Virus record (IMG/VR): IMGVR_UViG_2859821903_000003
Location: 1-58,025 of that record
Direction: 5' to 3' (one strand)
From: a virus
Taxonomy: Duplodnaviria; Heunggongvirae; Uroviricota; Caudoviricetes
DNA: 58,025 nt
Part shown: positions 1-58,025 of the stretch, in pieces
Position numbering within the stretch: the first letter of the stretch is position 1
Layout of the letters: every line of letters starts with the position of its first letter
The notes under the pieces: model-generated
Seen by the model: the letters and a program-made list of their open reading frames with translations, nothing else
Told to the model about the DNA's origin: nothing
Database searches by the model: none
Program-made: the position numbers and the translations under genes

Positions 1-1461
1 ATGAAAAAATTACTGCGTCTTTTTTTCCCGCTCTCGCTGCGGGTACGTTTTCTGTTGGCAACCGCTGCGGTAGTACTGGTGCTTTCGCTTGCCTACGGAA
101 TGGTCGCGCTGATCGGTTATAGCGTCAGTTTCGATAAAACTACGTTTCGGCTGTTACGTGGCGAGAGCAATCTGTTCTATACCCTTGCGAAGTGGGAAAA
201 CAATAAGTTGCATGTCGAGTTACCCGAAAATATCGACAAGCAAAGCCCCACCATGACGCTAATTTATGATGAGAACGGGCAGCTTTTATGGGCGCAACGT
301 GACGTGCCCTGGCTGATGAAGATGATCCAGCCTGACTGGCTGAAATCGAATGGTTTTCATGAAATTGAAGCGGATGTTAACGATACCAGCCTCTTGCTGA
401 GTGGAGATCATTCGATACAGCAACAGTTGCAGGAAGTGCGGGAAGATGATGACGACGCGGAGATGACCCACTCGGTGGCAGTAAACGTCTACCCGGCAAC
501 ATCGCGGATGCCAAAATTAACCATTGTGGTGGTGGATACCATTCCGGTGGAGCTAAAAAGTTCCTATATGGTCTGGAGCTGGTTTATCTATGTGCTCTCA
601 GCCAATCTGCTGTTAGTGATCCCGCTGCTGTGGGTCGCCGCCTGGTGGAGTTTACGCCCCATCGAAGCCCTGGCAAAAGAAGTCCGCGAACTGGAAGAAC
701 ATAACCGCGAATTGCTCAATCCAGCCACAACGCGAGAACTGACCAGTCTGGTACGAAACCTGAACCGATTGTTAAAAAGTGAACGCGAACGTTACGACAA
801 ATACCGTACGACGCTCACCGACCTGACCCATAGTCTGAAAACGCCACTGGCGGTGCTGCAAAGTACGCTGCGTTCTCTGCGTAGTGAAAAGATGAGCGTC
901 AGTGATGCTGAGCCGGTAATGCTGGAGCAAATCAGCCGCATTTCACAGCAAATTGGCTACTACCTGCATCGTGCCAGTATGCGCGGCGGGACATTGCTCA
1001 GCCGCGAGCTGCATCCGGTCGCCCCACTGCTGGACAATCTCACCTCAGCGCTGAACAAAGTGTATCAACGCAAAGGGGTCAATATCTCTCTCGATATTTC
1101 GCCAGAGATCAGCTTTGTCGGTGAGCAGAACGATTTTGTCGAGGTGATGGGCAACGTGCTGGATAATGCCTGTAAATATTGCCTCGAGTTTGTCGAAATT
1201 TCTGCAAGGCAAACCGACGAGCATCTCTATATTGTGGTCGAGGATGATGGCCCCGGTATTCCATTAAGCAAGCGAGAGGTCATTTTCGACCGTGGTCAAC
1301 GGGTTGATACTTTACGCCCTGGGCAAGGTGTAGGGCTGGCGGTAGCCCGCGAAATCACCGAGCAATATGAGGGTAAAATCGTCGCCGGAGAGAGCATGCT
1401 GGGCGGTGCGCGGATGGAGGTGATTTTTGGTCGCCAGCATTCTGCGCCGAAAGATGAATAA
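1..1461 (+). CDS. phoQ: Sensor histidine kinase PhoQ (complete, 486 aa)
   Basis: Full-length translation matches E. coli PhoQ from memory ([19 protein letters not shown]..., HAMP, histidine kinase and ATPase motifs). Confidence 0.95.
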
Positions 1462-2195
1462 ATATGTCCTTTTATCACCATATCAAGACAAACCATTGAT
1501 TTAATTAAATAATCTGCACTGAAAAAAGTGCCAAAAATCGCAAATTGACTACACCATTAACTACACCGTTCGGTGCACCGTATGAAACAACGTGGAACAA
1601 ATAGACACAAGAAATATACAGGCGGATCATCTTTCCAGGGGAAGCGCACCAATTCATGAGGGGCGTTAATGTCTATATGGGGATCCCCACCTACCGGAAT
1701 TTTTTTCCGGTTAAACGTTAATCAGGCTGGTGGGCTTTACCTGTTCGGTAGGTGTTATGATTATCGTAATACCTTTCCCCAATGGGGTAAAAGCATCAAC
1801 CGTAACGAAAGTCGTTATGGTTGCCACTGATACCCCCAATTTGGGTATCACGAGTAAGCCCCAAAATCTGGGTGTTACTCTTACTACCCAAACTACGGGT
1901 AGTTTCCGTAGTTTCATGGTCGAGTTGCAGATCTGCAACTCCCCCATTAACCACAGGCGAATTTCCGCCTTCGGTCATTCCTTAATCATCTGCGTAATCA
2001 TAATGATTATTCAGCAAGCGCAATTTTGCGCTTTGCTTAAAGTTCAGCGAGTTACCGCGCCGACTTCCTCAAATTGAGGTTTCCGAAAATATCAGCGGGT
2101 TAGCGATTAAGCTGATCATTAATTAAACTGCGAAAATGTCGTAGTTGTGAGGGGTGTAGCCAACCCATTTTTGGGCCGTCGGGAATATCAACCAG

Positions 2196-2477
2196 TTACC
2201 GCCGCAACCGCTCCGGCTTCTTCCAGTGGTACGTTATTTTCTCCTTCTCCCGATACATCTCCACGCGGCGACGGTAGGCCTGCAACTCAAGAACTCTGGT
2301 TCGTATGTTGCGCATATCCACGCCATTAAGTTCTATACCATCACGGCGCATCACCTCAGCAACAACACGCGCATAGTTTTCGGCTGTCACGCTGTCCGGC
2401 TGCGTGGCCTGTTCGTCAGCCTGCTGGCTGATTCCGGCAACGCGGCGGATTAATCCCGTTATTTCGGCTTCTGTCAT
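2196..2477 (-). CDS. Hypothetical protein (93 aa), last gene of packaging operon
   Basis: ORF directly downstream of TerL on the same strand; no recognisable motif. Confidence 0.35.
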   Translation of the reverse strand: MTEAEITGLIRRVAGISQQADEQATQPDSVTAENYARVVAEVMRRDGIELNGVDMRNIRTRVLELQAYRRRVEMYREKEKITYHWKKPERLRR

Positions 2478-2490
2478 GCTGCTGACCTCA

Positions 2491-4152
2491 TTACACCCCG
2501 CTAAATTCTTCCAGTTTCTGGCGGTGGCTGTCGCTTATATCAAAAGCAAAATCCTCATGCTCTGCCTGGAATGTACCAAACGCCATCAGCGCCGCCACGC
2601 TCGGGTCTATCTTGTTCGGTGATTTTTTCTTGTTCGGCTTGATATTGGCGTTCGCGTCACTCTGCATCACGACGTTACTCATCGACCAGGACAACACCGG
2701 ATCGCCACGATGCACAATCACCCTGCGGTTAACAAAAACTTCGAACGATTTCGCCGCCGGACTTAATCTGAGGTAGGTTTGCGGGAACGGCTCCACCTCA
2801 AAACCTGCCCCCTGTAATTGCGTTCTGAGATGCGTGGCGTTCCACGTATCAAAGCCCACCAGCCTGATATTAAATTTCTCCGCGTCCTGCATGATGTCAT
2901 CTCTGATCCGGTCGTAATCAATGCAGTCGCCAGGCGTTGTGCGTATCCAGCCTGCTTTAGCCCACTGACGATAGATGGCGCGGTTTTTATTGGCGGGGTT
3001 CTGTAGCTGGAACTCCGGCAGATAATGACGGGAAACCAGCATAATGGTTTTACCTACCGGAAAGGCATAGCACACGCTGGAAATATCGCTTGTGGATGAT
3101 AAATCCAGCCCCGCGTAACACTCCTAGCCGTGTAAATCTTCCTCCGTGAACGTTCCGGCACACTCAGCCCATGCGCCGTTACCCATCCACGGGGTAGTCC
3201 CCTGACACCAGATATTAAATCGCTTTGTCATCATCTCCACCCACTGCGACGGAATACCCCGCGCTTTCTGGATGGTTGAGGCCAGTTTTTCACGATCCAC
3301 GGAAACATCAATATTAGGGTTCGCCTTTATCCACATCGCCGGATCATCAACCTCGTTTTCGTCGTCCAGTTCGTAAATCAGTACAAAAATTGAATCGTTA
3401 ACCTCTTCGCCGTCCAGGATCTGGCAGCAATAATCATAGTGCTGCTTACAGGCTGAAACGACGTTGCTGCCTGATGTGGTAATGGCAAATAACAGCCCTT
3501 CGGGACGTGCGCCCATCCCCAGCTCAAGCGCGGAATAAACGCCGTTATCGGGGTGCAAGTGGTATTCGTCCACGATGGAAAGGCTGGGGTTTGTTCCCTC
3601 GATGGTTGCCGCTTTTGCTGCCAGCGGCTTTAACAGGCTGTTGCTTTTCGGGTGTATCACCTTATGCGCCTGAATATTCACCCGCCTGCGTAACGGTCGG
3701 GATAAAAGGCACATCTGACGCGCATCATCAAAGACGATCCGCGCCTGGTCACGGCTCACCGCTGCGGTGTAGATATCCTGCTGACCGTTCTCCATAATCA
3801 GAAACCAGTTAGCCAGAATCGCGGCGGTCGTTGATTTCGCATTTTTGCGCGGCACTTCGATAAAGGCGCTCGTATATTTGCGCCGTCCGGTGGCCTTAAC
3901 CTTAAAGCCGAGGATGCACGCAAAGGCGAACTGCTGCCACGGCTCCAGCTCAATGGGTCTGCCACGCATCGGCCCTTTTACGTGCGGGCACACCCTGGAA
4001 AAGGCAATAAACCGATCCACAACCTCACGATCGAACGTGTAAAGGGGGCTTTTAAGGTCTGAAAAGTACCGTTTAACGGCCTGTTTCAGCCGTTTACAGG
4101 CCGGAATTTTGCCCGTTTTTACGTCTTCTGCGTACTTATTCCAGGCGGTCAA
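2491..4152 (-). pseudogene. Terminase large subunit, interrupted by in-frame amber (TAG) at 3124-3126
   Basis: ORF 3124-4152 is the terminase ATPase-like N-terminal part and ORF 2491-3075 the nuclease-like C-terminal part; both are in the same frame, separated only by one TAG. Confidence 0.75.
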
Positions 4153-4492
4153 GCTCGTCCTCTTCTTCTGTTTCCGGTGGATTTTTACGGCGGCTTATCG
4201 GGTCAAAACCGAGCAAGGAGGCCATTTTTATCATCACTCTTTCCGCGTCGGATTTCGCGCTTAATGTGGGGTTTCTGCTCTCTCCGCCCTGACTGTTAAC
4301 AATGCTGAACCCGCGCGCCGCAAGGTCTGCGACGGCTTTCCGGTATATCGAGTAATTGACGCAATACAGTTCCAGATTGCTCCAGTCGGCGGGAGTCAGG
4401 TCACCCCGTTCCGCAAGCTGCCGCGATTTTTCCCGCCACTGCTTCACGGCGATATCATCCAGGTAGGCGGGGGCTTTCGGTGGTCTTGCCAT
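4136..4492 (-). CDS. Terminase small subunit (P27-family-like)
   Basis: 118 aa ORF overlapping the TerL start, located after the HNH gene; typical HNH-TerS-TerL arrangement. Confidence 0.65.
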   Translation of the reverse strand: MARPPKAPAYLDDIAVKQWREKSRQLAERGDLTPADWSNLELYCVNYSIYRKAVADLAARGFSIVNSQGGESRNPTLSAKSDAERVMIKMASLLGFDPISRRKNPPETEEEDELDRLE

Positions 4493-4781
4493 GCTTATTT
4501 TTTCGCCAGATTATTTTTCAAAAAATTCCCGTGCATAAAAATTTGAGGAGGCGGTCGGTGCCCGGCGGGGTCGGGTTTGTCCTGAAAACGCCCCCCACCC
4601 CGTCATACAGCCTCATCAGCGATTGCGGAAACATTCCATAACCTCGCGGTCACGGTCGGTTAATCGCTTCGCTGTGATGCGTTCTGCGCGTCCTGACGCT
4701 TTATCTTTATGCCCTGTTTCCTGTGTCTTCCATGCGTCACGCTGCCTTATAAGTCCACGGATAAGGCGGTTTTGTTCCCGC

Positions 4782-5222
4782 TCATTCATCAGCGTCATAC
4801 ATCCAGTTATTGCGGTTAGCGGCCCGTTCTTCCTCTTCACGAAATCCACCTGCGGCACGCTTACTTTTTGTTGCCGGATCAAGCCATTTCGTTTTCTGGT
4901 TATGGCACGCCTGACACAATGGTTGATGGTTCCATTCGGGCCAGAAGAGAACATCATCACCGCCATTAATCGGGATAATGTGATCCACCACCACGGCGGG
5001 CGTATATATCCCCTTCTCAAGGCATCGCACGCATAACGGGTTTTTACTCAGATACATGGCGCGGTATTTGTCCCACTGTCTGGAGTACCCACGCGCGCGG
5101 CGGTGTCCTCGTCTGGCATCCTCTGCACGCCATGCCGCCCGCCTGTGCTCCTCACACTTGCCGGACTTCACGCGCCTGTTACAGCCTGGTTCTGTGCATC
5201 GTCTTAATGGTTGCCACGGCAT
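4782..5222 (-). CDS. Phage-associated HNH endonuclease
   Basis: Motif DHIIPINGG...NHQPLCQACHNQKT; position next to the terminase genes as in cos-packaging phages. Confidence 0.75.
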   Translation of the reverse strand: MPWQPLRRCTEPGCNRRVKSGKCEEHRRAAWRAEDARRGHRRARGYSRQWDKYRAMYLSKNPLCVRCLEKGIYTPAVVVDHIIPINGGDDVLFWPEWNHQPLCQACHNQKTKWLDPATKSKRAAGGFREEEERAANRNNWMYDADE

Positions 5223-5518
5223 CAGTACACCCCCACATCACGGTAAGCCGTCCAGAGTACACCAATCGTCATGGGTACGCGTGTTTTTGCGTTATCCGCG
5301 ACAATCTGGCGATTTTCATACAGGTGAGCGATAAACATCATGCAGCCAATCTTTATGGCTGGCGTGAACTCCAGCCCGTCATCAAAGCGCCTGCCTATGT
5401 GTATCTGGCACGCCTCAAGCGATGCGGCAATGTATCCGCTGATTAACTGGTCTTCCTCGTCGCCATCGATGCGGCAATGGAGTTTCACTTCTTCCAGGGT
5501 GATAAGTTCTTCTGTCAT
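5222..5518 (-). CDS. Head-tail connector / DNA-packaging protein (gp6-like)
   Basis: 98 aa ORF in conserved position after the head-closure gene; translationally coupled. Confidence 0.45.
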   Translation of the reverse strand: MTEELITLEEVKLHCRIDGDEEDQLISGYIAASLEACQIHIGRRFDDGLEFTPAIKIGCMMFIAHLYENRQIVADNAKTRVPMTIGVLWTAYRDVGVY

Positions 5519-5895
5519 TTTTCCGCGCCCTCACGACAAAGAATTTCAAGGCGTGTCCTGGCGGCATCCGGCAGCGGCTGCCCGATGATATTCAGTACAC
5601 GCCCCGCCAGCGGCCCCGTATTGACCTTTATCCGGCTGGTGGCGTTGATGTCCTTCCTGTAGCGTATCCATACCCTTACCGTTCCAGTCGCCAGTTCTGC
5701 ACCCGATGAAATGGCCTCCTTGCTGCTGATCATGTTCACGCTTGCCCAGAGTGTGTGACCGTCCACCCACGTTTCGAGTATTTCGCCCGTCATGGCTCTG
5801 GTCTGTTTCAGGGTCTGAATCGTTACCCTGTCACGCAGTCGCCCTATGTTCATTCCGGTTTTTCTCCCTCGCTGATTTTTACTTCCTGTTTCCAT
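5515..5895 (-). CDS. Head closure / head-tail adaptor protein
   Basis: 126 aa ORF between portal and connector genes; family assignment by position and size. Confidence 0.45.
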   Translation of the reverse strand: METGSKNQRGRKTGMNIGRLRDRVTIQTLKQTRAMTGEILETWVDGHTLWASVNMISSKEAISSGAELATGTVRVWIRYRKDINATSRIKVNTGPLAGRVLNIIGQPLPDAARTRLEILCREGAEK

Positions 5896-7059
5896 GCCTG
5901 GCTGAACTCATCACCACCATCACGCGGGGACAGCCCTTCACGTTCGCGGGCTTCGTTCGGGCACATAACGCCGGATTTGATGCCGCGTTCATAGGTGGCA
6001 AAGCGTTCGCCAGGTGTGGCCCGTAACAGGTCCGCGCTGTCAAACTCCACCTGATACCGGATACCAGGTACAGGCGAGGCCACCAGCAGGGCGTTTTTTA
6101 TCTGCTTCTCAAAGTTCGCCAGCCACGGGCGCATCGTCATGGTGAGAAATGCGCGGCTTGCCTCGCTGAAATTGCTGTAGGTGCTGTTGCTGTATTCCTG
6201 CAAAAAAATCGGCGAGACGTTGAACATTCGGGCGATGTCTTCAATGGTGAAGCGACGGGAGGCCAGCCATTCAGCATCCTGATTACTCATGCCCAGCTGC
6301 TGATAGCTCATACCCCCTTCAAGGATGGGCGTTTTTCCGGCGTTTCTGGCCCCTTTGTAGCGTTCCAGCGCGGCTAATGCCTGTTTGCCCTTCACGCCGT
6401 CCAGCCATTCGCCTGACGTGATAACCCCTGCCGCCATCATGCCATCACGCATCACGCTCGCGCCGTGGCGTTGTTGGGCCAGCCCAAGCCCCAGCGATTC
6501 GCGGCAGATGGTTACAGGTGAGCGCCCCATAAAACCGTCATCCGTGGAGTAACGAAGGTGGAGAACCTCCCACGGTAAATAGTTGCGGGTGTTTCCGGTG
6601 TAGGCGTCAGTGATGCAGTAGCGCCAGTTATGCTCACCTGTCTGCTCAACGTTCACCGACTGCGGCGGGTAAGGATGCAAAGCGACCGGAAAACCATCAC
6701 GCCCCCACTGAATCACCGCATAAGCATTACCGTTTAACAGGCAGTGGCGGATCATCATTCGCTTAAACTGGTAGGGGGTTTGCCATGCGTTCGGGCGCTC
6801 GTTGAGGATGTGATCGACCGGATGAGAATCAAGCCACTCGCGGGCCTCCTTCCCCTTCTCATTGCGTACCAGGTACAGGTAACACGGCATGGTAGCCACC
6901 GCCTCAGAGATGACCGTCACGGCGTTCATGACGGCGGGCAGTGATTCCGCTGTCCCCGATGATACGTACTCACCCGCCCCGTGTTCGATGTGCCAGCCAG
7001 CGCCATAAACTCATCAAGCGTCATGCTGCGCTGCTCTTTTTTTCTTCTGAAAGGCCACA
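5850..7059 (-). pseudogene. HK97-family portal protein, probable frameshift near the 5' end
   Basis: ATG at 7059 is coupled to the protease stop and reads MWPFRRKKEQRSMTLDEF... for about 44 codons, then stops; the 359 aa portal-like body (6929 down to 5850) continues in another frame. Confidence 0.55.
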
Positions 7060-7061
7060 TA

Positions 7062-7634
7062 TCACACCCCCGCTAAATCCGCCCACCAGCGGCGATTATC
7101 CGCACGCGGCATTTTTTCGGGGTGCTGCTCATACAGGGAACGGCGGGCCAGCTCCACGTCGGAATCAGGGTAAGCCGGTACGGATGTAACGGTAATTTCG
7201 TACAGTTCCGCCACCAGCACGGTGCGCACGCATGGATCTGTTGTGGTATCCCATACATCCTTACGGGAACGAAAGCCAAAGCTCATGCCGGATATATCAC
7301 CTCGTTTAACCAGTTCGATAACGTCGCGCCCTGTACTGGTATCCGGTGGGGTCAGTTCAAAGCGTAACCCTGTTTCGTCCTCTTCCAGTTTCAGCGTGCC
7401 GGAACGGGTGCGCCCCAGTAACATGCTGTGGTCATGCTCATACAGGCCGCGAACGTCATTACCCGCCGCAAGCCATTCAGTAAACGCCCCCCGCTGGAAT
7501 TTTTCGTAAAACTCACCCCATAACAGTTCTGAAAGCTTATCCCAGCGAACAATGTAGCCCGTCAGCGTACCGGCTCCGCTGGTGGTGATTTCCGATGACC
7601 GGATTTCCATACTCTTCATAATTTTTTCACCCAT
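7062..7634 (-). CDS. Prohead maturation protease (HK97 family)
   Basis: 190 aa ORF between capsid and portal genes; size and position typical of S78-type prohead protease. Confidence 0.7.
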   Translation of the reverse strand: MGEKIMKSMEIRSSEITTSGAGTLTGYIVRWDKLSELLWGEFYEKFQRGAFTEWLAAGNDVRGLYEHDHSMLLGRTRSGTLKLEEDETGLRFELTPPDTSTGRDVIELVKRGDISGMSFGFRSRKDVWDTTTDPCVRTVLVAELYEITVTSVPAYPDSDVELARRSLYEQHPEKMPRADNRRWWADLAGV

Positions 7635-7672
7635 AAAACACTAAAGGGGCTTTTAAGCCCTTCTGTATGCTA

Positions 7673-8830
7673 TTAATCGTCGTCCTGTGGCAGTTCCAGA
7701 ATCTTGATCGCGTTCGAATCCACCACGCCACCGCCTAAATATTTCTGCGCGAAAATTTTGATGAAGCCCGGCTCTGTGAGGTTGTCCGGTCTGGTGCGAA
7801 CACCTGTTTCGTGATCAACAATGTAGTAACCGCGTTTGAAGTCACCCAGGGCAATAACGTTATCCGGCATAAACTCCAGATATTCGACCGGAAGGCCCAG
7901 CAACGTATCAGGATCACCCGCCTGTAAACGGTCACGCCAGATGTAATCACCGTTCGCGTTCTTCACCTTCTGGAGTTTTGCCTCCGTCGTGGAGTTAACC
8001 ACCCAGACCGCGTTTTTGCGGTATTTTTTACGTAATGCAAATTTCAGGTCGATCAGCGGGTCCGCAGATGTCCACGCCAGAGATTCGGAAGGTTTAATTA
8101 CCTGCAACGTACCAAAATCACGCTCTTTGTCGTTCTTCTCTGCACGGGGTACGGATAAAAAGCCTTTTGCTTTTTTGTCACCGTCGCCCACAACCAGATC
8201 GCTTTCTTCGGTTTCCGTGAAGGTGTCGCCAATCTCGCCCGTCAGCCATGAAAGGATGTCCACATCGGAAAAATCCACGATTTCCTGCGTGGTGCGCGGG
8301 TACGCATAGACCGGATACAGCTTAATGCTCACCTCGTTAATCTGCGGGGTGCTGGTCTGTTCGCGTGCCTTACCCTCTTCACCGTGGTTAACGGTCGCAC
8401 CGCCAGCGGAAACAAGCTGCTTAAACTCGTTGCTGCTGATTTTCTTCACGGTACAGATGCGGCGCATGGTGGATTCATCCGTCAGCATTCGCATGATTTC
8501 GGTGTTCAGTTCGGGGATAACGGTATAACCACCATCAGCGGGAACGCCTGTACTCAATGCGCGGGTTTCACCTGTCAGAATGTAGTGACGTAGTTCGGCG
8601 GGGTCAGTGGTCTGGCTGTTTTTGCCTGGTTTACTGCGCTCTTCGTCAGCAACGGCCTCAAGGCGGGAGATGTCTTTATCGAGTGATTCAGCTTTAGCGC
8701 GTAATTCGTCAAATTTTGCGCCCTCAGCATCGTTAAGGCTGCGGTTTTCTTTTTCCGCGTTCTCCAGCATGTCGCGCATCTGATTTTTAATGGCGGTTTT
8801 CTGCTGGCGTAATTCGATTATTCTCGGCAT
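7673..8830 (-). CDS. Major capsid protein (HK97 fold family); start probably MPRIIELRQQ
   Basis: About 385 aa with N-terminal coiled-coil delta domain then capsid-like body; first gene of the head operon. Confidence 0.75.
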   Translation of the reverse strand: MPRIIELRQQKTAIKNQMRDMLENAEKENRSLNDAEGAKFDELRAKAESLDKDISRLEAVADEERSKPGKNSQTTDPAELRHYILTGETRALSTGVPADGGYTVIPELNTEIMRMLTDESTMRRICTVKKISSNEFKQLVSAGGATVNHGEEGKAREQTSTPQINEVSIKLYPVYAYPRTTQEIVDFSDVDILSWLTGEIGDTFTETEESDLVVGDGDKKAKGFLSVPRAEKNDKERDFGTLQVIKPSESLAWTSADPLIDLKFALRKKYRKNAVWVVNSTTEAKLQKVKNANGDYIWRDRLQAGDPDTLLGLPVEYLEFMPDNVIALGDFKRGYYIVDHETGVRTRPDNLTEPGFIKIFAQKYLGGGVVDSNAIKILELPQDDD

Positions 8831-9042
8831 AAAAAAAGTCCTGCAGTTAAGTAAGGAACTCCAGGACGCGGCAAACACTCAACCGTTTTTCATAAGGAAA
8901 TCAGCAATCGCACCGATCGTTTTCCCGCCTGGTAATGAATATTGGCGAGCACATTAACAGGCGGGAAAGTGGCCCCAGCGTCCTGGCACCACGGGCGAGA
9001 ATAATCATGATTCAGTTCGGGTAAAATATGCCGATCCGGTCA

Positions 9043-9072
9043 GCGAACAACGTGGAACAACCACGAACAAAT
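9043..9072 (-). promoter_or_regulatory. Array of 10-bp-phased TTGTTC hexamers upstream of the capsid operon
   Basis: Minus-strand reading TTGTTCGTGGTTGTTCCACGTTGTTC; related arrays at 1584-1611, 14425-14478 and 15811-15838. Confidence 0.45.
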
Positions 9073-9117
9073 AATTTACAAAACATGACAAAAAGCCGGA
9101 TTGCTCCGGCTGTGTGA

Positions 9118-9399
9118 TTATCTGTCCTGGTAATTTCGCCATATTTCATCACCAGCACCATCCATACCCATTTCGGCATAAGTGCGATCGACCGCCTTTT
9201 TCAGGTCTCCGTAATTATCCGGCGGCTCCGGTGGCCTCTGTGCCTTCCTGGAACATTCCAGCCGTCGCATCGTGATGTGATGCCGTTCCTTGTCTGTCTC
9301 CACCAGTTGCATGACTTCACCCCATCGCGCCGACGCTCTCCGGTAAAAGCCTTTCGCCTCCAGTTCTTCCGCTATGCGGTCATGTACCATCGTCCCCAC
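9118..9399 (-). CDS. PerC-family-like transcriptional regulator (tentative)
   Basis: 93 aa; segment AEELEAKGFYRRASARWGEVM resembles the PerC/Pch family as I recall it; not verified. Confidence 0.4.
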   Translation of the reverse strand: MGTMVHDRIAEELEAKGFYRRASARWGEVMQLVETDKERHHITMRRLECSRKAQRPPEPPDNYGDLKKAVDRTYAEMGMDGAGDEIWRNYQDR

Positions 9400-9402
9400 C
9401 CC

Positions 9403-9813
9403 TCAGAACGGAATATCATCACCGTAAGGGTCATCGCCTCCCGCTGGTGGCTGATTACCCTGTGTGCCTGTGGTCTTGCGTCGGCTCCCACCAGGACGTG
9501 CCGCACGGGCACTGATTACGCTGTCTGCAATAACCTGATAACCCTGCCGCGTTTCCCCGTTCTGTCCGGTCCACTGGCTGACCTGCATCGTGCCGGATAC
9601 GCTGGCAACGTCGCCTTTTTGATGTTTAGCCAGGAAGTCGGCCTGCTTACCAAATGCGATGACCGATAGCCATAACGTCGCCTGTCCATCCTGAGCCTGG
9701 CTGCATGGCAGCGATACCGCCATACGCGCCAGCGTCATCGGTGTACCCTTGCTGGTCTGTTTTACCTGCGGGTCGTCCACCAGCCGCCCGTAAGCTGCAA
9801 TTTGTGCTGTCAT
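9403..9813 (-). CDS. ssb: Single-stranded DNA-binding protein
   Basis: OB-fold-like N-terminus, Gly/Pro-rich linker and acidic C-terminal tail ending DDIPF. Confidence 0.8.
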   Translation of the reverse strand: MTAQIAAYGRLVDDPQVKQTSKGTPMTLARMAVSLPCSQAQDGQATLWLSVIAFGKQADFLAKHQKGDVASVSGTMQVSQWTGQNGETRQGYQVIADSVISARAARPGGSRRKTTGTQGNQPPAGGDDPYGDDIPF

Positions 9814-9822
9814 ATTGCCACC

Positions 9823-10128
9823 TCAGTGAAGCGATCCGGCGTTGTTCTTTTTCATCTCTTCCATCATTTTTTCAGTGAGCATTACGCACTGAAAACCCAT
9901 GTTTTTGATGTCCACGGGCTTCATGCCTTTATCAGTGGATATCACAGGAAGAATATCCTGATACACATCGCGGTCAGGGTAACTAAGCACACAAAGCGCC
10001 CATGATGCCACGGGTGAGGATCCTTCGTCTGTTTCAACCCACCAGCCTGGTGTAGCTGCGCTTATTTGCTGAATCGTGATCCGTCCGTTGTGCTTGTAAA
10101 GTTTTTCACCAAATTTTGGTTCGCTCAT
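9823..10128 (-). CDS. Hypothetical island protein (101 aa)
   Basis: ORF in the replication-proximal operon; no motif recognised. Confidence 0.35.
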   Translation of the reverse strand: MSEPKFGEKLYKHNGRITIQQISAATPGWWVETDEGSSPVASWALCVLSYPDRDVYQDILPVISTDKGMKPVDIKNMGFQCVMLTEKMMEEMKKNNAGSLH

Positions 10129-10406
10129 GATTCCAACTCTCCGGTTTTAACGTTGATTGTTGTTACCTGTTCCGCTTCGGCAATCTCCCGTTCTGTCAGC
10201 GTGGCAAAGTTTGCCGCCGCCGTGGTCATGAATGCGCTTATCAGGTCGGGATGTTCCTTCGCGTATCCTTCCCGCGTGTGGCGGTCTATCGTTCTGATTG
10301 CCACCTTTAAGGTGTGCTCAGTCATGTCTAACGCTTTATATTTTGGCTCTGTTCTGTCTCTGCGTTTTTGGGTCATTTCTCGCAACCTCTCACTTTTTCG
10401 CCTCAC
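10125..10406 (-). CDS. Hypothetical island protein (start uncertain, possibly the internal Met at 10325)
   Basis: ORF whose 5' portion overlaps the iteron array. Confidence 0.3.
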   Translation of the reverse strand: MRRKSERLREMTQKRRDRTEPKYKALDMTEHTLKVAIRTIDRHTREGYAKEHPDLISAFMTTAAANFATLTEREIAEAEQVTTINVKTGELES

Positions 10407-10578
10407 TTTTTCAAGCGTCTCACTTCGTCGCAGTTGGGATTTTCGGTTTTTCTATGTGTATGTTTCATAAGTATTTTTTTACCCCTCACTTTTGAGGATG
10501 TATACAGGTCGAAAAGTGAGGGGGAGCGGGCTAATTTTGGCCCTCTTTCTATCCCCTCGCTTTTGCTCCTCACTTTTA
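10379..10578. repeat. Iteron array, CTCACTTTT-type repeats (at least 6 copies, one inverted); candidate island origin of replication
   Basis: Copies at 10379, 10393, 10410, 10486, 10570, a CTCGCTTTT variant at 10553 and an inverted copy at 10511-10524, immediately 3' of the replication gene. Confidence 0.5.
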
Positions 10579-11976
10579 TAGCGGCGCTACATCATCCCCA
10601 TCGATACGAATAACCCCATCTTTTTCCAGCTTGTACAGCCAGCGCCGGAAGTTTTTCATTTCATACCCCAGCTTTTTCATGTCATCACGTAACATCTGGA
10701 TCGTGCACTTGTCGCCGTTCTGTGTGCGTGAACGGATGCACCCCCATAGCGCGGTATGGTTTTCCGTCTTGTTCCCTGCCTCCTCGATGCGCTCCAGTTC
10801 AACAGGAGGGCGCGGATCATCCACCACCACCAGCGACGTGATTAATTCACCGTCAGCGTCGGTAAAAAGCTCCACCACGCGTAAGTCATATGCGGCTTCT
10901 TTGAGTTCCTCCGCGTCCTTCATTTTGGTGCATGAGATAACCAGCGCTTCGCTTCCTGCGTCCTCCCTGCGTATCCGGTATTCAGCATCCAGCGAAGCAC
11001 GAAATGCACTGGAACCGCGCGCGCCTTTCGTCTCATCCTTGCCGGAATGGTGAACCACCAGCACCGTGGCCCCTGTGCGTCGTTTCAGTTCGTCACAACC
11101 ACGGATAAACGCCCCCATATCACGGGAATCATTTTCATCATTCCCACCAAAGCAACGCGCCAGCGTATCCAGAATAATCATGCGTACAGGTTTACCCGTT
11201 TCCCGCTCCACCTGACGGGCAGCGATAACCATTTCATCAACATCAAGCGGGGCAGCCGGAAAGATGGGGCGGTTTACCAGATACAGATTTTTCACCTGCT
11301 CATCGTGCACAACCTCCCAGGCTTTTACACGACGCGGAACACCTATACCGCCTTCACCAACCACATAGAGAACCGCACCATGTGCAACCCTGCGGCCTCC
11401 CCACTGGCGACCAGTGGCAACATGGCACGCCCACGATCCGGCAAGGAATGATTTATAGGACCCGCTAGCCCCGTATATGCTGCATAGCGATACCGCCGGA
11501 ATAATCCCCTTAACCACGTAATCCAGTTGCGTGTCGTATCCGGTAGATCCAACGCTCATCGGTAGCGTGGTTTTTCGCTGGTGGTTTTTTTCTTCCGCCG
11601 GCTCTTTCCCGCGCACCCGTTCCAGGTATTCGCGCCAGTTCTCCCGCATATGGCTGTGCATCCCTTCGGGGTAATAATTCGCATCAGTTACACCCGCCGC
11701 CGCCAGCTTGTGCGCAATGGCATTAATATTTGATGGCCTGATGTGGCCTGCCTTGTACAGCCGGACACAATAGCGCCCCTCGTCGATGATTCTCAGGTCT
11801 GCCAGTTCATCCAGTTGATCATCAGCCAGCACAACGGGAGGCACATTATCGCCAGCCAGTCGCCCGTCCTGTTCCTGCCACTGTTTCGCATGTGCCCAGG
11901 CATCACTACCCGCAAAAATAATGGCTTCGGTCATCTTGTCGTAAGGCTGTTTTTTTAAGTTCGGTGCGCTTTTCAT
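10576..11976 (-). CDS. Replication protein, RecA-like/AAA helicase family
   Basis: 466 aa; Walker A GASGSYKS, Walker B-like LVVHHSGKDE; adjacent to iterons. Confidence 0.65.
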   Translation of the reverse strand: MKSAPNLKKQPYDKMTEAIIFAGSDAWAHAKQWQEQDGRLAGDNVPPVVLADDQLDELADLRIIDEGRYCVRLYKAGHIRPSNINAIAHKLAAAGVTDANYYPEGMHSHMRENWREYLERVRGKEPAEEKNHQRKTTLPMSVGSTGYDTQLDYVVKGIIPAVSLCSIYGASGSYKSFLAGSWACHVATGRQWGGRRVAHGAVLYVVGEGGIGVPRRVKAWEVVHDEQVKNLYLVNRPIFPAAPLDVDEMVIAARQVERETGKPVRMIILDTLARCFGGNDENDSRDMGAFIRGCDELKRRTGATVLVVHHSGKDETKGARGSSAFRASLDAEYRIRREDAGSEALVISCTKMKDAEELKEAAYDLRVVELFTDADGELITSLVVVDDPRPPVELERIEEAGNKTENHTALWGCIRSRTQNGDKCTIQMLRDDMKKLGYEMKNFRRWLYKLEKDGVIRIDGDDVAPL

Positions 11977-12272
11977 TTCTTGCCCCTGAATCCGTTAATC
12001 ATGGTTTTCAGCTTCTGGATGTTTGCCCGTGCCCTGGCGTTGCTGGTGGGCACGTTATGCGGCGCGGTCTGTACCAGAGAAAAATCACGCCGGAACTGAT
12101 AAACAGGCATCACGCAATCATATTCGTAACCTTCACGGCGGTAGGTTACGCGCCGTTCTTCCACGCCCTTAATCATTACCGTGCCGCCGTAATGGTCGCG
12201 GTAAATATCACCGCGCGTAAATTTAGGGTGAGTGTTGCCACTGGCAGTTAAGCCAGAATATTTAAGTTTCAT
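11973..12272 (-). CDS. Hypothetical island protein (99 aa)
   Basis: ORF coupled to the replication gene start. Confidence 0.35.
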   Translation of the reverse strand: MKLKYSGLTASGNTHPKFTRGDIYRDHYGGTVMIKGVEERRVTYRREGYEYDCVMPVYQFRRDFSLVQTAPHNVPTSNARARANIQKLKTMINGFRGKK

Positions 12273-12277
12273 TATTT

Positions 12278-12523
12278 TTATTCTCCGGTGTGCTGTTCTT
12301 TATATCCGTCGTGCAATAGATCTATTTCTTGCAGTTCCATTATTACAGGCTCAAGAAGCGTTATTAATGCCGTGGCAATTCTTGATTTTTGTTTGTCGCG
12401 TTCATTGTCGCCAAGTGTTTCAAGCCATATGCGCAATATTTCCAGCATGTTTTCACTGTGAGAAAGTGCAAGAAATGCGCGGTCTATTGTTTCGTGGTAA
12501 ATATCACGCATATTAATCCCCAT
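12278..12523 (-). CDS. Hypothetical island protein (81 aa)
   Basis: ORF in the leftward early operon. Confidence 0.35.
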   Translation of the reverse strand: MGINMRDIYHETIDRAFLALSHSENMLEILRIWLETLGDNERDKQKSRIATALITLLEPVIMELQEIDLLHDGYKEQHTGE

Positions 12524-12725
12524 CCGTCGTTTTTCTTAAAATAACCTCTGTCACGAAATCAGCATAATCGGCGGCGATATTCAGTACATCAAGCCCGTTG
12601 ATTTATATTCTCTCGTGGAAAGTAAGAAAAAAGCCGCTCTAATAAGTTCTGGCATTGACGAAAGCGCATCAGCCGCACCATCAGGAACGCCGGAAAATTC
12701 CTGTTTCAGGGAATTAAAACGATCA

Positions 12726-12989
12726 TCACGCATAACCCCCCCCATTTTCACAATCGGCAACAAGAATATTTTTAGCGTCATTCAGTGACCGCGTTGCGAT
12801 GTATCGGATACATTCCAGGGCGAACTGTGTCCGGTCTTTCTGTTCTTCTCCCTGCGCAAGCTCTGCCGTGCATTCAATATCAATAAGCGCGTGCATCAGC
12901 GTAGTGAGCGCGGCGGCTGCTGCGTCCGGTGTGGTTTTATTGTGCATAGGTTTCTCCCTGGCGGATTTTTGCAGCGAATACAGCAACAC
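12726..12989 (-). CDS. Hypothetical island protein
   Basis: ORF in the leftward early operon; start uncertain. Confidence 0.25.
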   Translation of the reverse strand: MLLYSLQKSAREKPMHNKTTPDAAAAALTTLMHALIDIECTAELAQGEEQKDRTQFALECIRYIATRSLNDAKNILVADCENGGGYA

Positions 12990-13140
12990 AACCGGACGGG
13001 CAACGGCTACGCGCTTCGCGTTCCGTCCAGGCGGTTACGTGGATGATTTGAGATTCTCCGGCACTCAGGGCCAGAAAACGCCACACAAAGGCCGTTTGTG
13101 TGTGTACAAGGTGTGGTATATGATTTACGGCAACCATAAC
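12937..13140 (-). CDS. Hypothetical first gene of leftward operon (start taken as MVAVNH)
   Basis: The longer ORF would overlap the operator palindromes, so the internal start is preferred. Confidence 0.25.
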   Translation of the reverse strand, partial: VMVAVNHIPHLVHTQTAFVWRFLALSAGESQIIHVTAWTEREARSRCPSGCVAVFAAKIRQGETYAQ

Positions 13141-13227
13141 GGCTCCTAGTTTACGTTGTTGGTTAGAAGCCCTGCGAGTGGTAATGACACTTGCGGGGCT
13201 TTGCTTTTTTAAGTGCTCTTGTGTTAA

Positions 13228-13272
13228 GGTGGCCACCTAACAATGGAAAGGCTAATTCAATAGGTGGCCACT
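13228..13272. promoter_or_regulatory. Twin palindromic operators AGGTGGCCAC (13228-13237 and 13263-13272) in a divergent control region
   Basis: Two copies of a 10-bp palindrome with 35 bp centre-to-centre spacing, between the divergent leftward operon and the RHH gene. Confidence 0.5.
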
Positions 13273-13331
13273 TGTCAACAATCAAACGCGATAAAAGCCC
13301 TAAAGGGGACGGGCAATCCCCACAATTCAGA

Positions 13332-13463
13332 ATGCGAATTTCTCCAGAGCTAAAAGAGCAATTCGACAAAGAAGCACAGAGCGACGGCATAAGCCTAGCC
13401 AACTGGCTTAAAGAGTTGGGGCGCACTGAACTAAAGCGGCGCGGCATAGAACCCAAAGGATAA
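13332..13463 (+). CDS. Small ribbon-helix-helix (Arc/CopG-like) DNA-binding protein, candidate island repressor
   Basis: 43 aa from MRISPELKEQFDKEAQSDGISLANWLKELGR; RHH-like pattern; divergent from the replication operon. Confidence 0.4.
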   Translation: MRISPELKEQFDKEAQSDGISLANWLKELGRTELKRRGIEPKG

Positions 13464-13505
13464 AAACTATCAGCGCCGTGGTGTGAGGTATTACGGCGCA
13501 TTGCT

Positions 13506-13694
13506 ATGCAGGACAACACAATGACCGATAAAGAATTGACCAAAACATTATCACCGGCACGGAAAAGACGGCGCAGAAAGATAGAGCATGAATCAGAAAG
13601 ATTCGCGCCATGTGCTTTTGCCCTTGAGCAATTCCTTAAAGAGTATAGGGAAAAGCGCTCATTGCAGGTATGGCAACGAACTGAACCAGACTGA
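13506..13694 (+). CDS. Hypothetical small basic protein
   Basis: 62 aa ORF downstream of the RHH gene on the same strand; terminator follows. Confidence 0.25.
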   Translation: MQDNTMTDKELTKTLSPARKRRRRKIEHESERFAPCAFALEQFLKEYREKRSLQVWQRTEPD

Positions 13695-13789
13695 TTGCAT
13701 TGCCCACCAGCCTGATAGCGGCTATCATCCCCGTGCTTATGTTTGGGATCACATACACATAAGGCGCAGCGGGTTATCTGTTCAGAAAG

Positions 13790-13817
13790 GCGGCTCCATT
13801 TCGGGGCCGCTTTTTTT
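13790..13817 (+). terminator. Rho-independent terminator of the rightward RHH transcript
   Basis: GCGGC stem / 11-nt loop / GCCGC followed by T7. Confidence 0.5.
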
Positions 13818-13963
13818 ATGCCTGAAAAACCCCAATTTTGTGGTTTTCCAGTCTCACCAGGGCGAACAAATCCCCGCCCACGTTCTGGCGTATATTCAAT
13901 CTTCATGGTTATAGCTCTGTGTTCAGATGATTGATGTGTGGCGGCTGCGTGCCGCCAGCGTGA

Positions 13964-14152
13964 TTAATGAACTGCCTTGCAGCTATCCTTCCAGGCCAGA
14001 ACCTCGGATAAAGACCAGCCAACGGAACGACCGCCAAGTTTACGACGTGATGGGAATTGTCCGGCCTTTTCCAGGCGGTAGCGACACGTACGGCTAAGGC
14101 CGGTTAGTTTTTCGCATTCTTTTTCACGTATAAACCGATCAGTGCTTAACAC
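13964..14152 (-). CDS. alpA: AlpA-family phage transcriptional regulator / excisionase-like protein
   Basis: 62 aa; LSRTCRYRLEKAGQFPSRRKLGGRSVGWSLSEVLAW matches the AlpA pattern; next to int. Confidence 0.75.
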   Translation of the reverse strand: MLSTDRFIREKECEKLTGLSRTCRYRLEKAGQFPSRRKLGGRSVGWSLSEVLAWKDSCKAVH

Positions 14153-14424
14153 TATTGCCCCCTTTCGTTTCTTAAAGAGTCATCAGGTGTCTTATTGTGT
14201 CGTATTGTTCCCGCTAGAGTGATGAATGGCAAATACTGAGGATGTATGATTTACAGAAAATGAAAAAGTAAGAATAAAATCTTTTAAATTCATGTTAATA
14301 CAAAGGCATAAAATATTGTTCCATGCCTTTTTTCTCGCTCTTTAAAGAGTGATTCGCTAGTGTATAAAAAACCAGTAACACATTAAAAATCAGCTACTTA
14401 TAAATCCGTACGCTTTTTCGCCTC

Positions 14425-14478
14425 TTGTTCGTAGTTGTTCCACATTGTTGCTCATTGTTGCACGTTGTATCTGTTCGC
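14425..14478 (+). promoter_or_regulatory. Array of five or more 10-bp-phased TTGTTC/TTGTTG hexamers between int and alpA
   Basis: TTGTTCGTAGTTGTTCCACATTGTTGCTCATTGTTGCACGTTGTAT in AT-rich intergenic DNA upstream of alpA. Confidence 0.45.
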
Positions 14479-14516
14479 ATATCCAGTATGCGCATACTGA
14501 AAAAACACGAAAAAAA

Positions 14517-15746
14517 TTATTTTCTTCTGGCTACTGGTAGCGTGGTTACGTTTTCATGTGTTCCCGCCAGTATCCCTAACCGCTCCGTCCACATATCCAG
14601 CGCATTGCGTTTCGCATCCAGATAACGGGAATGATTATAAACTCGCTGCATTCCTGGCATCTGGTGGCCTGTAAGCTGCTCCACGACATGCGGATCAACG
14701 CCTAAATCGTTCAGCATGGTTGTAAAGGTGCGCCGGATGTCATGCAGTGACCAGTGAGGGTGTTTAAGCCTCCTGTGCGCTAATCTGCCGTACTGCGACA
14801 CGCTGGTTTCCTGTTTCACTTCCCCCAGCAATAAGCCCGTGTGCCTGTTCTGCTCCACCAGCTGCGTGACGAACGGCATTATCGCTTCCGGTATGGGCCG
14901 GAATATGGCTACCTTCGTTTTGCTGTGCTCCTTCGGAACAGTCCAGAGCATTTCGGTAAAATCCCACTCGCCGATCTCCGATAACCTAAGTTCGACCGTC
15001 CGGCATCCGAACACAATCAGGAGGCGGATTAGCGCGATGTAGTAGGGGGAGAATATTTTTTTGTCCAGTGCCTGCAATAATTCGCCAAGTTCTTTGTTGC
15101 TTAAGACACGCTCGCTTATATCCGGTTTTTTCCCAACGTCCGCCACACTCATATCATCAAGAACGTTGCTGATTGCATAGCGCCGCTTCCGGCAGAACTT
15201 AAGCGCCTGCTTGCATGTCTGTAGCAGGAACCCGGCGGAAACAGGGGCTTGCTTTGCCACCCGATCAAAACAGGCCAGCCAGTGCCGTAGCTCGCATTTA
15301 TCCAGCGGCATAGGGCCAATGTGCTGTATTACGTGATTATTTAGCCGCTTTTTCAGTGGGTCATAATCCACACGGTTTTCCTTTGCGTACGACTCAAGCC
15401 AGTAGGTGAGCGCATCACCAACCGTTACCGGCTTTAACGCTTCCTGTACGGTGTAATTCATCTCATGACGTGGATTTTTCCCCTCAGCCAGCCATGCGCG
15501 ACACTGGGCGGCTTTTTCCCTGGCTGATTTCAGACTCAGATCAGGATAATTTCCCAGCTTAATGCGTTCCGGTGGTGCCCCCCTTCCCGTTCCGGCCCTG
15601 TAAGTGAAATACCAGGTCAATTTCCCTGATGTTAAATATTTCACGCTCAAGTTTCCGCCATCACTATAAAACGTGTTTTTCTCCGCTGGCTTACCATGAA
15701 GTTTCCTTAGCAAGGTATCGCTCAGTTTGTTCATTGCTCTGCTCAC
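14517..15746 (-). CDS. int: Tyrosine integrase, P4-type
   Basis: 409 aa; N-terminal arm-binding-like domain (KLSDTLLRKL...SDGGNLSVKY), catalytic HDIRRTF and LLGHQ...RVYNHSRY. Confidence 0.85.
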   Translation of the reverse strand: MSRAMNKLSDTLLRKLHGKPAEKNTFYSDGGNLSVKYLTSGKLTWYFTYRAGTGRGAPPERIKLGNYPDLSLKSAREKAAQCRAWLAEGKNPRHEMNYTVQEALKPVTVGDALTYWLESYAKENRVDYDPLKKRLNNHVIQHIGPMPLDKCELRHWLACFDRVAKQAPVSAGFLLQTCKQALKFCRKRRYAISNVLDDMSVADVGKKPDISERVLSNKELGELLQALDKKIFSPYYIALIRLLIVFGCRTVELRLSEIGEWDFTEMLWTVPKEHSKTKVAIFRPIPEAIMPFVTQLVEQNRHTGLLLGEVKQETSVSQYGRLAHRRLKHPHWSLHDIRRTFTTMLNDLGVDPHVVEQLTGHQMPGMQRVYNHSRYLDAKRNALDMWTERLGILAGTHENVTTLPVARRK

Positions 15747-15995
15747 GTTTTACCCCCTCTTTACGAAAAAGTGACTACACCAGTGACTACACCGATCGTT
15801 GCACAAAGGGCTACAACGTGAAACAAGCTGGAACAAGGAAAATCACAAATCTGTTGATAATCAAAAACATAATGCACAACCTGAAACATTATGAAACGGC
15901 AAAAAACACTAATTGATAAAATATGCCCATACTTCACGCATTACGTTAAGCATCCGTTATAATCGGTTGCAGATACCAGCCTGTGGATGCTTAAC

Positions 15996-17117
15996 ATGGA
16001 ATACCAACTCACTCTTAACTGGCCCGATTTTCTTGAACGTCACTGGCAGAAACGCCCGGTGGTGTTAAAACGCGGCTTTAATAATTTTATTGACCCGATC
16101 TCTCCAGACGAGTTGGCGGGTCTGGCGATGGAAAGCGAAGTTGACAGTCGACTGGTCAGTCACCAGGATGGCAAATGGCAGGTCAGCCACGGCCCGTTCG
16201 AAAGCTACGATCATCTCGGTGAAACCAACTGGTCATTACTGGTACAGGCAGTGAACCACTGGCATGAGCCGACCGCCGCGCTGATGCGACCGTTCCGTGA
16301 ACTACCGGACTGGCGTATTGATGATCTGATGATTTCTTTTTCTGTACCTGGCGGCGGCGTCGGCCCGCATCTCGATCAGTACGACGTGTTTATCATTCAG
16401 GGTACCGGACGTCGTCGCTGGCGAGTGGGCGAAAAGCTGCAAATGAAACAGCACTGCCCACATCCGGATCTGTTACAGGTCGATCCGTTCGAAGCCATCA
16501 TCGATGAAGAGCTGGAGCCTGGTGATATTCTTTATATTCCGCCAGGATTCCCGCATGAAGGCTACGCGCTGGAAAATGCGATGAACTATTCCGTGGGCTT
16601 TCGCGCGCCAAATACGCGGGAACTGATTAGTGGATTTGCCGATTATGTGCTGCAACGTGAACTGGGCGGCAACTACTACAGCGATCCTGATGTTCCACCT
16701 CGCGCTCATCCTGCGGATGTTCTGCCTCAAGAGATGGATAAACTGCGTGAGATGATGCTCGAATTGATCAACCAGCCGGAACACTTTAAGCAATGGTTTG
16801 GCGAGTTTATATCCCAGTCACGTCATGAACTGGATATCGCGCCGCCGGAACCGCCTTATCAGCCAGATGAAATCTACGATGCGCTGAAACAAGGTGATGT
16901 GCTGGTGCGCCTGGGTGGTCTGCGCGTATTGCGCATTGGCGACGACGTGTATGCCAATGGTGAGAAGATCGATTCCCCGCACCGTCCGGCACTGGATGCA
17001 CTCGCCAGCAACATTGCGCTGACTGCGGAGAATTTTGGCGATGCGCTGGAAGATCCGTCATTCCTCGCGATGCTCGAGGCGCTGGTCAATAGCGGGTATT
17101 GGTTCTTCGAAGGGTAA
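15996..17117 (+). CDS. roxA: Ribosomal protein uL16 arginine hydroxylase RoxA (YcfD)
   Basis: Translation MEYQLTLNWPDFLERHWQKRPVVLKRGF... matches E. coli YcfD from memory; start taken at the second ATG. Confidence 0.9.
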   Translation: MEYQLTLNWPDFLERHWQKRPVVLKRGFNNFIDPISPDELAGLAMESEVDSRLVSHQDGKWQVSHGPFESYDHLGETNWSLLVQAVNHWHEPTAALMRPFRELPDWRIDDLMISFSVPGGGVGPHLDQYDVFIIQGTGRRRWRVGEKLQMKQHCPHPDLLQVDPFEAIIDEELEPGDILYIPPGFPHEGYALENAMNYSVGFRAPNTRELISGFADYVLQRELGGNYYSDPDVPPRAHPADVLPQEMDKLREMMLELINQPEHFKQWFGEFISQSRHELDIAPPEPPYQPDEIYDALKQGDVLVRLGGLRVLRIGDDVYANGEKIDSPHRPALDALASNIALTAENFGDALEDPSFLAMLEALVNSGYWFFEG

Positions 17118-17165
17118 GTTTGGATTTAAGCCGGATGCGGCATCACATGCCGCATCCCTTTTCGC

Positions 17166-18392
17166 TTACTTCCGTTGCGCCGTTAACTCGGCAATACGGA
17201 CAATCACCTGCACCGCTTTTTCCATACCTTCCAGAGTCACAAACTCATGCTTACCATGATAGTTGTAACCGCCAGTGAACAAGTTCGGGCACGGTAATCC
17301 CATAAACGACAACTGCGCGCCGTCGGTACCGCCGCGGATCGGTTTCAGTTCCGGTTCAATATCGCAGTCACGCATCGCCTGCTGGGCGATATCGAGAATA
17401 TGCGGATGCTCAACCACTTTCTCGCGCATATTGTAGTAACTGTCTTCAATCACCAGTTCAATGTAGCAATCAGGATGTAACCCTTTGCCCACTTTTTTGG
17501 CGATCTCCATCATTTTACGTTTACGCGCTTCAAACTGTTTACGGTCGAAATCACGGATGATGTAGTGCATATCGGCCCGTTCAACGGTGCCTTTCATGCC
17601 CGCCAGGTGATAGAAACCTTCATAGCCTTCTGTCATTTCCGGGCTTTCATCCGCCGGAACTTCCGCATGAATACGTGCCGCCAGCGACAGCGCATTTACC
17701 ATCACTCCTTTCGCCGTGCCCGGATGAACATTGTTACCGACAATTTTGATATTGACCGATGCGGCGTTGAAGTTTTCAAACTCCAGTTCGCCTACGCCAC
17801 CACCGTCAACAGTGTAAGCCCAGCGGGCATCGAAGGCATCAACATCAAAATGTTTCGCCCCTTTGCCCACTTCTTCATCCGGGGTAAAGGCGACGCGAAT
17901 ATCACCATGCGGAATGTTTTTCTGTTGCAATACCGCCAGCGCGGTCATGATTTCTGCAATACCTGCTTTGTCATCGGCACCTAACAAGGTTTTACCATCG
18001 GTGGTAATCAACGTCTGACCCAGTAGCTGATGCAGCACCGGGAACATAACCGGTGATAAAACTTCATCGCCGATACCCAGCGCAATATCGCCACCGCGAT
18101 AGTTTTCAACAATTTGCGGATTAACATTTTTGCCGCTGCAATCCGGTGAGGTATCCACATGAGAAATAAAGCCAATCGCCGGGATATCGCCAGGGACGTT
18201 AGCCGGTAACGTCGCCATCAAAGTGCCCTTCTCACTTAAGGTCACATTGATAAGCCCCATTTCTTCGAGCTGCTCTTTCAGCAGATGCAATAACTTCCAT
18301 TGGCCTTCCGTGCTGGGAACCTGTCTCACCCCTGCTTTTGATTGGGTATCCAGAGACACGTAGTTCAAAAATCGCTCAAGTAGTTTATCCAT
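17166..18392 (-). CDS. pepT: Peptidase T (tripeptide aminopeptidase)
   Basis: Translation from [19 protein letters not shown]... matches E. coli PepT from memory; internal Met preferred over ORF-track start. Confidence 0.9.
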
Positions 18393-18641
18393 GTAGTCAC
18401 CCTCACTTTTTGTGACAACATTATTAAGAAGCAAGAAAAGACAAATATTGCGTCAGGTCACTTTTACCCCTGCAAGCGGGAATATTTATCAGCATTACCT
18501 TAATGAATATAAAGCTAAGCCAGTAATTCACAACAAAGATTGGCGATTCAAGCGGTTTGCCGTAGAATTACCGCCCTCATTAAGAGTCACCAAGGTGGTT
18601 AACCACAAACCCCGCATCGGTAAGCCATCCGTTGCGTTTAC

Positions 18642-19778
18642 ATGGGACAGAGTAAAAAATTGAATAAACAACCGAGTTCGCTTTCACCGCTGGTGCAATT
18701 GGCGGGAATTCGCAAATGCTTTGATGGTAAAGAGGTCATTCCCCAGCTGGATCTGACTATCAACAATGGCGAGTTCCTCACGCTGCTTGGCCCTTCTGGC
18801 TGCGGTAAAACAACCGTTCTTCGCCTGATTGCAGGTCTGGAAACTGTTGATTCCGGACGCATCATGCTGGATAACGAGGACATCACCCACGTTCCGGCGG
18901 AAAACCGCTATGTGAACACTGTTTTCCAAAGCTACGCACTTTTCCCCCACATGACCGTGTTCGAAAATGTGGCCTTTGGGTTGCGCATGCAAAAAACCCC
19001 CGCTGCTGAAATTACGCCCCGCGTGATGGAAGCCCTGCGGATGGTGCAACTGGAAACCTTCGCTCAACGTAAACCGCATCAGCTCTCTGGTGGTCAACAG
19101 CAACGCGTCGCCATTGCTCGCGCGGTGGTTAACAAGCCTCGTCTGTTGTTGCTGGATGAGTCGCTCTCAGCGCTGGATTACAAACTGCGTAAGCAAATGC
19201 AGAACGAGCTGAAAGCGTTACAGCGTAAGCTTGGCATTACATTCGTCTTCGTGACTCACGACCAGGAAGAAGCACTCACCATGTCAGACAGGATTGTGGT
19301 GATGCGCGAGGGTCGCATTGAGCAAGACGGCACGCCGCGTGAAATCTACGAAGAGCCGAAAAACCTGTTTGTTGCCGGCTTCATTGGCGAAATTAATATG
19401 TTTAACGCCACGGTGATCGAGCGACTCGACGAGCAGCGCGTACGCGCCAACGTTGAAGGCCGCGAATGTAATATCTACGTTAACTTCGCCGTTGAACCGG
19501 GGCAAAAACTGCATGTTCTGCTGCGCCCGGAAGACTTACGTGTTGAAGAGATTAACGACGACAACCACGCTGAAGGGCTGATTGGTTACGTTCGTGAGCG
19601 TAACTACAAAGGCATGACGCTGGAGTCGGTTGTTGAACTGGAAAATGGCAAGATGGTGATGGTCAGCGAATTCTTCAATGAAGACGATCCTGACTTTGAC
19701 CACTCTCTCGACCAAAAAATGGCCATTAATTGGGTAGAAAGCTGGGAGGTCGTACTGGCTGATGAAGAACACAAGTAA
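18642..19778 (+). CDS. potA: Spermidine/putrescine ABC transporter ATP-binding protein PotA
   Basis: 378 aa with Walker [13 protein letters not shown] signature [14 protein letters not shown]. Confidence 0.95.
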
Positions 19779-20625
19779 GTTCCAGAATGTAGTGATTGTC
19801 ACTATTGTCGGTTGGCTTGTGTTGTTTGTCTTTCTGCCCAACCTGATGATCATTGGCACCAGCTTTTTGACCCGCGACGACGCCAGTTTCGTCAAAATGG
19901 TCTTTACGCTGGATAACTACACGCGTCTGCTCGATCCGCTCTATTTTGAAGTGCTATTGCACTCGCTGAATATGGCGCTGATCGCCACCCTCGCCTGCCT
20001 GATGCTGGGCTATCCATTTGCCTGGTTTCTGGCGAAGCTGCCACACAAGGTGCGTCCGCTGCTGCTGTTTCTGCTGATTGTTCCGTTCTGGACCAACTCA
20101 TTGATTCGTATCTACGGGCTGAAAATTTTCCTCAGCACCAAAGGCTATCTCAACGAGTTTTTGCTCTGGCTGGGCGTTATCGACACACCAATCCGTATCA
20201 TGTTCACGCCCAGTGCGGTGATTATCGGTCTGGTTTACATTCTGCTGCCGTTTATGGTGATGCCGCTGTACTCCAGTATCGAAAAACTGGATAAGCCGTT
20301 GCTTGAGGCGGCGCGCGATCTCGGTGCCAGCAAGTTACAGACTTTTATCCGCATCATTATTCCACTGACGATGCCGGGGATTATTGCCGGATGTCTGCTG
20401 GTGATGCTGCCAGCGATGGGCCTGTTCTATGTGTCCGACCTGATGGGCGGTGCGAAAAACCTGCTGATCGGTAACGTCATCAAGGTACAGTTCCTCAATA
20501 TTCGTGACTGGCCGTTTGGTGCAGCCACCAGCATTACGCTGACTATCGTAATGGGCCTGATGTTGCTGGTTTACTGGCGCGCTTCTCGTTTGCTGAATAA
20601 GAAGGTGAGCGAATTAGATGATTAA
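19762..20625 (+). CDS. potB: Spermidine/putrescine ABC transporter permease PotB
   Basis: Multi-span permease overlapping the potA stop; the last few codons may be affected by the prophage junction. Confidence 0.9.
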
Positions 20626-20856
20626 TCATTTATATTCAATGCATTAAGTTTGTTTTTGAGTGGTTTTGCCGTTTAAGGTAACGGCGTTATAGATCCTATC
20701 AAAATCAATCAATTCCATTCTGGTTTTGGAGAAAGATTTTTCGAGAGCTTCGGTCTTTAACTAAAACTGATTGCGTATAACCCCAATACCCCTCCCCGAC
20801 TATCTGAATGGTCGGGGAGGCACTTCACGCACAAAATATCATCCCTGCGCCGTTGA

Positions 20857-21438
20857 TTACTCTGCAGGTGAAGTCGGCCACTCAATATCAGGTGCAGTTG
20901 ATGTATCAACACGGTTCAGCAACACCCGATACTTTTTCCAGGCTTCCAGCAATGAGGTTTCTTCCTCCGTTGCAATTTCCAGATCTGCAGCATCCTGAAG
21001 CGGCGCAATATGCTCACTGGCTACCTGCATCAGGTTGTTTTTTGTTTCTTCCGCCTCCCGGATCCGGAACAGTTTTTCTGCTTCCGTATCCTTCACCCAG
21101 GCTGTGCCGTTCCACTTCTGAAACTCCCCTTCCGGCGATAACCAGGTAACATTTTCCGGTAACGGACCGAGTTCAGAAATAAATAACGCGTCGCCGGAAG
21201 CCACGTCATAAACCGTTTTACCCCGATGGTCTTCAAAGAGATGCCACGATGACTCATCACTGTTGAAAACAGCCACGAAGCCTGCCGGAATATCTAACGG
21301 TGCAATATCGGTACTGTTTGCAGGCAGACCTGTATGAGGCGGAATATATGCGTCACCTTCACCAATAAATTCATTAGTTCCGGCCAGCAGATTATAAATT
21401 TTTATGGTCCGTGGTTGTTCACTCATTCTGAATGCCAT
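20857..21438 (-). CDS. tfa: Tail fiber assembly protein
   Basis: 193 aa ORF immediately after the side tail fiber gene, conserved position. Confidence 0.75.
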
Positions 21439-23729
21439 TATGCAAGCCTCACAATATAGTTAAATGCGATGTTTTTGACGGTGTTTTCCGCGTTACCAGC
21501 AGCGTTAACGGTGATGGTGTGTCCATGTGAACCAATCGCAACAGAGTGCGTATGAGCGCCAATACCAACTGTATGTGCATGCGCCCCTGCACTTGCAGCA
21601 GTGCCTGATACTGAGTGGGTGTGTGCACCAGAAGAAGGCACTGTTCCATTCCCCACGATCGTGCCCCTTGATGAACCATCAAGCCAGTCGAAATTCATAC
21701 CGCCACTGTTTTGTCTCCTTAATGGAACGGTATGAGTATGTGCGCCAGCACTATTTGCAGTACCAGATACATTGTGGGTATGTGCACCAGTGTTATTCGT
21801 GGATTTAGTGCCGTAATCAAACGACGATGTGGTTTTCGTCCCCAAATCCGTACTGGATGCGCTGGCGCTGTGGGTGTGCGATTTAATGCCGTCCTGTTCC
21901 TGAGACAATACGGCCCGACCACTGGCAGGTTTGCCCTTAATCGTCCAGCCACGCATATCGGGGAGTACACCAGAGGGATAAGCTGCTGCAAGCAGGGGAT
22001 AGGTTGTTTTATCAAAAGTCTGCCCCTGCATAACGGCATAGCCTGTAGGCACTGAATCAGAAGGCCACAGAATCGCCGCACCTACAGGAAATGAATCCTG
22101 CGGCGTCCATGCTGTCCAGTCACCCGTTGAGTACTGGCTGCGGGTATAGCTTCTGGATGTGTTATACACATAGTAAATCTGTGTTATCCCGGCATTTTTA
22201 AGCACAACCAGTGTACCGGCAAGATTCTCTGGGTATTTCAGCGCTGCACTTGTATAGGCATTCAGGGGTTGATGGTACAGCCCCGGCGTTTTGTAATTAT
22301 CCAGATTCTGGTTTGCACCAATATTAATACTCTGACCGTTAAAAATATCCTGTGATGTAACATTGACATCATTGGTCAGTGGTTTGCCATTAACCTTACG
22401 TCCAGAGGGCACACGCCCGTTTGCATTGTCATTAGCAGCTTTAACCGCTTTCGGGGTCGCGGCAAGCGTTTCAGACGTGCTGTTGGTTGCACTACTGAGC
22501 TGGACAAGACCTTTTCGCGCTGTGGTAGCGTCCTGTGCGGTATATTTCCCGTTAGCAAGGTCATAGGCTGCCTTTACCGACTTTGGCGTTGCCGCCAGCA
22601 TTTCAGATGTGCTGTTGGTCGCGTTGCTAAGCTGTACTATCCCCTTTTTCGTCGTACTTGCATCCTCAAGCGCCACGGCGGATGCAATATCCTCTGCCCG
22701 TTTTGCCGCTGTCTCGGCGCGCGTTGCCGCGGATTCCGCCGTACTTTTGCTCTGTGCTGCCGCCGTCGCACTGCCAGCTGCCTCTGTCGCCTTCGTGGAT
22801 GCTGTCGTGGCGCTGCCCTTCGCTGCTGACGCCTGTCTGGTCGCCTCATCTTTTGAAGCTGACGCCGATGATGCCGATGACGCTGCCGAACTGGCGGACG
22901 ATGCGGCAGCCGTTTTTGAGGATTCTGCGCTGGTTTCCGACGCTTTCGCGTTCGTCTCGGATGTCTTCGCTGCGGAAGCAGACCTCGCTGCTGCACTGGC
23001 CTGTTCAGTGGCTTCGCCAGCCTTCGTTGTGGCTGTTGAAGCAGACGATGCGGCGCTTTCTGCCGATTTTTCAGCGGCGGTAACGCTGGCTGCCGCATTC
23101 GTTTCTGACGTTTTCGCTGCACCGGCACTGGTGGCCGCCGCGCTTTTTGAGGACTCTGCAGCAGCACTTTTCGATGCCTCAGAGGCTTTTGCTGATGCCG
23201 TTCCTGCGCTGGAAAAAGCCTCCTGAGCCGACGTCGCGGCCTGTCCGGCTGACGTGTTGGCTGCACGTGCTGAATCTGCAGCATCAGTCGCACGGGTTGC
23301 CGCCTCACGGGCTGATGTGCCGGCATCGCTGGCTGACTTCTTCGCGGCTGCCATGTTCTGTGCTACTGCGGACGCGTTACGCGCCACCTCTTCCACCATC
23401 AGTTCAAAACGACGCAGTGCCTCCGGACGGGCATCATCCTCCGTCATGGCACCGAGAAAATCATTCAGCGTACCGGGTTGAGAATCTTCATACACGGTGA
23501 TGGTCCCGGCATGTGACGGCGGGAACCCTTCCACCAACAGAATAACGCTGTACTGACCGTACTCAACGTCCATGCTGTAACGCCCGGCTTCATCCGGATT
23601 TTCAGATGCCAGCGTGTTCACCACCACCGTGGTGCTGTTACGTTTTGCTTTCAGCTGGATTGTGCAGTTCTGTACCGGTTTTCCTGTGCCGTCTTTCAGT
23701 ACACCTGAAATCTTTACTGTCATATTCAC
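21438..23729 (-). CDS. stf: Side tail fiber protein
   Basis: 763 aa with long Ala/Ser/Thr-rich repeat shaft and His-rich C-terminal tip ([21 protein letters not shown]). Confidence 0.8.
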
Positions 23730-23793
23730 CCCACAAAAAAGCCCGCCCGAACCGGCGGGCTGTCATGACACTGTGTTACCTGGCTAATCAGAA

Positions 23794-24385
23794 CTTATAA
23801 CCGACACCCACGATGAAACCGTCAGTGCGCCAGTCGCCACTGCCGGAACCTTCATAAGCAATATCAATGGCCACGGATTCGGTCGGGTTAAACTGCACGC
23901 CAGCCCCCACGCCAGAGACGTGTTGCTGTGGCGACCGTCATCACTTCCGGTCAGCACGTCGTGCGTTTTCCCCTTGTTGTCAGTTACGCGGAGATAATCC
24001 CCGGAGAAAGTCGACACACGGCTGTAAGCCACACCCGCCATCGCATACGCGCTGAACCATTCATTCACGCGCACAGACGGCCCCGCCATTACGCTGAACC
24101 AGCGGTTACGAACGGAATATTCATGCCAGCGGGTATCGCTGTAGTGCGTTTTTTCTCATCTTCAGCATTGGCATAACTGAAGGACGTAATCAGCCCCAGC
24201 GCGTCCGTAAACTCATAACGGTATTTCACGTTAATCCCGTTCAGATTATCGCTGCCGGGAGCGTTCGTACGGGCATGAAGATACCCCGCGCTCAGTGTGG
24301 ACTGATGTTCAGACGCCCATGCAGGCGCACCGGATACGGACAGACAGATGGCTGCGGACAAAATGGCTGCACAAACTTTACGCAT
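23794..24385 (-). pseudogene. lom: Lom/Ail-family outer membrane protein, frameshifted
   Basis: Signal peptide and N-terminal body in ORF 24089-24385; conserved C-terminus ...GFIVGVGYKF ends at 23794 in another frame. Confidence 0.7.
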
Positions 24386-24452
24386 AATTACCTCTCGCTT
24401 TTCTGCAATAAAAAAGGCGCCATTTCTGGCGCCCGTATATGGGTTATAAAAT

Positions 24453-27400
24453 TCAGCTGATACTGATGCCTGCGGTGGCTTTCTTCATCACCACAACCAG
24501 CAAATCGCTGATACTTGCTGTGGGATACCAGTTATTCACCAGCCATGCTGATACCGAAAACTCCAGCGTCATGTGACCGTGACCGGCAGGCATATCAATA
24601 ACGCCACTGTAAATCAGCGTATTATCCAGCGCGGTACGGTTATAAATTTCAGCACCGTTTTTCCGCACTATCAGACGGCATGAGGAGTAAATATCAGTAT
24701 GCTCTCTCATGCTTAGCGCCGCTGAATGCCACCGCCGGAATAACAATTTGCCGGTCAAAAGGCTGATCGTCATAAATCCTGACGGTAACGGTCCCTGATG
24801 GCCACCGCTCCGGTGCCCGGGAGTCCCGCGGAAAAGCCTTACCCACTGTTTTAACGAGATCGCCTTCAATCTGGTTCGCGGACAGTTTTCCCAGAACCCG
24901 GCAGTTCTCGTTAATCGTGACGTTGTTGAGCGTCCCGGAGTTCGCATTCACGTTACCGCTGATATCAGCATTTCTTGCGGTCAGCCTGCCCTCCGGCGTC
25001 AGGGAAAACGTCGGGGGATTGCCGGACGAGGTGATACTCACCGCAAACAGCCGCTTCAGGAACACATCGTTCATGAACAACTGATTCCCCTGCGCCACAA
25101 ATAACGGCGTGGTGTTGCCGTCCTCCGGGTTAATCATCGCAATACGGTCAGCCAGCAGCAGTATGTTGCTCAGGGGCTGGCCATCAGTATCCTCAATCCC
25201 CGCTCCAATACCGGCAACATAGGGTATGCCATTTTTTGTTTTCTGTACCTTCAGCATGTAAAGTGCAGCAAGGTCATCATTTGTGTCCTTCTGCACGCGC
25301 TGTATCTGCTGTATGGTGGCGCTCTGGTCCTCCAGCGTTTTACTGACCGTCTGTGTGATTTCATTGCGGGTTTCGGTGATGGTGGTCTTCATCTCCGCCA
25401 TCTCATCCGCAAGCTGGCTGTTGTCTATCAGCTCCCACAGCCCCTGAGCCAGATGCAGTTTTCCTATTTTTTCCCGAAACAACCCCAGATACCCTTCTGC
25501 ATCATTGCTGGCCCGTCCACTGGCCTCCACAAAAGCAGATTTCCCCACCAGGTTGACGCTGCGCACGTAAAACCAGAAATCCTTCCCGGGCTTAATGTGC
25601 GGGCCGGATACACTCCACTGACTGCCGGTCCCCAGATAACGGGCAGAGGTTTCCACCTGAGATGTGTCTGCGATTTTTGCCTCCGAAAACCAGAACTCAA
25701 ACTGTACCGTCGGGTCATACACCGCAAGACGCGGTACCGCTGTTATCTGAAAATACCCCGGCGTCAGTTCAATGGTGGCGGGTTTTGCTGGCGCGTTAAT
25801 CCGGAAGGTGGTGGTGGCCGGTTCGCCCTGCTGGCCATAACTGTTAATTGCCCTGACTGTCAGGGTGTATTCCCCGAGCGGCAGACCACTGAAACGATGC
25901 TCTGTATCCGCAGTGATAGCGGTGGTCACCAGACGGCTGTCTTCTCCGCTTCCGCTGGTCAGTCGCAGACTGAAGCGCACCCCCTTCACCACCCGCGGCG
26001 TGTCCCATTTCGCCTGTGCCAGATACTGGCCGTCAGCTGCGCTCACCTCCACCGTCAGGTGCTGCACTGCCGGTGGGATGACGCTGTTCAGGGAGCCTGA
26101 CTGCGGCTCAAAGCGGGCACCGTTATCCACGATGGCTTCTTTTTCCGGTACGTGCTGCACCGCCGTGATGGCAAAGGTGCCGTCCGTGTTTTCCCGGACG
26201 GAGACACAGCGGAACAGGCGACGGCGCAGTGACGGCAGGGAGAGTCCCCACACCCCGTATGTCTCCACACCATCAGGCAGGGTACTGACCTGTATCCGGT
26301 CCGGCGCGGGGTGTGCGGTGATGTCCACACTCACCGGCTTACCGCTGCCGTTAATCAGGTTCACCGCCGATGTACCTGTCTCCGGCAGGGTAACCTCACG
26401 GTCCAGCGTCAGGGTGCGGGTGGCAGCATCAATGGACAGGACACGTCCGCCGGTCATAGTCCCGGCATAGTCGTTATCACAGATTTCAATAATGTCACCC
26501 GGTGTGTGACGCAGCCCCTGTGACCCGAGCGTGAAGTCCACCGTCTGCGTTTCCAGCAGTCCGGTCTTTATCACCCACAGACCTGCACGGTGAGCCTGAC
26601 CGCGGCAGGTACAGCCAAACGCATCCATCTTCAGCAGGTTGCGTCCGTAGCACAGTATGGCTTCCGGGTCTTCCACCAGTTCCGTGGAGGTCTGCCAGCC
26701 GTTCTGCGGGTCGGTGTAATTCACCTCCACCGCCGTGTGCCGGTCCTTCAGGGCACTGAAGCTGTAGCGGAATCCCACGCCGTTATCATCCACCACCACA
26801 TCGCTGTTGGTGTACGGCCACACCACATCCGACGGGCGGTCCTGAACGAACGTCAGCGTCTGACCGTTCCATACCGGCATACAGCGCATCGCAGAGCAGA
26901 AATCACTGAGAACGTCCCACGCCTTACGCTGTTGTGCCAGGTACGCATTAAAGGTCATCCGCGGCTCGGTCCCCCCGAAACCATCCGGGACCGTCTGGTC
27001 GCAGTACTGCCCGATGGCATACAGCGCCCACTTGTCCACATCCGCCGCCCCCAGACGTTTTCCCATGCCGTAGCGCGGGTGAGTCAGCATGTCCCACAGG
27101 CACCAGGCCGGGTTGTTGCTGTATGCCGGTTTCAGACTGCCGTCCCAGATACCACTGTACGTGCGTTTTTCCGGGTCATAGTTTGACGGCACCTGGATGA
27201 TGCGACCGCGGATATGGTAGTTCACCGTCATCTGCTGACCACCAAACTGCTCCGCATCCACCTGCATCCCCACAATGGCCGTGTTCGGGTAGCACTGTTT
27301 CACATCGATGATTTCGGTGTATGACGACCACAGCGTTCTGTTCTGCAGCTGGTCCGTGGTGCTGTCCGCCGTCTCCCTGACCATCCGGATGTTAAAGGGG

Positions 27401-27924
27401 CGGGGAGGCAGATTATCCAGAATCACCGACGCAAGGAACTGTGAGGTGGTCTTGCCGTTAATGGTGACATCCTTTTCCGTCACCCAGTTACCGTTACGCT
27501 GTAACTGAATCAGCAGACGGACAGAGGACGGATTACGGTCACCCTTTGACGTGGTCTCCACCAGTGACTGCACCCCGAAGGTCACCCGCAGGCGGTCAAT
27601 GTTCGCTGACGTAATGGTGCGTGTTACCGGTTTTGCCCTGGTCACTTCGACACCCAGTACAGTTTCAGAGCCGGAGGACTCAAAGCCTTCCGGTGGTGTC
27701 TGCTCCTGCTCCCCGGCACGCCAGACCGCGGTCACACCGTGTATCACGGGATTACCGTCCGTGTCCGTCAGCGGGGTTTTGTTCACCAGAATACTCTGCA
27801 GGCCTTTCACCGGGCCTTCTATCGGTCCCTCACCAATCGCATCAATCACGCTCATCATCTGCGTGGATTTGAGATTGTCTTTCGCCTCACGCGGTGTGTG
27901 CGCCCTGCCGCCACCTTTGCCCAT
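24453..27924 (-). pseudogene. J: Tail tip / host specificity protein J with frameshift near the 3' end
   Basis: 1076 aa ORF colinear with lambda J; the C-terminal receptor-binding segment is read in a different frame (ORF 24453-24947). Confidence 0.85.
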
Positions 27925-28164
27925 TACATCACCTCTTACCGTGATAATTGTTCACTCACAAAAACAACAGGCACCTCACCGGGTGCCTGCGTCATGACGG
28001 AATAAAATTTCTGAATATCTTCACATTTTCACACACTGACTGTGGCGCTTATAATTTCGCTGCGTTAGTGTTTTTTTGCCCGAGTAACAAAAACAACTCC
28101 TTCACATTGATCTTCATTTGTCTGTCCCCGCAGCTCCGCGATCACTGCGGGATTTTTTTATGTT

Positions 28165-28845
28165 TTATCCCTGTCGCCCGATAACCACGACCTTTCCGCC
28201 CCCGCCTTCATCACGGGTGCTGATGTCCTGGGATATACGGCGGGAGCCAACCAGCATTTCCCCGTAAGGCACCGGCATCGGGTTCCCCTGGGCAATCATG
28301 TTATCCAGCGAGGAAAAGTACGTGTTCTGTCTGCCGTTATCCGTTGCGCGGTAATCCGGTGTTTTTGCCTTCGGGGCCAGCATCTGGGCCACACCGCCCA
28401 GAATCATGCTGGCTCCAAGTGAAAACAGCATCGTGGTGGCAGAAAAACCACCGGCTGCCAGGGCTGAACCCCATAACGCCATTGATGCCCCGGCAGTGAA
28501 GAAAGAGCCCACGATGGCTGCCGCCCCCAACACAATCTGCAGTCCACCCTTTCCGGCCCCGGCCAGTCGCGGCACAATGTGGATGACCGTTCCCTCACCC
28601 AGCTGTTCGTGAAGACGGGCATACACCGCCTCCGGTGCCGTGTCATCACCGGCAATACGTATCTGGTACCAGCCTTCGTTCATCTGACGGCGAAAGCCCG
28701 GCATCTGCATCGACAGGGCGCGAATGGCTTCCGCTGCCGTGTTCACATACAGGCTGAGGCGGCGGCCAAATCGTTGCAAATCCCCGTGAAGGCAGATGCG
28801 TGCCAGTGGCGGTGACGCCAGACAGAATGCGTTCGTCGTTGCCAT
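28165..28845 (-). CDS. I: Tail assembly protein I
   Basis: 226 aa, colinear with lambda I (…ARICLHGDLQRFGRR…YFSSLDNM…). Confidence 0.85.
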   Translation of the reverse strand: MATTNAFCLASPPLARICLHGDLQRFGRRLSLYVNTAAEAIRALSMQMPGFRRQMNEGWYQIRIAGDDTAPEAVYARLHEQLGEGTVIHIVPRLAGAGKGGLQIVLGAAAIVGSFFTAGASMALWGSALAAGGFSATTMLFSLGASMILGGVAQMLAPKAKTPDYRATDNGRQNTYFSSLDNMIAQGNPMPVPYGEMLVGSRRISQDISTRDEGGGGKVVVIGRQG

Positions 28846-29485
28846 TTTTCGGAATACCTCTCCCGTTTACTCAGTTGTTCAGGCAGATGGTGAAGCAGCT
28901 CACCGTTGCCGCAGTAAATGGTGGCATGGTTCGGTACCGAAGCACCAAAGCAGCACAGCAGAATATCGCCCGGCTGTGCAGAGGACAGGGGCACCCGGTA
29001 AAAGCCGGTGACCGCCATATTGTCCAGGTACAGGTTCTGGCCGTTGCGCCACCAGTCATCCTCGCGATGAAAATCCGGCATATCAATTCCCGCCAGATGG
29101 TATGCATCCCGGAACAGCGTGTAACAGTCCGTCACCCCGTGCTCAAAGCGCCGTCCTGTCAGATGTGGCACACAGCGGAATTTATGAATTTCCCCCGGCA
29201 GACCAGCCACCAGGGCAGTGCGCTTTTTATCTGCAGCCGCCGGTCAGCCTCGCTCAGCCAGGGCAGCTCACCGGGATGACTGTGGACCAGTGCCACAATC
29301 TCCCCCTGCATCTCTGCCCGCAGCCAGTCTTCCGGTGCGATACGAAAATACGCCTCCGGCTCTGCAGAAATATTCACACAAGGGATATACCGCTCCCCCT
29401 CCGGCGTGCTTATCACGAAGCCGCACGACTCCGCAGGCGCACACCGCCGGGCATGCGCCAGAATCGCTGATTCAGTCTGTGTCAT
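28743..29485 (-). pseudogene. K: Tail assembly protein K (NlpC/P60-like), frameshifted
   Basis: N-terminal part (MTQTESAILAHARRCAPAESCGF…) and C-terminal part (IHKFRCVPHLTGRRFEHG…) lie in different overlapping frames around 29160-29210. Confidence 0.75.
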
Positions 29486-29495
29486 AAACCGGGAT

Positions 29496-30194
29496 TTACT
29501 GCGAAAGTTTATTAATGGAAAGGAAACCGCCAAAATTGCCGACATTCCTGCGCAGTTCACACCCGCGCATGCACTTGCTGCATCTGTCCTTACGGATATC
29601 CGTGGTGGGTTTATCGAACTCATCCGCCACAGCCCCGCCCGTGTAACCACACTCATCAGAGCGGTAGGTCCACATACAGGTGTTCGCCAGCATGATACGA
29701 CCGGGAAACAGCGCCCCGTCCGTCTCGGTCGGTGTAGCCAGCACAAACGAGGCCGTCATGGCTGTCAGCTGCGACATCTGCTCCACCACCCAGCGGTCAC
29801 TCAGCTCCTGCTCCGGGTCCGCCTCCGGATTGCCCGCAACGAAATTCACCGCATCCAGAAAACGGGCATACACCCGGCGGCGGACCACCGTGGCCCCCAC
29901 CAGACTCTGCAGGTCTTCCGCCATCCCGGTGACCAGACCGAACAGATTGGACACCGTCAGCGACGGTCTGGCACTGCTGCCCCGGCCGTTCATCTCAAAG
30001 CCGCTGCCGTCAATCGGGTATGCCTCATACTTACGCCCCTGCCAGGTGACCGGCTCCCCTTTTTCATTCAGCTCATTACAGAAAAAATACCGCTCACCAC
30101 CCTGCACCGTCAGGTCAATTTCCCAGAGTACCACCCGCGGTGACTGCTCTGATTTAACCGACTCGCTCAGACTTTCTTCGTGAATATCCTGCAT
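29496..30194 (-). CDS. L: Minor tail protein L
   Basis: 232 aa, near-colinear with lambda L including …GNFGGFLSINKLSQ. Confidence 0.9.
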   Translation of the reverse strand: MQDIHEESLSESVKSEQSPRVVLWEIDLTVQGGERYFFCNELNEKGEPVTWQGRKYEAYPIDGSGFEMNGRGSSARPSLTVSNLFGLVTGMAEDLQSLVGATVVRRRVYARFLDAVNFVAGNPEADPEQELSDRWVVEQMSQLTAMTASFVLATPTETDGALFPGRIMLANTCMWTYRSDECGYTGGAVADEFDKPTTDIRKDRCSKCMRGCELRRNVGNFGGFLSINKLSQ

Positions 30195-30523
30195 CAGTTC
30201 ACCACCTGCTTAAACTCCGCGCTGAACTCAACGCGCAACATCCCGACCCGCGCAGACCACCCGGCACAGGTCACCTTTATCTGCCGGTATGCATAAGGCG
30301 GTGTCCACAGAAACGCCTTCCAGCCACCGTGCTCTGCCAGGAATTCCTCCAGATGCCGGGCTTCCTCCCGGGTCACGGAAAGCGTCACCCGGTATGTTTT
30401 CAGGTCAGCACTCAGCCCTGCCGCCATACGCTGCGAATAGCCGTCACCAAAACGCACTTCACGCACCGATGGCCGCGAGTTCACCTCCATATCCGGTTTC
30501 ACTTTCCAGCGAAAGGTTTTCAT
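30194..30523 (-). CDS. M: Minor tail protein M
   Basis: 109 aa ORF between H and L, lambda M-like. Confidence 0.85.
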   Translation of the reverse strand: MKTFRWKVKPDMEVNSRPSVREVRFGDGYSQRMAAGLSADLKTYRVTLSVTREEARHLEEFLAEHGGWKAFLWTPPYAYRQIKVTCAGWSARVGMLRVEFSAEFKQVVN

Positions 30524-33141
30524 CGCCCGCTCCCCGATAACAGACCGCCATCACGCAACTGCAGCCGGAGCTCATCCTGCGCACCTTTACGGGCCATCTC
30601 ATACACCGCTTTCATCAGCTGCGGCCCTGCCTGCCCGTTGGGGCCGTCGTTCTGAATCACCACGTGATTGTTCTGATTAAAATTAATGCCTTCGGCCCGC
30701 CGCATCTGCGCCGGACTTCCGGCACCGCCGACATAACCACCTTCCGCATACCCGCGCATCAGACGATACAGGTTGCCGACACCAATCCGGCTGGTCGCCT
30801 CCTTCGTGAAGACAAACTCCCCGCGATGGACAATCCCCGCAGGCTCATATTTGCCGCCCGTCCCCGTAAATCCTCCGGTCGCGAAATGGAAGTTCGCCGC
30901 CGCAGCCTGAATGGCCGTCCCCGTGGAAGCGGATGCGCCACCACCGAAAGCACCACCAATGGCGCTGCCGATACGCCCGACAATCCCCACCATCGCCTGC
31001 TTCAGAAAAATCTCTGTCAGCATGGAGAGCACGGAACGGGTGAAACCACGCCAGTTCTGTTCGCTGCCGGTCAGCATCGCCGCCATATTCTGTGCAATAC
31101 CGTCAAAGGTCTGCGTGGCCACACTTTTTACCTGCGAAAAACTGTCCGTCGCACTTTCCGCCCACTCGCCCCAGCCGGACTTCATCCCGGCCATCCAGCT
31201 TCCACGAAGCTGCTCCTCCGCAGACCAGGTGTTCTTCAGTGCAGATGTGGCCTTCGCCAGCGCATCCGGATTATCACCGTACACCTCACGAAGGCGCTGC
31301 TCTTCCGACTCCCGCTGCGCCTGACGGTCGGTGAGTCCGCGGGCTTTTGCGCTGATTGCCGCCTGCTTCGCGCTCTGCTGCTGTTCAAACCGCGCCGCCT
31401 GCTGTGCCAGCTTATTCAGCCGTTTCTGGTGTTCAACCTTGTCGCCCAGGTCAGCCAGCTGGCGTTTGTACTCCAGCGTCTCTTTCTCATGGGCCAGCAG
31501 GGATTTTTCCTGCCAGGATAACTGCCGTTTCGTGGCAGCCTCTTTCAGGACCGCATACTGACTTTCCGCCTTCCATAAATCACGGCGCTGCCGGCTGATT
31601 TTCTCATTCGCACCGCTGTGTTTTTCCAGCGTCCTGAGCTCAGCTTCAAGGGCAAGCAGAGCCTCTCTTGCCTGCTCCTCTTCCCTCTCCCCGGCAGAGC
31701 GCGTTTTCGGTGATGTATGCTTTTTACCTGTCAGCTCTTCAGCCAGACGGCTGACGGCTTCCTGCTGCCCAGGACCTTTGCTGACGCCTGTTGCACGCGA
31801 GCGGTTGATGTACCCCATTTCCCCCTGGCGTATACGCGCATCCCGTTCCGCAATGGATTTTCTCAGCGCCAGTTCATCGCGTTTTGTTTTCTCAATAAAT
31901 ACGCGGTTCTCTTCTGCCAGTTCACCAAACAACGCACCAACGCCGGGCACATTCTTTGTCGTTTCCCAGGCTGACTGAATAAATTCAGCCAGCGCCAGAT
32001 CCCCCTGCACAAGCAGCAGCTTCACCTGTTCAACGGTTCCGGCCACCACGTCAGTGATCAGACTGAGTGCCCCCAGTGAATGATCACCTATCCATGCCCA
32101 TGCGTCAGAAGTCCAGGTTTTAACATCGTCCCAGATTTTTTCCACCGGCGTGGCCGCTTTATCAAGTTGCTCCAGACGTGCATTCATGACATCCGCAAAC
32201 AGGGACTTCGCCTCCGTCACCGCAGCCTGTTTACCTTTCGTGCGCTCAAGCTCATCAATATGGCGTAACTGGGAAACGCTCAGGAAGTTATACTGCTGAT
32301 TCAGGGAGGCCTGCGCCTTCACCGGATCTGCTGCAATCCCTTCAAAGGCTTTTTCCACCTTCCCGGCATCGTCCCCCACCGTCTGCAGCCATCTCTGAGA
32401 GGTTTCCCCCATGATCCGTAGCTGCCCGGCGGTATATTTCCCGCTTTCTGCCAGACGGGCCAGATTTTCTGCCGCCTGTCTGATACCACCACCGGCTTCA
32501 TCGCTGATCACCCCGGCCATTTTCCACAATTCTGCCGTTGTGGTGGCAGCCGCCCCTCCGGTCAGGATCAGTGAACGCAATAAGGCCCGGTCAGCCTGCT
32601 CTGCCTGCTCTGCCTGCCAGGCGGCGGCAGCAAGCGCGGCCAGTACGGCAACCCCGCCACCTGCCGCCACACGGACCACCGACATAAATCATCCCAGCTC
32701 ACCGGCATTCCGGGCATTTTCAGCCAGTGCATTTGCCGTATCTGACAGCGACTCCTCTGATGATTCAGAGGCATCCCTGATCCCGAGAAGTTCCTCCTTC
32801 AGCAGGGTAAGCAGGCTGAGCGGTCCACCGAATGAATCGCTGATCTGCCCCCCCTGCTGCAGCATGATAAGGAAGGGATTCTGACCACCGGCAAGCTGAG
32901 TGACAATATCCGTGAACTGTGCGGGCAGTGTGCGCATGGCAGCCTTATACTGTCCGACTGATATCCCGGCTTTTTGTGCAGCCAGCGCCTGTCGGCTCAG
33001 CCCCTGTTCAACAGTACTGGCGGTTTTTCTGGCATCCGCCTCCAGACTGGAAAAATGACGGCGTACCCGGGCCATCTGTTCATCAAACCGGGCCGCATCC
33101 AGACTCAAATCAATAACCAGATCACCCGCTGGCTGGGACAT
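30520..33141 (-). pseudogene. H: Tail tape measure protein H with in-frame TGA at 32689-32691
   Basis: N-terminal 150 aa (MSQPAGDLVIDLSLDAARFDEQMARVRRHF…) and the 721 aa remainder are in the same frame, separated by one TGA. Confidence 0.85.
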
Positions 33142-33205
33142 ATCTCACACCTCCGGAAATCCCCGCTGAAGCCATCATTAATGCAACATCATCCTCGCTG
33201 ACATC

Positions 33206-46521: not shown

Positions 46522-46881
46522 GAAAATAGCACAGAGTGTAGCATCAGAGCAGGGCTATCGGGAATATATGTCTAAATCTGGTAATATCTGGTTTTGACGC
46601 AAAGCGGACAACCACGCTGGCTCTACCCTGCGCCATGAAAATGTCAATTCACATCTGAACTAATGCTCTTTAATCTAGTAACGTCTAAAATACCTAACAT
46701 TTCCTTGATAAAATGCCAGTACACGCTGCATAGCTTCGCTCTTCCGGCACTCGCGACAGATTATGTTCATACGCCTGTCGTAGCGGCGTATTTCTCCGTC
46801 GGGTAATGTCCAGATAAGGCCCGGATCAACCACAACAGGTTTCTTTACCTTTGCCCTTGAGAGTTTTTTGCGAGCATTTTG

Positions 46882-47115
46882 CTAGTCCTTACGCGCCTGT
46901 TCAGACGGGAATAACCCGTAACCAGAGTCGTATACATCGCCACTGGCAACCAGCTCTCTGGCAAGAACGCTCATCAGATATCTTGTCGCACCTGTCTTGG
47001 CTTCCAGTTGCCGTAACGTCTCGCGCCCACTCCGGCGTACTAGCTCAACAACCTGCCCTTTAATTTTTTCCCGCTCTTCTTGTGTAAATACTTTTGCCAT
47101 AAGCGCCTCCGGCAA
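46882..47115 (-). CDS. Hypothetical small protein (77 aa)
   Basis: ORF coupled to the upstream 256 aa gene. Confidence 0.3.
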   Translation of the reverse strand: MPEALMAKVFTQEEREKIKGQVVELVRRSGRETLRQLEAKTGATRYLMSVLARELVASGDVYDSGYGLFPSEQARKD

Positions 47116-47886
47116 TCACTTTTCCGATACAACACGGCGGGAAGAATCAGTAATCTGTCGAACAATATCCCGGTGCTTGTTCAGCTCCCGCAGCGCGGCG
47201 CAGACTCGCTCCCACTTCTGAACATCACTTTTCGCCCTGCGCAGCGCCAGGTTTGCCCTGCGCAGGGACGGAAAAATCAGCTCATCTGCTTGCGTTTCGG
47301 TAAACGATGGCAACGACTGCACAATGTCCGCCACAGTTTCTGTTTTAATTTCTTCCTGTGTTGCGGCTTCCCGGCCTGGTAACGCAGCACCTGCTGGCTG
47401 AGGAAAGGCCTTACCATCACTTTCCGTTACCAGCGCGGCTTTCGGCTCTGCTGGTAAATTATCGCCCGGCATGCAGTAACGAAATTTACCGTTCTGATTA
47501 ACGCGTGCCAGCCGCCCCGTTGCGGTTACCACCGCCAGCGTGGAAGCAACCTTGCGAGTACTGACACCGAACTTACCCGCCAGTTCCTCACACGTTTTAG
47601 CCCCATCCTGACCGATAAACTCAATCATCATGTCTGCGGTAACTTTTTGTTCGACCTCCCCGGTCAGCATATCCTGTGCTTCAGATTTTACTGGCCGCTC
47701 TTCGGTTACCCGGGATTCACCTTCGCCAGCCAGAAACCAGGTGTGACCAGTTTTATCAACGACGCCATTTCTTTTGAGTTCCCACAGCTCGTTGACAGCC
47801 TCTTCACGACTGATTCCAAGGCGAGCTGCCACCACATGTGAAGAGGCTTTTTTCAGTGCTTTCAGTGCGTCAGATACGGTTTCCAT
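47116..47886 (-). CDS. Hypothetical phage protein with N-terminal HTH-like segment (256 aa)
   Basis: N-terminal LKKASSHVVAARLGISREEAVNELWELKR; lies downstream of the DnaC-like gene. Confidence 0.35.
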   Translation of the reverse strand: METVSDALKALKKASSHVVAARLGISREEAVNELWELKRNGVVDKTGHTWFLAGEGESRVTEERPVKSEAQDMLTGEVEQKVTADMMIEFIGQDGAKTCEELAGKFGVSTRKVASTLAVVTATGRLARVNQNGKFRYCMPGDNLPAEPKAALVTESDGKAFPQPAGAALPGREAATQEEIKTETVADIVQSLPSFTETQADELIFPSLRRANLALRRAKSDVQKWERVCAALRELNKHRDIVRQITDSSRRVVSEK

Positions 47887-47907
47887 TAAAATTTCCTCCG
47901 GACAAAA

Positions 47908-48498
47908 TTACTTCACAACCCTCATATTGCTGACATTTGGACGCCAGCTATCCCAGTTAAACGTCACCCATCGACCACCGTTCATGGTCATGCGGTCCAT
48001 AATCCTCTCACCAAGAAGCGTACTCATTGCGGCATGATTCAGGTTTGTTAACATCCCGACACTGCACAGTGATGCTGTCCGGCGATCAATTATCTGGTGC
48101 AATACCACCTGCTCGTTTTTCGTCTCCCGCTGAACGCCTATTTCATCCAGGACCAGCAAATCAACCCCGCAAAGCTCCTGTAAAAATTTTTCCCCGGATT
48201 TGCCGTTGTCGTAGCTGTCATGCAACACGCTCATGACGTCAGACACGGTGACGATAATCACGCTGCGCCCCTTCACCATCAGCCGGTTGCCCATCGCCGC
48301 TGCAAGGTGATTTTTCCCGGTGCCGGTTTTACCGCTGAACACAAAATTCGTGCACCCGGTCATCAGTTCGTCAGCTATGGATTTGGCCTGGCTCAGCGCG
48401 TATTTTTGCCCGTCGTTCTGCACCTGATAATTTGCAAACGAGCATTTGCTGTGCAGAGGCTGGATGCCCGAACGATTCAGGATTTTTTCCACCCGCAA
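47908..48498 (-). pseudogene. DnaC-like replication protein, N-terminally truncated next to IS629
   Basis: 196 aa aligning with the C-terminal ~200 residues of DnaC (Walker A GKTGTGKNHLAAA, LLVLDEIG); about 50 N-terminal residues missing. Confidence 0.75.
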
Positions 48499-48570
48499 CT
48501 GGCGATTCTGGCGGTTTGAACCGCCCCGGGAATCCTGGAGACTAAACTTCCTGAGAAAGAGGTAAACAGG

Positions 48571-48897
48571 ATGACTAAAAATACTCGTTTTTCCCCCGAA
48601 GTCCGTCAGAGGGCGATTCGTATGGTTCTGGAAAGTCAGGGCGAATATGACTCACAGTGGGCGGCAATTTGTTCCATTGCCCCAAAGATTGGCTGTACAC
48701 CGGAGACTCTGCGTGTCTGGGTACGCCAGCATGAGCGGGATACCGGAGGCGGTGATGGAGGGCTCACCACCGCTGAACGTCAGCGTCTGAAAGAGCTGGA
48801 GCGTGAAAATCGTGAACTGCGCCGCAGTAACGATATCCTTCGCCAGGCTTCCGCTTATTTTGCGAAGGCGGAGTTCGACCGCCTCTGGAAAAAATGA
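48571..48897 (+). CDS. IS629 OrfA
   Basis: 108 aa [31 protein letters not shown]…. Confidence 0.9.
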
Positions 48898-49784
48898 TGC
48901 CACTGCTGGATAAGCTGCGTGAGCAGTACGGGGTCGGACCGCTATGCAGCGAACTGCATATTGCCCCGTCAACGTATTACCACTGTCAGCAACAGCGACA
49001 TCATCCGGATAAACGCAGTGCCCGTGCGCAGCGCGATGACTGGCTGAAGAAAGAGATACTGCGCGTATACGATGGGAATCATCAGGTATACGGTGTGCGT
49101 AAAGTCTGGCGTCAGTTGTTACGGGAAGGTATCAGAGTGGCCAGATGCACTGTGGCACGTCTCATGGCGGTTATGGGACTTGCCGGTGTTCTCCGGGGTA
49201 AAAAGGTCCGTACGACCATCAGCCGGACAGCCGTTGCCGCAGGCGACCGCGTAAACCGTCAGTTCGTGGCAGAACGACCTGACCAGCTGTGGGTGGCTGA
49301 TTTTACTTACGTCAGCACATGGCAGGGCTTCGTCTATGTGGCGTTTATCATTGATGTGTTTGCCGGATACATTGTGGGGTGGCGGGTCTCATCGTCCATG
49401 GAGACGACATTCGTGCTGGATGCACTGGAGCAGGCGTTATGGGCCCGTCGACCGTCCGGCACGGTCCATCACAGTGATAAAGGTTCTCAGTATGTATCGC
49501 TGGCCTACACACAGCGGCTTAAGGAAGCCGGATTACTGGCATCAACAGGAAGTACAGGCGACTCGTATGACAACGCGATGGCGGAGAGCATCAATGGTCT
49601 TTACAAAGCGGAGGTAATACACCGTAAGAGCTGGAAAAACCGTGCAGAAGTGGAACTGGCCACACTCACGTGGGTGGACTGGTATAACAATCGACGATTG
49701 CTGGAAAGGCTGGGCCATACTCCTCCGGCAGAAGCAGAAAAAGCTTATTATGCTTCCATCGGAAACGATGATCTGGCAGCCTGA
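48894..49784 (+). CDS. IS629 OrfB transposase (DDE)
   Basis: 296 aa ORF overlapping orfA; IS3-family arrangement. Confidence 0.9.
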
Positions 49785-50045
49785 GTTCACAGATAAAACA
49801 CTCTCCAGGAAACCCGGGGCGGTTCATCCAGTTCCATTGCACGAAGTTTGGGAATAACTGCTTTCCACCGCACAACAGCCACATGTGAAATTCCAAGAGC
49901 CTCAGCTACTAGTCGCTTTTTTTTGAAATAGCGCAGAACATCATCTTTGAACATAAAACTCTCCTGTTATTTCGAGCAGAAGGGTAACAATAGTTACACA
50001 ACAATGTCAACCATAGCAACATCACTTGGTAGTAACATTGGTTAC

Positions 50046-50720
50046 ATGAAAAACACTATCAGCGAACGTATTCGGAATCGTCGAAAAGACGTTGGATTAA
50101 CCCAACAGCAGGTTGCGAAAGCAATCGGCATATCTCGTGTATCCGTAACAAAATGGGAAAATGGCTCTTCAAAACCTGACGGTGAGAATTTGTATCTACT
50201 GTCAAAATTGCTTTCCAAATCTCCTGAATGGATTCTTTATGGAAAGGACAGTCACGATAAAACCGATGATCTGCGTCTGAATCAGTACCCTTACATTAGT
50301 GACAACATCGCCCGGTTGCCCGTTTTAACGTGGGAACAGGCTGGTTATTGGGATATGAGTTGTCCAGTAACCAAGATTCCTGGTATTAATAACTGGGTTG
50401 ATGTCATGACAAAAACCGCTGAAAACTCTTTTTTATTGCATGTTGAGGGAGATGCGATGACAAACTCTAACGGCCTCCCAACCATCCCCGACGGATCTAC
50501 CGTGCTGATCACACCATGCTCAAGTAACATTAGAGAACTGGTGGGAAAAATAATCTTAATCCAATTGGAAGGAACGCCAAACGTAACACTAAAAAAAGTT
50601 GCGATTGACGGACCAAACATCTATCTGTTGTCACTGAATCCGCTTTACAAACCCATCGAACTGAATGGTGGTTACACCATTAAAGGTAAAGTTTCACAAA
50701 TACATCAATACTTAGACTGA
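50046..50720 (+). CDS. CI-like prophage repressor (HTH + S24 LexA-like peptidase domain)
   Basis: HTH LTQQQVAKAIGISRVSVTKWENG; C-terminal autocleavage-like domain; start taken at MKNTISERIRNRRK. Confidence 0.75.
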   Translation: MKNTISERIRNRRKDVGLTQQQVAKAIGISRVSVTKWENGSSKPDGENLYLLSKLLSKSPEWILYGKDSHDKTDDLRLNQYPYISDNIARLPVLTWEQAGYWDMSCPVTKIPGINNWVDVMTKTAENSFLLHVEGDAMTNSNGLPTIPDGSTVLITPCSSNIRELVGKIILIQLEGTPNVTLKKVAIDGPNIYLLSLNPLYKPIELNGGYTIKGKVSQIHQYLD

Positions 50721-50725
50721 GTCAG

Positions 50726-50750
50726 AACCCGCATTCATTGCGGGTTTTTT
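50726..50750 (+). terminator. Rho-independent terminator after the repressor gene
   Basis: AACCCGCA-TTCAT-TGCGGGTT followed by a T-run. Confidence 0.6.
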
Positions 50751-50991
50751 ATGCCCTCAAATGTACCTTTTACAACATTGTATTGACTCGAAAGGTAACT
50801 CCTATCACCTTAACAACATACCAACCCACCCCGCCCACAGAACGCAGGGAAATACTTCGAGTTACCCGGCAGTGGTCAGGGGTTAAGTAGCCAGCCCGAG
50901 GCGTAAGAACATGACGGCAGGGTTCAACTTTAATAACTATGCAGCAGGTTTTTGTTCCGCTACCCCGGCGTTAAGGGGAAATGAGGTCAGC

Positions 50992-51147
50992 ATGGATACT
51001 ATCGATCTTGGCAACAGCGAATCTCTGGTATGTGGCGTGTTCCCCAACCAGGACGGTACGTTCACCGCGATGACGTATACCAAAAGCAAAACGTTTAAAA
51101 CCGAAAATGGTGCCCGTCGCTGGCTGGAAAGAAACTCAGGTGAGTGA
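50992..51147 (+). CDS. Small prophage protein, YdaF-like (tentative)
   Basis: 51 aa MDTIDLGNSESLVCGVFPNQDGTFTAMTYTKSK…; resembles Rac YdaF from memory. Confidence 0.4.
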   Translation: MDTIDLGNSESLVCGVFPNQDGTFTAMTYTKSKTFKTENGARRWLERNSGE

Positions 51148-51148
51148 T

Positions 51149-51277
51149 ATGGATTTCGACACAATCATGGAAAAGGCTTACGAAGAATACTTCGAAGGTC
51201 TTGCCGAAGGCGAAGAAGCTCTCAGCTTCAACGAATTTAAACAGGCGCTTTCCAGTTCGGCAAAATCTAACGGCTGA
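51149..51277 (+). CDS. Small acidic prophage protein, YdaG-like (tentative)
   Basis: 42 aa ORF (MDFDTIMEKAYEEYFEGLAEGEE…) read directly from the DNA; below the ORF-track cutoff. Confidence 0.35.
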   Translation: MDFDTIMEKAYEEYFEGLAEGEEALSFNEFKQALSSSAKSNG

Positions 51278-51306
51278 TAAGCGAAACAGCACCGCGAGGA
51301 ATCAGT

Positions 51307-51525
51307 ATGCAGAAACGAGAACCCGTCATCATCGCGCCAGACTATACCGATGATGAACTTTATGAGTGGATGCACCAGAAAATTAATGCAGCGCAGGATC
51401 TGAAATGGGCCAATGAAGCCAGGGCTAAGCAGGCTGAAAATCTGTCCGCTCTGGAGCAGGATATCACTAATCTGGAAAAAGCAGCGGCATTAAGCATTGC
51501 CAGAATGATTACATACCCGCGTTAA
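51307..51525 (+). CDS. Hypothetical early-left protein (72 aa)
   Basis: ORF only. Confidence 0.3.
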   Translation: MQKREPVIIAPDYTDDELYEWMHQKINAAQDLKWANEARAKQAENLSALEQDITNLEKAAALSIARMITYPR

Positions 51526-51547
51526 TAGCTAACCAACGAGGCTAATA

Positions 51548-51922
51548 ATGGAATTTAAAGATTTACCAATGCAATTCCAGGAAATGGCAGCGAATATAGT
51601 TCGTTCCCAACTGGCGACTCTTGACCTGAGTACCGTAGAAAAAGAAACCATCGATACTATATCCGGTAACGTGCGTCGTGCCTTTATCGGTCTGTGCGAA
51701 GAGAAGCAGCTCTCTGATAACCAGGATTTACATGAAAAATACTTCCTGGAATTAATGGACATCATTAATAAAGGATTTGGCTTGTTAATGAAAAAGAAAG
51801 GGATTCGAATAGCTCCCCTTGAAAATCATTTTACAGCAAGCAGTATTAATTCCTGTGATTTAAAGCATCACACATCCGATGGGAAAGTTGAATCAAACAA
51901 CAAAAGATCAATTAATCATTAA
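51548..51922 (+). CDS. Hypothetical early-left protein (124 aa)
   Basis: ORF only. Confidence 0.35.
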   Translation: MEFKDLPMQFQEMAANIVRSQLATLDLSTVEKETIDTISGNVRRAFIGLCEEKQLSDNQDLHEKYFLELMDIINKGFGLLMKKKGIRIAPLENHFTASSINSCDLKHHTSDGKVESNNKRSINH

Positions 51923-51929
51923 TTTATTC

Positions 51930-52265
51930 ACAGGTGAGGTAGAGTGCGTGCGCCGGACACGGATAAGAATCCGGCACTGACAGTTTACTGAAAAGGATAT
52001 ATCCCTGAAAAGTCAGGGCATAACGCGAAAGCGCACGGCGAAGTTCGTCTCTCTGTAGGTAGTCGTTAAATTTAATTCGACCGTGCGCTTCCGGTTGTGG
52101 CAATCCGCGAAATGGCGCGGCGGTAAGTATGGCGGGGTTATTCCTTCCCCGCTGAGGACACTGGGTTGTCAGGTTGACCATACGCTTAAGTGACAACCCC
52201 GCTGCAACGCCCTCTGTTATCACTTTTCTGGTGATTCGGCGGAAACGGATATCCGCCCTTTTTAA
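51930..52265 (+). other. About 340 bp structured non-coding region ending in a terminator-like hairpin; candidate ncRNA or degraded locus
   Basis: Several local hairpins (51953-51974, 52001-52017, 52038-52101, 52163-52198) and GGCGGAAACGGATATCCGCC + CTTTTT at 52237-52262. Confidence 0.3.
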
Positions 52266-52572
52266 AGTGAATTTTGTGATGCGGTGAATGCGGCTATGCG
52301 CACGCGGAACAGTTAAAGCAGTAAGGCGGTATTTTACGGGCGTAACGAGCATCAACTAATCCGGCGTTAATTGTTAACTGGTTAACGTCACCTGGAGGCA
52401 CAAGGCACTGCATCACAAAATTCATTGTTGAGGACGCGATAATGGAAACGTTATTACCAAACGTTAATACGTCTGAAGGTTGTTTTGAAATTGGTGTCAC
52501 TATCAGTAACCCTGTATTTACTGAAGATGCCATTAACAAGAGAAAACACGAACGGGAGTTATTAAATAAAAT

Positions 52573-52761
52573 ATGCATTCTTTCAATGCTGGCCCGTTTA
52601 CGTCCGATACAAAAAGGATGCTGGCAATGAATACAGCATTTGCACTTATTCTGACATTTTTTCTTGTTTCCGGAGAGCCAGTTGATATTGCAGTCAGTGT
52701 TCACAGGACAATGCAGGAGTGTGTGACTGCAGCAACCGAACAGAAAATTCCCGGTAACTGA
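52573..52761 (+). pseudogene. Small hydrophobic-N-terminus protein gene truncated by IS600
   Basis: The ORF stop is supplied by the IS600 end; reading across the 3-bp AAC duplication continues …KIPGNCYPVDKVIHQDNN. Confidence 0.35.
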
Positions 52762-54022
52762 GGTGTACTGGCAATAGCGGACACTACCATTTGTTCTTTT
52801 TTTAAGCAGCCATCTGATGATATTTTTCCCTGAAGGCTGCCGGGGAGATATTCCCCAGACGAGAGTGACGACGCTGACGATTGTAGAAAATCTCAATGTA
52901 TTCCCGTATTACTGAGATGGCTTCATCCCGGTTATTAAAACGATAGTGGCTCAGGCTCTCATTTTTCAGCGTTCCCCAGAAGCTTTCCATCGGAGCGTTG
53001 TCGTAACAGTGACCTTTACGCGACATTGATGTTTTCAGACCAGACTGCTCCTGTATGACCCGGTAATCGTATGCGCAGTACTGTGAACCTCGATCAGAGT
53101 GGTGGATTAGCCCGGCAGGTGGGCGCTGGCTCCTGAGCGCCATAAACAGGACTTTACCTGTCAGCTCTTTTGTCATGCGCTCTCCCATGGCGTAGCCGAC
53201 AATTTCGCACGTATAAACATCTTTGATGCCAGCGAGGTACAACCATCCCTCCTGTGTGGCAACATACGTCAGGTCCGCCACCCAGACCTGATTTGGTGCT
53301 GTAGGAGCGAACGTCTGGTTCAGCAGATTTGGCGCAACTGGCAGATTGTGGTTCGGGTTCGTAGTCGCTCTGAACTTGCGTTTCTGCTTACAGCGTAGCC
53401 TTAGCTCCTTACGAAGACGTGCCAGTCTGTCACGACCAACGATGATGCCATTCTCTGCCAGCTCCGTCTGGAGCCGCCGGGTTCCATATGTTTCGCGAGT
53501 GCGGATATGTGCCACCTTAATCTCCAGTTTTAGCCGCTCATCACTTTGTTTTCTGTCTGAGGGTTCATGCTGTACCCAGTTGTAATAACCGCTCCTGGAT
53601 ACACCAAATACCTGACACATCGCTTCAATGGGAAATTGTTGTCGCCATTGTTCGATTAACGCGTATTTTTCAGCGACTCCTGTGCAAAATACGCTGTTGC
53701 TTTTTTTAATATATTTCGCTCAAGGCGAGCTTCATTTAACGCCTTACGCAGTTGCAGAATTTCAGATTCCAGTTCAGCCACCGTGCGGGAACCAGGAGTA
53801 CCGAGCCCTTTTCTGGCGGCGGTAACCCATTGTCCTAAAGTGCCTTCAGGAAGGGATAATCGGGAAGCGCCTTCACTGATCGAAAGTTGATTTTCAAGAA
53901 CCGTTCTGACAGCTTCGGCTTTGAACTCTTTAGAGTAACGTTGGTTTTTTCTGCTCATTATTAGCTCCTTCTGATGCCATTCTATTTCAGAAAGGAGTGT
54001 CCGTTAAACTCAGGCTACCTCA
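52759..54022 (-). mobile_element. IS600 copy 2 (1264 bp), intact, 3-bp AAC target duplication
   Basis: Complete ends; orfA 53656-53958 and orfB 52802-53620 (272 aa) on the minus strand. Confidence 0.9.
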
Positions 54023-54177
54023 AACTGTTACCCGGTCGATAAAGTTATTCACCAGGATAATAACTAAATCCCGGCAGGTCTTTAAAACAGTTCCGTAATA
54101 AACATCCGATTTCATTCTTATATGCCAGAAATGGCAGGGATTTGTTCACCCTTAAATCTGTAATGAGGTAAAACAAA

Positions 54178-54600
54178 ATGAGTAAAGTCTTTATTTGCGC
54201 CGCCATTCCGGACGAACAGGCAATAAAGGAAGAAGGTGCAGTCGCTGTAGCCACTGCCATTGAAGCCGGTGATGAACGTCGCGCCCGCGCAAAATTTCAC
54301 TGGCAATTCCTGGAACATTATCCGGCTGCTCAGGACTGCGCTTATAAATTTATTGTCTGTGAGGATAAACCCGGCATACCCCGCCCTGCCCTCGATTCCT
54401 GGGATGCTGAATATATGCAGGAAAACCGCTGGGATGAGGCGTCTGCTTCCTTTGTCCCGGTTGAGACTGAATCAGATCCGATGAACGTCACTTTTGACAA
54501 GCTGGCCCTGAAGCACAGAACGCTGATATGGTTATTAGCGCACAGGAATTGTTGCAGGAAGACATGGCAACATTCGACGGACATATCGTTGAAGCGTTGA
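54178..54600 (+). CDS. Hypothetical early-left protein; 3' end overlaps the next ORF in another frame
   Basis: 140 aa ORF; the last ~25 codons look out of frame. Confidence 0.3.
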   Translation: MSKVFICAAIPDEQAIKEEGAVAVATAIEAGDERRARAKFHWQFLEHYPAAQDCAYKFIVCEDKPGIPRPALDSWDAEYMQENRWDEASASFVPVETESDPMNVTFDKLALKHRTLIWLLAHRNCCRKTWQHSTDISLKR

Positions 54601-55661
54601 TGAAAATGCCAGAAGTTAACGCCATGTATCCGGAGCTTAAGCTGCATGCCATCGGGTGGGTTAAGCATAAATGTAAGCCTAGTGCCAAATGGCCCGAAAT
54701 TCAGGCAGAGATGCGCATCTGGAAAAAACGTCGCGAAGGTGAACGCAAGGAAACCGGAAAATACACATCTGTTGTTGATCTCGCCCGCGCCAGAACCAAT
54801 CAACAGCACAGTGAAAATTCAACAGGAAAAATCAGCCCGGTCATTGCTGCCATTCATCGCGAATACAAGCAGACATGGAAAACACTGGATGACGAACTGG
54901 CCTACGCTCTCTGGCCTGGTGATGTGGATGCCGGAAACATTGACGGCAGCATCCATCGCTGGGCAAAAAATGAAGTTATCGACAACGACCGCGAAGACTG
55001 GAAGCGTATCTCGGCATCAATGCGCAAACAGCCTGATGCCCTTCGCTACGACCGCCAGACTATTTTTGGCCTTGTCCGTGAACGTCCGATCGACATTCAC
55101 AAAGACCCTGTGGCACTGAACAAATACATTACTGAATACCTGACTACAAAGGGCGTGTTTGAAGATGAAGGAAGAAATCAGAGCGCAACTGATACTCTCT
55201 CGTCGCCAGTACCAGAAACTGATGCAGTGGAAACGGCAATTCCGGACAACGAAAAAACCGAATGCAAAGTGGAAGTCGAACCATCTGTAGAGCGTGAGGG
55301 GCCGTTCTACTTCCTCTTCACCGACAAGGATGGCGAAAAATACGGTCGCGCAAACAAACTTTCTGGTCTGGAAAAAGCACTAGCCTTGGGAGCTACGGAA
55401 ATCACAAAAGAGGAATACTTCGCACGTAAAAACGGCACGTACTCAGGTTCACAACAAAATATTGGTGCATCTGACACGACCGCACAACCAGAGCCGGTAA
55501 AAGTTACCGCTGACGAAGTAAACAAAATTATGCAGGCAGCCAATATCAGCCAGCCTGACGCCGATAAGTTGCTTGCTGCCTCTCGCGGAGAATTTGTTGC
55601 AGGGATTAGCGACCCGAATGATCCGAAATGGGTTAAGGGATCCAGACCCGCGATTCTGTAA
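54528..55661 (+). CDS. Hypothetical acidic early-left protein (377 aa)
   Basis: Long ORF with plausible codon usage; no motif recognised. Confidence 0.4.
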
Positions 55662-55759
55662 ACCAGAACCAGCATGAATCGGAACGGAACTACCAAAAAG
55701 CAGAACAAAACAGCCCAAATGCGTTACAAAACGAGCCAGAAACGAAACAGCCTGAACCA

Positions 55760-55984
55760 GTGGCGCAACAGGAAGTGGAAAAAGTCTGCACCGCCTGCGG
55801 TCAGACCGGCGGCGGCAACTGCCCTGATTGTGGCGCGGTGATGGGCGACGCAACATACCAGGAAACATTCGATGAAGAGTATCAGGTTGAAGTTCAGGAA
55901 GATGATCCGGAGGAAATGGAAGGCGCTGAACATCCACACAAGGAGAACACTGGCGGCAATCAGCATCACGATAGCGATAATTAA
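55760..55984 (+). CDS. Small zinc-ribbon-like protein with acidic tail
   Basis: [16 protein letters not shown] pattern followed by an acidic C-terminus. Confidence 0.35.
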
Positions 55985-56014
55985 ACTGGCGAGACGGCAG
56001 ATCACTCAATTAAG

Positions 56015-56607
56015 GTGAATGGTCATCAAGAAATCACATCCACCAGCAGGACGTGTGACCATCTAATGATCGACCTTGAAACCATGGGAAAAAATCCTGA
56101 TGCCCCGATCATCTCAATAGGTGCAATATTTTTCGATCCGCAAACCGGAGATATGGGACCGGAATTTAGTAAGACTATCGTTCTGGAAACTGCTGGCGGG
56201 GTCATTGATCGGGACACCATTAAATGGTGGCTTAAGCAATCACGCGAAGCGCAATCTGCCATTATGACCGATGAAATCCCGTTAGATGATGCACTGTTAC
56301 AATTGCGGGAATTTATCGACGAAAACTCCGGTGAATTTTTTGTTCAGGTCTGGGGAAATGGAGCCAACTTCGACAACACGATTTTGCGCCGTTCATACGA
56401 ACGGCAGGGATCCCCTGCCCGTGGCGTTACTACAACGATCGCGATGTACGCACAATCGTTGAGCTGGGGAAAGCCATAGACTTCGATGCCAGAACTGCTA
56501 TCCCATTCGAAGGTGAGCGCCATAATGCACTTGATGACGCCCGTTACCAGGCAAAATACGTTTCAGTTATCTGGCAAAAACTGATCCCGAGTCAGGCTGA
56601 TTTTTAA
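56015..56607 (+). pseudogene. DEDDh-family 3'-5' exonuclease, frameshifted near 56405
   Basis: Exo I-like motif MIDLETMG in ORF 56015-56479; conserved HNALDDARYQAKY continues in the +1 frame to the stop at 56605-56607. Confidence 0.6.
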
Positions 56608-56659
56608 TGTTCAACCGTCGCCAGTTATCGTTGATATTCTGCAACTGGCGCGTTCCGGA

Positions 56660-56938
56660 GTGATAGCCATGAGCGAACAGTACCTGATAACGCTCGACGA
56701 GTGGAAACCAAAACGGTTCAGTCTCCCAATAACAAACACTACCCTGGTGAAATACGGAAAACTAGGATACATCGTTCCAAGACCACAAAAAATTCGTGGG
56801 CGTTGGCTGATAGATCGCCGAGCAGTATTTGTTGGGCCTGGTGAAACAGGAATTGCGCCGGAAATTCATACTGCCGATGATGATGCACTGAAGGAGATTT
56901 TAACTCATGTCACCGAGGCCACGAAAAAACAGCACTGA
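56660..56938 (+). CDS. xis: Excisionase-like protein
   Basis: 92 aa ORF immediately upstream of and overlapping int. Confidence 0.5.
   Translation: MIAMSEQYLITLDEWKPKRFSLPITNTTLVKYGKLGYIVPRPQKIRGRWLIDRRAVFVGPGETGIAPEIHTADDDALKEILTHVTEATKKQH

Positions 56939-58025: not shown

Follow-up and report, generated by a model that had tools for sequence, protein, structure and literature searches.

AlpA is the master switch of Gram-negative PICIs, and published work has not decided between a role as transcription factor, a role as excisionase and a combination of the two. In EcCICFT073, AlpA activates its own promoter on a plasmid, AlpA and int together suffice for excision and replication without a helper phage, and the activity of Pint is not changed by AlpA (PMC6092414); in EcCIEDL933, mutation of alpA abolishes induction and transfer (cf-PICI paper). 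We found no report in the literature of AlpA binding sites in PICIs, and the cooperation of AlpA with integrase is named as an open question in the PICMI paper. The viral record analyzed here (58,025 nucleotides, herein the window) poses the question at the level of DNA: arrays of TTGTTC-type hexamers stand on both att arms of an island, upstream of its alpA gene and upstream of its capsid operon. Which protein reads them, and what would its binding do?

An EcCIEDL933-type island with four phased arrays

The window contains a 14.5-kb capsid-forming PICI (cf-PICI) of the EcCIEDL933 type, inserted between phoQ and roxA. Alignment of both junctions with the empty phoQ-roxA site gives a crossover core of AAATATG and a core-to-core size of 14.5 kb (Table 1). 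From ~1.7 to 15.7 kb every gene lies on the minus strand. Pfam assignments comprise a P4-type integrase, an AlpA of 62 residues, a DUF4222 protein, an AAA_25 helicase, SSB, PerC, and a packaging operon in which the major capsid gene is followed by genes for the prohead protease, portal, head completion protein, connector, HNH protein and TerS. The island thus combines int, alpA and rep with its own capsid, protease, portal, connectors, HNH and TerS genes, as a capsid-forming PICI does, and this content matches the gene set of EcCIEDL933-type islands, which measure about 15 kb (cf-PICI paper). The alpA region of E. coli O157 strains is 99 to 100% identical to that of the window (EDL933, 99.1%). 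Elsewhere in the window, well outside the island, there is a cluster of three tRNA genes (Arg-tct, Arg-tcg and Met).

Table 1. Positions of sites and genes in the 58-kb window. Array units are written in the TTGTTC orientation.
Feature	Position	Strand	Sequence or remark
attL crossover core	1460-1466		AAATATG; overlaps phoQ stop codon; from alignment to empty site
IHF consensus match	1489-1501	-	AATCAATGGTTTG; between core and left-arm pair; one of only 4 in the window
Left-arm pair	1547-1567	-	GGTGTAGTT / GGTGTAGTC, 12-bp spacing; candidate integrase arm-type sites
Left-arm array	1581-1610	-	Units 1610 to 1581: TTGTGTCTAT TTGTTCCACG TTGTTTCATA
Conserved stretch inside left arm	1680-1725		GGGGATCCCCACCTACCGGAATTTTT(T)CCGGTTAAACGTTAA
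Major capsid gene	7673-8878	-	Pfam; first gene of packaging operon, downstream of array
Capsid-leader hairpin	8831-8867	-	Hairpin plus U7
Capsid-operon array	9041-9070	-	Units 9070 to 9041: TTGTTCGTGG TTGTTCCACG TTGTTCGCTG
Intrinsic terminator after perC	9094-9111	-	-14.2 kcal/mol, z -4.7; directly upstream of capsid array
17-nt repeats	10394-10577		TTTTTCGCCTCACTTTT type, three copies
alpA	13964-14152	-	62 aa; proposed binding protein; Pfam Phage_AlpA PF05930, E 5e-17
Proximal alpA array	14195-14214	+	TTGTGTCGTA TTGTTCCCGC
alpA-leader hairpin	14303-14331	-	12 bp; -12.5 kcal/mol, z -3.6
Distal alpA array	14425-14474	+	TTGTTCGTAG TTGTTCCACA TTGTTGCTCA TTGTTGCACG TTGTATCTGT
Palindrome	14484-14499		CAGTATGCGCATACTG
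Integrase gene (P4-type tyrosine)	14517-15746	-	Pfam Arm-DNA-bind_3 (N-terminal arm-binding domain) and Phage_integrase
Right-arm pair	15773-15793	-	GGTGTAGTC twice, 12-bp spacing; between array and int start; candidate integrase arm-type sites
Right-arm (int-proximal) array	15797-15836	-	Units 15836 to 15797: TTGTTCCAGC TTGTTTCACG TTGTAGCCCT TTGTGCAACG
attR crossover core	15919-15925		AAATATG; from alignment to empty site
Three-tRNA cluster	37641-37890	-	Arg-tct, Arg-tcg, Met

The four TTGTTC arrays described in an initial annotation of this DNA are all present, and all are intergenic; the left-arm array has, in addition, a degenerate fourth unit at 1571 through 1580. TTGTTC lies on the coding (minus) strand in three arrays, and the array upstream of alpA is inverted. 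When TTGTTCN4TTGTTC was searched with at most one mismatch, 7 matches were obtained against 0.35 expected, a number reached in 0 of 100 shuffles, and six of the seven fall inside the four sites; a three-unit pattern gave 10 matches (0.62 expected), every one of them within the same sites. No other place in the 58 kb has at least three TTGT in exact 10-bp phase, relaxing the search to two units of TTGTT adds no further place in the window, and no run of at least three phased TTGT was found in ~90 kb of chromosomal flank from five other E. coli loci. The motif scan that the initial annotation had called for, run here on the window and these flanks, thus finds the arrays far above chance and confined to the island. 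Three to five direct repeats at exact 10-bp phase are present at all four sites, an arrangement typical of RDFs, which bind tandem repeats one turn apart, head to tail (Apl paper, PMC7498355). One figure had to be corrected: the arrays at the island ends were said to lie about 38 bp inside them, a distance taken from the GACTACACC repeats instead of the crossover core. Measured from the core, the left-arm array lies at 115 to 144 bp and the right-arm array at 83 to 122 bp.

We compared the island with five E. coli loci at four insertion sites, one from Shigella and 80 from IMG/VR. The arrays recur in the same four contexts in ~85 related islands, with cores and phase kept and with drift in the spacers and in the number of units: 51 to 90 bp upstream of int, which is also their position in the window; ~280 to 340 bp upstream of alpA, inverted and with 3, 5 or 6 units (about 80 islands); on the far att arm; and, in capsid-forming islands only, upstream of the capsid gene. 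The int-alpA module of EcCICFT073 bears the same arrays. When int-alpA spacers are aligned, the ACAA columns are invariant and the spacers between them vary. The arrays are real and conserved, and they are almost certainly functional. They occur alongside an AAA_25 helicase or a P4-type primase and alongside different packaging modules; since they persist despite different replication and packaging genes, they belong to the int-alpA module. Three loci were retrieved when species-representative genomes were searched with AlpA, and two of these (L008 and L009, AlpA ~52% identical) have no TTGT arrays.

The bare three-unit pattern also occurs outside PICIs. When IMG/VR was scanned for exact matches to three TTGTTCN4 units, >120 contigs were returned, of which only ~23 are PICI-like; in the remainder, no gene for an AlpA-like protein or a P4-type Int lies within 5 kb of the pattern. 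Among these pattern matches (L091 through L208), 10-bp-phased TTGTTC arrays are seen in several unrelated families of viral contigs. One example has TTGTTCCACA three times, flanked by GGGCCGGAACAA inverted repeats, and further arrays adjoin Prim-Pol/AAA_25, VapE-like or HTH_17-plus-portal genes.

The company of Prim-Pol/AAA_25 and VapE-type replication genes in unrelated contigs is what speaks for regarding the arrays as replication iterons or packaging signals. For the PICI arrays this reading is very improbable. Iterons cluster at one origin and are specific to their initiator; here there are four dispersed copies, two of them in att arms, and they persist with replication proteins as unrelated as an AAA_25 helicase and a P4-type primase, and with unrelated packaging modules. 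On the strength of this distribution and independence from the rep type, iterons are excluded. The island has, moreover, a separate candidate for its replication origin just after the rep gene, where a 17-nt repeat occurs three times, 83 to 84 bp apart, starting from the stop of the AAA_25 helicase gene.

A second repeat beside the arrays on the att arms

Both att arms share an imperfect direct repeat of 76 nt that consists of GACTACACC twice at 12-bp spacing and then the 10-bp array; no other GACTACACC pair is present in the island. Along the excised circle, in the direction of int transcription, array and pair are followed by ~80 bp, core, ~83 bp, array, pair, 27 bp and int. The phased array thus occupies an att arm between the core and a candidate pair of integrase arm-type sites, the location of an RDF array, and the right-arm order of core, array, GGTGTAGTC pair and int is that of KplE1 and P4. 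Between core and left-arm pair there is a sequence that fits the IHF consensus, which is suggestive only.

The paired repeat has counterparts in other elements. In the GenBank record of P4, the attP arm repeats are pairs of GGGGGCA at 12-bp spacing, two per arm and in one orientation, and P4 Int, like the integrase here, carries Arm-DNA-bind_3. In addition, between its core and the pair proximal to int, P4 has TCCG three times at 10-bp phase; only two other arrays of this sort occur in P4. In CP4-57, the home of the original AlpA, GTCCG repeats are followed by a 12-bp-spaced TAGGCCCA pair upstream of intA. The arm consensus of ICEMlSymR7A, TGKTGGTATC, loosely resembles the GGTGTAGTC pair.

The composite arm signature, a 10-bp array with a 12-bp pair, offers a sequence-only finder of PICI att arms and a means of typing Int/AlpA modules. 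Two further elements lie near the left arm. In PICIs at the smrA-abgR site, another 10-bp-phased array, of four CGTGA or GTCAC units (L004, 2901 through 2942; L005, 7158 through 7199), lies farther inside the island than the left-arm TTGT array, by ~200 bp in L004 and ~450 bp in L005, and may be a site for another protein, such as TerS. Just inside the left arm of the window there is a stretch that is conserved in T1 and T2 islands (module types defined below; also at about 5340 through 5385 of L006). This stretch may resemble the cos region of lambda.

Integrase or AlpA as the reader of the arrays

The initial annotation had proposed that one protein binds cooperatively along one face of the DNA, and had named AlpA or the arm-binding domain of the integrase. 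Cooperative binding by a single protein is consistent with all of our findings and with the known mode of RDFs (PMC7498355). Between the two candidates AlpA is favored; the integrase is disfavored, since another arm repeat follows Int and the arrays also stand at promoters. Part of the evidence comes from recombinant modules.

The int-alpA modules of these islands can be sorted into types T1, T2 and T3, and the two genes give different groupings. AlpA joins T2 with T3 (75% identity and the same recognition helix, VCRTTRYE), against 58% for T1 with T2 and 61 to 64% for T1 with T3; the Int N terminus joins T1 with T2 (77 to 80%), against 62% for T2 with T3 and 64 to 67% for T1 with T3. Because the AlpA and Int trees disagree, the modules must have recombined, and recombinants show which repeat goes with which protein. 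L006 (AlpA T2, Int T2) has the 12-bp pair GGTGTAGT; L078 (AlpA T3, Int T2) has GGTGTAGTTA; L148 (AlpA T2, Int T3) and L085 (AlpA T3, Int T3) both have TGTGTGGTCAG. The pair therefore tracks the Int type in all four islands, even on the arm ~10 kb from int. As it also matches the arm repeats of P4, the pair is more likely than the array to be the integrase arm site.

The 10-bp arrays, in contrast to the pair, do not separate Int T2 from Int T3. Position 7 of their units is occupied by C in T1 islands and by G in T2 and T3 islands, alike in the arms and in the arrays upstream of alpA, so that by sequence they appear to group with the AlpA type and not with the Int type. Among 97 typed loci there is no T1 AlpA with a non-T1 Int, and only the T2/T3 recombinants are informative; the link between array and AlpA accordingly rests on one evolutionary split together with exclusion.

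These patterns bear on the view that the arrays are the arm-type sites of the N-terminal domain of the P4-family integrase, which would then act as a regulator at the internal arrays as well. The arrays do stand on both att arms, in the same orientation and at the distances usual for arm sites; Int carries an Arm-DNA-bind_3 domain; and KplE1 offers a precedent in IntS, which represses its own promoter via its arm sites (PMC2951348). We nevertheless consider an integrase code of this kind quite unlikely. It is the GGTGTAGTC pair, and not the array, that tracks the Int type in recombinants, that matches the layout of the P4 arm repeats and that loosely fits the ICEMlSymR7A consensus, and a single small domain would hardly recognize two motifs that are unrelated. 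The arrays are, besides, not confined to att: those of alpA and the capsid operon lie 1.3 and 6.8 kb from the nearest core, at promoters where no role of an integrase is known, and AlpA alone activates PalpA on a plasmid (PMC6092414). In the island L108 the capsid array is unchanged despite an Int that is only 42% identical and a different arm pair, TGTGTATTGCA.

L108 (IMG/VR contig 2778261094_000010), itself capsid-forming, encodes two AlpA paralogues in tandem, which share 48% and 58% identity with the AlpA of the window. Its insertion site appears to lie within a terminase-like coding sequence, and the island may be an example of the helper-embedded PICIs described in PMC10111431.

The fold predicted for AlpA is that of an excisionase. 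A single-sequence AF2 model (pLDDT 86) has as its best PDB match the GIsul2 excisionase (8c3t; TM 0.79/0.85) and also matches the excisionases RdfS and Pukovnik Xis (8dgl and 4j2n are among the matched structures). On this model AlpA is a small winged-helix protein, so that an RDF candidate is encoded by the element itself. Taken with the arrays, their conservation and the separate integrase-linked repeat, this leads us to infer that AlpA is the binder, and its effect at each site is put forward below in the same spirit. The arrays are probably AlpA operators, with AlpA serving both as excision factor and as transcription activator, along the lines of Vis, TorI, Cox and Apl. The published self-activation of AlpA and the excision by AlpA and int fit a protein that binds both the alpA arrays and the arms. 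The unaltered activity of Pint is a mild difficulty, the right-arm array being so close upstream of int.

The nearest mapped parallel is KplE1 (CPS-53) of E. coli K-12, in which the sites of the excisionase TorI have been mapped and mutated (cores GTTCG, GATCG and GTCCG); a block of three TorI sites with 2-nt separation abuts the -35 of PintS and is followed by IntS arm sites and intS (PMC2951348). The GTTCG core is common to TorI sites and to the T2 and T3 arrays. Both systems have direct repeats one helical turn apart, the order core, RDF sites, Int arm-type sites and int (in the island both kinds of site are candidates), and an Arm-DNA-bind_3 integrase with a small winged-helix RDF, here putative. 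They differ in that TorI sites occupy one arm only (attL, int-proximal), whereas here both arms have arrays; in that TorI represses intS, whereas PICI AlpA is reported as an activator without effect on Pint; and in that TorI has no known sites at promoters of structural genes. Identity between AlpA and TorI is only 29%. It is unusual for RDF sites to occupy both att arms, and this counts against AlpA as the reader.

P4 Vis belongs to the Pfam family Phage_AlpA, and its GenBank annotation reads "excisionase and transcriptional regulator". As cited in the Apl paper, Vis bends att DNA and has RDF sites that overlap the int promoter (PMC7498355). P4 resembles the island in its paired, 12-bp-spaced repeats on both arms and in having an AlpA-family protein, which in P4 is by annotation both excisionase and regulator of late promoters; it differs in motif (TCCG versus TTGTTC) and in carrying the phased array on the int-proximal arm only. 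The TCCG array of P4 would, by this analogy, be the Vis site. Apl of phage 186 and Cox of P2 read five to seven direct repeats at 10- to 11-bp spacing at att and at promoters (PMC7498355). They likewise couple excision to transcriptional switching, but they are repressors of other sequence families, whereas AlpA is a reported activator and one target here would be the capsid operon of a satellite. Lambda Xis is similar in that winged-helix monomers bind X1, X1.5 and X2 head to tail, at sites ~10 bp apart, and bend the arm beside the Int arm sites (PMC7498355); it differs in acting on one arm only and without a transcription-activator role of this kind. A dual-purpose RDF is therefore a familiar mechanism, and the finding fills a gap and overturns nothing.

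Proposed consequences for excision, alpA and the capsid operon

If AlpA reads the arrays, its synthesis after helper induction would lead to monomers bound head to tail, one per helical turn, and to bending of the DNA. At the att arms, AlpA filaments beside the Int arm-type sites (the GGTGTAGTC pairs) would bend both arms and act as RDF, allowing Int to excise the island. The same protein at the internal arrays would link excision to the switching on of its own regulator gene and of the capsid genes.

At alpA, the distal array comprises five TTGT(T)(C/G) units, 273 to 322 bp upstream of the start codon and inverted relative to alpA transcription. To the four arrays described initially we add a proximal one of two units. 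It overlaps the -10 of a promoter-like sequence just upstream of alpA, TTGCCA-17-AACAAT (14232 through 14204, minus strand), and its TTGCCA and phased ACAA units are kept in the alignment of int-alpA spacers. Beside the distal array, a search in either direction gave no convincing sigma-70 promoter. The distal and promoter-proximal arrays together may mediate the auto-activation by AlpA reported for EcCICFT073. An inverted array ~300 bp from the start codon is a point against its being an AlpA operator.

For the array upstream of alpA at least, a helper-phage or host inducer might be the binding protein. The model would be Cox of P2, whose 10-bp-phased Cox boxes in P4 lie upstream of the late promoter (PLL) that drives vis; P4 has three 10-bp repeats of the TTAAAG type upstream of vis. 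Some array units presumably resemble a DnaA box (for example, TGTTCCACA versus TTATCCACA), and the DnaA-box reading was rejected because the conserved part of the units is TTGTTC and not the CCACA part. Helper phages activate alpA transcription through some factor, although AlpA alone, in a nonlysogen, triggers excision and replication and activates PalpA (PMC6092414). A helper or host factor could bind the alpA array but is not required, AlpA by itself being enough to trigger the cycle. From one module type to another, moreover, the change at position 7 parallels AlpA, an island protein, and one and the same island is induced by helpers as unlike each other as lambda and phi80. We therefore regard an inducer from helper or host as an unlikely reader of the arrays, and return to AlpA.

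Other elements surround these arrays. A conserved RNA hairpin is located in the alpA leader, downstream of the distal array and upstream of the proximal promoter. Its G-U pairs function on the alpA-sense strand only, and it shows what appear to be compensatory changes from island to island. A perfect palindrome of 16 bp, between the int stop and the distal array, is found in window-type islands and replaced in CFT073-type islands, so that it is not a conserved part of the regulatory region. In L085 (2648 through 3365) there is an extra ORF between int and alpA, the AlpA has an N-terminal extension, and the phased CGTTC units stand immediately before the alpA start codon and not ~300 bp upstream.

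At the capsid operon, the array has three full TTGTTC units, the last of which takes the -35 position, 16 nt upstream of TATTTT (9028 through 9023). With the perC terminator immediately upstream, the array marks the start of a separate transcription unit. The block TTTTGTAAATTATTTGTTCGTGGTTGTTCCAsGTTGTTC is intact even where both flanks have diverged; it occurs in 408 of 5,426 complete E. coli genomes and is unannotated in every one. With AlpA as the reader, the array abutting a weak promoter would allow AlpA to recruit RNA polymerase and place the capsid and packaging operon under its control, a prediction that this reading makes for cf-PICIs.

The full TTGTTC core is present in each unit of the capsid array with T1, T2, T3 and L108-type modules, and the array is unchanged across AlpA types that are only 48 to 68% identical. 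This is a point against AlpA as the binder, as it demands a recognition core shared by all of them; conversely, a full core in every unit would let divergent AlpA alleles read the array. If they do, it would explain how the capsid module occurs with at least four different int-alpA modules. The wider idea that one AlpA operator code, the phased TTGTTC core, serves Gram-negative PICIs for excision at both arms, for self-amplification and as a portable late capsid promoter is, in our judgment, doubtful. For work on PICI induction, the conserved candidate operator provides a probe for binding and a target for point mutations that could separate excision from activation.

AlpA might also act in part downstream of the arrays: with conserved hairpins between array and gene, in the alpA leader and before the capsid ATG, it could aid read-through of leader terminators. 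The capsid hairpin, with its U7, lies immediately before the capsid ATG, and AGGA, the likely Shine-Dalgarno sequence, falls in its 3' half; the divergent leaders of L057 and L073 lack the hairpin. This element could be a leader terminator or a translational control element.

Follow-up and report, generated by a model that had tools for sequence, protein, structure and literature searches.

Gene order and the untranslated spacer upstream of dicB

The window (the whole 58,025-nt stretch of viral DNA that was analysed) carries an operon with the gene order ydfA-ydfB-ydfC-[RNA]-dicB-ydfD, an arrangement supported both by Pfam families and by PGAP names. All of these genes lie on the plus strand, as does a CI-type prophage repressor gene (49947..50720; Pfam HTH_3, E = 4e-17, and Peptidase_S24, E = 2.5e-16) located upstream of a putative pL-like promoter of the operon; a sigma-70 scan returned no strong match between cI and ydfA. 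The first gene of the dicBF operon is ydfA (50992-51147; Pfam DUF1391), followed by the open reading frames (ORFs) of ydfB (51149-51277) and ydfC (51307-51525), which take their names from the PGAP annotation of a 99.5% identical E. coli locus and of K-12. Compared with the K-12 locus, the window has an extra ORF of 124 amino acids between ydfC and the RNA region (51548..51922). This ORF, which is called a hypothetical protein in locus L002 and has no Pfam family above threshold, ends just before the RNA region and is absent from K-12 Qin, where 36 unrelated bases are found instead. Downstream, dicB is intact (52442..52630, 62 amino acids; Pfam DicB PF05358 over residues 1-62 of 62, E = 1.7e-37). 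Its neighbour ydfD (52627..52761; Pfam DUF1482, placed by the K-12 and L002 gene order, with a start at 52627 that was inferred from the 4-base dicB/ydfD overlap in K-12) is truncated at its 3′ end. From about position 52762 there is an IS3-family element, named IS600 in a preliminary description of this DNA, with minus-strand transposase ORFs (52802-53620 and 53656-53958), and beyond it lie exonuclease, xis and int genes up to the end of the window. Intact copies of the locus in K-12 and in phage Tritos go on with ydfD, exonuclease, xis and int. At least two IS elements interrupt the prophage in the window and, given this heavy disruption, the operon may be silent.

There is no convincing plus-strand ORF between the stop codon at 51922 and dicB at 52442, as the preliminary description had also concluded, and the non-coding stretch (51923-52441) runs past the end coordinate given there as far as the dicB start codon (52442). 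The idea that a phage small RNA might be encoded here is borne out. Alignment of the window with the K-12 Qin prophage and with Tritos (92% mean column identity over 581 columns) identifies the region as the dicF small-RNA locus, with DicF annotated at the homologous position; the K-12 reference for dicF is NC_000913.3 1649382-1649434, in the Qin prophage. A megablast search with positions 51900-52300 found matches in 4571 of 5426 complete E. coli genomes and in 51 phage records, and in the Tritos record a 'DicF antisense sRNA' is annotated beneath the match. Outside a few replaced stretches the spacer is more than 90% identical to E. coli K-12. The RNA region therefore has both the position of a DicF locus, between ydfC and dicB in a dicBF-type operon, and flanking non-coding homology to the K-12 dicF region. 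Very probably, the segment is an untranslated spacer lying between ydfC and dicB in the early-left operon of a degraded lambdoid prophage; the operon is of the Qin-type dicBF kind, and the spacer carries a short DicF allele. The small RNA, the locus that encodes it, the neighbouring genes and the way in which the transcript is processed were all known already; the allele is new.

Structured elements and predicted processing of the spacer RNA

The preliminary description had noted a run of consecutive hairpins, and the segment does indeed fold better than expected by chance: RNA from 51923-52270 has a minimum free energy (MFE) of -126.8 kcal/mol, compared to -110.1 +/- 5.7 kcal/mol for dinucleotide-preserving shuffles (z = -2.96). 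In the 5′ part of the spacer (51923..52018), folding of the single sequence predicts two small hairpins (GCCGGA/TCCGGC at 51952-51975 and CCCUGA/UCAGGG at 52003-52018). The sequence is conserved in 46 homologues, but these hairpins do not appear in the alignment fold, where other small helices form with little covariation. They are followed by a long interrupted hairpin, H3 (52019..52099), in which 52019-52041 pairs with 52077-52099 over 21 bp below a variable apical part (RNAalifold, 49 sequences). The hairpin of about 60 nt originally placed at 52038-52101 is real, but it is larger than was thought. In K-12, DicF is made from the dicBp transcript by RNase III, on which a 190-nt species depends, and then by RNase E, which gives the 53-nt form; the main species in wild-type cells is a terminated ydfABC-dicF transcript (PMC10448788). 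Read-through RNA is cut by RNase III to yield a 72-nt 3′ variant of DicF (PMC5069750). Counting back 190 nt from the K-12 DicF 3′ end leads to window positions 52088-52092, which are in the 3′ arm of H3, and this mapping suggests that H3 is the counterpart of the RNase III substrate which provides the 5′ end of the 190-nt species.

H3 is followed by a core domain of about 115 nt (52094..52208), for which we assembled 72 distinct homologues and a covariance model (R1). The proposed structure has a closing helix (52094-52101/52201-52208) around helices H4 (52105-52109/52116-52120), P5a (52121-52124/52160-52163), H5 (52133-52137/52147-52151) and H6 (52164-52171/52191-52198). When these pairs were tested on the 72 homologues, 95.8% of cells were paired, versus 31-56% if the partners were slid by 1-3 columns, and six pairs had changed on both sides; the homologues are close relatives, and this covariation is supportive rather than conclusive. 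An additional, possible pseudoknot would join the linker at 52127-52132 (GUAUGG) to the H6 loop at 52178-52183 (CCAUAC). Among more than 180 copies, the two strands are GUAUGG/CCAUAC in 102 and GCAUGG/CCAUGC in 74, with three wobble and three mismatch cases besides, in effect a single compensatory change. When IMG/VR was scanned with three degenerate patterns, no linker/loop state came up beyond the two known ones, bar a few wobble or mismatch singletons; the remaining hits were unrelated G+C-rich DNA. An alternative MFE pairing of GCGGU (52120-52124) with GCUGC (52201-52205) was judged less likely by inspection, because the GCUAC and GCCAC variants break it yet strengthen the closing helix. 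The core matches no Rfam family in the window (E ≤ 10), in K-12 or in P1. Despite a topology reminiscent of a cloverleaf, ARAGORN found no tRNA or tmRNA.

Between the core and the small RNA is an A/U-rich single-stranded linker (52209..52223). Its sequence and folds predict an RNase E site at A52222 C52223 / U52224: the motif at 52222-52226 fits the RN/WUU consensus for this enzyme, and the end of the linker is homologous in the alignment to the K-12 DicF 5′ end. Peculiar to this allele are a C in place of A at 52223 and a U in place of C at 52235; each change creates a base pair, such that AUCAC (52219-52223) and GUGAU (52231-52235) might form a 5-bp hairpin around UUUUCUG. Such a hairpin would cover the predicted RNase E site, and maturation could be changed or prevented as a result. 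The short DicF allele itself, which we call 'type B', was delimited by alignment with K-12 and Tritos DicF and by a terminator scan, and occupies about 40 nt (52224..52263; UUUUCUGGUGAUUCGGCGGAAACGGAUAUCCGCCCUUUUU). A seed at its 5′ end is followed by the hairpin of the terminator (52238-52257) and by a U-tail. The terminator reported in the preliminary description was also called by our consensus scan, as an intrinsic terminator at 52238-52263 in which a GGCGGA/TCCGCC stem of 6 bp (five of them G-C pairs) with an 8-nt loop precedes CTTTTT, and it provides the Rho-independent 3′ end that is characteristic of DicF.

The remainder of the spacer is the dicB leader (52264..52441), in which a 21-bp long-range duplex (52266-52286/52402-52425) encloses small hairpins; the fold of 52224-52445 has z = -3.32. 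Relative to K-12 and Tritos, a change from CACCAGG to CACAAGG weakens one hairpin in this leader. The 3′ end of the 72-nt K-12 DicF would fall within the 21-bp duplex, and by analogy this is likely to be a second RNase III site. An Rfam/Infernal scan (gathering thresholds for the whole window, and E ≤ 10 for 51700-52500) assigned no family to 51923-52255, and its sole match in the latter interval was a weak one to STnc100 in the dicB leader (22.9 bits at 52256-52474, below the RF02076 threshold of 47 bits). A full STnc100, scoring 137.6 bits, is present elsewhere in the window (37374-37564, minus strand).

These elements can be arranged into a maturation pathway. The spacer would be transcribed as part of a polycistronic RNA from the CI-repressed promoter upstream of ydfA, and RNase III would cut the 21-bp H3 to produce a precursor that measures about 175 nt here and 190 nt in K-12. 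This precursor would comprise the conserved four-helix, possibly pseudoknotted domain and then the terminator-bearing small RNA. Cleavage of the A/U-rich linker by RNase E (~52223/52224) would release a small RNA of about 40 nt, with a 3′ end set by the intrinsic terminator. Polymerases that read through would enter the second long duplex and then dicB, and their RNA would be cut again in that duplex ahead of dicB. The sequence GUUGUG forms both the 5′ strand of the closing helix and the base of the H3 3′ arm, and because these two pairings are mutually exclusive, RNase III cleavage could conceivably act as a switch between H3 and the closing helix. What the sequences themselves show is the homology, the synteny, the conservation of structure, the terminator and the loss of pairing segments. 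The RNase III and RNase E steps, together with the target pairing considered below, are taken from the K-12 literature, and we infer from them the cleavage positions, expression and function of the present allele.

The short DicF allele

When K-12 DicF (UUUCUGGUGACGUUUGGCGGUAUCAGUUUUACUCCGUGACUGCUCUGCCGCCCUUUUU) and the window allele (UUUCUGGUGAUUCGGCGGAAACGGAUAUCCGCCCUUUUU) are aligned, the latter is 19 nt shorter; this is no simple deletion, as the sequence from the seed to the 3′ half of the terminator has been exchanged for another. The first 10 nt of K-12 DicF (UUUCUGGUGA), which make up the single-stranded 5′ seed, are shared with the window allele, and the two RNAs have a similar G+C terminator with CCGCCCUUUUU. 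Identity extends through GGUGA, beyond which the seed diverges (AUUCGG versus ACGUUUGG). Genetic analysis of DicF has assigned xylR pairing to the 5′ end of the molecule and ftsZ and pykA pairing to its 3′ part (PMC5069750). The segment responsible for ftsZ and pykA pairing is absent or replaced in the window allele, which also retains just the first five of the 12 contiguous pairs made by the K-12 xylR seed. The Rfam covariance model for DicF (RF00039, threshold 48 bits) gave no match in 51700-52500 even at E ≤ 10; as a positive control, K-12 dicF scores 76.7 bits with the same model.

We compared predicted target duplexes with those of shuffled sequences using 18-nt sliding windows, having dropped whole-molecule duplexes against ftsZ, xylR and pykA, which were long, unrealistic and no better than shuffles. 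For K-12 DicF, nt 6-18 form 12 contiguous pairs with xylR (-20.4 kcal/mol; 2/100 shuffles as good) and nt 26-43 form a duplex of -22.5 kcal/mol with pykA (0/100 shuffles as good). The window allele forms a weaker duplex with xylR at a different site (-16.4 kcal/mol; 8/100 shuffles as good), and its best duplexes with pykA and ftsZ are no better than those of shuffles. The validated pairing between K-12 DicF and ftsZ was also not separated from shuffles by these 18-nt windows, and the case for loss of ftsZ pairing is therefore made from the missing published pairing segment and not from computed energies. Without the segment that pairs with ftsZ and pykA, and with little left of the xylR seed, the window allele is unlikely to inhibit cell division in the way that K-12 DicF does. 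Judged from its sequence, it would either be a small RNA with new targets or amount to hardly more than the internal terminator of the operon.

Using a 91-nt query centred on the short allele and requiring coverage of 80% or more, we found it in 442 of 5426 complete E. coli genomes (~8%), many of them O157:H7. Among the matches listed, no annotated feature lies beneath it, and PGAP annotates nothing in the spacer of the 99.5% identical E. coli genome. The allele, along with its invisibility to the Rfam model, appears to be undescribed in the literature that we reached, although an earlier description is possible.

It is conceivable, if rather unlikely, that this DicF-like cassette is a decayed and non-functional remnant in a dead prophage, and that its sequence has been kept only by recent common descent. 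The prophage is interrupted by IS elements as described above, the CACCAGG to CACAAGG change weakens a dicB-leader hairpin, and the allele is without all three of the pairing regions validated in K-12. Moreover, conservation of the allele says little in this respect, because many of the listed carriers among the 442 are nearly identical O157:H7 genomes. Set against this, the 5′ seed is still present, the G+C stem of the cassette is clean over 6 bp and is followed by a tail of five U, and both dicB and the core are intact. The two allele-specific substitutions form pairs (AUCAC/GUGAU), which does not resemble random damage, and in one IMG/VR prophage (L035) the allele recurs with a changed loop and in other upstream surroundings.

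The core domain, its cassettes and related systems

The core is more conserved than DicF itself, and indeed far more so than the cassette behind it. With model R1 the window copy reaches 173.6 bits, the Tritos copy 179.2 bits and that of phage P1 94.1 bits. The P1 match is to a 'dicF-like region' (AF234172 68791-68892) situated just downstream of the C1-controlled ban promoter; beyond it come a strong terminator, a pair of tRNA genes, tci genes and ban. By blastn, 510 plasmid records contain the core, the majority being P1-like phage-plasmids of ~95 kb; the core is common to Qin-type lambdoid prophages and to P1-like phage-plasmids (about 500). The RNA immediately downstream of the core is far more variable. 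Of 134 core copies, 104 are followed by canonical DicF, 15 by the P1-type terminator and 4 by the short type seen in the window; five or more further cassettes are represented by 1-2 copies each, and at least seven types were seen overall. Some of the rare cassettes combine the 3′ half of DicF with a new 5′ end, while others are unrelated save for a GGCGG...CCGCC terminator. The 134 copies came from an exact-pattern scan of genome and IMG/VR collections in which the H6 loop was fixed, and they are consequently biased towards close relatives.

We favour the view that the core is a processing and stability scaffold, and it may also shield the ~520 nt of untranslated RNA from Rho. A broader proposal, which we consider unlikely but offer tentatively, is that the 115-nt domain is an unclassified phage RNA element: a constant platform before interchangeable terminator/small-RNA cassettes that would direct either the processing and release of small RNAs or read-through by RNA polymerase, in the latter case as an antiterminator not homologous to put. 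In the literature that we reached, no one appears to have set out explicitly a model in which such a core, common to P1 as well, is combined with exchangeable cassettes, and here too an earlier description is possible.

A related but quite improbable reading is that the core acts in cis on RNA polymerase or on the terminator, as a put-like processive antiterminator or terminator modulator which lets early-left transcription pass the DicF terminator and reach dicB, exo, xis and int, the small RNA being a by-product. The core is always directly upstream of an intrinsic terminator, in an operon that needs downstream expression: the viable phage Tritos has dicB, ydfD, exonuclease VIII, xis and int downstream of it, and in P1 it comes right after the C1-controlled ban promoter and before the terminator, tRNAs, tci genes and ban. 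There is no evident N-like protein among ydfA, ydfB and ydfC, the put RNAs of HK022 occupy an analogous position (PMC9378689), and the greater conservation of the core than of its cassette would also be expected under this scheme. Several observations argue against it, however. A search of the HK022 genome with model R1 was empty at E ≤ 10, and HK022 is not one of the blastn matches listed. Two put sites, putL and putR, are present in HK022, whereas Tritos has one copy of the core and none in the rightward operon, and the core comprises four helices as opposed to the two stem-loops of put. Finally, termination must be efficient in K-12 because the terminated ydfABC-dicF transcript is the main wild-type species (PMC10448788). 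A scaffold for processing and stability remains the interpretation that we favour for the core.

Two other readings of the locus concern what, if anything, the surrounding DNA encodes. The terminator was originally reported to lie inside a long antisense ORF, and it does: an ORF of 143 amino acids, the longest across the region, spans 51924-52355 on the minus strand, and some phage records carry a 'hypothetical protein' over homologous DNA. It is highly improbable that this is a real gene and that the RNA structure is incidental. The ORF has no Pfam hit, falls into two ORFs in different frames in K-12, and is not annotated by PGAP in the 99.5% identical genome. Its variable columns are spread evenly over codon positions 3/2/1 (22/23/23), with no third-position bias; the spacing of conserved anchors ranges from 50 to 55 nt, and gaps of 1, 3, 2, 17, 1 and 8 nt separate the window from K-12, including indels that are not multiples of three. 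Substitutions in this region instead preserve base pairs of the plus-strand RNA. We conclude that the antisense ORF is not a conserved gene, in line with the doubt raised in the preliminary description. The suggestion that this is a retron msr/msd-type RNA, or the RNA of some other RNA-guided module whose protein partner was removed by an IS, draws on nothing beyond the general look of stacked hairpins adjoining an IS element and can be given next to no credence, since the operon context is known and conserved without a reverse transcriptase or nuclease, no reverse-transcriptase gene is adjacent, the Rfam scan of 51700-52500 at E ≤ 10 brought up neither a retron nor a guide-RNA family, the IS is located 500 bp downstream, past an intact dicB, and truncates only ydfD, and the uninterrupted K-12 and Tritos copies continue with the same ydfD, exonuclease, xis and int genes.

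The short allele has some practical consequences. Annotation based on models overlooks it: the Rfam DicF model misses it, and PGAP gave it no annotation in the 99.5% identical genome. DicF copy number is linked to virulence regulation in O157:H7. Since ~8% of complete E. coli genomes carry the short allele, both the tally of dicF copies and any conclusion about ftsZ control will vary with the allele that a genome has. More broadly, a constant core with swappable cassettes suggests that prophages vary the seeds of their small RNAs and keep one biogenesis scaffold, and the presence of the core in the leader of P1 ban points to a role that is not limited to DicF. Neither point changes the basic reading that the locus is a known one.

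The closest known system is the K-12 dicF locus, which has the same upstream RNase III hairpin and the same downstream long duplex as the window. The P1 ban leader has helices H4, P5a, H5 and H6 in common with the window core, as well as a nearly identical H6 loop (GGUUGACCAURCGCYUAAG). Several pair changes between the two are compensatory, and in both an intrinsic terminator comes next. The P1 core differs in that it directly follows a promoter, without an upstream RNase III hairpin, and in that its closing helix is poorly supported; its terminator cassette is unrelated to DicF and is followed by tRNA genes instead of dicB. Similarity to STnc100 is confined to the dicB leader (52256-52474), which aligns with that family end to end, including the outer helix and the CACCNGGAGGCACNNGGCAC hairpin, and the same sub-threshold match occurs after K-12 DicF (34.4 bits) and before tciA in P1 (33.4 bits). 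With HK022 put, whose RNAs suppress terminators downstream of them in cis by way of the zinc-binding domain of the RNA polymerase beta′ subunit, the analogy is one of position alone, namely an early repressor-controlled operon, upstream of terminators, with no obvious N protein; the core has no detectable sequence or structure similarity to put and is present as a single copy per phage. In terms of biogenesis, the locus follows the same logic as SroC, CpxQ and MicL, in which an internal intrinsic terminator is combined with an upstream RNase E cut, and small RNAs that are processed by RNase E from operons or 3′ UTRs have stem-loops flanking the cleavage site (reviewed in PMC9438474). Unlike SroC, CpxQ and MicL, however, the dicF locus places an RNase III step first, and a big, conserved and structured domain lies between its two cleavage sites.

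The conserved core in other prophages and in P1

The core domain, the conserved structured RNA of about 115 nt at window positions 52094-52208 upstream of DicF, is found in other prophages with differing terminator cassettes (terminator/small-RNA units) directly 3' of it. Such combinations are present in prophage loci L079 (9509-9708), L106 (4761-4960), L039 (4537-4736), L009 (4591-4790), L044 (5559-5758) and L062 (5138-5337). Some of these cassettes carry a new 5' end but keep the 3', ftsZ-pairing half of DicF, and others bear no relation to DicF. In phage P1, the core domain region (AF234172 68719-68893; 1981-2155 of the phage P1 locus L004) starts no more than about 25 nt from the ban promoters, which are under C1 control. 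There the core is followed by a strong terminator (GCCCAUCUUCGGGUGGGC + U6), which precedes tRNA-Asn, tRNA-Thr, the tci genes and ban.

A predicted allele-specific hairpin in DicF

The short DicF allele of the window has two substitutions of its own at 52219-52235, reading AUCAC...GUGAU where the K-12 Qin prophage has AUCAA...GUGAC. Together these create a 5-bp hairpin which, as judged from the sequence, would enclose the U-rich seed and cover the predicted RNase E site.

Neighbouring genes and mobile elements

Between ydfC and the dicF region lies a 124-aa ORF (51548-51922, plus strand) of unknown function, annotated by PGAP as a hypothetical protein in an E. coli locus that is 99.5% identical; a Pfam search with it returned no family above threshold. 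In the K-12 Qin prophage and in phage Tritos, this position is taken up by a short unrelated stretch, about 36 bases long. IS elements are densely packed in this region of the window, and the cro side of the prophage immunity region has been replaced by an IS3-family element (48571-49784). Other RNAs in the window include three ALIL frameshift pseudoknots of IS3-family elements (34196-34312, 43540-43656 and 48852-48968, all plus strand), an IS009 RNA (20897-21095, minus strand) and a sok antitoxin RNA (43030-43205, minus strand).

STnc100 and STnc100-like leaders

A full STnc100 RNA, scoring 137.6 bits (37374-37564, minus strand), follows closely downstream of three tRNA genes (37644-37890, minus strand), between a DNA methylase ORF (37931-38989) and a 462-aa ORF (35763-37151). 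This arrangement is that of a Stx-phage-type late region from which the toxin gene is absent. The DicF-dicB leader also matches the Rfam STnc100 model end to end, at a sub-threshold score, both in the window (52256-52474, plus strand, 22.9 bits) and in K-12 (L003 1933-2142, 34.4 bits). In P1, a stretch upstream of tciA (L004 3342-3461) matches part of the model (positions 31-147) and scores 33.4 bits. STnc100-like leaders may be a recurring prophage element placed before division-inhibitor or tci genes. Within the dicB leader, a C to A change (CAAGG) at window positions 52392-52400 removes one pair from the hairpin CCUGG-AGGCA-CCAGG. The intact form of this hairpin is a feature of K-12 and Tritos, whereas the window copy is altered.

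Follow-up and report, generated by a model that had tools for sequence, protein, structure and literature searches.

The two overlapping open reading frames (ORFs) found at 54178-55661 of the window, i.e., of the whole analysed stretch of 58,025 nt, are successive pieces of a single early-left prophage exonuclease gene, which encodes around 823 amino acids (aa) where it is intact. The gene really carried by the lineage is a pseudogene with an in-frame deletion of 13 codons and a change from GAA to TAA at 55982, its products being confined to a 602-codon ORF and an untethered DEDDh exonuclease domain. The picture of one protein of 140 aa and another of 377 aa most likely arises from the under-calling of a single base, and the two frameshifts further downstream most likely have the same kind of origin. 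To this joint explanation, one pseudogene in the lineage combined with three homopolymer consensus errors in the deposited sequence, a probability of about 0.87 is assigned. Within the phrog_2082 exonuclease family, the locus counts as a pseudogene.

One exonuclease gene in two overlapping reading frames

According to the ORF listing, ORF1 extends from 54178 to 54600 (140 aa) and ORF2 from 54528 to 55661 (377 aa), both on the plus strand and both with an ATG start, such that they overlap by 73 nt (54528-54600). They are read in frames 1 and 0, respectively, so that ORF2 is shifted by -1 with respect to ORF1. In these respects the preliminary description is borne out by the deposited sequence. 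The predicted products are both mildly acidic (pI 5.7 for ORF1 and 5.5 for ORF2). The described stretch, 54178-55661, stops after 60% of the gene, whose end is at 56607; behind ORF2, three further ORF regions follow on the same strand, at 55760-55984, at 56015-56479, and then xis and int.

ORF1 occupies positions 1-113 (E 9e-81) and ORF2 positions 131-503 (E 2e-272) of the 'exonuclease' profile phrog_2082, whose 823 positions are covered in full (1-823) by an intact homologue. A megablast search of 54100-55750 against phage genomes finds as its match a single long coding sequence (CDS) in the phages Evi, mEp460, and Tritos and in the PPompW prophages, labelled there as 'exonuclease', 'exodeoxyribonuclease VIII', or 'exodeoxyribonuclease encoded by cryptic prophage CP-933P'. 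This CDS measures 2,481 nt in Evi (826 aa, VUF53858.1) and 2,472 nt in Tritos (TRITO_27), where dicB-ydfD precede and xis-int follow it. With blastn, 54102-56616 of the window is directly seen to be collinear with the whole Evi gene (L001, 5001-7567). Since ORF1 and ORF2 are collinear with a single CDS and consecutive on phrog_2082, they are, on sequence grounds, consecutive collinear fragments of one (pseudo)gene at 54178-56607 (plus strand), the whole of which is collinear with the intact genes of 823 or 826 aa. By the same comparison they appear as genuine coding sequence and not as chance ORFs.

Members of this already known gene family are annotated in thousands of genomes, in part under the alternative label "3'-5' exoribonuclease domain-containing protein". 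Matches exist in 4,800 of 5,426 complete E. coli genomes, with 80% or more of the query covered in 3,489 of the 5,426; the best of them are 98% identical and consist of one CDS of 2,472 nt (823 aa) in the context dicB-ydfD, xis-int, and potC. In MAFFT alignments, the window gene is 98.3% identical to its closest intact copy (L003, 4080-6551) and 90.8% identical to the gene of phage Evi. Within the 90%-identity cluster (23,183 members), the great majority, as well as the closest relatives, encode the region in one frame.

Concerning its architecture, the intact protein consists of the domains YdfE_N and YdfE_C, a RecE-like central module with a CxxC..CxxC segment, and a C-terminal DEDDh 3'-5' exonuclease domain. 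Precomputed Pfam matches place YdfE_N (PF27430) in ORF1 and YdfE_C (PF27432) in ORF2, these two domains corresponding to the first ~260 aa and the body of ORF2. A local copy of Pfam, in which the YdfE_N and YdfE_C models are absent, yielded no match for either ORF. A single-sequence AlphaFold2 prediction of ORF2 reached a mean pLDDT of 37.6 and a pTM of 0.19, values too low for the model to be of use. The preliminary description had considered the two proteins as not assignable, a statement that does not hold: both derive from the N-terminal part of a ubiquitous exonuclease of lambdoid prophages, the central module of which is RecE-like. The profile searches reveal clear homology to ordinary phage recombination and nuclease proteins, an outcome which that description had itself counted against its reading. 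The term 'uncharacterised' applies in a narrow sense, as the family is biochemically uncharacterised in its N-terminal ~450 aa, whereas the gene itself can be assigned.

Lesions of the gene and probable errors of the assembly

The lesions of the window copy were called by alignment to the closest intact copy (98.3% identity) and to the Evi gene, and their positions were checked separately, such that they can be read directly from the sequences. Compared with the closest intact copy there are five: three deletions of 1 nt, each of them situated in a run of four G or C, one in-frame deletion of 39 nt, and the change from GAA to TAA. The first 1-nt deletion reduces a run of four C, present in all relatives, to three C (54506-54508) and splits ORF1 from ORF2. 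The 39-nt deletion (13 codons), evident from the alignment to intact copies, has its junction at 54523-54525, and the lost segment is flanked by direct repeats of ATGGTTA. The net loss between the frames of ORF1 and ORF2 hence amounts to 40 nt, 1 nt in the C run and 39 nt in this segment. At 55637-55639, in the context GGGGATCC, three G stand for the four G of the relatives, and this second 1-nt deletion terminates ORF2 at 55661. The nonsense codon TAA at 55982-55984, where intact copies possess GAA, divides the third from the fourth ORF fragment. Finally, at 56407-56409 and again in the context GGGGATCC, four G of the relatives are reduced to three, which shortens the ORF of the exonuclease domain, ending at 56479. 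All lesion positions refer to the plus strand.

The fragments can be assigned to the intact protein as follows. The first ~109 residues of ORF1 are the true N-terminus (YdfE_N), and its last ~31 residues are out of frame after the loss at 54506-54508. ORF2 corresponds to about residues 131-503 of the intact protein, i.e., to YdfE_C and the start of the RecE-like module, and its final ~8 residues, behind the loss at 55637-55639, are read in the wrong frame. The third fragment (55760-55984, plus strand, 74 aa) contains the zinc-ribbon-like CxxC..CxxC segment that is shared with RecE. The fourth (56015-56479, plus strand) contains the DEDDh domain (Pfam PF16473, Rv2179c-like, E 3.5e-42) and covers positions 2-123 of the 177 positions of that profile, the rest being lost to the third 1-nt deletion.

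The end of the window is 100% identical to the NCBI record CP026839.1 (GCA_002950115.1, a chromosome of 4.27 Mb). Among about 15 billion proteins, the products of 140, 365, and 74 aa are found on this contig only; the product of 365 aa is ORF2 as started by the gene caller at 54564, and an exact look-up of the 377-aa form starting with the ATG at 54528 returned no record. Conceptual repairs of the gene were built and then looked up by exact sequence, also in Logan contigs, i.e., assemblies of public sequencing runs. The 602-aa repair, in which both homopolymers are restored and the 13-aa deletion and the TAA are kept, is found exactly on three Logan contigs, and the 180-aa C-terminal repair, with the third homopolymer restored, on four. 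Exact look-ups found neither variants with only one of the first two 1-nt deletions retained nor the fully intact version of 810 aa.

One of the Logan contigs (L007, from run ERR5984641, with an identical contig in four samples) matches 53993-58025 of the window base by base, apart from exactly the three 1-nt deletions and a single substitution at 56874. The absence of the 1-nt losses from independent short-read contigs is thus a direct observation. The substitution (C in the window, G in the contig) lies inside the excisionase ORF (56660-56938) and is the sole one over 4 kb. Because the 39-nt deletion and the TAA are both present in independent short-read contigs, these two lesions are real in the lineage.

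As a control elsewhere in the window, positions 1-14147 were compared with a second contig (L008, from run ERR5984630). Apart from one substitution, the two differ by seven 1-nt deletions, all of them on the side of the window and all situated in G/C runs. At six of the seven sites, the unrelated E. coli strain FORC_042 shows the same difference from the window. Altogether, in 18.2 kb compared with short-read contigs of the same lineage, which stem from other sequencing runs and not demonstrably from the same isolate as CP026839.1, there are 10 single-base deletions, no insertion, and two substitutions. Several of the 10 deletion sites are intergenic. Among runs of at least four bases, 10 of 104 G/C runs are shortened, whereas all 225 A/T runs have their full length (Fisher p = 7e-6).

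Because the deletions are one-directional and specific to one base composition (G/C runs), a consensus error, as in an unpolished assembly, and not a mutation is very probably responsible in CP026839.1, such that the overlap of ORF1 and ORF2 should be regarded as an assembly artefact. The deletions probably have their cause in the sequencing chemistry, and the single-contig chromosome suggests a long-read platform behind CP026839.1.

Alternatively, the three 1-nt deletions might be genuine mutations of the isolate, in which case the gene would be a multiply frameshifted pseudogene and the overlapping ORFs real, non-functional remnants. Through the 39-nt deletion and the nonsense codon at 55982, the lineage has already lost a functional gene, such that selection would not act on further decay; insertion sequence (IS) elements and real pseudogenes occur in the host genome, e.g., a split terminase gene common to the short-read contigs, and Shigella-like, IS-rich genomes do accumulate real pseudogenes. 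Moreover, with comparison contigs from other runs, private mutations of the isolate are conceivable. However, 10 single-base deletions as compared to two substitutions in 18.2 kb, in the absence of insertions, are hard to reconcile with mutation, the deletions are confined to G/C runs of at least four bases and spare the more common A/T runs, as fits base calling, and several fall into intergenic DNA. Genuine mutation is therefore considered unlikely. Even if the deletions were real, ORF1 and ORF2 would still be remnants of a gene already killed by its stop codon. The frameshift mutation suggested by the preliminary description stands as a description of the sequence, given the net loss of 40 nt between the frames, but the shifting loss of 1 nt is most likely an error of the assembly.

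Under the preferred reading, i.e., consensus errors in an existing pseudogene, the 602-codon ORF spans 54178-55984 in the numbering of the window, which is two bases short, and stops just before the catalytic domain. The frame of the gene is interrupted both by the TAA at 55982-55984, which is found in the independent contigs as well, and, in this assembly, by the three frame breaks. That the 602-aa N-terminal protein, composed of YdfE_N, YdfE_C, and the RecE-like zinc-ribbon module but lacking the nuclease domain, functions on its own, e.g., as an adaptor or inhibitor of host recombination or defence machinery, appears quite improbable. For the near-ubiquitous E. coli prophage exonuclease in general, its biochemically uncharacterised N-terminal ~600 aa might likewise fulfil a separate role.

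Two further readings go back to the preliminary description and deserve hardly any credence. A programmed -1 ribosomal frameshift joining ORF1 and ORF2 into a functional product would agree with the -1 frame of ORF2 and the overlap of 73 nt, but a slippery heptamer is missing (no X_XXY_YYZ motif in the frame of ORF1 within 54498-54600, the zone open in both frames, or in any frame within 54480-54600), relatives possess a single frame, the two-frame form exists in one assembly only and the Logan contig across the gene is in frame, and further downstream the gene is interrupted again, by two frame breaks and a stop codon. Likewise, two separate uncharacterised early-left genes, e.g., a defence or anti-defence pair, would suit the early-left arm of a lambdoid prophage and the missing matches in the local Pfam copy, but both ORFs are collinear parts of one CDS annotated as an exonuclease, the RecE model NF007259 recognises ORF2 (E 5e-32), and PADLOC-DB v2 contains no family matching ORF1 or ORF2, the intact protein showing only a generic DEDDh match in its C-terminal domain (E 1.6e-5).

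As a caution, G/C homopolymers are under-called at about 10% of the runs of at least four bases in the 18 kb checked, and any 'frameshifted', 'overlapping', or 'split' ORF in the window should be suspected as an artefact before it is interpreted biologically. The overlap itself brings no new biology, the underlying gene being a common prophage exonuclease with an ordinary nonsense mutation.

Prophages and insertion elements around the gene

The exonuclease gene is carried by a lambdoid (Qin/PPompW-like) prophage at 20626-58025, which is inserted between potB (ending at 20625) and potC, with its int gene (56907-58025) at the edge of the window. In related prophages of E. coli STN0717-20 and Z1322HEC0003 the int end likewise adjoins potC. 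The position of the gene between dicB/ydfD and xis-int is also found in the window, though with an IS3-family element inserted in ydfD (DUF1482). This element (52761-54022, minus strand), which we take to be IS600-like from its transposase sequence, comprises ORFs at 53656-53958 and 52802-53620; homology to the closest intact copy stops at 52760 and begins again at 54023. It ends 155 nt upstream of the start codon of the exonuclease gene and separates the latter from dicB/ydfD, its direct predecessors in intact prophages. The insertion is common to the lineage, because the Logan contig across the gene begins at 53993, inside the end of the element. It probably also interrupts transcription from the early-left promoter.

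A second IS3-family insertion is situated at approximately 48570-49790, between a prophage gene matching IstB_IS21/Bac_DnaA and a cro-like gene, and contains ORFs with HTH_Tnp_1 and rve domains, one of them at 48894-49784 (precomputed gene table, L005). The locus of the small RNA DicF (~52200-52300) is a variant, in which the 5' part (TTTCTGGTGA...) is conserved and the 3' stem-loop is replaced by a hairpin that is shorter by ~17 nt (GGCGGAAACGGATATCCGCC); it has no Rfam match at the gathering score, and an Rfam scan of 50000-58025 likewise gave nothing at the gathering thresholds.

Furthermore, the window contains a small prophage or satellite-like element at ~2196-15746, between phoQ and roxA. 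It encodes an HK97-type capsid protein, a protease, a portal protein, small and large terminase subunits, and an HNH endonuclease, as well as a RepA-like helicase, SSB, PerC, and an integrase (14517-15746). Its large terminase gene is split into ORFs at 3124-4152 (342 aa) and 2491-3075 (~183 aa), a split that short-read contigs from several runs also carry and that is hence real. The deletion sites in G/C runs outside the exonuclease gene are 1638, 1777, 6977, 7658, 10553, 12594, and 12736. The deletion at 6977 shifts the frame of the portal gene of the small element, whose ORF (5850-6929) encodes 359 aa as compared to 391 aa in the short-read contig, and those at 12594 and 12736 fall within a hypothetical CDS annotated in FORC_042.

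Comparison with RecE, DexA, and intact prophage exonucleases

The intact homologue shares its central module with RecE (exonuclease VIII) of the Rac prophage (E. coli K-12 b1350). Its residues 262-625 align with residues 278-591 of RecE (BLASTP, E 4e-63, 40% overall), and from about residue 474 on most positions are identical, including a sequence of 31 residues and the CxxC..CxxC segment. The NCBIfam RecE model NF007259 is matched over positions 271-603, with 274 bits for the intact homologue and 111 bits for ORF2, neither of which reaches the equivalog cut-off of 1269 bits. BLASTP revealed no similarity to the first ~277 residues of RecE or to its C-terminal 5'-3' nuclease domain (~600-866), the alignment stopping at 591. 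Concerning the catalytic domain, a DEDDh 3'-5' exonuclease is found in the intact homologue, whereas RecE possesses a 5'-3' nuclease; equally, recT follows recE in Rac, whereas in the window an excisionase gene (PF07825) and the integrase gene are situated downstream and recT is missing. An identity with RecE was rejected on account of the score (274 as compared to 1269 bits), the missing RecE nuclease domain, and the missing adjoining recT. Judged from its domain sequences, the intact protein is probably a prophage-encoded 3'-5' exonuclease built on a RecE-type non-catalytic scaffold.

The likeness to YdfE of the Qin prophage is given by the precomputed Pfam matches to YdfE_N and YdfE_C; the papers searched yielded no functional study of YdfE or of these two domains, and no paper citing CP026839.

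In the C-terminal ~180 aa of the intact homologue, PF16473 (Rv2179c-like) is matched end to end (E 7e-69) and RNase_T with E 3.5e-5, and this part resembles a chain of PDB entry 8KEL (227 aa, named 'Exodeoxyribonuclease' by its depositors; E 1.5e-6). The entry presumably represents DexA of phage T4. Despite the common PF16473 domain, there are differences between T4 DexA and other Rv2179c-like DEDDh exonucleases on the one hand and the prophage proteins on the other: In intact prophage copies the domain is fused to an N-terminal extension of ~630 aa, it lies outside ORF1 and ORF2, and in the present lineage the extension is severed from it by the stop codon.

The closest agreement is with the lambdoid/Qin-type prophage exonuclease of E. 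coli (phrog_2082; e.g., WP_200931902.1 in strain STN0717-20), with which the window copy shares the domain order and the position directly behind dicB-ydfD and directly ahead of xis-int, being collinear over the whole gene and 98.3% identical at the nucleotide level. In comparison with the intact exonucleases of this type, the window copy lacks 13 codons and possesses a premature TAA, and it further differs by three 1-nt homopolymer losses in this assembly and by the IS element 155 nt upstream.
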